A stretch of DNA of 64,000 nucleotides from Pristiophorus japonicus (taxonomy: Eukaryota), in the NCBI RefSeq assembly GCF_044704955.1, contig NC_091999.1, positions 54,870,001 through 54,934,000 on the forward strand, in the 5' to 3' direction. The notes under the pieces were generated by a model, which was given only the letters and a program-made list of their open reading frames with translations, was not told the origin of the DNA and made no database searches. The translations under genes and the position numbers were made by a program. Positions 1 through 64,000 of this stretch are shown in pieces (positions within the stretch are counted from its first letter, which is position 1; each line of letters starts with the position of its first letter).

Positions 1-567
1 CGGAGCTTCAATTTACCATTTCATCCGAAAGTCAACAGTTTCAACAATGCAAAATTCCCCAAATGCTGCAGTTGAGTGTTAGCCAAGATTATATGCTCAA
101 GTCTCAGGAGTGCGACTTGAACACACAAACTCCTGATTCAGTCAAGAATGCTGCCACTGAACCAAAGCTGAGACAAAAGTTCACAGCCATATTACTTTCC
201 CCAAGTCTTTTTTTTAAGTTCCAGGACATACCAAATTCATGGTGATGATTTCCACAGACAGTTGCACATACACATAGACATTTTTACAGATAGACAGACA
301 CAGAGACATACACACAAAAATTTACACGCACCAACGGACATGCAAAGATGCCTTAGACATCTCGAGGGATAGACAGGCTGAATCACTGTCGCAACTTTGG
401 CTGATTTTTGCGATTTTCTCGCCGTATGTATCGTGAATATTGCAGATTAATGAAAGAAAGAAAATAGCGGCGGCATTGAAAGGTGTGGGACGTTGTTCCG
501 TCTATCTCAGAATCAGTTTTGCAGGGACCTGGTTAAATTGTCAAACAGAATGAAATATGCTGAGAAA

Positions 568-648
568 CGGAGTCGGCAGGATTCAAATCTATGCGGGGAT
601 TCCGAATGGATTTTTAGTATATGGCCTTAACCAATGGGCCACGACTAC
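568..648 (-). pseudogene. tRNA-Ser pseudogene (anticodon mutated to AAA; A and B boxes damaged)
   Basis: Reverse complement aligns to vertebrate tRNA-Ser (GTAGTCGTGGCC...CCTGCCGACT.CG). The T-loop reads ATTTGAATCC instead of GTTCGAATCC. Confidence 0.85.
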
Positions 649-855
649 TGGCTCGCCGCCTTTTTAAATGTTACTCAGTTAAAACTCAACCATCCATCTC
701 TGTGCAGCAGACGGCCACAGAATAGTGAAAAAGTCACCGTTTGCTAAAAATCTGGAAGAGGCTGTATTTCTGCTGCTCTATATTGCCCTGGAACTTTTTA
801 ATATGAATCGATACCAAGAAACAGAAGCAAAATTCTGCCTTTTGTAAAATGCAGC

Positions 856-926
856 CTCCCCGTTAGGGAATTGAACCGTGGTCTCCCGTGTGACAGGCGG
901 GGATATTCACCACTTTTCCACGAGAA
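856..926 (-). pseudogene. tRNA-Asp(GTC) pseudogene
   Basis: Aligns to vertebrate tRNA-Asp (..TATCCCCGCCTGTCAC.CGGGAGACC..GGTTC.ATTCCC..ACGGGGAG) with a degraded D-arm/acceptor stem. Confidence 0.85.
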
Positions 927-2133
927 ATTGATGCGCATGGGTTTTGTCAAAGCAATATTCGAGCTGTGAATAGAACTGGATACCATTAGAAGTCGACAGA
1001 CACATTGCGAGACAGAGACAAACCGACAAACAGGGAGAGACAGACAGCGAGATCGAGACAATGAGAGACAGCAAGTGTGAGACTGAAAACGAGAGGCAGA
1101 CTGAGTGAGAAAAAGACTCTGAAACACATACATCTAAAGAGATCTGTGTGTGTGATCTATAAAGAGAAAGAGGGAAAGATTGAGAGAAAGACAATCATAA
1201 AGAAAGTGACAAGGAGAGAGACAGATGGAGAAAGAGAGCGACAGATAGACAGAGAGACAAAGAAATAAAAAGAAAATGTTGGAAATTCTCAGCAGGTTAG
1301 AGACAGGAAGTACCAGCGACAGGCAAAGAGAGACAGGCAGGCAGAGACATAGATAGACAGAGATGATGGGAAAGAGTGAGACAGTCAGACAGATACTGAG
1401 AGAATCCCATTGGAACACAACAGGACATCGTGAGAAAGAGACAGGCACATTGAGAGACAGTGACAAACAGCAAAACAGGGAGAAACTGACAGCGAGGTAG
1501 AGACAGAGAGAGACAGAAAGTTTGAGACTGAGAGTTAGGGTCAGACTGAGTGAGGCAAAGACTCAAACACATACATATACAGAGATGTGTTTGTGTGATT
1601 TATAAAGAGAGGGAGGGAAAGAGTGAGAGAAAGACAGGGACACGGAGAGAGACAAAGAGGGAGACAGATAGAGAGAAAGATAAATAGAGAGAGAGAGACA
1701 TCGAGACAACAACAGAAAATGATGGAAATACTCATCAGGTTAGAGACAGGGACGAGCAGAGACAGGCAAAGACAGAGATGATGGAAAAGAACGAGACAGT
1801 CAGACAGAGAGTATGACAGAATCCCATTGGAACAGAACTGGATACCGTGTGAAGGAGACAGATTGAGAGACAGAGACAAACAGAGAAACAGGGACAGACA
1901 GAGTGAATCAGAGAGAGGCAGACTGAGAGAGACAAAGACTCAAACACACAAATATATATACAGCTCTCTAAAGACAGAGCGAGAGGCAGAGACTGAGCGA
2001 TACAGATACATTTCACAATTTCATTTCATTATCTGCTCAGATTGTCACCGAGCTGCAGAAAAATGCAAATGCAACAGATGAAAATCAGTTATCACTGAGC
2101 AGAATGGGAGAAATCACTGTTTAATTAAGTAAT

Positions 2134-2216
2134 TACCAGGAGTGGGGTTCGAACCCACGCGGGTATAAACCCATTGGATCTTAAGCCCAACGCCTTAACC
2201 ACTCGGCCATCCCGGT
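2134..2216 (-). tRNA. TRL-TAA: tRNA-Leu(TAA), apparently intact
   Basis: ACCGGGATGGCCGAGTGGTTAAGGCGTTGGGCTTAAGATCCAATGGGTTTATACCCGCGTGGGTTCGAACCCCACTCCTGGTA. It forms a full cloverleaf with a long variable arm, intact A/B boxes and A73. Confidence 0.9.
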
Positions 2217-2331
2217 GCCGTCAGCGATTGGATTCTGTCTATGTGAGAATCTGGGCTTCAACTCCACCTCCACAGACACACACAAACACATCGGGTTTCA
2301 GGGAGTATTTGCGAACATTTTTCGGAATATT

Positions 2332-2575
2332 GACACGGGGGCAACTCTCCGATTCTTTTTCGAGTAATGCTCTGGGACCTCTTACAACCACCCGAGTGCG
2401 TAGACGGAGCTTCAATTTAACATTTCATCCGAAAGTCAACAGTTTCAACAGTGCAAAATTCCCCAAATGCTGCAGTTGAGTGTTAGCCAAGATTATATGC
2501 TCAAGTCTCAGGAGTGCGACTTGAACACACAAACTCCTGATTCAGTCAAGAATGTTGCCACTGAACCAAAGCTGA
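2332..2575 (-). mobile_element. 3'-truncated tRNA-derived DeuSINE (SacSINE1-like), amplified as part of the array unit (other copies ~1-171, 4290-4533, 6674-6917, 7736-7945, 10244-10490, 12600-12844, 16270-16500)
   Basis: The - strand has a tRNA-like head (GGTTCAGTGG..GTTCAAGTC.CACTCC.GAGACTTGAGCA) and body (TTTCGGATGAAATGTTAAA), homologous to the full-length SINE at 53287-53725. Confidence 0.8.
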
Positions 2576-2969
2576 GACAAAAGTTCACAGCCAATATACT
2601 TTCCCAATTCTTTTTTTTATGTTACAGGACATACCAAATTCATGGTGATGATTTCCACAGACAGTTGCACATACACATAGACATTTTTACAGATAGACAG
2701 ACACAGAGACACACACACAAAAATTTACACGCACCAACGGACATGCACAGATGCCTTAGACATCTCGAGGGATAGACAGGCTGAATCACTGTCGCAACTT
2801 TGGCTGATTTTGCGATTTTCTATCCGTATGTATCGTGAATATTGCAGATTAATGAAAGAAAGAAAATAGCGGCGGCATTGAAAGGTGTGGGACGTTGTTC
2901 CGTCTATCTCAGAATCAGTTTTGCAGGGACCCGGTTAAATTGTCAAACAGAATGAAGTATGCTGAGAAA

Positions 2970-3051
2970 CGGAGTCGGCAGGATTCAAATCTATGCAGGG
3001 AAACCCGAATGGATTTTTAGCCTATGGCCTTAACCAATGGGCCACGACTAC
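2970..3051 (-). pseudogene. tRNA-Ser pseudogene (AAA anticodon)
   Basis: Near-identical to the 568-648 copy, with the same box lesions. Confidence 0.85.
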
Positions 3052-3258
3052 TGGCTCGCTGACTTTTTTAATGTTACTCAGTTAAAACTCAACCATCCAT
3101 CTATGTGCAGCAGACGGCCACAGAATAGTGAAAAAGTCACCGTTTGCTAAAAATCTGGAAGAGGCTGTATTTTTGCTGCTCTATATTGCTCTGGAACATT
3201 TTAATATGAATCTATACCAAGAAACAGAAGCAAAATTCTGCCTTTTGTAAAATGCAGC

Positions 3259-3329
3259 CTCCCCATTAGGGAAATGAACCGTGGTGTCCCGTGTGAGAGG
3301 CGGGGATATTCACCATTTTCCCACGAGGA
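3259..3329 (-). pseudogene. tRNA-Asp pseudogene
   Basis: Homologous to 856-926 and further decayed. Confidence 0.8.
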
Positions 3330-4091
3330 ATTGATGCGCGTGGGTTTTGTCAAAGCAATATTCGAGCTGTGAATAGAACTGGACACCTTGAGAAGTCGAC
3401 AGACACATTGCGAGACAGAGACAAACCGACAAACAGGGAGAGACAGACAGCGAGGTAGAGACAGAGAGAGACAGAAAGTATGAGACTGAGAGTTAGGGTC
3501 AGACTGAGTGAGGCAAAGTCTCAAACACATACATATACAGAGATGTGTTTGTGTGATTTATAAAGAGAGGGAGGGAAAGAGTGAGAGAAAGACAGGGACA
3601 AGGAGAGCGACAAAGAGGGAGACAGATCGAGAGAAAGATAAATAGTGAGAGAGAGACATCGAGACAACAACAGAAAATGATGGAAATACTCATCAGGTTA
3701 GAGACAGGGACGAGCAGAGACAGGCAAAGACAGAGATGATGGAAAAGCACGAGACAGTCAGATAGAGAGTATGACAGAATCCCATTGGAACAGAACTGGA
3801 TACCGTGTGAAGGAGACAGATTGAGAGACAGAGACAAACAGAGAAACAGGGACAGACAGAGTGAATCAGAGAGAGGCAGACTGAGAGAGACAAAGACTCA
3901 AACACACAAATATATATACAGCTCTCTAAAGACAGAGCGAGAGGCAGAGACTGAGCGATACAGATACATTTCACAATTTCATTTCATTATCTGCTCAGAT
4001 TGTCACCGAGCTGCAGAAAAATGCAAATGCAACAGATGAAAATCAGTTATCACTGAGCAGAATGGGAGAAATCACTGTTTAATTAAGCAAT

Positions 4092-4174
4092 TACCAGGAG
4101 TGGGGTTCGAACCCACGCGGGTATAAACCCATTGGATCTTAAGCCCAACGCCTTAACCACTCGGCCATCCTGGT
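4092..4174 (-). tRNA. TRL-TAA: tRNA-Leu(TAA), intact
   Basis: Perfect acceptor stem (ACCAGGA...TCCTGGT-A), CT-TAA-GA anticodon loop and GGTTCGAACCC B box. Confidence 0.92.
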
Positions 4175-4929
4175 GCCGTCAGCGATTGGATTCTGTCTAT
4201 GTGAGAATCTGGGCTTCAACTCCACCTCCACAGACACACACAAACACATCGGGTTTCAGGGAGTATTTGCGAACATTTTTCGGAATATTGACACGGGGGC
4301 AACTCTCCTATTCTTTTTCGAGTAATGCTCTGGGACCTCTCACAACCACCCGAGTGCGTAGACGGAGCTTCAATTTACCATTTCATCCGAAAGTCAACAG
4401 TTTCAACAATGCAAAATTCCCCAAATGCTGCAGTTGAGTGTTAGCCAAGATTATATGCTCAAGTCTCAGGAGTGCGACTTGAACACACAAACTCCTGATT
4501 CAGTCAAGAATGCTGCCACTGAACCAAAGCTGAGACAAACGTTCACAGCCATATTACTTTCCCCAAGTCTTTTTTTTAAGTTCCAAGACATACCAAATTC
4601 ATGGTGATGATTTCCACAGACAGTTGCACATACACATAGACATGTTTACAGATAGACAGACACAGAGACATACACACAAAAATTTACACGCACCAACGGA
4701 CATGCAAAGATGCCTTAGACATCTTGAGGGATAGACAGGCTGAATCACTGTCGCAACTTTTGCTGATTTTTGCGATTTTCTATCCGTATGTATAGTGAAT
4801 ATTGCAGATTAATGAAAGAAAGAAAATAGCGGCGGCATTGAAAGGTGTGGGACGTTGTTCCGTCTATCTCAGAATCAGTTTTGCAGGGACCTGGTTAAAT
4901 TGTCAAACAGAATGAAATATGCTGAGAAA

Positions 4930-5010
4930 CGGAGTCGGCAGGATTCAAATCTGTGCGGGGATTCCGAATGGATTTTTAGTCTATGGCCTTAACCAATGGG
5001 CCACGACTAC
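4930..5010 (-). pseudogene. tRNA-Ser pseudogene (AAA anticodon)
   Basis: Same lesions as 568-648. Confidence 0.85.
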
Positions 5011-5217
5011 TGGCTCGCCGCCTTTTTAAATGTTACTCAGTTAAAACTCAACCATCCATCTCTGTGCAGCAGACGGCCACAGAATAGTGAAAAAGTCACC
5101 GTTTGCTAACAATCTGGAAGAGGCTGTATTTCTGCTGCTCTATATTGCCCTGGAACTTTTTAATATGAATCGATACCAAGAAACAGAAGCAAAATTCTGC
5201 CTTTTGTAAAATGCAGC

Positions 5218-5288
5218 CTCCCCGTTAGGGAATTGAACCGTGGTCTCCCGTGTGACAGGCGGGGATATTCACCACTTTCCCACGAGAA
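5218..5288 (-). pseudogene. tRNA-Asp(GTC) pseudogene
   Basis: Near-identical to 856-926. Confidence 0.85.
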
Positions 5289-6476
5289 ATTGATGCGCAT
5301 GAGTTTTGTCAAAGCAATATTCGAGCTGTGAATAGAACTGGATACCATTAGAAGTCGACAGACACATTGCGAGACAGAGACAAACCGACAAACAGGGAGA
5401 GACAGACAGCGAGATCGAGACAATGAGAGACAGCAAGTGTGAGACTGAAAACGAGAGGCAGACTGAGTGAGAAAAAGACTCTGAAACACATACATCTAAA
5501 GAGATCTGTGTGTGTGATCTATAAAGAGAAAGAGGGAAAGATTGAGAGAAAGACAATCATAAAGAAAGTGACAAGGAGAGAGACAGATGGAGAAAGAGAG
5601 CGACAGATAGACAGAGAGACAAAGAAATAAAAAGAAAATGTTGGAAATTCTCAGCAGGTTAGAGACAGGAAGTACCAGCGACAGGCAAAGAGAGACAGGC
5701 AGGCAGAGACATAGATAGACAGAGATGATGGGAAAGAGTGAATCAGTCAGACAGAGACTGAGAGAATCCCATTGGAACACAACTGGACACCGTGAGAAAG
5801 AGACAGGCACATTGAGAGACAGAGAGGCAAACAGCAAAACAGGGAGAAACTGACAGCGAGGTAGAGACAGAGAGAGACAGAAAGTTTGAGACTGAGAGTT
5901 AGGGTCAGACTGAGTGAGGCAAAGACTCAAACACATACATATACAGAGATGTGTTTGTGTGATTTATAAAGAGAGGGAGGGAAAGAGTGAGAGAAAGACA
6001 GGGACAAGGAGAGAGACAAAGAGGGAGACAGATAGAGAGAAAATAAATAGAGAGAGAGAGACATCGAGACAAAAACAGAAAATGATGGAAATACTCAACA
6101 GGGACGAGCAGAGACAGGCAAAGACATAGATGATGGGAAAGAACGAGACAGTCAGACAGTTGGAACAGAACTGGATCCTGTGTGAAGGAGACAGATTGAG
6201 AGACAGAGACAGAGACAAACAGAGAAACAGGGACAGACAGACAGAGTGAATCAGAGAGAGGCATACTGAGAGAGACAAAAACTCAAACACACAAATACAT
6301 ATACAGCTCTCTAAAGACAGAGCGAGAGGCAGAGACTGAGCGATACAGATACATTTCACAATTTCATTTCATTATCTGCTCAGATTGTCACCGAGCTACA
6401 GAAAAATGCAAATGCAACAGATGAAAATCAGTTATCACTGAGCAGAATGGGAGAAATCACTGTTTAATTAAGTAAT

Positions 6477-6558
6477 TACCAGGAGTGGGGTTCAAACCCA
6501 CGCAGGTATAAACCCATTGGATCTTAAGCCCAACGCCTTAACCATCGGCCAACCTGGT
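6477..6558 (-). pseudogene. tRNA-Leu(TAA) probable pseudogene
   Basis: The B box reads GGTTTGAA and there is a 1-nt deletion in the D-loop relative to the 4092 copy. Confidence 0.8.
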
Positions 6559-7313
6559 GCTGTCAGCTATTGGATTCTGTCTATGTGAGAATCTGGGCTT
6601 CAACTCCACCTCCACAGACACACACAAACACATCGGGTTTCAGGGAGCATTTCCGAACATTTTTCGGAATATTGACACGGGGGCAACTCTCCTATTCTTT
6701 TTCGAGTAATGCTCTGGGACATCTCACAACCACCTGAGTGCGCAGACGGAGCTTCAATTTAACATTTCATCCGAAAGTCAACAGTTTCAACAATGCAAAA
6801 TTCCCCAAATGCTGCAGTTGAGTGTTAGCCAAGATTATATGCTCAAGTCTCAGGAGTGCGACTTGAACACAAAAACTCATGATTCAGTGAAGAATGCTGC
6901 CACTGAACCAAAGCTGAGACAAAAGTTCACAGCCATATTACTTTCCCAAGTCTTTTTTTTAAGTTCCAGGACATACCAAATTCATGGTGATGATTTCCAC
7001 AGACAGTTGCACATACACATAGACATTTTTTACAGATAGACAGACACAGAGACACACACACAAAAATTTACAAGCACCAACGGACATGCACAGATGCCTT
7101 AGACATCTCGAGGGATAGACAGGCTGAATCCCTGTCGCAACTTTGGCTGATTTTTGCGATTTTCTATCCGTATGTATCGTGAATATTGCAGATTAATGAA
7201 AGAAAGAAAATAGCGGCAGCATTGAAAGGTGTGGGATGTTGTTCCGTCTATCTCAGAATCAGTTTTGCAGGGATCTGGTTAAATTGTCAAACAGAATGAA
7301 CTATGCTGAGAAA

Positions 7314-7395
7314 CGGAGTCGGCAGGATTCAAATCTATGCGGGGAAACCCGAATGGATTTTTAGTCTATGGCCTTAACCAATGGGCCACGACTAC
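7314..7395 (-). pseudogene. tRNA-Ser pseudogene (AAA anticodon)
   Basis: Same lesions as 568-648. Confidence 0.85.
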
Positions 7396-7602
7396 TGGCT
7401 CGCTGCCTTTTTAAATGTTACTCAGTTAAAACTCAACCATCCATCTCTGTGCAGCAGACGGCCACAGAATAGTGAAAAAGTCACCGTTTGCTAAAAATCT
7501 GGAAGTGGCTGTATTTTTGCTGCTCTATATTGCTCTGGAACTTTTTAATATGAATCTATACCAAGAAACAGAAGCAAGATTCTGCCTTTTGTAAAATGCA
7601 GC

Positions 7603-7673
7603 CTCCCCGTTAGGGAATTGAACCGTGGTCTCCCGTGTGACAGGCGGGGATATTCACGACTTTCCCACGAGGA
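7603..7673 (-). pseudogene. tRNA-Asp(GTC) pseudogene
   Basis: Homologous to 856-926. Confidence 0.85.
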
Positions 7674-8117
7674 ATTGATGCGCATGGGTTTTGTCAAAGC
7701 AATATTCGAGCTCTGAATAGAACTGGACACCATGAGAATGCTATGGGACCTTTCACATCCACCCGAGTGTGCAGATGAAGCTTCAATTTAACATTTCATC
7801 GGAATGTGAACAGCTTCAACAATGCAAAATTCCCCAAGCACTGCATTTGAGTGTCAGCCAAGATGACGTGCTCAAGTCTCAGGAGTGCGACTGACACACA
7901 CTACCTCCTGATTCAGTCGAGAATGGAGCCACTGAAAAAAAGCCGATACCAAAGATCACAACCGTATTATTTTCCCGAAGCTTTTTAAAATTTCCAGGAC
8001 GCACCAAATTCATGGTGATGATTTCCATAGACAGTTGCACATACACAGAGACATGCATACAGACAGACATACACAGACACACACACACACAATAACCAAA
8101 AATATACACGCATCAAC

Positions 8118-8812
8118 ATAGAAACATAGAAACAAATAAATTAGTTGCAGGAGTAGGCCATTCGGCCCTTCGAGCCTGCACCATCATTCAATAAGATCAT
8201 GGCTGATCATTCAACCTCAGTACCCCTTTCCTGCTTTCTCTCCATACCCCTTGATCACTTTAGCCGTAAGGGCCATATCTAACTCCGTTTTGAATATATC
8301 TAACGATCTGGCCTCAACAACTTTCTGCGGTAGAGAATGCCAGAGTGAAGAAGTTTCTCCTCATTTCGGTCCTAAATACCTTACCACTTAATCTTACACT
8401 GTCACCCTTGGTTCTCGAATTCCACAGCAATGGGAACATTCTACCCGCCTCTAACCTGTCCAATCTCGTCAGAATTTTATATATTTCTATGGGAGCGCCT
8501 CTCATTCTTCTAAACTCCAGTGGATACCAGCCCAGTTGATCCAGTCTCTCCTCATATGTCAGTCCTGCCATCCCGGGAATCAAGCTGGCGAATCTTCGCT
8601 GTACTCCCTCAATAGCAAGGACGTCCTTCCTCAGATTGTGAGAACAAAACTAAACACAATATTCCAGGTGTGACCCCACCAAGGCTCTGTACAACTGCAG
8701 TCAGACCTCCCTGCTCCTGTACTCAAATCACCCAGCTATGAAGGCGAACATGCCATTTGCCTGCTTCACCTGCGTGCCAACTTTCACTGACTGATGTACC
8801 ATGACACCCAGA
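8118..8812 (-). mobile_element. 5'-truncated CR1 LINE (3' end of ORF2 plus UTR) inserted in the tRNA array
   Basis: ORF 8314-8583 (LEFRRMRG..IEIYKIL..FRTEMRRNFF) is the CR1 RT C-terminus. There is a (GTTTCTAT)n 3' tail at ~8118-8133. Confidence 0.9.
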
Positions 8813-8963
8813 TCAAGATATACACAGAGTGCCTTATACAAATAGATGGATCGACAGGCAGGTTCACTGTCGCTACTTTGGCTGCCTTTTGTTCCATCTA
8901 TCTCAGAATCAGTTTTGCATGAACCTGGTTAAATTATCAAACAGAATGAAATATGCTGAGAAA

Positions 8964-9045
8964 CGCAGTCGGCCGGAATCAAATCTGCACGGGGAAACCC
9001 CAATGGATTTTCAGTCCATCGTCTTAACCACTCGGCCACAACGAC
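8964..9045 (-). pseudogene. tRNA-Ser pseudogene (anticodon loop CT-GAA-AA)
   Basis: Ser-type anticodon stem and variable arm (GGGG-TTT-CCCC) are intact; the T-arm is broken. Confidence 0.8.
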
Positions 9046-9264
9046 TGGTCCGCTGCCTCTTTAAATGTTACTCAGATAAAACTCAGTCATCCATTTCTGT
9101 GCAGCAGACGGCCACAGAATCCTGAAACAGTCTCCGTTTGCTAAAAATCTGGAAGTAGCAATCTGATCTTGCTGTATTTTTAATGTTCTATATACTCTGG
9201 AACTTTTCAACATGAGTCGATACCAAGAAACAAAAGTAAAACTTTGTATATTTGAAACAACTGC

Positions 9265-9336
9265 CTCCTCGTCGGCGAATTGAACCCCAGTCTCCCGCAT
9301 GACACGCAGGGATACTCACCACTATACTAACGAGGA
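9265..9336 (-). tRNA. TRD-GTC: tRNA-Asp(GTC), best-preserved copy (T-stem mismatches; may be a pseudogene)
   Basis: TCCTCGTTAGTATAGTGGTGAGTATCCCTGCGTGTCATGCGGGAGACTGGGGTTCAATTCGCCGACGAGGAG. Confidence 0.65.
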
Positions 9337-10048
9337 ACTGACAGATATTGGCTCTGGAATCGAGATGTGAACAGAACTGGACACCATGAGAAGCCGACCG
9401 TCGTATTGAGAGACAGAGACAAACCGACAAACAGGGAGAGACAGACAACGAGATAGAGACAACGAGAGACAGAAATTATGAGTCTGAGGCAGACTGAGTG
9501 AGAAAAAGACTCAAATACAAACATATACAGAGATGTGTGTGTGTGATTTATAAAGAAAGAGAGGGAAAGAGTGAGAGAAATACAATGATAAAGACAGTGA
9601 CAAGGAGAGAGACAGATAGCGAGAGAGAGATAGAGACAAAAAATGAAAATGATTGAAATACTTCTCAGGTTAGAGACAGGGACGAACAGAGGCAGGCAAA
9701 GACATGGTCAGACAGAAATGATGGGAAAGAGAGAGCCAGTCAGACAAAGAGTCTGAGAGAATCCCATTGGGACATACGTGGACACCGTGAGAAAGAGACA
9801 GATTGAGAGACAGAGACAAATCGAGAAACAGGGACAGATAGATTGAGACAAAGACTCAAACATACAAACGCATACACAGCTCTCGAAAGAGAGAGAGAGG
9901 CAGAGACCGAGCGACACAGATACATTTCACAATTTCATTTCATTATCGGCTCAGAGTGTCACATAGGTACAGAAAATTGCAGATTCAACAGATGAAAATC
10001 CGGTATCACTGATCGGAATGGGAGGAAATCCGTGTTAAATTAAAGAGA

Positions 10049-10130
10049 TACCAGGAGTGGGGTACAAACCCACGCGGGAAATGTCCATTGAATTTTAAAG
10101 CCACCGCCTTAACCACGCGGCCATCCTGGT
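10049..10130 (-). pseudogene. tRNA-Leu pseudogene
   Basis: Acceptor stem is retained; T-loop and anticodon stem are mutated. Confidence 0.8.
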
Positions 10131-10824
10131 CCTGTCACAATCTGGATTCTGTCTCTGCGAGAATCTGGATTCAACCCCACTCCCACAGACACACACATAC
10201 ACATCGTTTTTCAGTGAGCATTTACGAACATTTTTAGTAATATTGACACGGGGGCAACTCTCCTATTCTTTTTCGAGTAATGCTCTGGGATGTTTCACAT
10301 CCATACGAGGGTGCAGACGGAGCTTCAATTTAACATTTCATCCGAACGTCAACAGCTTCAACAATGCAAAATTCCCCAAGTGCTGCACTAGAGTGTTAGC
10401 CAAGATTATATGCTTAAGTCTCAGGAGTGGGAATTGAACACACATACTCCTGATTCAGTCGAGACTGCTGCCACTGCAACAAAGCCGATACCAAAGTTCA
10501 CAACAGTATTATTTTTCCCAATTCTTTTTTATAAGTTCCAGGACATACCAAATTCATGGTGGTGATTTCCACAGACAGTTACACGCACCAACGGAGATGC
10601 ACCGATGCCTTAGACATATAGAAGGATAGGCAGTCTGAATCACTGTATAAACTTTGACAGCTTTTTGAGTTTTTCTATCCGTATGTATCTTTAATATTGC
10701 AGATTAATAAATATCAGAAAGAGATGTCAGTGTTGAAAGGTGTGGGATGTTATTCCACCTATCTCAGGATCAGTTTTGTAGAGACATGGTTAAATTGTGA
10801 AATGCAATGAAAAATGCTGGGTAT

Positions 10825-10906
10825 CGAAGTCTGCAGGATTCGAACCTGCATGGGGAAAACTCAATGGATTTCGAGTTCATCGCCTTAACCACTCGGCCAC
10901 GACTAA
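10825..10906 (-). pseudogene. tRNA-Ser(CGA)-like, degenerate
   Basis: A and B boxes are intact and the loop reads CT-CGA-AA, but the acceptor and anticodon stems have mismatches. Confidence 0.75.
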
Positions 10907-11125
10907 TGCATTTCTGCCTCCTTGAACGTTACGCAGAAACAACTCAGTCATCCATCTCTGTGCAGCAGACGGCCAAAGAATCATGAAAAAGTCTCCGTTT
11001 GCTCAAAATCAGGAAGAGGCAATCTCCTCTACCTGTATTTTTACAGTTCTATATTGCTCTGGAACTTTTTAATATGAATCTCTTCCAAGAAACAGAAGTA
11101 AAATTCAACATTTTGAAACAACTGC

Positions 11126-11196
11126 CTCCCCGTCGGGGAATTGATCCCCGGACTCCTCATGACAGGCGGGGATACTCACCACTTTACAAACGAGAA
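11126..11196 (-). pseudogene. tRNA-Asp(GTC) pseudogene
   Basis: Aligns to tRNA-Asp; the B box reads GGATCAATTCC. Confidence 0.8.
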
Positions 11197-12402
11197 ACTG
11201 ACGAGCATCAGTTCTGTCAGAGCAGGAATCGAGTTGTGAATAGAATTGGACACCATGAAAAGTCGACAGACACATTGAGAGACAGAGGAAAACGACAAAC
11301 AGGGAGAGACAGACAGCGAGATAGAGACAACGAGAGACAGAAAGTGTGAGACTGAGAAGGAGAGGCAGACTGAGTGAGAAAAAGACTCAAACACATATAT
11401 ATACAGAGGTCTGTGTGTGTGATCTATTAAGAGAGAGAGGGATAGAATGAGAGAAAGACAATGATAAATACAGTGACAAGGAGAGATACAGATAGAGAGA
11501 GAGAGATAGAGACAAAAGCAGAAAATGATGGAAACTCTTATCAGGTTAGAGACAGGGACTAACAGAGACAGACAAAGAGAGACAGACAGGCAGAGACATA
11601 GACAGACAGAGATGATGGGAAAGAGTGAGACAGTCAGAAAGAGAGACTGAGAGAATCCGATTGGAACAGAACTGGACACCGTGAGAAAGAGAGAGACACA
11701 TTGAGAAACAGAGACAAACAGGGAAACAGGGAGTGACAGAAAGTGAGATAGAGACAGAGAGAGACAGAAAGTTTGAGACTGAGACGGAGGGTCAGACTGA
11801 GTGAGACAAAGACTTGAAAACATACATACACAGAGATGTGTTTGCGTGCTCCAAAAAGAGAGGGAGGCAAATAGTGATGGAATGAAAAGAAAAAGCCAGG
11901 GACAAAGAGAGAGACAAAGAGGGAGACAGATAGAGAAAAAGACAGATAGAGAGAGAGACAAAGAGGCAAAAACAGAAAATGATGGAAATACTCATCAGGT
12001 TAGAGGCAGGGAGTAATAGAGACAGGCAAAGACATGGACAGACAGAGATGATGGAAAGAGAGAGACAGTCAGACAGATAGTCTGAGAGAATCCCTTTGGA
12101 ACAGAACTTGACACCGTGAGAAAGAGACAGATTGAGAGACAGAGACAAACAAAGTAAAAGGGACAGACAGAGTGAATCAGAGAGAGGCAGACTGAGAGAG
12201 ACAAAGATTCAAATACACAAACACATACACAGCTCTCTAAAGGGAGAGAGAGGCAGAGACTTAGCGACACAGATACATTGCACAATTTCATTTCATTATC
12301 TGCTCAGAGTGTCACCGAGTTACAGAAAAATGCAAATGCAACAGATGAAATTCGGGTATCACTGAGCAGGATGGGAAAACAATCTTTGTTTAATTAAGCA
12401 AT

Positions 12403-12485
12403 CACCAGGACTGGGATACGAACCCACGAGCGTAAAAACCCATTGGATCACCAGCCCAACGCCTTAACCACTCGGCCATCCTGGT
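12403..12485 (-). pseudogene. tRNA-Leu-derived pseudogene (anticodon GGT, G73, internal T5)
   Basis: Leu body with a CT-GGT-GA loop, TTTTT in the variable arm and T-loop TTCGTAT. Confidence 0.8.
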
Positions 12486-12984
12486 CCCGTCAGCAATTGG
12501 ATTCTGTCTCTGTGAGAATCTGGGCTTCATCTCCACCCCCACAGCCACACACATGCACATCGGGATTCAGGGAGCATTTCCGATCATTTTTAGCAATATT
12601 GACACGGGGGCAACTCTCCTATTCTTTTTGAAGTAATGCTCTGGGACCTCTCACATCCACCCGAGTGCGCAGACGGAGCTTCAATTTAACATTTCATCCG
12701 AATGTCAACAGCTTCAACAATGCAAAATTCCCCAAGTCCTGCAGTTGAGTGTTAGCAAAGATTATATGCTCAAGTCTCAGGAGTGCGACTTGAACACACA
12801 AACTCCTGATTCAGTCGAGAATGCTGCCACTGAACCAAAGCTGAGACAAAAGTTCACAGCCGTATTACTTTCCCCAAGTCTTTTTTTTTAAGTTCCAGGA
12901 CATACCAAGTTCACGGTGATGATTTCCACAGACAGTTGCACATACACAGAGACATATATACAGATAGACAGACACAGAGACACA

Positions 12985-15890
12985 GTCGATTCAATCTCTC
13001 CTCATATGTCAGTCCTGCCATCCCGGGAATCAGTCAGGTAAACCTTTGCTGCACTCCCTCAATAGCAAGAAAGACCTTCCTCAGATTACGAGACCAAAAC
13101 TGAACACAATATTCCAGGTGAGGTCTCACAAAGGTCCTGTACAACTGCAGTAAGACCTCTCTGCGCCGATACTCAAATCCCCTAGCTATGAAGGCCAACA
13201 TACCATTTGCCTTCTTCACTGCCTGCTGGAACTGCATGCCAGCTTTCAATGACTGATGTACCATGACACCCAGGTCTCGTTGCAGCTCCCGTTTTCCAAA
13301 TCTGCTGCCATACAGATAATATTCTGCCTTCGTGTTTTTGCCACTAAAGTGGATAACCTCATATTTATCCACATTATACTGCATCTGCCATGCATTTGCC
13401 CTCTCACCTAACCGGTCCAAGTCACCCTGCAGCCTCTTAGCGTCCTCCTCACAGCTCACACCGCCACCCTGTTAGTATCATCTGCAAACTTGAAGATATT
13501 ACACTCAATTCCTTCATCTAAATCATTAATGTATATTGTAAATAGCTGGGATCCCAGCACTGAGCGCTGTGGCACCCCACTAGTCACTGCCTGCTTTTCT
13601 GAAAAGGACCGTTTATCCCGACTCTCTGCATTCTGTCTGCCAACCAGTTCTCTATCCACGTCAGTACATTACCCCCAATACCATGTGCTTTAACTTTGCA
13701 CATCAATACGTGTGTGGGACCTTGTTGAAAGCCTTTTGAAAGTCCAAATACACCACATCCACTGGTTGCCCTTGTCATTATACTAGCTACATCCGCAAAT
13801 AATTCCAGAAGTTTTGTCGAGCTTGATTTCCCATTCATATATTCATGCAGCTTGGACCGATCCTGTCACTGCTTTCCAAATGCGCTGCTATTTCATCTTT
13901 AATAAATTGATTCGTACATTTTCCCCACTACTGATGTCAGGCTAACCGGTCTGTAATTATCCGCTTTCTATCTCCCTCCTTTTTTAAAATGTGGTGTTAC
14001 ATTATTTACCCTTCAGTTCATATGAACTGATCTAAAGTCGATAGACTGTTCGAAAATGATCATCCGCTATTTCTAGGGCCACTTCCTTAAGTACTTTCCA
14101 ATGCAGACTATCAGGCCCTGGGGATTTATCGGCCTTCAATCCCATTTATTTCCCGAACACAATTACCTGACTGATAAGGATTTCCTTCAGTTCCTCCTTC
14201 TCGCTAGATCCTTGGTGCCCTAGTATTTCTGGAAGGTTATGCGTTTCTTCCATCGTGAAGACAGAACCAAAGTGCTTGTTCAACTGGTCTACAATTGCCT
14301 TCTTCCCCATTATAAATTCACCTGAATCTGATTGCAAGGGACCTACGTTTGTCTTCTCTAATCTTTTTGTCTTCACATATCTATCGAACTTTATTATGTT
14401 CCCAGCAAGATTCCTCTCATAATCTATGTTCCCCCTCCTAATTAAACCCTTTGTCCTCCTCTGCCGAATTCTAAATTCCTCCCAGTCCTCAGGTTGAAGC
14501 TTTTTCTGGCCAATTTATATGCCTCTTCCCTGGATTTAACACTATCCTTAATTTCCTTTGTTAGCCACGGTTGAGCCACATTCCCCGTTTTATTTTTACT
14601 CCAGACAGGGAAATACAATTGTTGACGTTCATCCATTTGATCTTTAAATGTTTGCCATGGCCTATCCACCTTCAACCCTTTAAGTATCATTCGCCAGTCT
14701 ATTCTAGCAAATTCACGCCTCATACCATCGAAGTTATCTTTCCTTAAATTCAGGACCCTAGTCTCTGAATTAACTGTGTCACTCGCCACCTTAATGAAGA
14801 ATTCTACCTTATTATGGTCACTCTTTCCCAAGGGGCCTCGCACAACAAGATTGCTAATTGGTCCTTTCTCATTACACACCACCCAGTCTAGGATGGCCAG
14901 CCCTCTAGATGATCCCTCGATATACTGAGTGAGAAAACCATCCCTAATACGCTCGAGGAAATACTCCTCCACCATATTGCTACCTGTTTGGTTAGCCCAA
15001 TCTACATGTAAAGTAAAGTCGCCCTTGATAACAGCTGTATCTTTATGGCACGCATCCCTAATTTCTTGTTTGATGCTGTCCCCAACCTCACTACTACTGT
15101 CTGCTGATCTGTACACAACTCCACTTGCGTTTTCTTCCCTTTGGTATTCCGCAGCTCCACCCATTCATATTCCACATCATCCAAGCTAATGTCGTTCCTT
15201 ACTATTGCCTTAATTTCCTCACTATTGCCTTAATTTCCTCTTTAACCAGCAACGCTACCCTACCACCTTTTCATTTCTGTCTATGCTTCCTGAATGTTGA
15301 ATTCCCAGCCTTGGTCACCCTGGAGCCATGTCTCCGTGATGTCAATTATTTCATATTCAGTAATTGCTGCTTGTGCAGTTAATTCGTCCAGCTTATTACG
15401 AATACTCCTCGCAATGAGGCACAGAATCTCCAGGCTTGTTATTTTAACACACGTTGTCCCTTTAGAATTTTGCTGTAAAAGGCCCTATTTGATTTTTGCC
15501 GTGGGTTTCTCTGCCCTCCACCTTTTCTTTTATTCTTTCACTTCTGCGCCCATTCTACTTCCCTCTGTCTCCCGTCGCCCTGCCATATTACTTTAAACCC
15601 TCCCCAGAAACGCTAGCATGCACTCCACCTTGAACATTGGTTCTGGTCCTGCCCAGGTGCAGACCGTCCGGTTTCGTTCTGGTCCCACCTCCTGCAGAAC
15701 CGGTTCGAAAGTCCCAGAACTTGAATCCCTCCCATCTGCACCACACTTCAAGCCACGGATTCATCTGAGCTATCCTGCGATTCCTGCTCCGACTAGCAGG
15801 TGGCGCTGGTAGCAATTATGAGTTTGCGACCTTTGAAATCCTACTTTTTAATTTAACTCCTAGCTCCCTGAATTCAGCTTGTTGGTCCTC
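12985..15890 (-). mobile_element. Decayed CR1 LINE (ORF1 SGNH-esterase end, AP endonuclease, RT), 3' end missing
   Basis: 15588-15815 encodes MNPWLEVWCRWEGF..PDGLHL (CR1 ORF1). 14442-15164 is the endonuclease (GDF..WANQ, LGKSDHN). 13456-13659 has SGVPQ.SVLG..FADDT. Confidence 0.92.
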
Positions 15891-16075
15891 AGACACATTG
15901 AGTCAGAGACTCAAACACGTAAAGATATACAGAGCTCTCTAAAGACATAGAGTGAGAGGCACTTCACAATCCCATTTCTTGGTCAGTTGAGAATGTGACA
16001 GAGTTACAGTTTCAACAGAAGGCATTAGGGTATCAATGAGCAGGATGGGAGAAAATCGGTGTTAAATTCAAGAGT

Positions 16076-16158
16076 TACCAGGAGTGGGGTTCGAACCCAC
16101 GTAACTATAAACCCATTGGATCTTAAATGCAACGACTTATACACTCGGCCATTCTGGA
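16076..16158 (-). pseudogene. tRNA-Leu(TAA) pseudogene
   Basis: B box is intact; D, anticodon and variable stems are disrupted. Confidence 0.8.
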
Positions 16159-16931
16159 CTTGTGAACCTTCACATTCTGTCTCTGTGAGAATCTGGGCTT
16201 GAGCACCACCCTCACAGACACACGCATACACACAGGTTTTCAGTGAGCATTTCAGAATATTTATATAAAAGTGACATGGGGGCAACTCAGTACTCTTTAT
16301 CGAATAATGCTGTCGGAACATTCACATTCACCCGAGAGAGCAGATGGAGCTACAATTTAACATTTCATCCGAAAGTCACCATCTTCAACAATGCAAAATT
16401 CCCCAAGTACTGCACTTGAGTGTCAACCAAGATTATATGCTCAAGTCTCAGGAGTGGGACTTGAAGTCGAAAATGCTGTCGCTGAAGCAAAGCCGATATC
16501 AAATGTCACAACCGTATTATTTTCCCCAAATCTTTTTTAAAAGTTCCAGGACATACCAAATTCATGGTGATGATATCCGCAGACAGTTGCGCATACACAG
16601 AGACATATACACAGATAGACAGACACAGAGACACACACACAGATAGACAGACACAGAGACACACACGCATACATAACCAAAAATATAGATGCACCAATGG
16701 ACATACACAGAGTGCCTTAGACATATAGAGGGATAGACAGGCTGAATCACTGTCGCGAATTGAGCTGATTTTTGCGTTTTTCTATCCGCATGTATCGTAA
16801 ATATTGCAGATTAATGAAAATGAGAATAACATGTCAGTGTTGAAAGGTGTGGGACGTTATTCCATCCAACTCAGGATCCGTTTTGCAGGGACCTGGTTAA
16901 AGTCTGAAATTGAATGAAAAATGCTGAAATC

Positions 16932-17013
16932 CGTAGTCGGCAGGATTCGAACCTGCGCGGGTAAACTCCCATGGATATCTAGTCCATTGCCTTAACCACT
17001 CGGCCACGACTAC
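16932..17013 (-). tRNA. TRS-AGA: tRNA-Ser(AGA), nearly intact
   Basis: GTAGTCGTGGCCGAGTGGTTAAGGCAATGGACTAGATATCCATGGGAGTTTACCCGCGCAGGTTCGAATCCTGCCGACTACG. Acceptor, anticodon and T stems are perfect, it has G73, and a T5 terminator lies ~11 nt downstream. T37 and a weakened variable arm are atypical. Confidence 0.75.
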
Positions 17014-17231
17014 TGCGTCTGTGTGTTTTTAAATGTTACTAAGATATAACTCAATCATCCATCTCTCTGTATCAGAACACCACAGAGTCCTGAAAAAGTC
17101 TCCGTTTCCTAAAAATATGGAAGAGCCAATATCGTCTTGCTGTATTTTTACTCTTCTATGTTGCTCTGGAACTTTTAATATGAATCTATACCGAATAACA
17201 GAAGTACAATTCTACATTTCGAAAATGCTTC

Positions 17232-17276
17232 CTCCCGCATGACAGGTGGGGATACTCACGACTATACTAAAGAGGT
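17232..17276 (-). pseudogene. tRNA-Asp remnant with internal deletion of the T-arm
   Basis: The 5' half is retained; the deletion lies between two CTCCC microhomologies. Confidence 0.7.
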
Positions 17277-17639
17277 ACTGACGGGTGTAGATTTTGAGAC
17301 AGCAGGAATCGAGCTGTGAAAAGAACTAGACACCATGAGAAAGAGACAGACACATTGAGAGACAGATACAAAAACAGGAACAGGGAGAGACAGACAGCGA
17401 GCTAGAGAAATAGAGAGAGAGCAAGTGTGAGACTGAGAGGGATAGGCAGACTGAGTGAAACAAAGACTCAAACACACACATACACAGATATGTGTGTGTG
17501 TGTGCTCCATAAAGAGAGGGAGGCAAAGAGTATACCGTTGATGGTTAACATAGAAAATAAATGATTATGAAATGAAAAGTGTCCTTATATTTTAACAAGT
17601 TCTTTGCTGTCAGACTAACATTAACCTGGCATTTACAGA

Positions 17640-18090
17640 GAGCAGAACTTTGCACAGAATTCTCAGTGTAATATACAGACCAGAACTGTGCATAATATTC
17701 TCAGTGCGATATGGGGACCAGAACCATGCACATTATTCTAAGAGTGATATGGGGACCTGAACTATGCGTACTATTCTAAGTATGATATGGAGACCAGAAC
17801 TTTACACCGTATTCTAAGTATGAGATGGAAACCAGAACTTGAAACAATATTCTAAATGTGATATGGAGAACAGAACTGTGTACAGTATTCTAACTGTGAT
17901 ATGGAGAACGGAACTGTGCATACTATTTTAAGTATGAAATGGAGACCAGAACTTTAGACACTCTTCTAAGTATGAGATGGAAATCAGATTTGTGAACAAT
18001 ATTCTAAATGTGATAAGGAGACTAGAACGATGCGCAGTATTCTAAGTATGATATGGAAACCACAACTGTACACAGTACTCTAAGTGTTGT
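17640..18090. repeat. ~38-bp minisatellite (ATTCTAAGTATGATATGGAGACCAGAACTGTGCACAGT-like), ~12 copies, downstream of Cmu1
   Basis: Directly visible tandem units. Confidence 0.9.
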
Positions 18091-18165
18091 CTAACCAAAT
18101 TTCTACACAAGTTGAACATAATTCCTCACCTTATCATAGTTTGCCCTGTAACCCATATCACTAAC

Positions 18166-18465
18166 CTCGCATTGTGATGGCCCAGACCGATACACCACGT
18201 CGAACCTCACAGTAGATTGTGCTGTTCCCCACATCTGTCTCGTTGATGGTTAACTGGCTGCTCTGGGTGTAGGTTCCCTTCTTGGTGAGCATTGATGGGT
18301 AGGTCTTCAATCCAGTGGTGATTGGCACTTTATCTTTCTTCCAGGAAATGCTGGTTATATCGGGGGAGTAGTCCATCGCCAAACAACCATATGTGATGGA
18401 GCCATCGGTGCTTGGTTGTTCACAAGAGGAGAGCAGGGCGTAGAGGGTGGGGGGTGGCGGTGTTA
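18166..18465 (-). CDS. IGHM: IgM heavy-chain constant exon Cmu1 (shark type), intact, 300 nt
   Basis: [90 protein letters not shown]. It has the C1-set C/W/YxC pattern and closely resembles horn shark Cmu1. Acceptor TTCTTTCCCAG, donor G|GTTAG, phase 1/1. Confidence 0.95.
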
Positions 18466-19219
18466 CTGGGAAAGAATGGCCCATTGAACAAGTTAGACTC
18501 TGTAATCCATGCTTATAAAAGAAATAAGCAACACGAAATTTGACTGCAGAATAATCTAATTCCACCATTTCCCCATCAAAGACTACACGGGCATTTGAGT
18601 TTCTGTCAGTTCCATCATAAGCACCTGTCGATGCCCTGGTGAGGAACACACCTTTTTATCCCCTAGCTCTATCATATTACACAACAAGAACCTTTACACA
18701 ACTCGTCAATAAAGACTCCTTCATTGGATCATACAATAGAAGAACAGAGACGTGTTCCTGCTATTTCGGATTGCATTTATTTCTCAATCAGCACCATTTC
18801 TGGTCCTTTATTTAATTGCTGTTTGGGGAATTTTGCTCTGTGCACATTGCCTGCGGCATATCCCTACAAAACAACAGTGACTGTACTTCAAAGTAACAGC
18901 GGAATTCCTGCTTCGGATGTTAACAAAAAAACCCTCTAAATTTGCCTACCACATAATTCAACATAGTCTACTTTCTAAGATTCAAGTTGTAGGTGAATCG
19001 CGATTGAGTCTAATTTCTCCCTTATTTTCTCAGCATTTGCGGGAGAGCGATGTCGCTCAGTGCACTGTGATCTGGGCTCTATCCCATCCTATTGAATGCA
19101 TGTCTCTTGAGTTTCCTCCTCCCTCCCATTCAATTAATAATCCGAATAAAATACCATTCCAAAATCTGGTTAATTGGAAGTTTCTCCTTAAATGGCCCAT
19201 TTCAGTTCCCATTGTTGTT

Positions 19220-20140
19220 CCTGTTATATAACAATGACCTGGGCTTGGTTATAGGGAATACAATATCGAATTTCGAAGATGATGCAAAACCTGGCAATGT
19301 AGCCAATAGTGAGCATGAAAGCAGCAGACTCCATGAGGAGACAGATGGACCAGTGAAATAGGCTGGGACATGGCAATTGCAATTTAATGCGAATCATTGA
19401 GAAGCGATGCACATTGGGTGGAAGATGGAGAGGCAGTATAATCTAAATTGTATTGTTTTGAGGGGATGCATGAACAAAGAGATCTAGATGTACATATTCA
19501 CAAATATTTGAAGGGGGCAGGGCAAACTGGTAAGACTGTTATGAAAGCGTATGGGATACTTTACTTTGTAAATGGGGCATTGACTACAAACACAAGGCGG
19601 TTTTGATAAACGTACAGATCACGTGTTAGGCCTCAGCTGGAGTATTGTGCACAATTCTGGCACAACAATGTAGGAAGGATGTCAAGCCCTTGGGGAGTGT
19701 ATGTAGAGGGGAGGCTTTTACCAGGATGATGCCAGGGATGTGGTCTTCAGTTATATGGAGAGATTGCAGAAGCTGGGATGTTCTCCTTGGAGCAGAGGTT
19801 AAGAGGAGACTTAAGAGAGATATTAAACATTATGACATGTTTTGACAGAGCAAGTAATGAGAAACTGCTTCCGCTGGAAAGTAGGTGGATAACCAAAGGT
19901 CACAGATTTAAAATAATTGGCAAAAGATCAAAAGGGGAAATTGGGGTAATTTTTTCACACAGAGGGTTGGTAATTTCAGGAATGCTCCAGACATTTCCTC
20001 CTGTAAGTCAGGATGACTCAATTGCACGGTTACAAGCAAAACCCTGGGGGGTTGGTATAAATTGGACAGCTCTTTCAGAGCCGGCACAGGCACGATGCCT
20101 GAATGGCCTTTCCAGTGCTGTGAGATGCTATCATTCTACA
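19220..20140 (+). mobile_element. Old CR1 3' fragment in the J-Cmu1 intron
   Basis: ISNFEDDAK and FSLEQRLRGDL.E..IM motifs. Confidence 0.85.
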
Positions 20141-20849
20141 CGAGTCAGTGGGAATAGTTCTTCTAGATTTAATTAAAGGAAACGCTTCATATTTTGGACA
20201 CCTCTACCAGATCTATTTTTATTGTTCGTTATAATGAAAGAGGATATTTAAAATAAAGGGATCTTATAAATCTGACACAAATTAGTCAATCGCATGCTGT
20301 TATAAAGGCTTAACGTTCATTGTGAATGATGACTTATTGCAGGTTGACTCTATCTCTTTAAATGTTTCACAGAATTACAGCTCAGTGATTGTGTGCCTTG
20401 TGTTGTGACCCAGGCCAATAGCTGCATCTCGTCATAGTTTGTCCCTGCCTTTAACCTTCTCAGGAAGAATTGAACAACATAATGTTTCTAAACATGAGGT
20501 CCCCATGACGGTTATTTGAAGCGGGAATCTCGATATTCTCCATTTAAATTGTGAAAATATCTTACAGCCTCCCAACAGATTAGAACAGGCGCTGCTTTCT
20601 GGACCGTTATTCACTTCCTAAAACGGTTTGTTCTGAAAGTGAGCTGAGGATCAGGCCAATCGTGTTCAATAGTAATCTGATGCTTAAAATGTTCAAAAAT
20701 TAATAATTCATATAAATTTGGGCTTTTTTTCAGAAAGAATATAAACATCAATGAATGTGCGTTGTTTAATCTGGGCAATGGAGCGATTTATTGTATATAT
20801 CTGGCACGAGCAGTTTATCTGCTATCTGTTAGTCGCATATAACGGTGCC

Positions 20850-22245
20850 TTGAACACTGCCTGACCAAGCACTCTCAGGTCCGATACAGCACGGATAAGA
20901 GAGCAAAGCTCCCGCTGTGCTGCCGTGTGTGTCAGGACAGGTATAGCAAGGGTTGCATACAGAGTAATACGTTATCTGTATTATCCCGTCAAACATTCCC
21001 AGCTCAAGTACTGCAGAGATGTGCTACGAAATGCCTTCCCTTAAAATGTGTTATCAAATTGACCGATTAGATTAAGCACAATTATCACAAGTACAAAGAA
21101 AAGCTTCCTATACACTGATCCATTAAAGCGCACCAGCTCACCTCGAGCTCTGATTAAATAGATCAAGCTATATTGAAGGACCCAATTAAGCTCCACGTCC
21201 TTGTAAATAAAAGGTTAAATACTGATTAAAGCTATCTCTGCAATGTCCCATCAAGCACTGCCATTTAAGGTAAAGCACGGGTTAGTTGCAGAGTAAAGCT
21301 CCCTCTTCACTGTCACATCAAACACTCCCAGGGCATGTACGGCACGAGTTAGATAAAAAGTAAATTTCCCTCCACACTGCCAATTAAACACACTCAGAGC
21401 AGGTATAGTAAGGCTTGGATAAAGAATAAAGCATTCTCTACACTGTTCCATCAAACACTGCCAAGACAGGTACAGAGTAAAGCTCCCTCTACAGTGTCCC
21501 ATTAAACATTCCCAGGGCATGTTCAGCATGGGTTAGATACAGAATAAATCTCCCTCTACGGTGTTTCATCAAAAAATCCCAGTGCAGGTACAAAATTGCC
21601 AAAATAAATTGGAGTACCCAGCAGATCAGACGAGATGCTGCTATCCTGAAAGTGTTTGTTCTGAAAGTGAGCTTCGGATCAGACCAATCTCATTCAATAA
21701 TTATCTGATGCTCAAATTCTATAAACATTACGAATTCGATATCTTATTAGTTAGAAGCAGATGAGGTTCCTTCAATATTTTTGGGAAATCACTCAAATCA
21801 GATACAGGATCGATCCGATAGAGTAAATCTCCCTCTTCACCGATCTATCTGGGGCTTAAGGTCATGTAAAGCAAAGGTTGAATGAACATTATACTTCACT
21901 ACCCTGTATGACGGGTCAAATATAGCAAGGTTTGGATTCCGAGTAAAATTATTTCTGCACTGTCCCATTAAACACTCCAAAGGCATGTAGAGCATGGGCT
22001 AGATACAGAGTAAAGCTCCCTCTACATTGTCCCATCAAACACGTCCACAGCAGGTACAGCATGGGTCAGATACAGAGTAACACTCCCTCTACACTGTCCC
22101 ATCAAACACTCTCAGGGCACGTACAGCACGGGTTAGATACAGAGTACAGAGTAAAGCTCCTTCTTCACTGTCCCATCAAACACTTCCAGGGCAGGTACAA
22201 CCGGGTTAGAAACTGATTAAAGCTCCTTCTACTCTCTCCCCATGG
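20850..22245. repeat. 67-bp tandem repeat (GGGTTAGATACAGAGTAAAGCTCCCTCTACACTGTCCCATCAAACACTCCCAGGGCAGGTACAGCAC); other arrays ~33000-33290, 45170-45430, 52340-52630
   Basis: The period is 67 bp (e.g. 22063 to 22130). Confidence 0.9.
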
Positions 22246-25200
22246 TGTTTTGGAACTGCTCCTTCTGACTATCCTAATCTGGGTTACCGATCTCATTTCT
22301 GCGGCGACTCCACAACCTTAAAGTCAATCTTTCACGTTTCTCACATATGCCAGTTTCTTAAATAACTGAGTTAAATTACACTCCCTGCAATACAGGATCA
22401 CAATCCAGAAGTTTTACAATCCGTCAGGAGGACTCCTGATTCTCACGCAGTGAGCAGGCGCACAGAAACGGAACAGAGAGACCAGCTCACTCTGTAATTT
22501 CAATGACGCTGCTTGATTTCTTATTTACTTCTTGTCAATTTCCAACCACCTCAACTCTGCAGATTCTTTGAAATTCAACTGATATTAATTTGAGAGATTC
22601 TTCAACATCCAGCCATTTTTCCATCTCTGTCAACTATGTTGTAAACCGTGTAAAAAAGAACTTCCCTGAAAGCAAGTATCTGGAAATAATTCACATTCCA
22701 CGGGAATTTGCTGCCCGTCACACGGGAATCAGTGACAGAATAAGAATATCACAATCCAGGGGACATCTACAATGAAACCTGATCACCCACTGATTTTATA
22801 TCTTTTCATCAGTAAATATAACCTGTAAAATCATCGAGGCAAAACAGGAAGTTAATTCACTAAAATCTGCAGCGACACCTTATCGAACTCAGCACAGCCG
22901 GGTTATACATGCATTGTTTTCTAAATTATCTTATGAATTAATTAAACATTATCTGCAACCCTTGAGATTTTGCAATAAGTGTAATACTGACCAGTATGCA
23001 ACACAATTGTAATGGACCGTTTATGTTTAATGAAATAGCACTGATGTTACTGTCTAAGTTAATGTTCATGTTAGCTGATTATTGAAAATAATCTGAGTGC
23101 CTATCTGGTTCTTCCTGCTCAGAAGCACACGTACCTGGAACTTTTGAAATTAAATTAACGTGCTTGAATTTCAGCCTTACTAATACAATTAATTAATAAT
23201 AATTTTAAAACCTTTTTCTGCCTGGTAACTTGTGATATATTAAGGTTAACTTAACTTATTATAACAATTCATGAATATTAAAATATTAAGCAGCATATTA
23301 ATATATCAATACTCAGAAAAATACCTTTTTTTTTACTTAAATCGAAACAAATTTGAATAATTGACAATAATCGCTGTCCCGCTCTCGACCGACATCTTTT
23401 TAAACTCTGCATGTTTCTGATATTGGATAAACTGCGTCTATTCGCAGAGAACATTTCACATGATCGATTTAAGGGTGGACTATTTTAAATAGTTCTCTGT
23501 CCAGCCGGGGTCACAACTCCAATGGTTGTAAACCGCTTGTTTACTAATGCTGGAATCTCGAGCTGAAAGATTCTCCTCAATCTTAAACCCCAAAAATGTC
23601 ATTATTGATTAAAACCCACCCGTGTAGTTTACAGTTAGTAGCAGATCCTCCGCTGTTTAGTAACACAGACAATCTTTTATAGTTCACTCCCGTTATTCAC
23701 ACAATGCCCCAATTTAATGATTAAATATATTCTGCTACTTCTTTAAAATAGTTTCCCGAATGGTCAGTGAAAACTGGAGGATAACAAATCATTCAGACCG
23801 TATGCGACATTGAAACTGAATGAGCAAATGGAGGAGAAACTTTGTTCATCAATTTAATATTCATAAGAATTAAACATAACTCTCAGATATTATCTGTACT
23901 TTGTCTACTATTCTATTCCGCATACAGCAGCGTATTGGGAGAATAGATTTTGTTTTAAATTCAAAATAAGATGAACCTTTTGTAAGTAAATTAATCTGCT
24001 TGAATGCAGTATTTGCCTGTCTCCAGCCATACGCAGTCGGAACCTGCCTTGCATTTAAATATAATGACATGAACAATTCTTTGACTGCCAGCGACGCCTG
24101 TCTCTCAGCTTTTGGTCTTGCAAAGTGTTCAAGATTAATTTAGTAATAACTCTATCAAACAACACACAATATTGAATCAATAACAAATTTCGGCTGCACA
24201 GTGAGAATGTCATACCCCGGCAGATATATTAAATTGACAAAATGCAATTTACAACACGGCTTTAAGTTATAATTAATTGCCCTCAATCATTCATCTGTGT
24301 AAACAGGAGGTAGCAAGTAATTGAACTCCTGACACAACTGAATACAGCGGTGGAATCAATATGTTGTCAGTGAAATAATTGCAGGCATAATTAATAACTG
24401 TGTCCAGCCTCTAAAAAATTCTGCTTCCCTTAATGGATCCCAGTGCAGAGCAGAATTTTGGAAAGCGAATAATATTGAGGAAATTAACATTAGACTTATA
24501 GCATATTTTAACAACACTGGGAGATATTATCGCATTATAATCGGTTGCTTAATATTCATTTAATTCAACTACAACCTGAACACATTAATTATGTAGATGG
24601 CAATTAGTTACATTTCACACAATAAAATATCAGCATCGTAAAGATAGATTAATAGTTGAATATATATTTATCACTTGTATAATTGTTATGTTAAAATACC
24701 TTTCAATGATTTCTGATTTCTAAACCCGTCCTGTTCTCTGCCTATAATCTGTTTTCAAACAGTTTCAAACACATATCGTGTTTGCATTCGAGCAGAAACC
24801 TGATGCTACCCGCTGACACTGATATTAAACATTGTAGAAACGCCAAACAGTTTCACAAATTCTAGGTATTCTGAGTAACACAGGCATACCTCTCCTCAGC
24901 AGATCAACACTAAATCACATCACTGAGGGGCGAAATCCCTCGACAGAACCTTTCATGGAGCAGACGCTTCATTTTATAAACCCTTTCAGCAGAATCAAAT
25001 GTATCATTGCAAAAAATCTCATTACACAATCACCAAACCCGCCTAACACTGAAATAACTAAAGATTGAATTCAACAGAAATATAAAATAATGAAAGCAGA
25101 ATTGCGATCAAACGGATCATGTTAAATACATTAATGTTGATATTATAGCATATTTAATAAAACGTGTTGATATTGCTACATTATATTAATGTTAATAATA

Positions 25201-25754
25201 TTAATTTAACTGTGTCCTAGCGTGAAATATGTTAATTTTCCAGTTCTTAAGTACAGTAGCAGCTCACGTATTGAATCTGAGCGTTCGGAAACATTCGGTC
25301 AGTAGATGACAATGCAATTTCATTAAAAAAAACTTAAAATTCCTTAAGCTTATTTACTGATCGCTAAGCTTTCTGTTTTGTGCCTACAATGTTCTTTTAA
25401 ACATATTTATACACAATGTTTGCATTCGATCAGAAAAACTGCAGCAATTAGAGATCACCAAAATTAAACATTGCAGAAACATCAAACAGTGTAAAAACCA
25501 TAACGTATTTAGAGTAACCCAGGCACATGTCTCGTCAGCAAATAAATACCAAATCACATCAACAACATTTTCAGTGGAGAAACAGTTGAATTCTATAATC
25601 ACTTTGCAGCAGAATCACATTGAACATTGCAAAAAATCTAAAAACAAAATCCACCGAACCCAAATTTCAGTGAACAAAATAATTATTAAAATAAACAGAA
25701 ATATAAAATAAAGACACAAATACAAGAGTCACTGAATGAGTGAATGTTCCTTAC

Positions 25755-25804
25755 TTGCAGTCACCGTCACCATGGTCCCTTGTCCCCAGTAGTCCATTTC
25801 GTTA
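25755..25804 (-). CDS. IGHJ: JH segment (possibly germline-joined D2-JH): NEMDYWGQGTMVTVTA
   Basis: WGxG motif. Splice donor A|GTAAGG is in phase with Cmu1. Confidence 0.95.
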
Positions 25805-25832
25805 CACAGTGAGACACGTCATGTCAAATACT
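25805..25832 (-). promoter_or_regulatory. 12-spacer RSS 5' of JH
   Basis: Read on +: CACAGTG (25805-25811), 12 nt, TCAAATACT (25824-25832). No nonamer-like sequence at 22/23 nt. Confidence 0.85.
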
Positions 25833-26157
25833 CCGGTGGACTGTTAACTGTAAAATACAGAGATTAAATTCCACCCAGCTCTAAAAACCCGATTCCGACT
25901 CCTGTAAGAGTGACTCAGCGAGATATTTCATTTTGTACCGTTCATTATATTTACAAAAATGATTGGAATACTTCTGAAGCATCTGTGCAGATTCAGCATG
26001 GCAATCAATAGTAATAAAGAAGAAAACATTTTTATGCATTTAAATATATATATAGATAGATAAATATTTTACTTCTATTTATTTTTATTTAAGCCTCAGT
26101 TCCTTCGACGCTCCTGGCGTTTTAATGATCGCAGGTTTGACCAAACTCCCTGTCTGG

Positions 26158-26240
26158 GGTTTTTGTATAGAGAGCTCGCTCTGTATACCACCGTGGCCCA
26201 CTGCTGTAGTCCCACAGTGACAGGAACCCGCGCATATACT
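26158..26240 (-). other. DH segment GGACTACAGCAGTGGGC (26196-26212) with 5' 12-RSS and 3' 22-RSS (shark D1 type)
   Basis: 5' RSS read on +: CACAGTG-12-GCATATACT (26213-26240). 3' RSS read on -: CACGGTG-22-ACAAAAACC (26195-26158). All three D reading frames are open. Confidence 0.93.
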
Positions 26241-26639
26241 GCACTCACTCTCTGCTCAGTACTGACTCTCAACATTCACGTCAAATAGACATTCACTTCA
26301 CATGCACATTCGCTTCTGATCAAGTTTAGAATTTAGCCAACAGTTTGCACAACACACTAGAGAGTAAACACAGTTCTACCCAACTCCCTGCATGTACCAG
26401 GCACAGTGAATCGAGTATCATTTCCAGCTCTGCAATTGCTGACACTTTAACATTAAACAGGAGCACAATCAAACCTCCCCTCCGTCGATGGGTTAGTGTG
26501 TTAGATTTTCCCATTTAATTCTCAGTGTGTTAGTTTTGTAAGAAGCGGTGTATGGTATTGTTCTGTACACTGCGGGTAACATTGCATTTGACACAATTAC
26601 TGACCGTTATGATGGAAGTTGTTGAATTCCGCCTCGATC

Positions 26640-26678
26640 TGTTCTTGTACGGGTCCAGCCCTGGTTCATCTCGCTGTG
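26640..26678 (-). promoter_or_regulatory. VH 23-spacer RSS
   Basis: CACAGCG-23 nt-ACAAGAACA immediately after YYCARD. Confidence 0.9.
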
Positions 26679-26984
26679 GGTCCCTTGCACAGTAATAGAT
26701 GGCGGTGTCTTCGCTCTTCAGTTTCTTCATGTCCAACGTGAAGATATTGTTTGAAGTGTCTTTGGACGCAGTAAATCGGCTCTCAATCCCTGGGACGTAA
26801 TACTTGCTCGATGGACTGTCGTAGTAAACCAGCCACTCTAGCCCCTGTCCGGGAACCTGGCGGACCCAGTACATCGAGGTGCCACCAAGATTGAAGCCGC
26901 TGGTTTTACAGGTCAGTCTCAGGGAGCCTCTGGGAATCCTGGTCTCTGCCTCGGACTGAGTCAACACCACATCCGAGTGGACAC
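26679..26984 (-). CDS. IGHV: IgM VH exon, intact
   Basis: [65 protein letters not shown], a classical shark mu-type VH. Acceptor TTTTACAG at 26985. Confidence 0.97.
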
Positions 26985-27110
26985 CTGTAAAAATAATCAA
27001 AAACTCCGAGGATCAATCCTGGTGAAATCATTCCTGACTCTGTAACATTCCAGAGAGAGACTAACACTGAGACAGTAACAGTGAGAGATTGGAGGATAAA
27101 AACTACTCAC

Positions 27111-27156
27111 GGGAAAAGAAAGCCAGCAACAGACTGAGCGCAATCGCCGACCTCAT
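27111..27156 (-). CDS. IGHV: VH leader exon (MRSAIALSLLLAFFS-R)
   Basis: 46-nt hydrophobic exon with a GTGAGT donor and a 126-bp intron; joins V in frame. Confidence 0.93.
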
Positions 27157-27244
27157 CCTCCTGGCAATGTGTGGTGAATGGTTCTGGCAAGAACTCACTG
27201 GGCAAACCCACTCCCGGACTGTTGTATTGCGGTCCCAGTGACAG

Positions 27245-27332
27245 CAGTTAAATACCCGGGAGCTGGGGGCGAGGTTACAGACGCCGCCCATTGATTCCCT
27301 GATAGGGGCGGTTTCTGGAACCACGTCACACC
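27245..27332 (-). promoter_or_regulatory. VH promoter: TATA-like TATTTAA (27254-27248), GC box (27305-27311), CRE/TCR-decamer-like TGTGACGTGG (27330-27321); no octamer
   Basis: Motifs are seen ~90-175 bp upstream of the ATG. Shark IgH promoters are known to lack the octamer and carry a TCR-like decamer. Confidence 0.65.
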
Positions 27333-28865
27333 TTCCACATCACCAACAGAATGGACTCACATCTGGACTGTAAATTAAATATTTTTATTTCCTCACTGTT
27401 TCACAGGAGATGTGGATCTCTGAGATTGAATTACATTATCAGGTTCTAAAGACACTGCCAGTTTGTGTTTCTCTATCTCCCGCTATCTATCCATGCATCT
27501 GTACCAATAACTTGTCCCCTATAATCTGAACTGTTATCACTCTATTTAACCGAGTGCGGGAGATGAGTAATGTGATTCTGTTTACGGTGTAAGTGGCTAA
27601 AGCTACACTTTTGGTCTGGAGATGAAATGATACTCTTCACATTATACAATTGTCTCTCATTGCATTTCACGAACTGCCCCTGAGTCTGTGACCCTAAGTC
27701 CGCCGTTTGTAAAATAAGCTGTAAAATAAGTCCGCTTGACTGATGATTAAGGAGTGAGTTGACGGAGACACATAAGAATGTGGGGCCCGCCCGCTTCAAA
27801 CCTGCGTTTCATGAGAGAAGCTTGTGAATCAGAACCGATAATGTGATCAGCAAACCTCGACATCCAAATCCTTGCTGCTAACTTTAATAGCGACCGAATG
27901 TGTAACAGACACGGGGAACATGAACACGGTGTATGAGGAGATAGCGGTATGTTACAGAATATCACAGGAATAAATGCTTAATCTGCAGCAGAAACAGATC
28001 ACAATCTGGACATTTCACCACCCAATGGTAGCCGGGCTATGAGAGGGGTTGTTCAGGGATCCAAATCAGCTCAAATTACACCGCAAACTGCGCGGCTACT
28101 AATCAGGAATAATGGAGAGATTAGTTTAGACCAGGCACAAAATTCGGTGAGAATATTAAAGAAGTGCAGCTGGCACTTCTCTGTGAGAATATTCAAGGCA
28201 ATACAACTTGTTTTAGTTACTTTGCGAATCCCAGTCATCACATTACAGTGTGGGGCGGTACCATTAAACCTCTCTCCAGCACTTTATGCTGTACTGAATA
28301 AAGGGACTGAATAATCTGGAATGTTCTTTATTTGGAAATGGTTTTCATTAGATACTGTGTGGATCAATTCATTATTTTCCGATCCTATTTTATAATATGG
28401 TGAGCATGGAATTTACGGAAAATCATTCTTGAGATGTTATACCATGTAAAATGTTTCATATTTTAAAAGTTCGACTGAATAATTTAATGTTCAAATAGTT
28501 AAATATCATCTTCCTCCCATTCTTGTTCACGCTAATCTGACCCACACAATATTTAGCAGTAGCCCAACCGACTGCCGTCAGCGAGCCTCGAACACCAGTG
28601 TCATTTATAGGAAGCATGTGGGGTTTTGTGCAGTCCATCAAAGGTCTCTTTTCTCACTACTGACCGCATGCCTGGAAGCCAACTTCAATATCTTTACATT
28701 GTCAAAAGACCTATTTATATACACATTTACGCAGTAACAGTGCTGGAGATAAGTTTAATTTTTTCGTTGTGTAAATGTGTGTAACTATTCCCATATCTCA
28801 GGAAAGGAAATATATCCAATGTCTCAGACACTATGTCAATAGCAGCAGTCAGCTGGAGTATCAGT

Positions 28866-29015
28866 NNNNNNNNNNNNNNNNNNNNNNNNNNNNNNNNNNN
28901 NNNNNNNNNNNNNNNNNNNNNNNNNNNNNNNNNNNNNNNNNNNNNNNNNNNNNNNNNNNNNNNNNNNNNNNNNNNNNNNNNNNNNNNNNNNNNNNNNNNN
29001 NNNNNNNNNNNNNNN
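28866..29015. other. Assembly gap (N)
   Basis: Run of n. Confidence 1.
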
Positions 29016-29139
29016 AGGGACACCACAATGACCTGTGCTGGGTCCACTATTGTTCACAACTTATATTAACAATTTAGATTTTGGAGTTAAAAACACAACT
29101 TCTAAATTTTCGAATGCACGAAGGGCGGGCGGGTCGGGG

Positions 29140-31220
29140 GGTCAATACTGTGGAACACTGTAACGAATTACAAGAATACATGAATTGACTAATTTCAACA
29201 CAGACAAGTATTAGGTATTACATTTTGGTGAGAAAAATAAGGAGGTCACTTATCACTTTTAAAATAAGAATCTCAGTGGGATGGAGGAACAATACACACA
29301 TCACTAAAAGTATTGACGCAGGTTAATAATGCCATAAAAAGAAGAAAACCTGCACTCGGGTTTATTTCTAGAGGGATAGAATTGAAAAGTGCAAAAGTTA
29401 TGCTGAACTTGGTTAGACGATACTTGAAGTACTTTGCATAATTGACCCAATCCCCTGCCCTTTTCCCGAAGCCCTGCATATGTTTTCATTCAGAGTTCTG
29501 GATAGTGCAGGGAAGTGGAGTTGAGGTAGAAGATCAGCCATGATCCCGTTGAATGACGGAACAGGCTCGAGAAACCGTATAGCCTAATCCAGCTCCCAAT
29601 TCTTATGTTCTTATGTTCTGATTTTCTAGTCAATATGGACATTAGATACTCAATAGCTCCTCATAGGACAGCCCCCAACACCTGCACCCTATCCGCCCCC
29701 CACCCCGCCGCCGTCCCAGGAATCAGATCAGTCTGATGAACCTTGATGCACTCCCCCCAAGGCAAATGTATCCATCCTTAAGTAAGAAAAACAAAACTGT
29801 ACACAATAAACCAGGTGTAGTCTCAGCAGGGCCCGATATAAGTGCATGAAGGCTTCTTTGCTCTAATACTCCAATCCCTTTGCAATAAAATGTTGCTGAC
29901 CATTTGCTTTCATAATTGCTCACTTTGGCTCTATGTTAGCTTTCTGTGATTCGTGTACAAGGCCATCCAGGTCTTTCTGAAGAACAACATTACCCAGTTT
30001 CTCAGCATTCAAAAAATTATCTGCGTTTCTATTTGTCCTACCAAGGTGCGTAACTTCACACTTCTCCACATTATACTCAATCTGCCACGTTCTTGCCCAC
30101 TCACTTAACCTGTCAATATCCTTTTGCAGCCTCCTTACTTCTTCCTCACTGTTTACTGTCCCACCTAACTTTGTATTGTAGAGGACACTAATTTAAGTCA
30201 TCTTTCTGTACACGTGTAGACGCTCTAACAATCTGTTTTTAGGTTTTTGATAGCTTATTTAATTTTATATTTTCTGCCATGTTATCATTTGCATGTGCAT
30301 CTTTTGCTGCATTGAAAAATCTTCCCAATTGTCGGTCTTACTATTCTTTTTGTCAACATTCTAAGCCTGTTCATTTAATCTAATACTATCTTTAACTTCC
30401 CTTGTTAGCCACGGTCGCACCATTTTTCCTGTGAGGTTTTTATTCATTATGGAAGTTTATCTAATCTGACGGCTATGTATGATGAGCTGAAAGTGAAGTT
30501 GCAACAATAATGTTGCTAATTCCGCCCTTGATACTACCTGATCATCTGCACCTCTTGTGGTTTCTTCTAAAATAAATCCTCTGGGTTAACGTTCAAGCAA
30601 GTTATTGTGGTTGGAATTATGAATCATGTTTAAAGTAAGCTCTGGGGCATGCAGTAGATGTCATTTATCAGCAGGTGGCGACAGTGATCATATTGATACA
30701 TGAGTCATGTGGAGACGGATGTTGCTGAGCATTTCAGTCACCGTCTACATTGTCAAAACAAGTAAAACAATATAATTAATGCTATTCAGTCAGTCAAATT
30801 TGAAGGGAGCATGTATCCTTAGAAATATTCTGAAGGGCAAATAAAGATTGCATTTATTTCAATCCACATTTTAGGAAGATTGTCGGGCTCTTGACGAGGA
30901 TGCAAAGGAGATTGGTATACAGTTATGTGGAGACGAGAGAGGATGGGATTATTCTTATTACAGCAGGGAATGCTTAGGGGAGAATTAACAGATGTTTTCA
31001 AAATTGTGAAGGGGTTTCATAGAGTTGATAGTAAGGTATGGTTTCCATCGGCAGGTCTATCGGTAACCAGAGGATAAAGATAAAATAAATCCAGACGGGC
31101 GATAAGGAGATATTTTAAGAAGCGAGTTGTAATAACCTGGAATGTAATGCCAGAAAGGGTGATGGCAGCAGATTCAATTATAAATTTCAAATAGGGAAAT
31201 CAATATATATTTGAAAAAGA
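29140..31220. mobile_element. Cluster of decayed CR1 fragments in both orientations (~29140-29620 +, ~29640-30440 -, ~30880-31220 +)
   Basis: CR1 3' UTR with (TTCTTATG)n tail at ~29600; RT remnants. Confidence 0.75.
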
Positions 31221-31229
31221 AAGATGATC

Positions 31230-32770
31230 TGCTGTAATACAAAGAGAGACAGTGTCGAGGATAATATAAACAGGGATAGTGTCTGGAAGAATATAAACAG
31301 AGACAGGGTCTAGTGTAATATAAACAGAGACAGGGTCCAGTGTAATATAAACATGGATAATGTCTGGAAGAATATAAACAGAGAAAGTGTCTCGTGTAAT
31401 ATAAACAGAGACGGGGTCTAGTGCAATATTAGATAGAAGTACCCATAGATGGATAGAAGTACGAATCGACGGACGGACGGACAGACGGACGGACCGACCG
31501 ACCGAACGACAGACAGACAGACAGATAGACAGTCAGACAGACATGAAGATTTGCATGGCTAGAATGTTGCTATCAATTTACTCTAGACGTTATATATGTT
31601 TAGATTACTCTCGACCGTGTTTAATTATAACTGCACTAGATCATCTCTCTATTCAGATTGCACAAGGTCCTGTCTCAGTTAGTACTGCACTAGTCTCGGG
31701 ATCTATTTTAATACTGTAAATCCTGTCTCAGTTACACTGCACTGGACCCTGTCTCTTTTTGTATTATGCTAGGCTCTGTATCAGTTATCACAGTACTAGG
31801 CCCTCCGTTATAATACGTTTGAACCATTCTCAGTTACTATTGAACTGGATGCTGTCTCTGTTTATATTACCGTACAACCTATTTATATCAATATTGCACT
31901 AGTCCCTGTCTCCCTTTATATTACACTAGACACTGTATCAGTTTATATTGCACTAGAAAATGTCAATGTTTCTAATACAATAGATCATGTATTAGTTATT
32001 ATTAGTGCACGATATCCTTTGTTATATTACGTTGGACCCTGTCACTGTTTATATTATACTATCCCATGCCTCTTTATAATAGATGGGTCCTGTCTCGGTT
32101 TATATTATCCTAGACCCTGTCTCTATTTATATTACACTAGACCCGGTCTCTATTTATATTACACTAGACCCTGTCTCTGCTTATATTATACTAAACCCTG
32201 TATTTTTTATATTACACTAGACACTGTCTCTGTTTATATTGCACTAGACACTGTCTCTGTTTATATTACACTAGACACTGTATTTTTTATATTACACTAG
32301 ACATTGTCTCTGTTTGTATTACACTAGACCCTGTCTCTGTTTATATTACACTAGACACTGTTTATATTTCACTAGACCCTGTCACTGTTTGTATTACACT
32401 AGACCCTGTCTCTGTTTATATTACACTAGACACTGTTTATATTACACTAGACCCTGTCTCTGTTTATATTACATTAGACACTGTCTCTGTTTATATTACA
32501 CTAGACACGTCTCTGTTTCTATTACACTATATCCTGTATTTTTTATATTACACTAGACACTGTCTCTGTTTATATTACACTAGACCCTGTCTCTGTTTAT
32601 ATTACACTAGACACTGTTTATATTATACTAGATCCTGTCCCTGTTTATATTATACTGGACGCTGTGCCTGTTTATTTTACACTAGACCCTGTCACTGTAT
32701 ATATTACACTATATCCTCTCTCTGTCTATGTTACAATTGGACCTATCTCGGTTGTTACTGCACTGGACGC
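31230..32770. repeat. 27-bp satellite (ACCCTGTCTCTGTTTATATTACACTAG): inverted block 31230-31430, GACG/GACA microsatellite, then forward block ~31580-32770
   Basis: Directly visible. The 9-codon period explains the RPCLCLYYT ORFs. Confidence 0.95.
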
Positions 32771-34147
32771 TGGAGTATAGATGTGTCTATATAGGTCAAA
32801 TCGAGCAATGCGTGTGGCTGAGTGTCAGAGTTTGCACTGATGTAGCTATGGCGAGCAAGTCACGTTGATGACGCTGCATTTTTGTAAACAATGACGTCAC
32901 CCATTGTTTCGTGTTGCTGACGTGATGATGTTAAACACGTAAAAACGAAATGCAATATACAGGAAGTTGCACTGATAATAAAATCTTTCTGCGATAGGGA
33001 TGTCACACTGTGCCATCAAACATTCCCAGGGCAGAGACAGCGCGGGTCTATGCAGAGAAAATCTCCCTCTACACCGTCACATCAAACACTCCCAGGGCAG
33101 GTACAGCACGGTTTAGATAGAGAGTAAAGCCCCCTCTACACCGTCCCATCAAACTCTTCCAGGGCAGTTACATCACTGGTCGATGCAGAGCAAAGCTCCC
33201 TCGAAGCCGTCCCATCAAACACTCCCAGGGCAGATACAGCACGGGGTTAGATGCAGAAAAAATTTCCCTCTACAGAGTCCCATCAAACACCCAGAATCTT
33301 TGAATTCACACGACATATTTTATTATAAAGCTGCCTCTCCGCACACCCACCAATTTGGTTTGAGGCCTGGAAATAGATCTTAGGGAACAATTTTGTTAGA
33401 CTTTGACTTCTTATTGTGAGATAAAGATAATGAGGCATTCTTTAAAGCAAGGCAGAAGGTGGGGATAGTAGAGAGAGGCAGAGAGGGAGGGGATACAGGG
33501 AATTGCCACTAATACATTTGAGCTGTCACTGTATACGGTGAGTAGAATCTTTCCCCATTCTGACCGTGGATATCATCGTTGATTGGTTCACCAATAACTG
33601 AAATAAATATCCGAAACATCAATTGTTGCTGGAATCCGTTGAGACATTAGCATTTCTCTCTCCATTTATTTCTATTCTGTATTGATGAGGAAACATTTAT
33701 TCTGTTTCTGCCGTTCAATATTCTAATCTGGGACTTCTATTTCTGTGTTTATTTACATAAACACCTCATTGGTTTCCATGAAGTGTTTATGGGAGCAAAA
33801 GCAGATCCACAAAGTCATTACTGATTAGTTTTAACTCACAGCATGGGTTTATTTTATGAATATTGTTAGCTGCTACAAAGAAATGGAAATATCTCCAGCA
33901 GTGACGTCGGTTTTTGGTTTGTTCGACTAGAAGAGATGTGATTTATATCAAAGGGAAAATATTAAAATTAAAAATTAATTTCTGAAAATTCTGCTACAAA
34001 GTCAGTGGAACTTCTCTGAACAGATCAGTGATACTCTGGATGTCCATTTAGCGTAAGATTCCAGTCAGTTAAACTAAACAAGTTAGAACAGCGACCAGAG
34101 TAGTGACCCATTGCAACGTGTATTTTAAATGTTGATATTGAGAAATA

Positions 34148-34580
34148 ACTTTCACGACTTTCACGTCCTCGGAATGTCCAAAAGCACTTTACAATGAAGT
34201 ACGTTTGAAGTGTAGTCACTTTTGTAATGCAGGAAACGTGGAGTCAAATTGCGCACAAACGTAATGTGATAATAACCACAGAATCTGTTCTTTAGTGATG
34301 CTGGGTAATGGATAAATATGTGTAATGGACACCGAGGTGAACTCCACTGCTGTTTAAAATAGTGTCATTCAATCTCTTACATCCAACTGTGAGGGGAGAC
34401 TCAACAGATATAACGTCTCTTCCGAAAGACTGCACTACCGAGAATATAGTCCCCCCACCCTTCGCCTTCGGTACTCGTACCGGGAGTGCCAGCCGAGATT
34501 ATGTGCTCAGTCTCTGGAGAAGGGTTTGAACCCACAGCTTTCTCAGTCAGAGGCTAGATTGATCCCATTGTACCGGGGCT
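34148..34580 (-). mobile_element. DeuSINE (SacSINE1-like)
   Basis: tRNA head plus Deu-type body, homologous to the 46247 and 53287 copies. Confidence 0.8.
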
Positions 34581-34949
34581 TTAGTACATCACAGCTTTAT
34601 TTTTTAGATGTTGTCATTTCGTTCAGAGTGCCCAAAGTTCAGTGCCTGAGACGAGTCTTGCACAGTCAGTTGAATTCCCGGGGATAATGCTCTTATTTTG
34701 CCTGGGATGATATTCTGGCACTGATGTAAAATGGGATTTACATATCAAATCTTCGCGACTCCCCATCTGGATGTTCATGAGGTGCATCAGTAGAGCAGCT
34801 GGAAACTGGGACGGTGCTCCTGAGATCCGAGAATTTTAAGGCTGTTTTAATAGTGGCGATCAAAATTATGAGGAGTTTTAAACGAGTAAATAGTGAGAAA
34901 CCTTTTCCACTGGTAGGACGTACAGTAACCACAAGCCAGAGATTTAAAA

Positions 34950-35900
34950 TGTATTACTGCACTTGACCCTGTCTCTGCTGAGATTACACAAGCTCCTGTC
35001 CCTGCTTACATTATACTAGACCCTGTCTCTGTTTATATTACACGGGACCCAGTCTCTCTTTATATTACACTAGACATTGTCTCTGTTTATAGTACACCAG
35101 GCCCTGTTTCTTTTTTTATTACACTAGAACCTGTCTCTGTTTATATTACCCTAGACCCTGTCTCTGTTTATATTACACTTGACCCTGTTTCTGTTTATAT
35201 TACACTAGACCCTGTCTCAGTTTATAATACACTAGACCCTGTCTCTCTTTATATTACACTAGACCCTGTCGCTCTTTATTTTACCCTAGACCCTGTCTCA
35301 GTTTATATTACACTAGATCCTGTCTCTGATTAGAGTCCCCTGGACCCTGTCCCTGCTTATATTACACTAGATCCTGTCTCAGTTTATATTACACGACCCT
35401 GTCTCTGTTTATATCACACTTGACGCTGTCTATGTTTATATTACACTAGACCGTATCTCTCTTTATATTACACTAGACATTGTCTCTGTTTATAGTACAC
35501 CAGGCCCTGTTTCTTTTTTTTATTACACTAGACCCTGTCTCTGTTTATATTACACTAGACCCTGTCGCTCTTTATATTACTCTAGACCCTGTCTCAGTTT
35601 ATATTACACTAGATCCTGTCTCTGATTATAGTACCCTGGACCCTGTCTCTGCTTATATTACACTAGATCCTGTCTCAGTTTATATTACACTACCCTGTCT
35701 CTGTTTATATTAACCTAGACCCTGTCGTTGTTTATGTTACACTCGCCCATATCTCTGTTTATAATACACTAGAACCTGTCTCTTTTTATGTTACACTAGA
35801 GCCTGTCTCTGTTTATCTTGCACTTGACCCAGTCTCTATTTAAATCACTCTAGACACTGGCCACTTATTAATGTATTGCAACATATCTCTGCTTATATTA
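34950..35900. repeat. 27-bp satellite array (also ~39320-39905, 41260-42306, 44900-45160, 46720-46820, 47840-48430, 52070-52330, 57435-57590)
   Basis: Same monomer as the 31580-32770 array. Confidence 0.95.
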
Positions 35901-36333
35901 GGCCTTAGATCTCAGATGGAATATTATGGCCAATTTTGGGCACCACATTTCCATAACGATGTACAGACACTAGAAAGGGTACCGGAGAGGTTTAACGGGC
36001 TGTTACCAGGGATGAGGGACTTCAATTAGAGAGTTCAAAAGTTTGAACTGTTCTCCTTGTAACAGAGAAGTTTAATTAGGGACCTAATAAATGTCTTCAA
36101 CAAGCTAACTTGTTTTTATAATGTAGAGGAGATATGAGGGGACATGTCTTCACCGAGAGGGTAGTGGGGGTCTGAAACGCACAGCATGAAATATTGATAG
36201 AGGCAGGAATCCTCACCATATTTAAACGATACTTGGATGTTCAATTAACGTGTCGTAACCTACAGGCTACAGAACACGAGCTGGAAAGTGGGATTAGGCA
36301 GGATAGCTCTTTGTCGGCTGGCGCTATATAATG

Positions 36334-39095
36334 AACATAAGAACATAAGAATTAGGAACAGGAGTAGGCCATCTAGCCCCTCGAGCCTGCACCGCCATTC
36401 AACAAGATCATGGCTGATCTGGCCGTGGACTCAGCTCCACTTACCCGCCCGCTCCCCATAACCCTTAATTCCCTTATTGGTTAAAAATCTATCTATCTGT
36501 GATTTGAATACATTCAATGAGCTAGCCTCAACTGCTTCCTTGGGCAGAGAATTCCACAGATTCACAACCCTCTGGGAGAAGGGATTCCTTCTCAACTCGG
36601 TTTTAAATTGGCTCCCCCGTATTTTGAGGCTGTGCCCCCTACTTCTAGTCTCCCCGACCAGTGGAAACAACCTCTCTGCATCGATCTTGTCTATCCCTTT
36701 CATTATTTTAAATTTTTCTATAAGATCACCCCTCATCCTTCTGAACTCCAACGAGTAAAGACCCAGTCTACTCAATCTATCAGCAGAATGTAACCCCCTC
36801 ATCTCTGGAATCAGCCAAGTGAATCGACTCTGTACCCCTCCAAAGCTAGTATATCCTTCCTTAAGTAAGGTGAACAAAACTGCACGCAGCACTCCAGATG
36901 CAGCCTCACTAATACTCTATACAGTTGCATCTTTTGTACTCTCTGCTTTTGTACTCCATTCCTCTCGCAATGAAGGCCAACATTCCATTTGTCTTCCTGA
37001 TTACCTGCTGCACCTGCAAACTAAATTTTTGGGATTCTTGCACAAGGACCCCCAGGTCCCTCTGCACCGCAGCATGTTGTACTTTCTCCCCATTCAAATA
37101 ATTTTCCCTTTTACTGTTGTTTTTCCCAAGGTGGATGACCTCACACTTTCCGACATTGTATTCCATCTGCCAAACCTCAGCCCATTCGTTGAACCTATCT
37201 AAATCTCTTTGCAGCCTCTCTGTGTCCTCTACACAACCCGCTTTCCCACTAATCTTTGTGTCATCTGCAAATTTTGTTACACTACACTCTGTCCCCTCTT
37301 TCATGTCATCTATGTATGTTGCAAACAGTTGTAGTCCCAGCACCGATCCCTGTGGCACACCACTAACCACCGATTTCCAACCCGAAAAGGATCCATTTAT
37401 TCCGACACTCTGCATTCTGTTAGCCAGCCAATTCTCGATCCATGCTAATACATTTCCTCTGACTCCGCGTACCTTTATCTTCTGCAGTAACCTTTATGCG
37501 TGGCACCTTATTGACTGCCTTTTGGGAATCTAAATACACCACATCCATCGGTACATCTCTATCCACCATGCTCGTTATATCCTCAAAGAATTCCAGTAAA
37601 TTAGTTAAACATGATTTCCCCTTCATGAATCCATGTTGTGTCTGCTTGATTGCACTATTTCTATTTAGATGTCCCGCTATTTCTTCCTTAATGATAGTTT
37701 CAAGCATTTTCCCCACTAAAGATGTTAAACTAACCGGCCTATTTTTACCTGCCTTTTGTCTGCCCCCTTTTTTTTTAAACAGAAGCGTTACATTAGCTGC
37801 TTTCCATTCCGATGGTACCTCCCCAGAGTCCAGAGAATTTTGGTAGATTATAACGAATGCATCTGCTATAACTTCCGCCATCTCTTTTAATACTCTGGGA
37901 TGCATTTCATCAGGGCCAGGGGACTTGTCTACCTTCAGTCCCATTAGCATGTCCAGCACTACCCCCTTGTGATAGCGATTGTCTCAAGGTCCTTCGTTCC
38001 CACATAGCTGTGACCAGCAATTTTTGGCATGGTTTTTGTGTCTTCCACTGTGAAGCCCGAAGCAAAATAATTGTTTAAGTTCACAGCCATTTCCACATTT
38101 ACCGTTATTAAATCTCCCTTCTCATCTTCTAAGGGACCAACATTTACTTTAGTCACTCTTTTCCGTTTTATATATCTGTAAAAGCTTTTACTATCTATTT
38201 TTATGTTTTGCGCAAGTTTACTTTTGTAATCTATCCTTCCTTTCTTTATTGCTTTCTTAGTCATTCTTTGCTGCCGTTTAAAATGTTCCCAATATTCTAG
38301 TTTCCCACTAACGTTGGCCACATTATACGCATTGGTTTTTAATTTGATACTCTCCTTTACTTCCTTGGTTATCCACGGCTGGTTATCCCTTATCTTACCA
38401 CCCTTCTTTTTCACTGGAATACATTTTTGTTGAGCACTTTGAAAGAGCTCCTAAAAAGTCCTCCACTGTTCCTCAATTGTGCCACCCTTTAGTCTGTGTT
38501 CCCAGTCTAATTTAGCCAACTCTGCCCTCATCCCACTGTAGGCCCCTTTGTTTAAGCATAGTATGCTCGTTTGAGACACTAATTCCTCACCCTCAAACTT
38601 AGTTACAAATTCAACCATACTGTGAACACTCATTCGGAGAGGATCTTTTACTAGGGGATCGTTTATTATTCCTGTCTCATTGCACAGGACCAGATCGAAG
38701 ATAGCTTGCTCCCTTGTAGGTTCTGTAACATAATGTTCGAAGAAACAATCCCGTATGCATTCTATGAATTCCTCCTCCAGGCTACCCCGTGCGATTTGAT
38801 TTGACCAATCGATATGTCGGTTAAAATGCCCCATGATTACTGCCGTTCCTTTTTCACATGCCTCCATTATTCCCTTGATTATTGCCCGCCCCACCGTGAA
38901 GTTATTACTTGGGGGCCTATAACCTACGCCCACCTGTGACTTTTTCCCCTTACTATCTCTAATCTCCAACCACAATGATTCAACATTTTCTTCATTAGAG
39001 CCAATCTTGTCTCTCACAACTGTCCTGATATCATCCTTTATTAACAGAGCTACCCCACCTCCTTTCCCTTCTTGTCTATCTTTCCGAATTGTCAG
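36334..39095 (-). mobile_element. Relatively young 5'-truncated CR1 (ORF2 endonuclease-RT with few frameshifts)
   Basis: Five consecutive ORF fragments (39128-36431) with YRPP, KSPGPD, RPVSLTS, QHGF, SGVPQGSVLG and FADDT; (TTCTTATG)n tail at ~36334. Confidence 0.95.
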
Positions 39096-39904
39096 CTGAG
39101 CTGAAATGGCCTCCTTCTGTGCTGTCAATTTCTAAGATTCTATGATAGAGTGTATCGGCTCTCACTAAGCAGAGGTCCTAGATTTACAAGCATTGGAAAA
39201 AGATCTAGAGCGGAGAAGAGCAGAATTTGTTTTCACTCAGAGTCAGCAGAGGCATGATGGAACGAATGGCTTCCTTTATGCCGTAATTGTCTGTGACACC
39301 ATGAAATCACAGCAGATTGTTTCTCAGTTATTACTCCACGACACCATGTCTCTGTTCATATTGCACGAGACCTTGTCACTATTTATATTACATTAGACCC
39401 TCTCTCTGTTTATATTACGCTAGACCCTATCTCTGTTTATATTACACTAGAGCCTGTCTATATATATTGTATGAGATCCTGTCTCTGTTTATATTACCCT
39501 CGACCCTGTCTCTGTTTATATCACACTCGACACTGTCGCTGTTTATATTGCACCAGACGCTGTCTCTGTTTATATTGCACTATACCCTGTCTCTGTTTAT
39601 ATTACACTGGACCCTGTCTCTGCTTATGCTACACCATACCCTCTCTGTATATAATATACTAGACCGTATCTCTGTTTATATACCGTGTCTCTGTATACAT
39701 TAGATTAGACCCTATCTCTGTTTATATTACACCAGACCCTGTCTCTGTTTATATTAGACTAGACCATGTCTCTGTTTATATTATCCTAAACCATGTCTCT
39801 TTATATATTACACTAGACCCTGTCTCTGTTTATATTAGACTAGACCCTGTATCTGTTATATCAGACAAGACCATGTCGCTTTATATATTACACGAGACCC
39901 TGTT

Positions 39905-41260
39905 TGCCTAACCTCTGTCGTTGGGAAAATGCTGGAGTCTATTAATAAGGAAGCAGTAATTCAATCAAGCAGAGTCAGCATGGTTTTATGAAAGAGAAAA
40001 CATGTTTGACAAATTTGATGGATTTCTTTAAGGATGTAACGAGCAGGGTGGATAAAGTAGAACAAGTGAATGTCGTGTATTTGTATTTCCAGAAGGCAAT
40101 CGATTAGCTGCTACATAAAAGGTTACTGCACAAGATAAAATTTCACAGGGTTGGGTGTAATATATTAGAATGGATAGAGTATTGGTTAAATAACAGAAAA
40201 CAGAGAACCGGGATAAATAGGTCATTTTCCGGTTGGCAAACTGAATCATGTGGTACCGCAGGGATCGTGCTGCGGCTCAACTATTTACATTCTATATCAA
40301 TGACATTGATGAAGGGACTGAGTGCAATATAGCCAAATTTGCAGATGATAAAAAGATGGGTGGAGAACACAAAACATCTGCAAAGCGATATAGCCAGGCT
40401 AACTGAGTGGTGAAAAATTTGGCAGATGGAATATAATGTGGGAAAATGTGATGTTTCCACTTTGGCAGAAAAAATAGAAAAGCAAATTTTAATATAAATG
40501 GTGAAAAATTGAAAAGTGCTGCAGTACAGAGGGACCTGGGTGTCCTTGTGCATGAAACACAAAAAGTTAGCATGCAGTTACAGCAAATATTCAGGAAGGA
40601 TAATGGTATGTTGACCTTTATTGCAAGGGTATAGAATATAAAAGCAGAGAAGTCCTGCTACAACTCTACAGGGTATTCGTGAGTGTACATCTAGCGTACT
40701 GCATACAGTTTCGGTCTCCTTATTTAAGGAAGGATGTATTTGCATTGGACGTTGTTCAGAGAACGTTCACTCGGTTGATTCCGGAGAGGAGGGGGTTAAT
40801 TATGAAGATAGGTTGAGTAGGTTGGGACTATACACAATTGAGTTCAGAAGAATCAGAGGTGACCTTATTGAAACTTTAAGGTACGGTGGGGACTCGACAA
40901 GGTGGAAGCAGAGAGAATATTTCCACTCATAGGGGAAAATAAAACGAGGGGACATAGTCTCAAAATAACGGGCCGCCCAGTTAACCGGAGATGAGGAGGA
41001 ATTTCTTCTCTGAGAGGCCTGTAAATCTATGGAATTCTCTGCCATGGAGAGCTGTGGAGGCTAGGTCATTGAATATATTGAAGACGGAGATAGATCGATC
41101 TTTGAGCGATAAGGGAATACATGGTAATGGGGAGCTGGCAGGGAAGTGGGGCTGAATCAGTGATCAGATCAGCCATGTTCTTATTAAATGGCACAGCAGG
41201 TTCGAGGGGACAGGCGGCCTACTCCTGTTCCAGGATATTATGTTCTTATGTTCTTATTTT
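39905..41260 (+). mobile_element. CR1 RT 3' fragment
   Basis: QHGF/FADD remnants and a TATGTTCT tail at ~41240. Confidence 0.9.
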
Positions 41261-43319
41261 TGTTACACTATATCGTGTTTGTGTTTATATTACACTAAGC
41301 CCTGTCTCTGTTTGTATTACACTGAGCCCTATTTCTGTTTAGATTATACGAGGCCTTGTCCCTGATTTTACTAAGCTTGGCCATCTTTTTTTTATAATAA
41401 ACTCGACCCTCTCTCTGTTTATATTACACTAGACACTGTCTGTGTTCATATTGCACTGTGCCCTGTCTCTGTTGACATTACACTAGCCGCTGTCACTGTT
41501 TATACGACACGAGGACATGTCTCTGTTTATATTATGCTAGACCCTATCGCTGTTTATATTACACGAGACCCTGTCTTTGTTTATATTAAATTGGCCCTGT
41601 CTCTTTTTATATTTCACTGGATCCTGTCTCTGTTTATATTACACTAGGCCTTATCTCTGTTTATATTATACTGGATCCTGTCTCTGTTTATATTACATTA
41701 TACCCTGTTTCTATTTGTATTACATTAGACCATGTCTCTCTTTATATTACACTAGACCCTGTCTCTGTTTATATTATACTAGACCGCGTCTCTGTTTATA
41801 TTGCACTAGACACTGTCTCTGTTTATATTCCACTCGACCCTGTCTCTGTTTATATTACACTAGGCTCTGTTGCTGTGTCTCTGTTTACATTACACTAGAC
41901 CCTGTCTCAGTTTATAATACAATAGACCCTGTCTCAGTTTGTATTACAGTAGACCCTGATCAGTTTATTTTACACTAGTCCCTGTCCCCGTTTATGTTAT
42001 GTTACGCCTGTCTCTCTTTATGTTACACTAGACCTTGTCTATTTTCATATTACAGTAGACCCTGTCTTTGTTTATATTACACTAGACCCTGTCTCTGTTT
42101 AAATTACACTAGACCCAGGCCCTGTGTACATTACACTCGACCCTATCTCTGTTTATATTAAACAAAGCCCTTACCCTGTTTATATTACACGAGACCCTGC
42201 CGATGTTTACATTACACTAGGCTCTGTCCCTGCTTATATTATACTATATCTTGTATCTCTTTATATGGCACTAGACCCTGTCTATGTTAAATTACACTAG
42301 ACCCTGTGCGGATTCAATACTTTTTTGGTTTGAAGTATATGTTTAGTTTTGTTAACAGCTATCAAGCGCTGTCTGCAATTTCTGCTTGATCTGGTATTGT
42401 TTCGTTAATATTTGTTTTGAGAAGATGTGATGAATTTTGTAACAATCTCCAAGAGATGGACTGGGATTGAGGGACAGGACTGAAGTTGAGGAATAGTGCA
42501 CTGCACTTTGTACTACTTCGTGGCACTCTGTGTGTTAAAGGTTGCTAATTCGCACGTGTGTTGTCCTGTGCCAATTCCTTCGAGTTCTTTAATGTTAATG
42601 ATTGTTTTTCCTGCAGTATTTGCTCGTTAGCTTTCACGTGACCCACTGATTATGTCAGGCAGAGCCTGGAAACTTGACCTCACAGCACCGCCGGATGGGC
42701 GGCCGCATGGTCCTAATATCCACCTAAACGAATCCTCTCGTATCGTTAAGATGAACAACTTAAAAGAGCACACACAAACTTTTTGCTAAATGTGTATGTG
42801 TATGTGTAGGTGTATATGTAGAAAACACATCATTCATTATGTGTGCATTCCACAAAGATAAATGATTTGCTTCGACCATTATTTTTCAGCATTTTATTGT
42901 ATTCAAAATGCAATTGCATGTCGTTTAATAACTTTAATATTTATTGATAACCCAGTGTCCTGTATGCTCTTGTTTAGAAAGTGATGTCGCACTGACCATT
43001 CCGTTACCAAGGTGACCATGTCTGTCGCTGTATTCAGTGGAAAAGGGGATTAAATCCCACCGAGGATAATGAGCAGCCCCCCGCTGGTCTCTGTGCTTTA
43101 TTGTCTAGTGATCACCTCACCGTCACACAGAAGCTCCTGAGATTTACCTCCACTGTGGATGATTAGTGTAAGTGTTGGCAAAAATGAAAATGCACCTGTA
43201 GCTTGCATGAGGTTAATAAATCTGTAATTATCTGATGTGCTGTTTCTCTCGTTACACCAGACCCCATCGCAGTTTTTACTGCACTAAACACAATCTCAGT
43301 TTATATGGTTGAAGTGTCT

Positions 43320-44440
43320 TGATAATATCCTTGCCGGCAAAGTTGAAGCCCATAAAATAAAAAGAACAGTGGCAGCATGGATATGAAATTGGCTGAGTGA
43401 CAGGAATCAGAGAGGAGTGTTCTTATTTAGACTGTAGGAAGGTACACAGTGGTGTTCCGCAGTGGTAGGTAATGGGAACTCTGCTTATCTTGATTTATAT
43501 TCATGACATAGATTTTGGTGTGCGGGGCACAATTTCAAATGTTCATATCATTCAAAGCTGGGAGGCATAGTGAACAGTGAGGAGGATAGTGCTGACTGCA
43601 AGAGGACATAGATATTCTCGTGGAATGTGTGGACACGTGGCAAATGAAACGGAGAACATTTTGAAGTGATTCTTTTTGTAGGAAGAACGCGGAGAGGGAA
43701 AATAAATCAAAGGGTACATTTCTAAAAGGTGTGATGAACAGAGAAACCTGGAGGTATGTTTGCACAAATTATCGAAGATGGCAGGATAGGTTGAGAAAGT
43801 GTTTTATAAAGCATGCGGAATCCTGGGCTTCATAAATAGAGGCCTAGAATACAAAAGCAAGGAAATTATGATGAACGCGTATAAAACACTGGTTAGGCCT
43901 CAACTGGAGTATTGTGTCCAATTCTGGGCACCGCACTTTAGGAAGGATATGAAGGTCTTAGAGAGGGGGCAGAAAAGATTTACCTGTTGTTCCAGGGATA
44001 AGACGCTTAAATTTTGTGGATAGACTGGAGAAGCTGGGATTGTTCTCCGTGGAGCAGAGAAGGTTGAGATCAGATTTGAGAGAGGTGTTCAGAATCATAA
44101 GACAGAAAAGCTGGGGAGAAACTGTTCCCATTGCCGTAAGGGTCGAGAACAGAGGATAGCGATTTAAGGTGATTGCAGAAGAACCAAAGGCGACATGAGG
44201 AAATCGTTTTTACACAGCTAGTGGTTGGGATCTGGAATGCACTGCCTGAAAGGGTGGTGGAGGCAGAGTCACTCATGGCATGACAAAGGGAATTCGATAA
44301 GTACCTCAATGAAGAAAATTCGCAGGGCTAGGGGAAAGGGCGGGGGAGTGGACTGGCTGACATACTCATGCAGAGAGCGGCATGGGTTATATGGGGCAAA
44401 TGGCCCTCTTCTGTGCTGTAACCATTCTATGATTCTATAA
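43320..44440 (+). mobile_element. Old CR1 fragment shared by the segmental copies (also ~50120-51020, ~60545-61427)
   Basis: YKTLVRPQLEYCVQFWAPHFRKD. Confidence 0.9.
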
Positions 44441-44499
44441 TAGAGCAGAACCTGTCTCAGTTATTACTACACTAGTCCCTGTTCCGGTTTATATTACCC

Positions 44500-44890
44500 C
44501 ATCCACCACGTTAAATATTCACTACCTCCACCACCGGCGCACTATGGCTGCAGTGAGTACTATCTACAAGATGCATTGCAGCAACTCGCTAAGATGTCTT
44601 CGACAGCACTTTCCAAACGTTCGACCTCTTCCACCGAGAAGGACAAGAGCTACGGGCTCATGGGAGCACCATCACCTCCACATAACCCTTCAAATCACAC
44701 ACCATCTTAACTTGGAAAGTTATTACCGATCCTTCATAATCGCTGGGTCAGATTTGTGGAACACCCACACTAACCTTCACCACACGGGCTGCAGCGCTTC
44801 AAGGTGGCAGCTCACCAAATGCTTTTCAAGGCTAATTAGGGATAGACATTGCCAGCGACACCCACACCCACATGCCAGGAACCAATACAC
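44500..44890 (+). mobile_element. 3' end of a second CR1-clade LINE family (also ~51640-52060)
   Basis: AAVSTIYKMHCSNS.R.LRQH.PN.RPLPPRRTRA motif, duplicated. Confidence 0.7.
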
Positions 44891-46246
44891 AATGTCCCAG
44901 TATCAGTACTTACTGCACGAGCCACTACCTCAGTTATTACTGCACTAGAAACACTAATATTGTACTCGGCCCTGTTTCAGATATTACTGGAATATGCCAT
45001 GCCTTTGTTCCCATTACATAAGACCCTGTCTCTGCTTATAGTAAATTAGACAAAGACACTCTTTATATTACACTAGCCCCATTCTTTCATATTAATAAAC
45101 TAGACCATGCCTCTGTTTATATTAAACTAGACCCTGTCTAAGTTATTACTGCACTAAACTATGTAACTCACAGGGCAGGACCAGCATATGTCAGATACAG
45201 AGTAATGCTCCCTCTGCACCATTCCATCAAACAGTCCCAGGGTAGGTATAACACAGGTTAGATACAGAGTAAAGCTGTCTCTACACAGTCCCATCACACA
45301 CGCCCAGAGCTGGTAAGCACGGGTTAGATACAGTGTAAAGATCCCTCTACATTGTCCCATCAAAAACTGCCAGGTAATTAATTGCACATGTCACATTTTG
45401 GATTAAAGCTCCCTCTGTGCACTCTGATCAATTTGGGTCGAGGCATATCATTAGGGCTCAAGGAAAACGTTTGTTGGATTTTGACATCTAGTTGTGGGGG
45501 AAAGCCAATTATCCATTCTTGAGAGACAAGACGGAAAGTGGAAATAAGAGAGGGAGTGGATACAGGAAATCTCCACTGACACATTTGTGATGTCACTATT
45601 AGATTGAGAATCTTTCCCCATTCTGTCCATGAGGATCATCTTTACTTTATTCACCTTTAATTTAGAGAAAGGTACCAAAAAACAATTGTTGCTGGAATCT
45701 GTTGAGAGATTTGCATTTCCCTCCATCTTTATTTCTGTGCTGTGTTGGTGGGGAAACATGTATTGTCTTCCTGTCGCTGAATACTCTAATCTGAGACTGT
45801 TTTTCTGTGTTTATTTACATAAACGTCTCACTGGTTCCCATGAAATGTTCATGGCAGCAAAATAAGATCAACAGACTCACTTATTGATTCTTTTCAACTA
45901 ACAACAAGGGCTTATTTTAAGAATATTGACTGTTGGTACACAAAAATATACATATCTCGAACAGTGACTTTGGCTTCAGTTTTCTTCAATTAGAACAGAT
46001 GTGATTTATATCAAAGGGAATAAATTTTAAAACGAATAAGTCAGTTCTGAAAGTTCTGCTGCCAAACTCAGTGGAACATCTCTGAACAGGCTGCTTTTCC
46101 ACTGGATCTCCACTTAGTGGAATATTTAATCCATTGAAACTTAATACGTTAAACCAGTGAGCAGAGGGGTGTCGGACAATCACAGTAATATCTGAATTTT
46201 TCACATCTCAAATCTTGTATTTTCCAATGTTGACATTTAGAAACAC

Positions 46247-46670
46247 CTTGCATTTATATAGCACCTTTAATGACCTCAAGTTGTCCCAAAGTGCTTTATA
46301 GCCAATGAATTATTTCGGAAGTGTGGTCATCGTTGTAATGTACGAAACGTGGCCGCCAATTTGTGCACAGCAAGATCCCATAAAAAGCAATGAAATAATG
46401 ATCAGATAATCAATTTTTCAGATGTTGATTGAGGGATAATTTTTTCCGCTGGAAACCCTGGAGAACTTCTCTGCTCTTTACGATAGTGCCATGAGTCCTT
46501 TAAATCCACCTGAGTGGGAAGACTGGGACTCAGTTTAATGTCTGCCCCGAAAGACAGCACCTCTGATCGTGCAGCACTCCCACAGTACTGGCACCAGGCG
46601 TGTCAGTTTAGATTATGGGTTCAGATCTCTGGAGTGGGGTTTAGTATCTGTGACCAGAGGGCTGAATGTG
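46247..46670 (-). mobile_element. DeuSINE (SacSINE1-like)
   Basis: 3' end GGTGCTATATAAATGCAAG; body homologous to the 53287 copy. Confidence 0.85.
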
Positions 46671-46824
46671 CACGTTATGTGCTGTATCATTCTTCCATTC
46701 TGTGATTCTATATCTACATGATGTCTCGGTTCATATTACACTAAGACCCGTCTCGGTTTATAAAACACTAGTTCCTGCCACAGTTATTATTCAAGGCACC
46801 TTTTTATATCACGCTAAGACCTTA

Positions 46825-47750
46825 GAACACAAGAATATAAGAATATAAGAAATAGGAGCAGGAGTAGGCCATTTGGCCCCACGAGCCTACTCTGCCGTTT
46901 AATAAGTTCATGGCTGGTCTAATCATGGACTCAGCTCCAATGCCCAGCCCGCTTCCCCTAACCCTTTATTCCCTTATCGCTCAAAAAATCTGTCCATCTC
47001 TGCCTTACATATATACAATGACCCAGCCTCCACAGCTCTCTGTTGCAGAGAATTCCGCAGATTTACAACCCTCTGAGAGCAGAGATTCCTCCTCATCTCA
47101 GTTTTAAATGGCAGCCCCTTATTCTGAGATGAAGCCTCCTAGTTTTAGTTTCCCCTGTGAGTGGAAATGTCCTCTCTGCATCCACCTTCTCGGGCCCCCC
47201 ATTATCTTATATGTTTCGCTAAGATCATCACTCATTCTTCTGAACTCCAACATGTATAGGCCCAATCTAGTCAACTTTTATTCATACATCAACCCCATCT
47301 TCTCCGGAATCAACCCAATGAACCTTCTCTGAAAAGTCTCCAATGCAAGTATAACCTTCCTTAAATCCGGCGAACAAAACTTTATGCAGTACCCCAGATG
47401 TGGCCTCACCAATACCCTGTAGAGTTGTAGCAGGAATTCTCTACTTTTGTACTCCATCCCCTTTGCAATAAAGGCCAACATTCCATTTGCCTTCCTGATT
47501 ACTTGCTGTACCTGCACAGTAACATTTTGTGTTTCATGCACAACTACACCCAGGTCCCTCTGTACCGCAGCACCTTTCAATTTTTCTCCATTTAAATTAT
47601 AATTTGCTTTATTATTCTTTTCTGCCAAAGTGGATAATCTGAGATTTTCACCATTATACTCCATCTGCCAAATTTTGTTCACTCACTTAGCCTGTCTATA
47701 TCCCCTTGCAGATTTTTTTAGTGTCTTCCTTACCATTTGCTTTTGCACAC
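46825..47750 (-). mobile_element. CR1 3' fragment
   Basis: ORF 47278-47682 (QRDLGV..KANGMLAFIA..LYRVLVRPHL.YC). Confidence 0.9.
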
Positions 47751-49005
47751 AAAATTTATTTTTACACACTCACTTGAATGGCTCCATTAACTCCGTGTTG
47801 TGGTCAGTTTACTCATCCTCCCAGCAGTCCCTCTCTTGATTATCGATGCCCTGGACTCTGTCACAGTTATAACTGCACTAGACCCAGTCTCTGTTTATAT
47901 TACACTGGACCCTGTCTCTGTTTAATTTACACTCGTCCCTGTCTCTATTTATATTACACTAGACATTGTCTCTGTTTATATAACATTGGACCCTGTCCCT
48001 GTTTATATGACACTAGAACCTGTCTTTCTTTATATTACACTAAACCCTGTCTCTGGTTATATTACACTAGACCCAGCTACTGTTTATATTACACTAGCCC
48101 TTGTCTCTGTTTATGTTACATTAGACCCTGCCTCTATTTATATTACACTCGTCCCTGTCTCAGATTATATTACACTATACTCGGTCCAATTTTATATTAT
48201 ACTGGACCGTCTCAGTTTATATTACACTAGACCATGTCTCTGTTTATATTACACTAGGCACTGTCTTAGTTATTCCTGCCATAGACCATGGCTGAAATAT
48301 ATTATGCTAAATGCTGTCTCTCTTGATATTAAACTCGATCTTGTCTAAACTATTCGTGCACTGGATCCTGTCCCTATTTCTTATACCATAGACCCCGCCT
48401 CAGTTATTTCTGCACTTGCACATGCGTCTGTTACATAGGCAGACGATATAAAGAGGGATCGACAGATATTAATATAAATAAAGATGTATATATGTGTGGC
48501 TGTGAGGATGCAGTATTTTTTTGTTTGGAAGTATATGTTTAGATTTGTTAACAGCTATCAACAGCTGTGTGCAATCTCTAATTGATAAAGTATTATGACG
48601 GTAATATTTGTGTTGAGAGGATGGGGTGAATCTTGTAACAATCTTCCAGTGATGGACTTGGATTGAGGGACAGGACGGAAGATGAGCAATCGTGCACTGC
48701 ACTTTGAACTACTGGCAACATCTGTGTGTTTGAGGTTACTAAATCACACTTGTGTTGTCCTGTGCCTATTTCTCCAAGTTCTTTAACGTTAAGGATTGTC
48801 TTTCGTCCAATATTTTCTATTTAGCTGTGACGTGGCCCACTGATTATATAAGACAGAGCCTGGAACCGTGACCTCAGAGCACCGCCGGATGGCCGGCCGC
48901 AGTGTCCTAATATCCACCGGAATAAATGTTCTCACCTTGTGAAATGAACAACTGAAAAGAGAACAGTAAAAAGTGTTTGGTATATGTGTATGTGTGTTTG
49001 CGTGT

Positions 49006-49141
49006 NNNNNNNNNNNNNNNNNNNNNNNNNNNNNNNNNNNNNNNNNNNNNNNNNNNNNNNNNNNNNNNNNNNNNNNNNNNNNNNNNNNNNNNNNNNNNNN
49101 NNNNNNNNNNNNNNNNNNNNNNNNNNNNNNNNNNNNNNNNN
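49006..49141. other. Assembly gap (N) at a TG microsatellite
   Basis: Run of n. Confidence 1.
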
Positions 49142-49462
49142 GTTAATAATGTGTGGAAGTGCATTCCACAAAGATAAATGATTAGCTTCACCATTATTTT
49201 TCAGCATAATACTTTATTCAAAATGCAAATGCAGGTCGTTTAATAGATTAAAAATGTATTGTTAAACCATTCTCTTGCGTGCTCTTGTTTAGAAAATGAA
49301 GTCAGTCTGACCATTCTGTTACCAGGTGAACATTTCTGTCCGCAGTATCCAGTATGAAACGGGATTAAATCACACCGAGGATAATGAGCAACCAGACGCC
49401 AGTCTCCGCGCTTTATCGTCTAGTGATCACCTCAGCATCACCCAGAAAACACTGATATAGAC

Positions 49463-49967
49463 CTTGAGGGAGTGCAGCCAAAGTTCACCTGACTGGTTCG
49501 CGGGATGGCAGGACTGACATATGAAGAATGATTGGATTGACTAGACTAATATCCACTTGATTTAGAAGAATGAGAGGGGATCTCATAGAAGCATATAAAA
49601 TTCCGACGGGATTGGACAGGTTAGATGCAAGAAGAATGTTCCCGATGTTGGGGAAATCCAGAACCAGGAGTCACAATCTAAGGATAAGGGGTAAGCCATT
49701 TAGGATAGAGATGAGGAGAAACTTCTTCACCCAGAGAAATGTGAACCGATGGAATTCTCTACCACAGAAAGTTGTTGAGTCCAGTTCGTTGGATATATTC
49801 AAAAGGGAGTTAGATTTGGCCCTTACGGTTAAAGAGATCAGGGGGTATGGAGAGAAGACAGGAGTGGTGTACTGAAGTTGTATGATCAGCCATGATCATA
49901 TTTAATGGTGCTGCAGGCTCGAAGGGCCGAATGGCCTGCTCCTGCACATATTTTCTATGTTTCTATG
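49463..49967 (+). mobile_element. Young CR1 3' end inserted into one segmental copy only
   Basis: ORF 49570-49875 and a TTTCTATG tail; it interrupts a block that is contiguous at 43150 and 60380. Confidence 0.9.
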
Positions 49968-52900
49968 ATTAGTGCCCATGATGGTAAAAATGAAACTGCA
50001 CCTGTACCTGGTAGGAGATTAATAAATTTGTAATTATCTAGCATTATTTCTGTCATTACACCAGACCCCGTCGCAGTTTTTACTGCGCTAGACACAGACT
50101 TAGTTTATAAGGTTGATGTGGTGGATTTGTAAAAGGTGTTTGATAAAGTGCCTTAATAATATCCTTGCCAGCAAAATTTAAATCCAAAGAATGAAGAGGA
50201 CAGTGGCAGCATGGATATGAAATTGGCTGAGTGACAGGAACCACAGAGTAGTGGTGACAAATTATTTTTTGTTGGACTGGGGGAAGGTATACTGTGGTAT
50301 TCTGCAGCGGTTGGTACTAGGAACACTGCGTTTCTTCATTTATATTCATGACTTAGACTTAGGAGTACAGGGTAGAATTTCGAAATTTGCAGATGATGCA
50401 AAACTTGGAAGTAGAGTGAACAGTGAGGAGGATGGTGATGACTTCAAGAGGACATAGACATGCCGATGGAAGGCGTGCACTCGGGGCAAATGAAACGGAG
50501 AAAAGTGTGAAATGAATCATTTTTATGAGACGAATGAGGAGAGGAAAAATAAACTAAAGTGTACAATGCTAAAGGAGGTGCATGAACACAGTGACCTGAT
50601 GGTATATGTGCACAAATCATTGAAGGTGGCAGGGCCGGTTGAGAAAATGGTCAAAAAAGCTTACATGATCCTGGGCTTCATAAATACACGCATAGAGTAC
50701 AAAAGAAAGGAAGTTATGATGAACGTTTATAAAACACTGGTTAAGCTTCACCTCGAGTATTGTGTCCAATTCTTTGGAAGGATATAAGTCCTTGGAGAGG
50801 ATTCAGAAAAGATTTACAATTGTGGTTCCAGTGATACGGTACTTCAGTTACGTGGATATTCTGCAGAAGCTGGAATTGTTCTCCTTAGAGCAGAAAGGTT
50901 GAGATGAGATTTCATAGAGGTGTTCAGAATCATAATGGGTCTAGACAGAGTAGATAGAGAGAAACTTCCGATTGGTGGAATGATCGAGAACAAAGGACAC
51001 AGATTTAAGATGATTAGCAGATTGGAAAACTGCAAATTTAATGCCCCTATTTACAAAAGGTTGTAGGCAAAAAGCAGGAAACTATAAACCAGTTAGTCTA
51101 ACATCTGTGCTGGGAAAATGTTGGAGCCCATTATTAAAGAAGCAGTGGCAGGATATTTGGAAAAGCAAAATTCGGTCAGGCAGAGTCAGCATGGATTTAT
51201 GAAGGGGAAGTAATGTTTGACAGATTTTCCGGAATTCTTTGAGGATGTAAAAAACAGGGTGGATACAGAGGAACCAGTGGATGTGATGTATTTGGGCTTC
51301 CAGAAGGCATTTGTCAAGGTGCCATATAAAAGGTTACTGCACAAGATAAACAGTCACGGGGTTGGGGCTGATATATTAACATGGATAGAGGATTAGCTAA
51401 CTAACAGAAAACAGAGAGTCAGGATCAATGGTTCATTCTAGGGTTGGCAATCAGTAAATAGTGGGGTGCTGCAGGGATCAGTGCTGGGAACCCATCTATA
51501 TACAATCTACCGACTTTAAAGAAGGGATCGAGAGCAACATAGCCAAGTTTTCTGATGAAACAAAGATGGGAGAAAAAGCAATGTATGACGAGGACACAAA
51601 AATACTCCACTACACTACAGTAGACCATTCTCAAGTTTATTTTACTCCATCCAACACGTTAAATATTCCATCCCTACCCCAACGGTGCACCATGCCTGCA
51701 ATGATTAACATCCCCAAGATGCTTTGCAGCAACTCCCCAAGACATCCTCGACAGCCCTTTCCAGACCTGCGACCTCTTCCACCTAGAAGGACAAGGGCAG
51801 CGTGCTCATGGGAACACCATCACCTGCATGTATCCCTCCAAATCACACATCATCCTGACTTGGAAACTAATTACCGTTCCTTCATAGTCGCTGGGTCAAA
51901 TTCGTGGAACCCCCTCCCGAACAATGTGGGGGTCTCTTCACCACATGGACTGCAGCGGTTCAAGGTGGCAGCTCGCCACCTGCTTTTCAAGGCCAATTAG
52001 GGATAGACCATCAATGTTTGCCTTGCCAGCGACACCCACACCCATATGCCAGGAGCGAATAAAGAACTGTCCCTGTATCAGTAATTACTGCACGCGGCCC
52101 TGTCTCAGTTATTACTGCACTAGAACTATTAATATTGTACTAGGCCCGGTATCAGATATTACTGGAATATGTAATACCTTTGTTCCTATTACACAAGACC
52201 CTGTCTCTGTTTATAGTAAACTAGACCAGGACATGGATTATATTACACTAGCCCCAACCTTTTACATTACTAAACTAGACCATGTCTCTGTTTATATTCC
52301 ACTGGACCCTGTCTCAGTTATTACTGCACGAAACTCTGTAACTCCCAGGCCAGGTTCAGCATGTGTTAGCTACAGAGTAAAACGCCCTCTGCACCGCACT
52401 ATCAAACAATCCCAGGCCAGGTACAGCATCTGTCAGGTACAGAGTAAAGTGCCCTCTATACTACCCCATCACATATTCCCAGGGCAGCTAGAGTACGGGT
52501 TAGATACAGAGAAAAGCTCCTTCTACACTGCTCCATCAAACATTCCCAGGGCAAGTACATCATATGTCAGATACAGAGTAAAACTCCCTCTACAATGTCC
52601 CATCACAAACTCCCAGGGCAGGTACACCTTTAAGCATAAACCTCCACTATCACATTAGTGATATTGCTGTATATTCTGACGAGAAGGAGTATTTCCCCAT
52701 TCTGTCCATGGGTATCATCTTTCCTTTATTATAATAAAATTTAGTGAAATGTACCAAAAAAACAATTGTTGCTGTAATCTGTTGAAAGATTTGCATTTCT
52801 GTCTATCTTTATTTCTATGCTCTATTGGTGGGGAAAAATTTATTGTGTCTCTGATGCTCAATACTCTAATCTGGGACATCTATTTCTGTGATTATTTACA

Positions 52901-53286
52901 TAAAGGCCTCAATGTTACCTATGAAGTGTTCACGACAGCAAAATCATGACAACAGAGTCACTTATTGATTAGTCTCAACTCACAGCAAGGGCTTATTTTA
53001 AGAATATTGACAGTGGGTACACAGAGTTAGCAATTTGTCGAACAGTGACGTTGGCTTCAGTCTTATTTAATTAGAACAGATGTGATTTATATCAAAGGAA
53101 ATAAATATTAAAATGAATAATTCAGCTGTGAAAGTTCTGCTACTGAAACTAGTATTCCACTGGATCTCCATTTCGTGGAAGATTTAACCCATTGAAACTA
53201 ACTAAGTTCAACCAGCGACCATCAGTAATATCTGAGCGTTTCACAAATCGCAACGTGTATTTTAAAATGTTGACATTTAGAAACAA

Positions 53287-53725
53287 CTAGCATTTATATA
53301 GCGCCCTTCATGACCTCATGATGTCCCAAATGCTTTACAACCAATGAATTACTTTGGAAGTGTTGCAACGCAGGAAATGTGGCAGCCAATTTGTGCACAG
53401 CAAGATCCCATACACAGCAATGAAATAATGACCAGATAATCTGTTTTTCAGATGTTGTTTGAGGGACAAATGTTTTCCGTGGAAACCCTGGAGAACTCCT
53501 CAGCTGTTTAAGATTGTGCAACGAATCCTTTAAATCCACCTGAGTGGGAAGATGGGGCCTCAGTTTAATATCTGCCCCGAAAGACAGCAGCTCTGACCGT
53601 GCAGCATTCCTCAGTCCTGGCACCGGGCATGTCGGCATACATTATGGGCTCAGGTCTCTGGAGTGTGGTTTAGTATCTGTGACCTTCTGAGTCAGAGGCG
53701 AGAGTGATCCCACTGAGCGGAGGCT
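53287..53725 (-). mobile_element. Full-length DeuSINE (SacSINE1-like)
   Basis: Head GCTCAGTGG..CACTCTCGCCTCTGACTCAGAAGGT; tail GGGCGCTATATAAATGC. Confidence 0.88.
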
Positions 53726-54086
53726 TGAACATATCACAGCTTGTATTTTAAAATGTTGCCATTCAGTTCATCCTGCCTGAAGTTCAGGGCCTGAGCCCAG
53801 TCTTACTCTGTTCCAATTTATTATCACGGGCGAGTTCTCTTTTCTTGTCCGGGATGTCATTCCCACACTGGGGTTTCCACTGGGTCTAGATAAAAGCGAT
53901 TCCACAAGGAACATATGGAAGTGCCCGAGGCAGAAGGACTCACGTACTTGAGTTTTACACTGTGTGAGCTGCAACATCAGAGCAGCTGGAACCTGCGATT
54001 GTTCTCCTTAGAGCCGAGCAGGTTATGGGGCACTTACTAGAGGTGCTCAAGAATATGAAGAGTTTTGATCAGGTAAAATGGGAGAT

Positions 54087-54392
54087 ACTCCATCACTCCC
54101 TCCCACTATCCTTCCCTCCCACCACACGTCTCTCTTTCCCTCCCACACATCATCCCTCCCTCCCTCCATCCCTCCCACGCTCAACCTGTCTCTCCGTCCC
54201 TCCCTGTCTTCATCACTCCCTCCCACCATCCCTGCCACCCTCCTTCCATTTCCAGCCTTCCATACCTCCATCCCTCCCTCCATCAATCTCTCCCTTCCCG
54301 CACCCATCGCTCACACCCTCCGACCATCCCTCCACCCCTCCATCACACCACCCCTTCCTTGCTCCACTCCCCTCTACCTGCATCGCTCCCTC
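54087..54392. repeat. Polypyrimidine (CCCT/CCAT)n low-complexity tract
   Basis: Directly visible. Confidence 0.9.
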
Positions 54393-55429
54393 AGCTCAGC
54401 CGATTCTTATTTTCCCTTTGCAGTGTTTCTGCTTCCATCGATGAGGATTCCTCAGCTGGAATGTTCTGCACACAATTCCTTCACGGGCTTTCATGTATAT
54501 TAAAAAATAAGATAATGAGTGACAGCAAATGTATATATTTAACCCCCCTGCCTAAAAAAATACTCATGATAAATAAAATGGTGACTTTTCCAGAGAGGCA
54601 GTTGGCTGGGGAACTGGCATTGGGTAGAAATTCTAGTTGGGGCAGTCGGGATATTTTTACTTTTCATAAATAACAAAAAGAAGGGTAACAGCTTTAAAAA
54701 TTGTTTTAAGTCATCGTCAACTCTCAGCTTCTCGTTTTCCCTCCCCATTCTGGCTGTTGAGGATGGGCCAGTGCCCTCCTGGAGCTTGTTGCCATTGTAT
54801 GTACGGTATGGTAGCTCGCAAGCTCTCGCTACACGGACAGACTTGGAGAAGCTGATGCTGTTCTCCATACAGCAGAGAAGGGTGAGGGGTGATTCAGTAG
54901 ATTGGTACCTGCATGAGGGACTTCAGTTAAAGCGGAGACTGGAGAAGATTTGATTGCTCTCCTTGGAGGAGGCAAGGTTGAGGGCATGTCTAATAGAATG
55001 GTACCAGGGATGAGGGACTTCAGTTAATGTGGAGAGACAGGAGAAGTTGGGATTCTCCTCTTTAGAAGAGAGAAGTCGAAGAGAAGATTTGCTGGACGTT
55101 TTTGAAAATATCAATCATTTAACAGAGTAAATAAACAGAAACTGTTTCAGATGGGTGGTGATTGACAAAAGAACAAGAAGCGATATGTAGACAAAATTTC
55201 TATGCAACCACTGGTTAGAATTTAGAGTGTACTGCATAATAGGGTGGTAGATGCACATTCAATAGTAGCCTTCAAAAGGAAATTGTGTAAGTATTTGAAG
55301 GATAAAAAATGCAGGGATATAGGGAACGAGCGGGCGATTGACATTAATGGGATTTCTCTTCGAAAGAGCCGGCACAGACTCTATGGGCTGAATGGCCACA
55401 CTGTGTGCAGTACTAATCTATGAATGACC

Positions 55430-57430
55430 ATAACATGGTTGAATTTCAAATTCAGTTGGGGGTGGGGGAGGTGGTGGGGTAGAGTTGGTTCACAAACCAG
55501 TGTCCTAAGTTTAAATGAAGGATACTATGAGTGCAGAGTTGGCTAAGGTGGACTGGGAAAATAGATAAAAGGATGGGACAGCTGATGAGCAGTGGCCGAC
55601 ATTTAAGGAGATATTTCATAACTCGAAAAAATATATATCCCAATGAGAAGGCAAGACTGCATGAGAAGGGATAACCATCTGGGGCTAACTATGGAAATAA
55701 GGGAAGGTATCAAATTGCAAACAAATGCATACATTGTGGCCAAGACGAGTGGGAGGTCAGAGGAATGGGAAACTTTTGAAAGCTAGCAAAGAAACAATAA
55801 ATGATAAAGAGAGGGAAGATAGATTATGAAAGTAAACTAGCTCGAAATATAAAAACAGATAGTAAGAGTTTCTGCAGGTGCATAAAAAATAAAAGTTTGG
55901 CTAAAGTAAATATTGGTCACCTAGAGGATGAGACTGGGCAATTAATATTGGAGACCAAGGAAATGGCAAAGTCGTTGAATAAATATTTTGTATTTGTCTT
56001 CACGGTAGAATACATTAAAAACATGACAATAGTGGAACATCAAGGGGCTATAGGGAGGGAGGAATTTATTACAATCACGATCACTAATGAAGTAGTACTC
56101 GGTAAAATAATGGGACTCAAGACGGACAAGTCCCCAGGACCTGACGGCTTACATCCTAGGGTCCTAAAAGAAGTGGCTGCAGAGATAGTGGATGCTTTGG
56201 CTGTAATCTACCAAAATTCCCTGGATTCTGGGGCGGACCCAGCAGATTGGAAAACTGCAAATATAACGCCCCTATTAAAAAAAGAAGGCAGACAAAAAGC
56301 AAGGAACTATAGATCAATGTGCCGAACGTCAGCCATTGGAAAAAAGATGGATTCCATTCAGGTAGCGGGACATTGGGAAAAGCATCATTCAATCAAGCAG
56401 AGTCAGCATGGTTTAATGAAAGGGAAATCATGTTTGACAAATTTGCTGGAGTTCTTTGACGATGTAACGAGCAGGGTGGATAGTGAGGGACCAGTGGATA
56501 TGGTGTATTTGGATTTCCAGAATGCATTCGATATAAAAGGTTACTGCACAATATAAAAGTTCACGGGATTGGGGTTAATATACTAGCATGCGTAGCGTAT
56601 TGGCTAACTAGCAGATCGGCGAGTCGGGATATTTGGGTCATTTCCCGGTTGGCAAAAAGTGACTAGTGAGGTGCCGCAGGGATCGGTGCTTGGTTCTCAA
56701 CTATTTACAATTTATAGTCATGATTTTGGATGAAGGCACTGAGTGTAATGTAGCCAAGTTTGCTGATGATATAAAGATGGGTGAGAAAGCAAATTGTGAG
56801 GAGGACAAAAAAAAATCTGCAAAGGGATATAGACAGGCTAAGTGAGTGGGCAGAACTGTACAGGATATTGTACTAGAGTACTGCGTAAGGTTTTGGTCTC
56901 CGTATTTAAGAAAGGATATACTTACATTGAAGGTTGTCCCGAGAAGGCTTACTAGGATGAGTCCGGAGATGAGGTAGTTGACTTATGAAGATAGGTTGAG
57001 TAGGTTGGGCCTTTACAGATTGGAGTTCAGAAGAATGAGATGTGATTTTACTGAAACATAGGTTAACGAGAGAGCTCAACAAGGTGAATGCAGAGTGGAT
57101 ATTTCCACTCAAAGGGGAGAAAGAAACTCGGGGACATAGTCTCATAATAAGGGGCAGCACATTTAAAACTGAAATGAGGAGGAATTTCTTCTCTGCGAGG
57201 ATTGTATATCTATGGAACTCTCTGCCCCAGAGAGCTGTGGAGGCTAGACATGCAATATATTTAAGGCGGAGACAGACAGATATTTGAGCGATAAGGGAAT
57301 AAAGAATTATGTCGAGCGGGCAGGGAAGTGGAGCTGAGTCCATGATCAGCCATGACCTTACTATATGATGGAGCAGGTTCGAGCAGCCAGTTGGCCTATT
57401 CCTGCTCCTATTTCTTATGTACTTATGTTT
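55430..57430 (+). mobile_element. CR1 ORF2 fragment
   Basis: ORF 55801-56556 (KSPGPDGLHPRVLKE..QHG..VYLDFQ.AFD) and a 3' tail at ~57415. Confidence 0.93.
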
Positions 57431-57609
57431 TTAAATTTATATTGCACTGGGCACTGTAGCTATTTATATTACACTAGACCTTGTCTCTGTTTATAATACA
57501 CTAGACCCTGTCTTTTTGTATATTACACTAGGCCCTGCCTCTGTTTATATTACACTAGACCCGGTCTCCCTTTATGATGGACTAGGTCATGTATCATTGC
57601 ACTTCACAA

Positions 57610-59040
57610 GAAGACCCAGAAGATTGGAAAACTGCAAATGTAAGACCCCATTTTAAAAAAGGAGGCATCCAGAAAGCAGGAAACAATAGATCAGATAGCC
57701 GAAAATCTGTGTTTGGGAAATTGTTGGAATACATTATTAAAGAAGCTGTCGCAGGATATGAGGAAAAGCATAATTCGGTCAGGCAGAGTCAGCATAGGTT
57801 TATGGAGAGGAATTCATGTTTGCCAAATTTGCTGGAAATCTTTGAGGATGTAACGAACAGGGTGAAGAAAAGGGAACCAGTTAATGTGGTGTATTTGGAC
57901 TTCCAGAAGGCATTTGACATGGTCCCACATAAAAGGTTCCATCACAAGGTAAACCTTCAAGGGGTTGGAGGTAATATATTAGCATTGATAGAGGATTGTC
58001 TAATTAACAGAAAACAGAGAGTCGGGCTAAATTGTTCATTCTCGGTTTGGCAATCAGTAATTGGTGGCGTGTCGCAGGGATAAGTGTTGGGGCCCCAGCT
58101 ATTTACAATCTATACTAACGACTTGAATGAAGGGACCGAGTATAAAACAGAGAAGTTTGTTGACGATACAAAGATGTGAGGAAAAGCAATGTGTAAGGAG
58201 GACACAAAAAATCTGCAAAAGGACAGACAGGCCATGTGAGTGGGAAAAAAATTGACAGCTGGAATATAATGTAAGAAAGTGTCAGATCATGCACTTTGGC
58301 AGAACAAATCAAAGAGCAACTTTTTAATTAAATGGAGAAAAATTGCAAAGTGCTGCAGTACAGCGGGACCTGGGGGTATTTGTGCAAGTAAAGGAAGTGA
58401 TCAGGAAGGCCAATGGAATTTTGGCCTTTATTGCAAAGGGGAAGGAGTATAAAAGCAGGTTGGTCTTGCTACAGGTATACAGAGTGTTGGTGAGGCCACA
58501 CCTGGAAAACTGCGTACAGCTTTGTTTTCCACATTTACGAAAGGTTATACTTGCTTTGTAGGCAGTACAGAGAATGTTCACTAGGTTGATTGCGGAAATG
58601 AGGGCCTTGACTTACGAGGAAGGGTGGAGGAGTTTGGGCATCTACTCATTGGAATTCAGAAGAATGAGTGGTGATCTTATCGAAAAGGTGGATACATAGA
58701 CGATGTTTCCACTGATAGGGTAGACTAGAACTAGGGGCATAATCTTAGAATAAGGGCCGCCCATTTAACTTTGAGATGAGGAGGAACTTCTTTTCTCAGA
58801 GGGTTGTAAATCTCTGGAATTCACTGCCTCAGGGAGCTGTGGATTCCGGAAAATTGAATAAATTTAAGACAGAGATAGACATTTTCTTATGCGATAAGGG
58901 ATTAATGGGTTACGGCGAGTTTGCAAGGAAATGGATCTGAGTCCATGATCGGATCAGCCATGATCATATTGAATGACGCAGCAGGTTCGAGGGGCCATAT
59001 GGCCTACTCATGCTTCTATTTCTTATATCCTTACGGTCTT
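57610..59040 (+). mobile_element. CR1 RT fragment
   Basis: VYLDFQKAFDMVPH motif and CR1 3' UTR. Confidence 0.9.
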
Positions 59041-59749
59041 CTAATGTTACAATGTCTGTTTGTGTCAGCCGAGGCACAGTGTGTCTCACTTCGCCCCGTC
59101 TAAGATAGTTTTGGGATAAACTCCCACTCCAAGGAATATATCTCTATTTATTGTACAATAGACCATGTCTCCGTTATTTCTGTACTTGACCATGCGTCTG
59201 TTAGATTGACAGAAGATAGAAAGACGATGGATAGATATTGATATAAATAAAGATATTTATATGTGTGGTTAGGAGGATTCAATATTTTTTGGTGAGAACA
59301 TACGTTTAGTTTCAATAATAGGTAACAAGAGTTGTGTGCAACGTCTAATTGATCTGGTATTGTGTCGGTAATATTTGTGTTGAGGGGATGGGGTGAATCT
59401 TGTAACAATCTCCCACAGATGGACTGGGATTGAGGGACAGGACTGAAGGTGAGCAATTCACTGCACTTTACTCTCCTTAGTGGCACTCTGTGTGTTAAAG
59501 GTTACTAACTCACACTTGTGTTGTCCTGCGCCAATTGCTCTCGGTTCTTTAATGTAAACGATTGTTTTTCTCGCAGTATGTTCGATTGAACTTTCACGTG
59601 AACCACTGATTGTGTCAGACAGAGCCTGGAACCGTGACCTCACAGCACCGCCGGATGGACGGCCGGAGGGTCCAAACATCCACCGGAATAATAACTCATC
59701 TGCTTAAGACGAACAACTGAAAAGAGCACACACACAGTGTTTGCTATAT

Positions 59750-59955
59750 TTGTGTGCGTGTGTGTTTGTATGTATTTGCGTGTATTTGTGTGTGTATGTG
59801 TGTGTGTATATGTGTGTGTGTATGTGTGTGCATGTATGTGTGTATGTGTGTTTATTTTGTGTGAGTGTGTGTAAGTGTGTGTAAGTGTGTGTATGTAATT
59901 GTGTGTGTATGCGTGTGTGTGTGTGTATGTGTGTGTGTTTGTGTGTGTGTCTATG
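59750..59955. repeat. Imperfect (TG)n microsatellite
   Basis: Directly visible. Confidence 0.95.
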
Positions 59956-61427
59956 TAAAAAGCACATCATTCATAAGGTGTGCAAGTGCATTCCACAAAG
60001 ATAAATTATTAGCTCCAAACATTATTTTTCAGCATTTTATTTTATTCAACAGCTAATTACAGATCGTTTTATACCTTCAAGTGCATTCCACAAAGATAAA
60101 TTATCAGCTCCAAACATTATTTTTCAGCATTTCATTTTATTCAACAGCTAATTGCAGATAGTTTAATACCTTTAACATTTATTGATAACACCTGGTCTTG
60201 CGTGCTCTTTTTTACAAAGTGATGTTACACTGACAATTCCATTACCAAAGTGACCATGTCTGTCTGCAGTATTCAGTGGGAAAGTGGATTAAATCACTCC
60301 GAGAATAATGAGCAGCCTGTCACCAGTCTCTGCACTTTAGTGCCCAGTGATCACCTCACCATCACACAGAATCTGCTGAAATACACCTCAAGTGTATGAT
60401 TATTGGTGCAAGTGATGGTAAACATGAAACTGCACCAGTACCTGGCATGAGGTTAATAAATCTGTAAATATCTGACTTACTGTCTCTCTCATTACACCAG
60501 ATCCCATCGCAGTTTTGCTGCAGTAGACCCAGTTTCAGTTTATGATGGACTTTCAAAAGGCATTTGATAAAGTGCCTTGATAATATCATTGCCAGCAAAG
60601 TTCAAGCCCATAGAATAAAAGGGACAGTGGCATCATGGATATGAAATTGGCTGAGTGACAGGAATCAGAGAGCTGTGTTTTATTTAGGACTGGAGGGACG
60701 TATACAGTGGTGTTTCGCAGCGGTTGGTGCTAGGAACGCTGCTTTTTTTGATTTATATTCATGACCTAGATTCGGGTGTACTGGGCACAATTTCAAAATG
60801 TTTAAACTATTCAAAGCTTGGAAGTTTAGTGAACAGTGAGGAGAGGAGGATAGTGATGACTTCAAGAGGACAGCGACATGCTGGTGGAATAGACGGACAC
60901 GTGGCAAATGGAACGCAGAAAAGTGTGAAGTTATACATTTTGGAAGGAAGAACGAGGAGAGGAAAAGTAACCAAAGGGTACAATACTAAAAGCTGTGATG
61001 AACGTAGGGACCTGGGGGTATATATGCAAAAGTCCTTGAAGGTGGCAGGGCAGGTTCATAAAGTGTTTTAAAAAAACATATGGGATCCTGGGCTTCATAA
61101 ATAGAGACATAGAATATATAAGCAAGGAAATTATGATGAACCTGTGTAAAACACGTTTTCTGCCTCAAGCTATTACTGTGTCCAATTCTGGGCACCGTAT
61201 TTTAGGAAGGATGTGAACGCCTTTGAGAGGGTGCAGAAAATATTTCCCTGTGGTTCCAGGGATAAGGTACTTCAATTATGTGGATAGACTGGAGTAGCTG
61301 GGGTTGTTCTCCTTAGAGCAGAGAAGGTTGAGATGAGACTTGATAGAGGTGTTAAGATTCATAAGGGGTCGAGACAGAGTAGCTGGAGAGAAACAGTTCC
61401 CATTGGCGAAAGGGTCGAGAAAAGAGG

Positions 61428-62004
61428 TGTAGAAGAAAAAACCCAATCCTTGTCCTAGGTTAAAGGAAGGGTTAAATTCGCTTTTGCTGACTCTGTACAA
61501 TTCACGAAGCTGGAGAGAATTACCGAACCTTATCAACCTCAAAGAACAGAAAATTCTATATACATGACTATCTGGTGTTTACATGAGTATCCAGATAGCT
61601 GGTTATCAACAAAAGGACAGGGAGAAACTATGCAAGAAAGAGATAAAATGTGCCTACCGGGATGACCTTTGTAATGTATGAATAATGCTCATGTATAATA
61701 GATGACCTTTGTACTCACGGAATATATGAATAATGTTTATGTGTGGAGTTTTAGATAAAGATCTTGCTTTGATGTCATTTACAAAGAATGTTTGAATAAT
61801 GTACTTGAGTGGTAAGTTACAGATAAAATTCCTGTTTCAATAGTATAAGAATAGAGCATATTTGCCTGTTACACTTCAGAGTTCTGCCTTGGTACGGACT
61901 AAGCGGGCTCTCCAAGATATCTTGCTAGTTTTAGGAATAAACTTCTCTCGAAGCAAATTCTGAAAGTCTCCGCCTGAGTTAATTTAAGCTAAATTTCCTC
62001 GACA
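61428..62004 (+). mobile_element. 5' LTR of an endogenous retrovirus (~577 bp)
   Basis: Begins TGTAGAAGAAA exactly where the host CR1 stops and ends TTTCCTCGACA (imperfect inverted termini, TG..CA). TATAAGA at 61844, AATAAA at 61936, followed by the PBS. Confidence 0.88.
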
Positions 62005-62009
62005 GTTTT

Positions 62010-62027
62010 TGGTGTAGTCGGCAGGAT
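62010..62027 (+). promoter_or_regulatory. Primer binding site, tRNA-Ser
   Basis: TGGTGTAGTCGGCAGGAT matches 17/18 to the complement of the 3' end of tRNA-Ser (ATCCTGCCGACTACG-CCA). Confidence 0.95.
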
Positions 62028-62352
62028 CTCTTTTAAACGAGATCCAAAAAAGAACTAAAATTTAACTTTTAAAGAAAAGAGGAATTAAAAAGAGGACTTT
62101 CCTAGCTGAAAAGATCAAGGTACCTAGGCAGTCTAAAAGACAAAGGACAGGCCGCCGTGATCCCCTGGACGGGGTGAGGCATTTAAGATGGCTACCGTAA
62201 AGAAGCTAAAGTAACAAAAAGGCAAAAAGGAGACCCCGAGCTGAGCAGAAAAGAGAACACAGGTGAGCGCTTTTCTAAATTATTGTATATTTTGTAGGAG
62301 CGTTCTAACTCTCATTTCAGAAAAAAAACCGCGAGAAGTTGCACCCGGAAGA

Positions 62353-63825
62353 ATGGGAAATGGCTCTAGTCGAGCAGGGCGCTTACACCCAGTTCCTAGA
62401 GAAGGAAAGAAGGACGATCCCTCGACTGAAAGAATGAAGTTAAATCCTCAAACCGAGAAGAAAATCCGTAAGGTAGTAAAGCAACGAGAGAAGGTAGGAG
62501 ATCCCATCGTGCCGCCCGGCTCGCCGGCGGACACTGTCATTAAAGAAACCGGAGATGACAGATACGCGGTAACGTTTAGCAGCGATTTGTACGGTTGGTC
62601 TGATGGGGACTGGCCGTACGGAGGAAGCTTTAAGTTATGCTTAATAGAGGAATGGAGAAAAATAACCAGAGAAGGAGGGAGAGATCATACATGGGATAAG
62701 GACTACATGGAAAACTGTTTTAAAAAATGGACAGAGGTTGCCAAGAGGTATCAACCCCCCAAAATTAAACCGGAAGGAAAAGAAAAGGGAAAAGGTGAAA
62801 ACCCTCCCTCTTACAGTCCTCCGGGTTTTCCTATCCCCTCAGCACCTGTAGTAGGACTTTACCCTCGCATAGAACCCCCAAAACAAGATAGCTGGCAGGA
62901 ACTTATAGAAATAATCACTGCCCATAGAAATCAAGCTCCGAGGGAACTAGCAGCCCCTCCGGCTCGCTCACCTAATGACGGGGCCGGTGGAGTAAACCCG
63001 GAAGCATCAGGGGCAGGGGAAGCTAGACCTATAGAGCACGGAGAAGTTAGTCGGGACCAGGGAGAAAGAAATCCCTATCCAACAAGGCTGCAAACGGCCA
63101 GAGAACGAGAAGGAGAACAGGCACAGGCCGATTCTACTGTACAACTGCCTCGGGTAATGAGAGGATCTACTGCAGTCTTAAAACCATGGTCCCCCGGAGA
63201 AGCCAGAGATATGATCTCGGCCGCCCGAAATCCGGTGAAGAAACCGGTAGCATTTCACAACTGCCTTGAGCAAACATGTACAATTTACAATCCACTCCCA
63301 GGAGATGTTAAATTACTATTGCAAGCAGCCTATGGATCTTCCTGGCAGGGGGTAAAGGATATGTTCCCCATCCCAGCAGGGGAACACGGAGACTGGAGAG
63401 TTAATGATGACTTGGTAGAGGCCGGCAATGAGTCATTAAACCATTTGCTGAAACACCGAGGAAAGAACGCAATTATGCAAGGGGCTAAAAAGCATGGGGA
63501 TGTAGGGGAAGTCACCCGCTGCTTACAGAAGGCGGAAGAATCAATGATAGACTTCGCCGGCAGATGGAAAAATAGCTGGGACGAACATGCCGGAATACCC
63601 ATGGATCAACATGAACCATTGGCAGTACAAACCTTAATAAATTGTACGTTGCCACAACACGCGAGAACCTATAAAATAAAGGTTCTAGACTGGCAAGGAA
63701 AAGGTTGGAAAGAGACCATTACAGTACTAGCCAATATGGATAGAGAGGAACTATTCACCTATAGAGACAATAAGGCCAAAACGACAGGTCAATACTATCA
63801 GCAAAAAGGAAAAGGGTACACATAG
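62353..63825 (+). CDS. gag: Retroviral Gag (MA-late domains-CA), 490 aa; NC continues in frame after the TAG
   Basis: MGNGSS myristoylation start; WPYGGSF (gamma-type MA motif); PPSY, PSAP and LYPRI late motifs; CA motifs KPWSPGE and YNPLPGDVKLLL; MHR QKAEESMIDFAGRW. Confidence 0.93.
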   Translation: MGNGSSRAGRLHPVPREGKKDDPSTERMKLNPQTEKKIRKVVKQREKVGDPIVPPGSPADTVIKETGDDRYAVTFSSDLYGWSDGDWPYGGSFKLCLIEEWRKITREGGRDHTWDKDYMENCFKKWTEVAKRYQPPKIKPEGKEKGKGENPPSYSPPGFPIPSAPVVGLYPRIEPPKQDSWQELIEIITAHRNQAPRELAAPPARSPNDGAGGVNPEASGAGEARPIEHGEVSRDQGERNPYPTRLQTAREREGEQAQADSTVQLPRVMRGSTAVLKPWSPGEARDMISAARNPVKKPVAFHNCLEQTCTIYNPLPGDVKLLLQAAYGSSWQGVKDMFPIPAGEHGDWRVNDDLVEAGNESLNHLLKHRGKNAIMQGAKKHGDVGEVTRCLQKAEESMIDFAGRWKNSWDEHAGIPMDQHEPLAVQTLINCTLPQHARTYKIKVLDWQGKGWKETITVLANMDREELFTYRDNKAKTTGQYYQQKGKGYT

Positions 63826-64000
63826 AATAATAAAGGAGGGTTTCGGGGACAAGGACGAGGAAGGGGAAGAGGACAGTGGCCCCCACGAGATCGATCCCAA
63901 GATGAGTGTAGAAATTGTGGAAGAAAAGGACATTGGGCCCGGGATTGCAGATGCCCACCGAAGCAGCCTGGAAGGTTACAAGGGAACTTCCCCGAACCTC
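63826..64000 (+). pseudogene. gag: Gag nucleocapsid region beyond the in-frame TAG (RG-rich tract plus CCHC zinc knuckle at 63907-63948)
   Basis: Same frame: NNKGGFRGQGRGRGRGQWPPRDRSQDECRNCGRKGHWARDCRCPPKQ... Confidence 0.92.

Follow-up and report, generated by a model that had tools for sequence, protein, structure and literature searches.

The window, a stretch of 64,000 nucleotides taken at its full length (C23:54870001-54934000 of a 5.9-Gb genome; positions given without a contig are window coordinates), contains an IgM-type heavy-chain cluster on the minus strand that stops after its first constant-region exon. The leader exon (27111..27156) has an open frame and a GT donor, and the same sequence is found in the two closest paralogues, A (C23:28.54 Mb) and B (C23:53.76 Mb). 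The VH exon (26679..26984) is also open and was recognized as a Pfam V-set domain (E value of 4e-15); its V differs from that of A and B by only 3 residues, and a single change, Gly18 to Arg, is private to it when polarised on three outgroup paralogues. The sequence at 26640..26678 represents the V 3′ RSS with a spacer of 23 bp, and its nonamer is that of the C34 and C24 paralogues. D1 (26212-26196), together with a 5′ 12-RSS and a 3′ 22-RSS, occupies 26158..26240, and its 5′ nonamer shows two changes from the state found in the C34, C24, and C90 clusters, one private and one common to A and B. A germline-joined D2-J segment (25804-25755) with the D2 12-RSS upstream follows at 25755..25832. 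Finally, an intact Cmu1 exon (18165..18465; Pfam C1-set, E value of 1.7e-10) carries the light-chain Cys and ends in a GTTAG donor. All of these features lie on the minus strand, and the leader, 5′ flank, and RSSs are mostly intact. A first-pass annotation, made from the letters of the stretch, had described L, V, D, J-type, and Cmu1 parts with open frames and canonical splice sites, and the GT/AG boundaries and Pfam matches bore out this description. The donor was correctly read as G|GTTAG with an immediate read-through stop (..AITMRG*), which lies one codon beyond the donor.

The L-V-D-(D)-J parts span about 2 kb 5′ of Cmu1 with RSSs in the order 23/12-22/12, which is the elasmobranch IgM layout. 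The designation as IgM was derived from A and B, because these closest relatives (98% identical) are complete and encode four C domains (Cmu1-4), an IgM-type tailpiece with a penultimate-Cys secretory tail, and TM exons; no named database match stands behind the label, and a PDB sequence search returned only generic heavy-chain CH1 matches, which do not settle the isotype. The cluster resembles the elasmobranch IgM miniclusters (VH-D1-D2-JH-Cmu1-4-sec-TM) described in passages of PMC5192425 and PMC2435157 in layout, spacing, and RSS pattern, and these passages also report the many copies, germline joining, and pseudogenes that are known for such miniclusters. It differs from them in having no Cmu2-4, tailpiece, or TM of its own, the parts by which a functional IgM cluster is recognized. 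Alleles private to the truncated cluster were found at 26931 and 26746 (V) and at 18455.

The segment previously annotated as J is present; however, it represents a germline D2-J join with a 12-bp RSS. Its 5′ flank matches, by eye, the D2 5′ flank of an unjoined V-D1-D2-J cluster on C90, and the D2 5′ 12-RSS and flank run straight into the J coding sequence, as in a partly germline-joined cluster. The resulting organization, for which V-D-DJ is presumably the appropriate term, is common to the truncated cluster, A, and the C34 and C24 paralogues. Both sharks and skates have partial germline joins, with VD-J and VD-DJ forms described in passages of PMC5192425. All of the inspected copies of the C23 subfamily displayed the D2-J join, and the V 23-RSS is compatible with the DJ 12-RSS, so that D1 could be bypassed. 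The copy at 46.49 Mb looks joined further, since a separate V end or D was not found there, and the cluster at C3:330.678 Mb has a germline D1-D2 join (V-DD-J) and otherwise retains the full set of Cmu1-4 and TM exons.

The seam between two duplicated blocks

Downstream of Cmu1, the remnant of the Cmu1-Cmu2 intron (17553..18164, minus strand) carries a 38-bp minisatellite (17638-18087) and then ends abruptly. A sudden switch at about 17531, roughly 630 bp past Cmu1, had been noted before; alignment to the paralogues refined this distance to 612 bp, with IgM homology extending to 17553 and array homology beginning at 17535, and revealed a 17-bp filler (17536..17552, no strand assigned) between the two sides. 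The window matched A and B at 98.0% over 11.3 kb, and this match stopped at 17553, corresponding to a position 33 bp upstream of the Cmu2 acceptor of A. On the right side, 17553..64000 (minus strand) is an inverted segmental duplicate (about 98%) of a block at C23:53.63-53.76 Mb that includes the complete gene B. The match to B runs on, inverted, to at least position 146249 at 95-98.6%, so that the block measures at least 128 kb; B, 1.1 Mb distant, is its closest intact copy. Relative to A and B, about 2.45 kb was absent at 46655 and about 100 bp at about 64790.

The left side (1..17535, minus strand) is a block of tRNA gene arrays whose final unit is incomplete. It constitutes a duplicate of block D, a tRNA-array block 21 Mb distant at C23:34.01-34.07 Mb, to which it is 98.2-98.6% identical from position -33569 to 17535, i.e., over at least 51 kb. 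Block D and four other inspected copies run on with ordinary array sequence past the point at which the array of the truncated cluster stops. The array module adjoining the break has 35 further full-length copies with identities of 90-99% (best 40 candidates scored), 28 of which are located on C23. The tRNA array recognized in the first-pass annotation was confirmed by ARAGORN, which placed nine tRNA genes at 854-17013, each on the minus strand. The array includes Leu-TAA, Asp-GTC, Ser, and Thr genes, and tRNA genes go on to about 11 kb left of the window. Leu-TAA and Asp/Glu units, each measuring about 2 to 2.4 kb, make up most of the array; some of the ARAGORN calls (an 83-nt Thr-GGT and a Phe-AAA) resemble decayed Leu- or Ser-type genes. 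Each side of the seam is a long, near-identical copy of a different locus, and the gene is interrupted where the two meet.

The 3′ half of the cluster was not recovered. The statement that no Ig exon is recognizable in the remaining 17.5 kb held, and the absence could be extended: a tblastn search with paralogue exons as queries, the leftward search that had been proposed, found no Cmu2, Cmu3, Cmu4, or TM exon in the 162 kb left of the break and yielded only cross-matches to Cmu1 itself. The 2.2 kb that follow the break in A gave matches above 92% only to A and B (best 40 of 8648 candidates). Among the matches listed, the nearest same-strand downstream Cmu2, Cmu4, and TM lie 5.66 Mb off at C23:49.22 Mb, in a cluster that has its own Cmu1. 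Because neither a remainder with about 98% identity nor a nearby same-strand exon was found, a displaced 3′ half or splicing to a distant exon is unlikely. Two orphan fragments with Cmu4 and TM (C23:51.24 and 20.18 Mb) were considered as the missing half and ruled out by their DNA identity of 88%; their break also differs, falling in the Cmu3-Cmu4 intron, and the fragment at 51.24 Mb additionally contains a stop and lies on the opposite strand. Likewise rejected were Cmu2 matches without a listed Cmu1 (28 of the 123 taken), which are at most 89% identical to the Cmu2 of A. These 28 matches are found on C23 and unplaced contigs; the one that was opened (17.46 Mb) has a decayed Cmu1 remnant, and some others might be Cmu1-less clusters.

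The first 14 of the 17 filler bases (17536-17549) are identical to 18241-18254 within Cmu1, about 700 bp away. A match of this kind within 1 kb on either side would arise by chance with a probability of about 6e-5 (one hit in 20000 random trials). Because these bases are identical to the cluster's own Cmu1, the filler suggests that the seam is a genuine repair junction, likely formed with a templated insertion. Short templated insertions are a recognized mark of template-switch or alternative end-joining repair (PMC8421209 and PMC2895639), and the seam resembles MMBIR and polymerase-theta end-joining junctions in its short insertion copied from near the breakpoint and in the lack of long homology between the joined sides. 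It differs in that the template here lies about 700 bp away, and the pathway is inferred from one junction.

We therefore favor, with a probability of about 0.84, the explanation that the window holds the 5′ half of an IgM cluster left at the seam of two duplicated blocks of about 98% identity, a young pseudogene that arose by germline rearrangement. Of the options raised in the first-pass annotation, this corresponds to the recently truncated orphan cluster, which is supported by the duplicate-block seam and the missing 3′ half. The junction would have been formed by template-switching or alternative end-joining repair, and this repair would have accompanied the duplication by which IgM clusters and tRNA arrays came to be dispersed over C23.

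Divergence and competing explanations

Changes since the separation from A and B were polarised against three outgroup paralogues. Over 7500 noncoding sites, 50 derived changes were assigned to the truncated cluster and 50 to A/B, with 5 ambiguous sites; the noncoding divergence on the branch of the truncated cluster is thus 0.67%. Over 716 coding sites, the corresponding numbers were 3 and 10 (Fisher p = 0.08 against the noncoding split), and the 3 changes on the branch of the truncated cluster compare to about 4.8 expected from the noncoding rate. V and Cmu1 contain one private amino acid change only. The probability that all frames and splice sites would stay intact under neutral drift along the whole branch was estimated at about 0.38, a rough figure for which indels were split evenly between the branches. 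The low coding count, the main point against the pseudogene reading, is consistent with selection that lasted until a recent break; continuing constraint would also be compatible with it. The open frames of the truncated cluster likely reflect its youth, not a function.

A small chance exists that the cluster still rearranges in B cells and either secretes a VH-CH1 chain that joins a light chain in a natural germline-encoded Fab or represents a constant-less VDJ donor, the latter traceable by its private alleles. For the latter role, the VDJ or V would be donated to the constant exons of another cluster through AID-linked switching or to TCR-delta through trans-rearrangement, making the locus a V reservoir, which we consider quite improbable. 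The intact leader, V, RSSs, and DJ would permit it, and passages of PMC4279169 describe expression of shark V regions with C regions that belong to another cluster, located over 120 kb away. Trans-rearrangements of IgM/IgW V to TCR-delta D are common in sharks according to passages of PMC12227049. However, nothing specific to the truncated copy indicates donation, its V would add little since only 3 residues separate it from A and B, and the D1 5′ nonamer is degraded. Moreover, passages of PMC2435157 state that a B cell of the nurse shark has between one and three VDJ rearrangements, of which no more than one is functional, and that Southern blots in this species did not show rearrangement of pseudogenes. 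Bystander rearrangement at the truncated cluster is possible and would not be expected to matter. Any such event would be unselected, because the TM exon and the secretory tail are absent and no B-cell receptor could be encoded.

An assembly error that joined the end of an IgM contig to a tRNA-array contig is very unlikely. The region is rich in duplications of 97-99%, and public contigs did not bridge the junction. When 17420-17636 was compared to these contigs, matches of 90-99% were obtained over 17554-17636 only, in 2 of 4 runs, with none at or above 99%; 17420-17508 was skipped as a repeat, and the sample is diverged. The closest public contig on Cmu1 differs at a site that the truncated cluster shares with A and B, and the sample therefore comes from a diverged individual or species. 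On the other hand, the junction sequence occurs once in the assembly, the seam contains no N gap, and the two sides do not overlap. The filler matches the cluster's own Cmu1, and its 14-mer was absent in 7 of 7 paralogues tested. The 50 private noncoding changes exclude a collapsed duplicate of A or B, and an unplaced 3′ half of about 98% identity was not found among the best 40 of 8648 candidates.

Less probable still, judged from these features of the DNA, would be a gene dedicated to secreted VH-CH1 (Fd) chains, each associating with a light chain as a Fab-like molecule. VH and CH1 are intact, the light-chain Cys is retained, a stop lies just past the donor, and coding divergence on the branch is low. 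We rejected the stop and the Cys as adaptations, since both are ancestral and family-wide in complete paralogues. While the Cys is indeed kept, as first noted, it was present in 6 of 6 paralogues aligned there, and the GTTAG donor, equally real, was found in 6 of 7 paralogues examined; neither is a special feature. The Cmu1 donor is the same as in A and B, and the derived features of a terminal exon (a lost donor or a new poly(A) site) were not found. Between the stop and the break, the intron of the truncated cluster contains neither AATAAA nor ATTAAA; AATAAA is present in the intron of A. The first ATTAAA (17179) and the first AATAAA (15534) are both located within array DNA. A simple scan identified 9 polypyrimidine-AG acceptor candidates downstream of the intact donor, the first at about 17402, and splicing to this candidate is predicted to append 46 non-Ig residues. 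For a transcript of the pseudogene, the prediction is polyadenylation at a cryptic site or splicing into array DNA. Antibody specificities are selected by antigen through the membrane form. Lacking a TM exon, a product of the cluster could not be a receptor, and its specificity could not be selected. Furthermore, the other Cmu1-only cluster found (C25) is decayed.

Heavy chains with fewer than four C domains are described in passages of PMC5192425, namely, nurse shark IgM1gj with three C domains and a zebrafish VDJ-Cmu1-TM form. The latter, a mu transcript with one C domain, would favor an Fd gene, though it includes TM exons. Both forms are expressed serum or membrane chains according to these passages; in contrast, the truncated cluster has neither a secretory tail nor TM, and its origin is a duplication breakpoint. 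We found no report of a Cmu1-only shark cluster, of a natural shark Fab-like product, or of IgM clusters interspersed with tRNA arrays in the literature searched, which lay mostly outside the subscription journals. No positive evidence emerged for the earlier suggestion of a Fab-like product or of splicing to a distant exon, and from the sequence, Fab-like and VDJ-donor roles of the truncated cluster appear unlikely.

Finally, although the array directly adjoins the intron, the proposal that a tRNA array was inserted there, with Cmu2-4 and TM lying beyond and still spliced, is largely refuted in this assembly, since the left side continues as a collinear copy (at least 51 kb) of the unrelated block D, no Cmu2-4 or TM was found in the 162 kb to the left, the nearest same-strand matches listed are 5.66 Mb away with their own Cmu1, and no displaced copy of the post-break DNA (Cmu2 and the next intron) at about 98% was found among the best 40 of 8648 candidates.

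Related half-clusters and significance

The family was surveyed with Cmu1 and Cmu2 searches. From the best 150 of 574 Cmu1 candidates, 97 heavy-chain-type matches (62-100% identity) were used, with one duplicate fragment of a split exon and 52 matches at or below 40% excluded. For Cmu2, 123 of 150 matches were used; 24 at or below 41% and 3 second pieces of split exons were left out. Of the 97 listed Cmu1 matches, 95 have a same-strand Cmu2 at a distance of 0.5-2.2 kb. The two without a Cmu2 among the matches listed were the truncated cluster and a decayed copy on C25. The latter, at C25:3.285-3.293 Mb, is a second Cmu1-only cluster. Its VDJ is germline-joined and frameshifted, a stop interrupts Cmu1, and Cmu2-4 and TM are absent over the next 35 kb. 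Its homology to a cluster on C3 breaks in the intron minisatellite and picks up again after Cmu4. The orphan fragments at C23:51.24 and 20.18 Mb are 3′-only (Cmu4+TM) and have one break in common, in the Cmu3-Cmu4 intron. Half-clusters are a recurring by-product in this genome.

At least 70 IgM Cmu1 exons are distributed along C23 from about 5 to 67 Mb, and about a hundred IgM copies are present genome-wide. At least 28 further copies of the tRNA-array module (90-99%) are interspersed with the C23 Cmu1 exons between 15 and 66 Mb. This arrangement suggests that IgM clusters and tRNA arrays were coamplified by segmental duplication on C23. Only 4 of 9300 gene-region sites distinguish A from B, and over 72.7 kb the two are 99.1% identical despite a separation of 25 Mb; the pair may stem from a very recent duplication event, or the assembly may contain one haplotype twice. 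Their shared branch carries 8 derived amino acid changes in V, J, and Cmu1.

Orphan and truncated Ig pseudogenes that arise from segmental duplication are known, for example, the mammalian IGH orphons. The truncated cluster is like these in being a partial Ig copy at the edge of a duplicated block; it differs in lying inside the main IgM-bearing chromosome and in retaining V, D, and DJ segments with their signals. Taken as a pseudogene, the cluster is nothing unusual, yet it constitutes a clean, young example of the birth and loss of IgM clusters in duplications that carry tRNA arrays. A natural secreted Fab, if true, would be new for antibody biology, and the present analysis gives it no support. 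The cluster also offers a natural test: with nothing after Cmu1 in its own C region, it could contribute its private V alleles to a full-length mu or TCR-delta transcript only by intercluster switching or trans-rearrangement.

Follow-up and report, generated by a model that had tools for sequence, protein, structure and literature searches.

The IgM genes of sharks are arranged in clusters that hold a VH segment, two D segments, and one JH segment (PMC2435157). In many of these clusters, some or all of the segments are already joined in the germline, as VD-J, VD-DJ, or VDJ (PMC5192425, PMC4279169), and germline-joined forms of shark immunoglobulin (Ig) genes have been attributed to the activity of RAG in germ cells (PMC2193156). 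In the mouse, events between the 5′ recombination signal (RSS) of a D segment and the RSS of JH are mostly hybrid joints, which are often processed and arise at a frequency about 1000-fold below that of normal D-J joins (PMC2194253).

In a 64,000-nucleotide stretch of DNA from Pristiophorus japonicus, hereafter called the window, we found an IgM cluster that is written on the minus strand in the order leader, VH with a 23-RSS, D with a 12-RSS on its 5′ side and a 22-RSS on its 3′ side, a gap of 391 bp, a 50-nt JH with a 12-RSS, and Cmu1. The gap from V to D measures 467 bp, and the one of 391 bp runs from D to J. The features of the cluster and of the DNA downstream of it are as follows.

27111 to 27156, minus strand: leader exon, 46 nt, with the ATG at 27156 and then a GT donor
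26679 to 26984, minus strand: VH exon of the IgM type, intact (Cys, Trp, and YYCARD), with its coding end at 26679
26640 to 26678, minus strand: 23-spacer RSS of V, made up of CACAGCG, 23 nt, and ACAAGAACA
26213 to 26240, minus strand: 12-spacer RSS on the 5′ side of D, made up of AGTATATGC, 12 nt, and CACTGTG
26196 to 26212, minus strand: D segment of the D1 type, 17 nt, stop-free in all 3 of its 3 frames
26158 to 26195, minus strand: 22-spacer RSS on the 3′ side of D, made up of CACGGTG, 22 nt, and ACAAAAACC, which is a perfect nonamer
25833 to 26157, minus strand: spacer between the D 3′ RSS and the J RSS, putatively former D1-D2 intersegmental DNA
25805 to 25832, minus strand: 12-spacer RSS on J, made up of AGTATTTGA, 12 nt, and CACTGTG, directly abutting J; putatively the former 5′ RSS of D2
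25755 to 25804, minus strand: JH, 50 nt, reading NEMDYWGQGTMVTVTA, with a GT donor at 25754
18166 to 18465, minus strand: Cmu1 exon, intact (TPPPPTLY...CEVRRG...), with an AG acceptor and a GTTAGT donor
854 to 18165, minus strand: DNA downstream of Cmu1, with a tandem repeat, a tRNA-gene array, and LINE fragments

The spliced leader and VH exons translate into one open frame that starts with MRSAIALSLLLAFFSRVHS and ends with ...YYCARD. In a protein search, the best matches of the VH protein were a VH of Heterodontus francisci (75%) and VH of catshark and bamboo shark (72%). With VH of horn shark, catshark, and bamboo shark as its best matches, it is therefore a shark VH of the IgM type, from a species that the protein collection does not itself contain at high identity. 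Much of the arrangement is that of the canonical VH-D1-D2-JH-Cmu cluster of horn shark and nurse shark, which has the same leader, the same 23-RSS on VH, and the same pair of a 12-RSS and a 22-RSS around D1. Segment spacing of 250–500 bp, a J-Cmu1 intron of about 7 kb, and Cmu1 itself are likewise shared with the canonical shark minicluster (PMC2435157, PMC5192425). The canonical cluster, however, carries a D2 flanked by a 12-RSS on both sides, which is absent here. Moreover, its JH has a 23-spacer RSS, whereas the J of this cluster has a 12-RSS, and it possesses four Cmu together with secretory and membrane exons, whereas Cmu1 alone was found within the window. No description of a germline IgM cluster with one D and a 12-RSS on J was found in the openly accessible literature searched, which lists VD-J, VD-DJ, VDD-J, and VDJ forms.

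A first-pass annotation of this DNA had read the signals as V-23 / 12-D-22 / 12-J, with neither a second D nor a 22/23-spacer RSS on J, and this reading was correct in every detail. Across the 64 kb and on both strands, the RSS on J is the sole 12-RSS that combines a perfect heptamer with a nonamer match of at least 6/9; block shuffles lead one to expect 0.1 such sites, versus the 1 observed. Its nonamer equals the nonamer of the 12-RSS on the 5′ side of D at 7/9 positions, and therefore both are one kind of 12-RSS. When nonamer matches were sought 21–24 nt upstream of the J heptamer, the best reached only 1–2/9, which excludes a 22/23-type RSS on J. A signal-sequence scan found neither a D nor an RSS in the spacer at 25833–26157 and no second D between D and J, and in a repeat search the V-D and D-J spacers showed no internal duplication in common. 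Nurse shark intersegmental primers (PMC2435157) were also compared with the window, where two had no match and one matched at chance level, the species being too distant from each other. About 150 bp past V, the V-D spacer contains a further site that resembles a 23-spacer RSS (26491–26529, minus strand; CACACTG, 23 nt, ACACTAACC), which sits within a short local repeat and may be due to chance.

We placed Logan contigs of four public runs on positions 25650–27250 of the window at 80% likeness. Two of these runs are P. japonicus DNA (X1 and X3), one is DNA of a related species (X9), and one is RNA-like and comes from a relative (X12). Contigs of X1 and X3 cover the whole of this stretch. One same-species short-read contig of 261 nt, at 25766–26026, spans J, the 12-RSS, and 190 nt of flank without gaps and at 95% identity. 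The 5′ ends of paralogous J segments read TAACGCTATGG and TTACGCAATGG, with the same length as TAACGAAATGG in the window and with point substitutions only, and these segments are J-like (AMDYW) from the fifth base onward. The flank at 25833–26157 is matched at 84–95% identity by contigs of the same species and of two relatives. We found the same junction in several diverged short-read copies, and therefore it exists in data that are independent of the assembly. Since the layout recurs in paralogous contigs, it is old and amplified and marks a subfamily of clusters. The event had at first been taken as confined to this locus, which does not hold, as the paralogous contigs carry the same junction with point differences. 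An estimate from contig depth that about half of the J copies have this flank was dropped, because depth is unsuited to such counts. In two related species, the D1 homologue has one CAG missing (26199–26201, with the 3 nt left out at 26201), so that the length of D1 differs between species.

A contig of X1/X3 points to the origin of the signal on J. It fits the window from 25805 upward, through the whole RSS, heptamer first, and on into the flank, and it departs exactly at the heptamer border, with 55–130 nt of unlike sequence where J starts in the window. Read on the minus strand, the departing end (a loose end of which only 30 nt are visible) gives GTACAGTGGGTGG and then CACAGCA. The first of these, 13 nt long and rich in G, resembles a D segment and has a core similar to that of D1; the CAC heptamer follows it, and the two together look like a D2 with its 3′ heptamer. 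The D2-like string of this paralogue does not occur anywhere in the window when up to 3 mismatches are allowed. From this one 30-nt loose end, we infer that the flank at 25833–26157 is homologous to D1-D2 DNA. Three contigs of X9, the run of the related species, carry J and diverge from the window at 25794, where they show a heptamer and then a spacer without a nonamer at 12 nt; this points to ordinary 23-RSS J segments in that species. A further X9 contig lies on 25860–25999 at 84% identity. The flank is thus conserved even though most J segments of that species are preceded by other DNA, a result that fits its being D1-D2 DNA. A separate DNA contig of X9, at 25794–25797, reads as a fully joined VDJ (TGTGCC...GGGCC and then ATGGACTAC) and comes either from a gene joined in the germline or from lymphocyte DNA in that run.

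The first-pass annotation had also proposed that the 5′ RSS of D2 is now attached to J. This is supported by the 7/9 likeness of the two nonamers and by the paralogous contig, in which the RSS continues into the D2-like segment. A paralogue with a D2-like segment behind a homologous RSS suggests that the one-D layout was derived by loss of D2. Most likely, J now bears what was once the 5′ signal of a D2 lost in the germline. Under a different reading, V23 / 12-D-22 / 12-J would be the primary layout, an old type of IgM cluster that never had a D2. TCR beta and delta do use an equal signal grammar. However, two-D clusters are reported for horn shark, nurse shark, and skates (PMC2435157, PMC5192425), and two D segments are therefore the likely ancestral state. 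The paralogue with its D2-like segment behind the homologous RSS also speaks against a primary one-D layout, as do the three J contigs of X9, which part from the flank close to the J 5′ end and have another signal there, and we consider such a layout improbable. Still less credible is an artefact, whether by collapse in the assembly or by a somatic V-D-DJ intermediate that came from lymphocyte DNA. Nurse shark lymphocytes do form V-D-DJ as a somatic intermediate (PMC2435157), and the exact letters of the window copy at 25799 are absent from the placed contigs. Yet the same junction stands in independent short-read contigs, at 95% identity and with substitutions that leave its length unchanged, whereas length differences and N additions would be expected of somatic joints. 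The 12-RSS-J layout is thus most likely an inherited germline layout, and neither an assembly artefact nor a somatic one, as judged from the contig sequences.

We propose that the ancestor was a canonical VH-D1-D2-JH cluster, in which a single recombinase-type deletion in a germ-line ancestor would have taken out D2, the 3′ 12-RSS of D2, the D2-J spacer, and the 23-RSS of J. This deletion would have left the 5′ 12-RSS of D2 directly on J, and the resulting one-D type of cluster would then have multiplied in the genome. Such an origin of the inherited L-VH(23)/(12)D1(22)/(12)JH/Cmu1 minicluster, by one recombinase-type deletion from VH-D1-D2-JH and later multiplication, is in our judgement probable. 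A paralogue in the X1 and X3 DNA is VD-joined, with 26212 joined to 26683 and two bases between them, which appears to show that germline joining happens in this genome. Together with the published germline joins, this paralogue makes a recombinase-made deletion the natural explanation.

The deletion could have taken either of two routes. In one, D2 and J would have formed a coding joint, with D2 trimmed to at most 4 nt. The other is a deletional hybrid joint. Here the two signals, the 12-RSS on the 5′ side of D2 and the 23-RSS of J, would have had the same orientation and obeyed the 12/23 rule, and the signal end of D2 would have been joined to the coding end of J, so that D2 and the J signal were deleted. 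From the fifth base, the window segment and its paralogues are a classical JH (xAMDYWGQG). The first 4 nt of the J segment match the 5′ end of D2 (GTAC) at only 2–3 of 4 positions, and no signature of a D2 core or of P or N nucleotides is readable in the joined segment. The lack of a positive D2 trace in the first four bases speaks for the hybrid joint. On the other hand, the J of the window seems to be 2 bases longer at its 5′ end than the right-aligned J of the X9 relative, and these two seeming extra bases hint at junctional processing and not at a precise swap. The J heptamer matches perfectly, and J-like sequence starts at base 3–5 of the segment. The rarity of events between a D 5′ RSS and the JH RSS in the mouse (PMC2194253) also bears on the choice of route. 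The earlier view of TAACGAAAT as a trimmed D2 plus N nucleotides does not stand, as this string is mostly J with point substitutions, and at most 2–4 nt of it could be non-J. We slightly favour the coding joint, at somewhat less than an even chance, and consider the hybrid joint somewhat less likely. The fuller account, by which a RAG hybrid joint in germ cells put the 12-RSS on J and was then fixed and amplified into a subfamily, is likewise tentative; to our knowledge, a DH-JH hybrid joint of the mouse type has never been reported as a fixed germline layout.

A deletion could also have come about without the recombinase, by slippage or unequal exchange between identical heptamers of D2 and J, which would have left J itself untouched. 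In its favour, CACTGTG, which stands before both D and J in this cluster, would be the heptamer of each partner, and the J character of the segment reaches nearly to the heptamer. However, 7 bases of homology are a poor substrate for such an event, and a precise event would not add the 2 extra 5′ bases that this J seems to have in comparison with the J of the relative. Moreover, recombinase-type germline joins of the kind found here, as in the VD joint, make germline RAG the simpler cause. We therefore regard an exchange between heptamers as unlikely and retain the recombinase-type deletion.

Among described forms, germline-joined shark Ig genes and a somatic intermediate of nurse shark come closest to this cluster. 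The germline-joined genes (VD-J, VD-DJ, VDD-J, and VDJ, and VJ in light chains) resemble it in the inherited loss of an RSS pair and of the DNA between its members (PMC2193156, PMC5192425). In the reviews searched, DJ joins in such genes appear only alongside a VD join, as VD-DJ. Here V and D1 are free and no D2 remnant is recognisable, and therefore the cluster differs from the listed germline-joined forms. The V-D-DJ ('1R') intermediate of nurse shark lymphocytes matches the cluster in the order of its elements and in the signals that it retains (PMC2435157), but it is transient, confined to single cells, and junctionally diverse, whereas the layout described here is inherited, multi-copy, and of fixed length. 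The inversional DH-JH hybrid joints of the mouse use the signal pair that the hybrid route would have used, namely the 5′ 12-RSS of DH and the 23-RSS of JH, and the chromosomal product of this route would be a 12-RSS on the coding end of J (PMC2194253). In contrast, the mouse joints are somatic only and often show loss of coding bases and P/N additions (PMC2194253).

By its spacers, V of this cluster could join D, and the 22-RSS of D could join J. With V-23, 12-D-22, and 12-J, a VDJ exon would therefore be made in two joins and with one D, not in three joins. The signal grammar of TCR beta and delta is V-23, 12-D-23, and 12-J, and IgNAR clusters are similar to it. The spacer logic is the same in that V pairs with D or J and the 3′ signal of D pairs with J, so that the TCR-beta-like RSS logic noted in the first-pass annotation applies, with 22 nt standing for 23. 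However, a TCR J carries FGxG and belongs to a TCR constant region, whereas the J found here is an Ig JH with WGQG upstream of Cmu1, and the cluster is therefore not a TCR. The same annotation had observed that direct V-to-J joining obeys the 12/23 rule. The spacers would indeed allow it, at the signal level. In TCR beta, direct V-J joining is blocked by the 'beyond 12/23' restriction. We computed that an untrimmed V-J join of this cluster is out of frame, and productive V-J joining would therefore depend on trimming.

In the RNA-like run X12, thousands of contigs lack the leader intron and have J joined to Cmu1 by splicing. Between V and J they contain 11–36 nt, in some cases with only a D1-like core. 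These contigs are rearranged transcripts of that relative and are no evidence that the cluster type described here, or this copy, is used.

The textbook shark IgM cluster has two D segments and uses three joins, and a one-D type, if common, would shift both the expected length of CDR3 and the number of joins for part of the repertoire of this species. With V and D1 free and D2 gone, the layout would represent a new form of germline-rearranged shark antibody gene, and it bears on the extent to which RAG has reshaped antigen-receptor loci in the germ line. If common, one-D clusters would also be a natural test of direct V-to-J joining in shark heavy chains. If the hybrid joint is true, RAG would here have altered the signal grammar of an antigen-receptor gene in nature and in heritable form, and an IgH cluster would have become TCR-beta-like and able also to make D-less V-J heavy chains.

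We found neither Cmu2-4 nor membrane exons in the approximately 18 kb downstream of Cmu1, up to the window start. No Ig constant-domain reading frame, and no similarity to Cmu1 or V, was present in 1–18160. A tandem repeat with a unit of about 50 bp follows Cmu1, at about 18075–17650. V, D, J, and Cmu1 of this copy are intact, but unless Cmu2-4 lie more than 18 kb away, it is probably a truncated representative of the subfamily that is not functional. With no Cmu2-4 nearby, the copy is therefore probably crippled and adds little by itself. It had been described earlier as a still-rearrangeable IgH; this holds for its signals, but not for a gene without Cmu2-4 within 18 kb downstream. The Ig octamer ATGCAAAT or its complement, with at most 1 mismatch, was not found within 700 bp upstream of the ATG (27157–27860). 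A TATTTAA box lies near 27250, and RNA contigs of the relative start covering this stretch near 27215.

Past the tandem repeat and on the same strand, nine tRNA genes (Asp-GTC, Leu-TAA, Thr-GGT, and Ser-AGA) form repeated units of about 2–4 kb. N runs at about 28.8 kb and 49.0 kb are assembly gaps or masked sequence. Elsewhere in the window, LINE-type reverse-transcriptase / endonuclease-like frames occur in several broken copies (13034–15164, 36431–39128, 47278–47682, and 55801–58083), and an open reading frame of 520 aa lies on the plus strand at 62263–63825.
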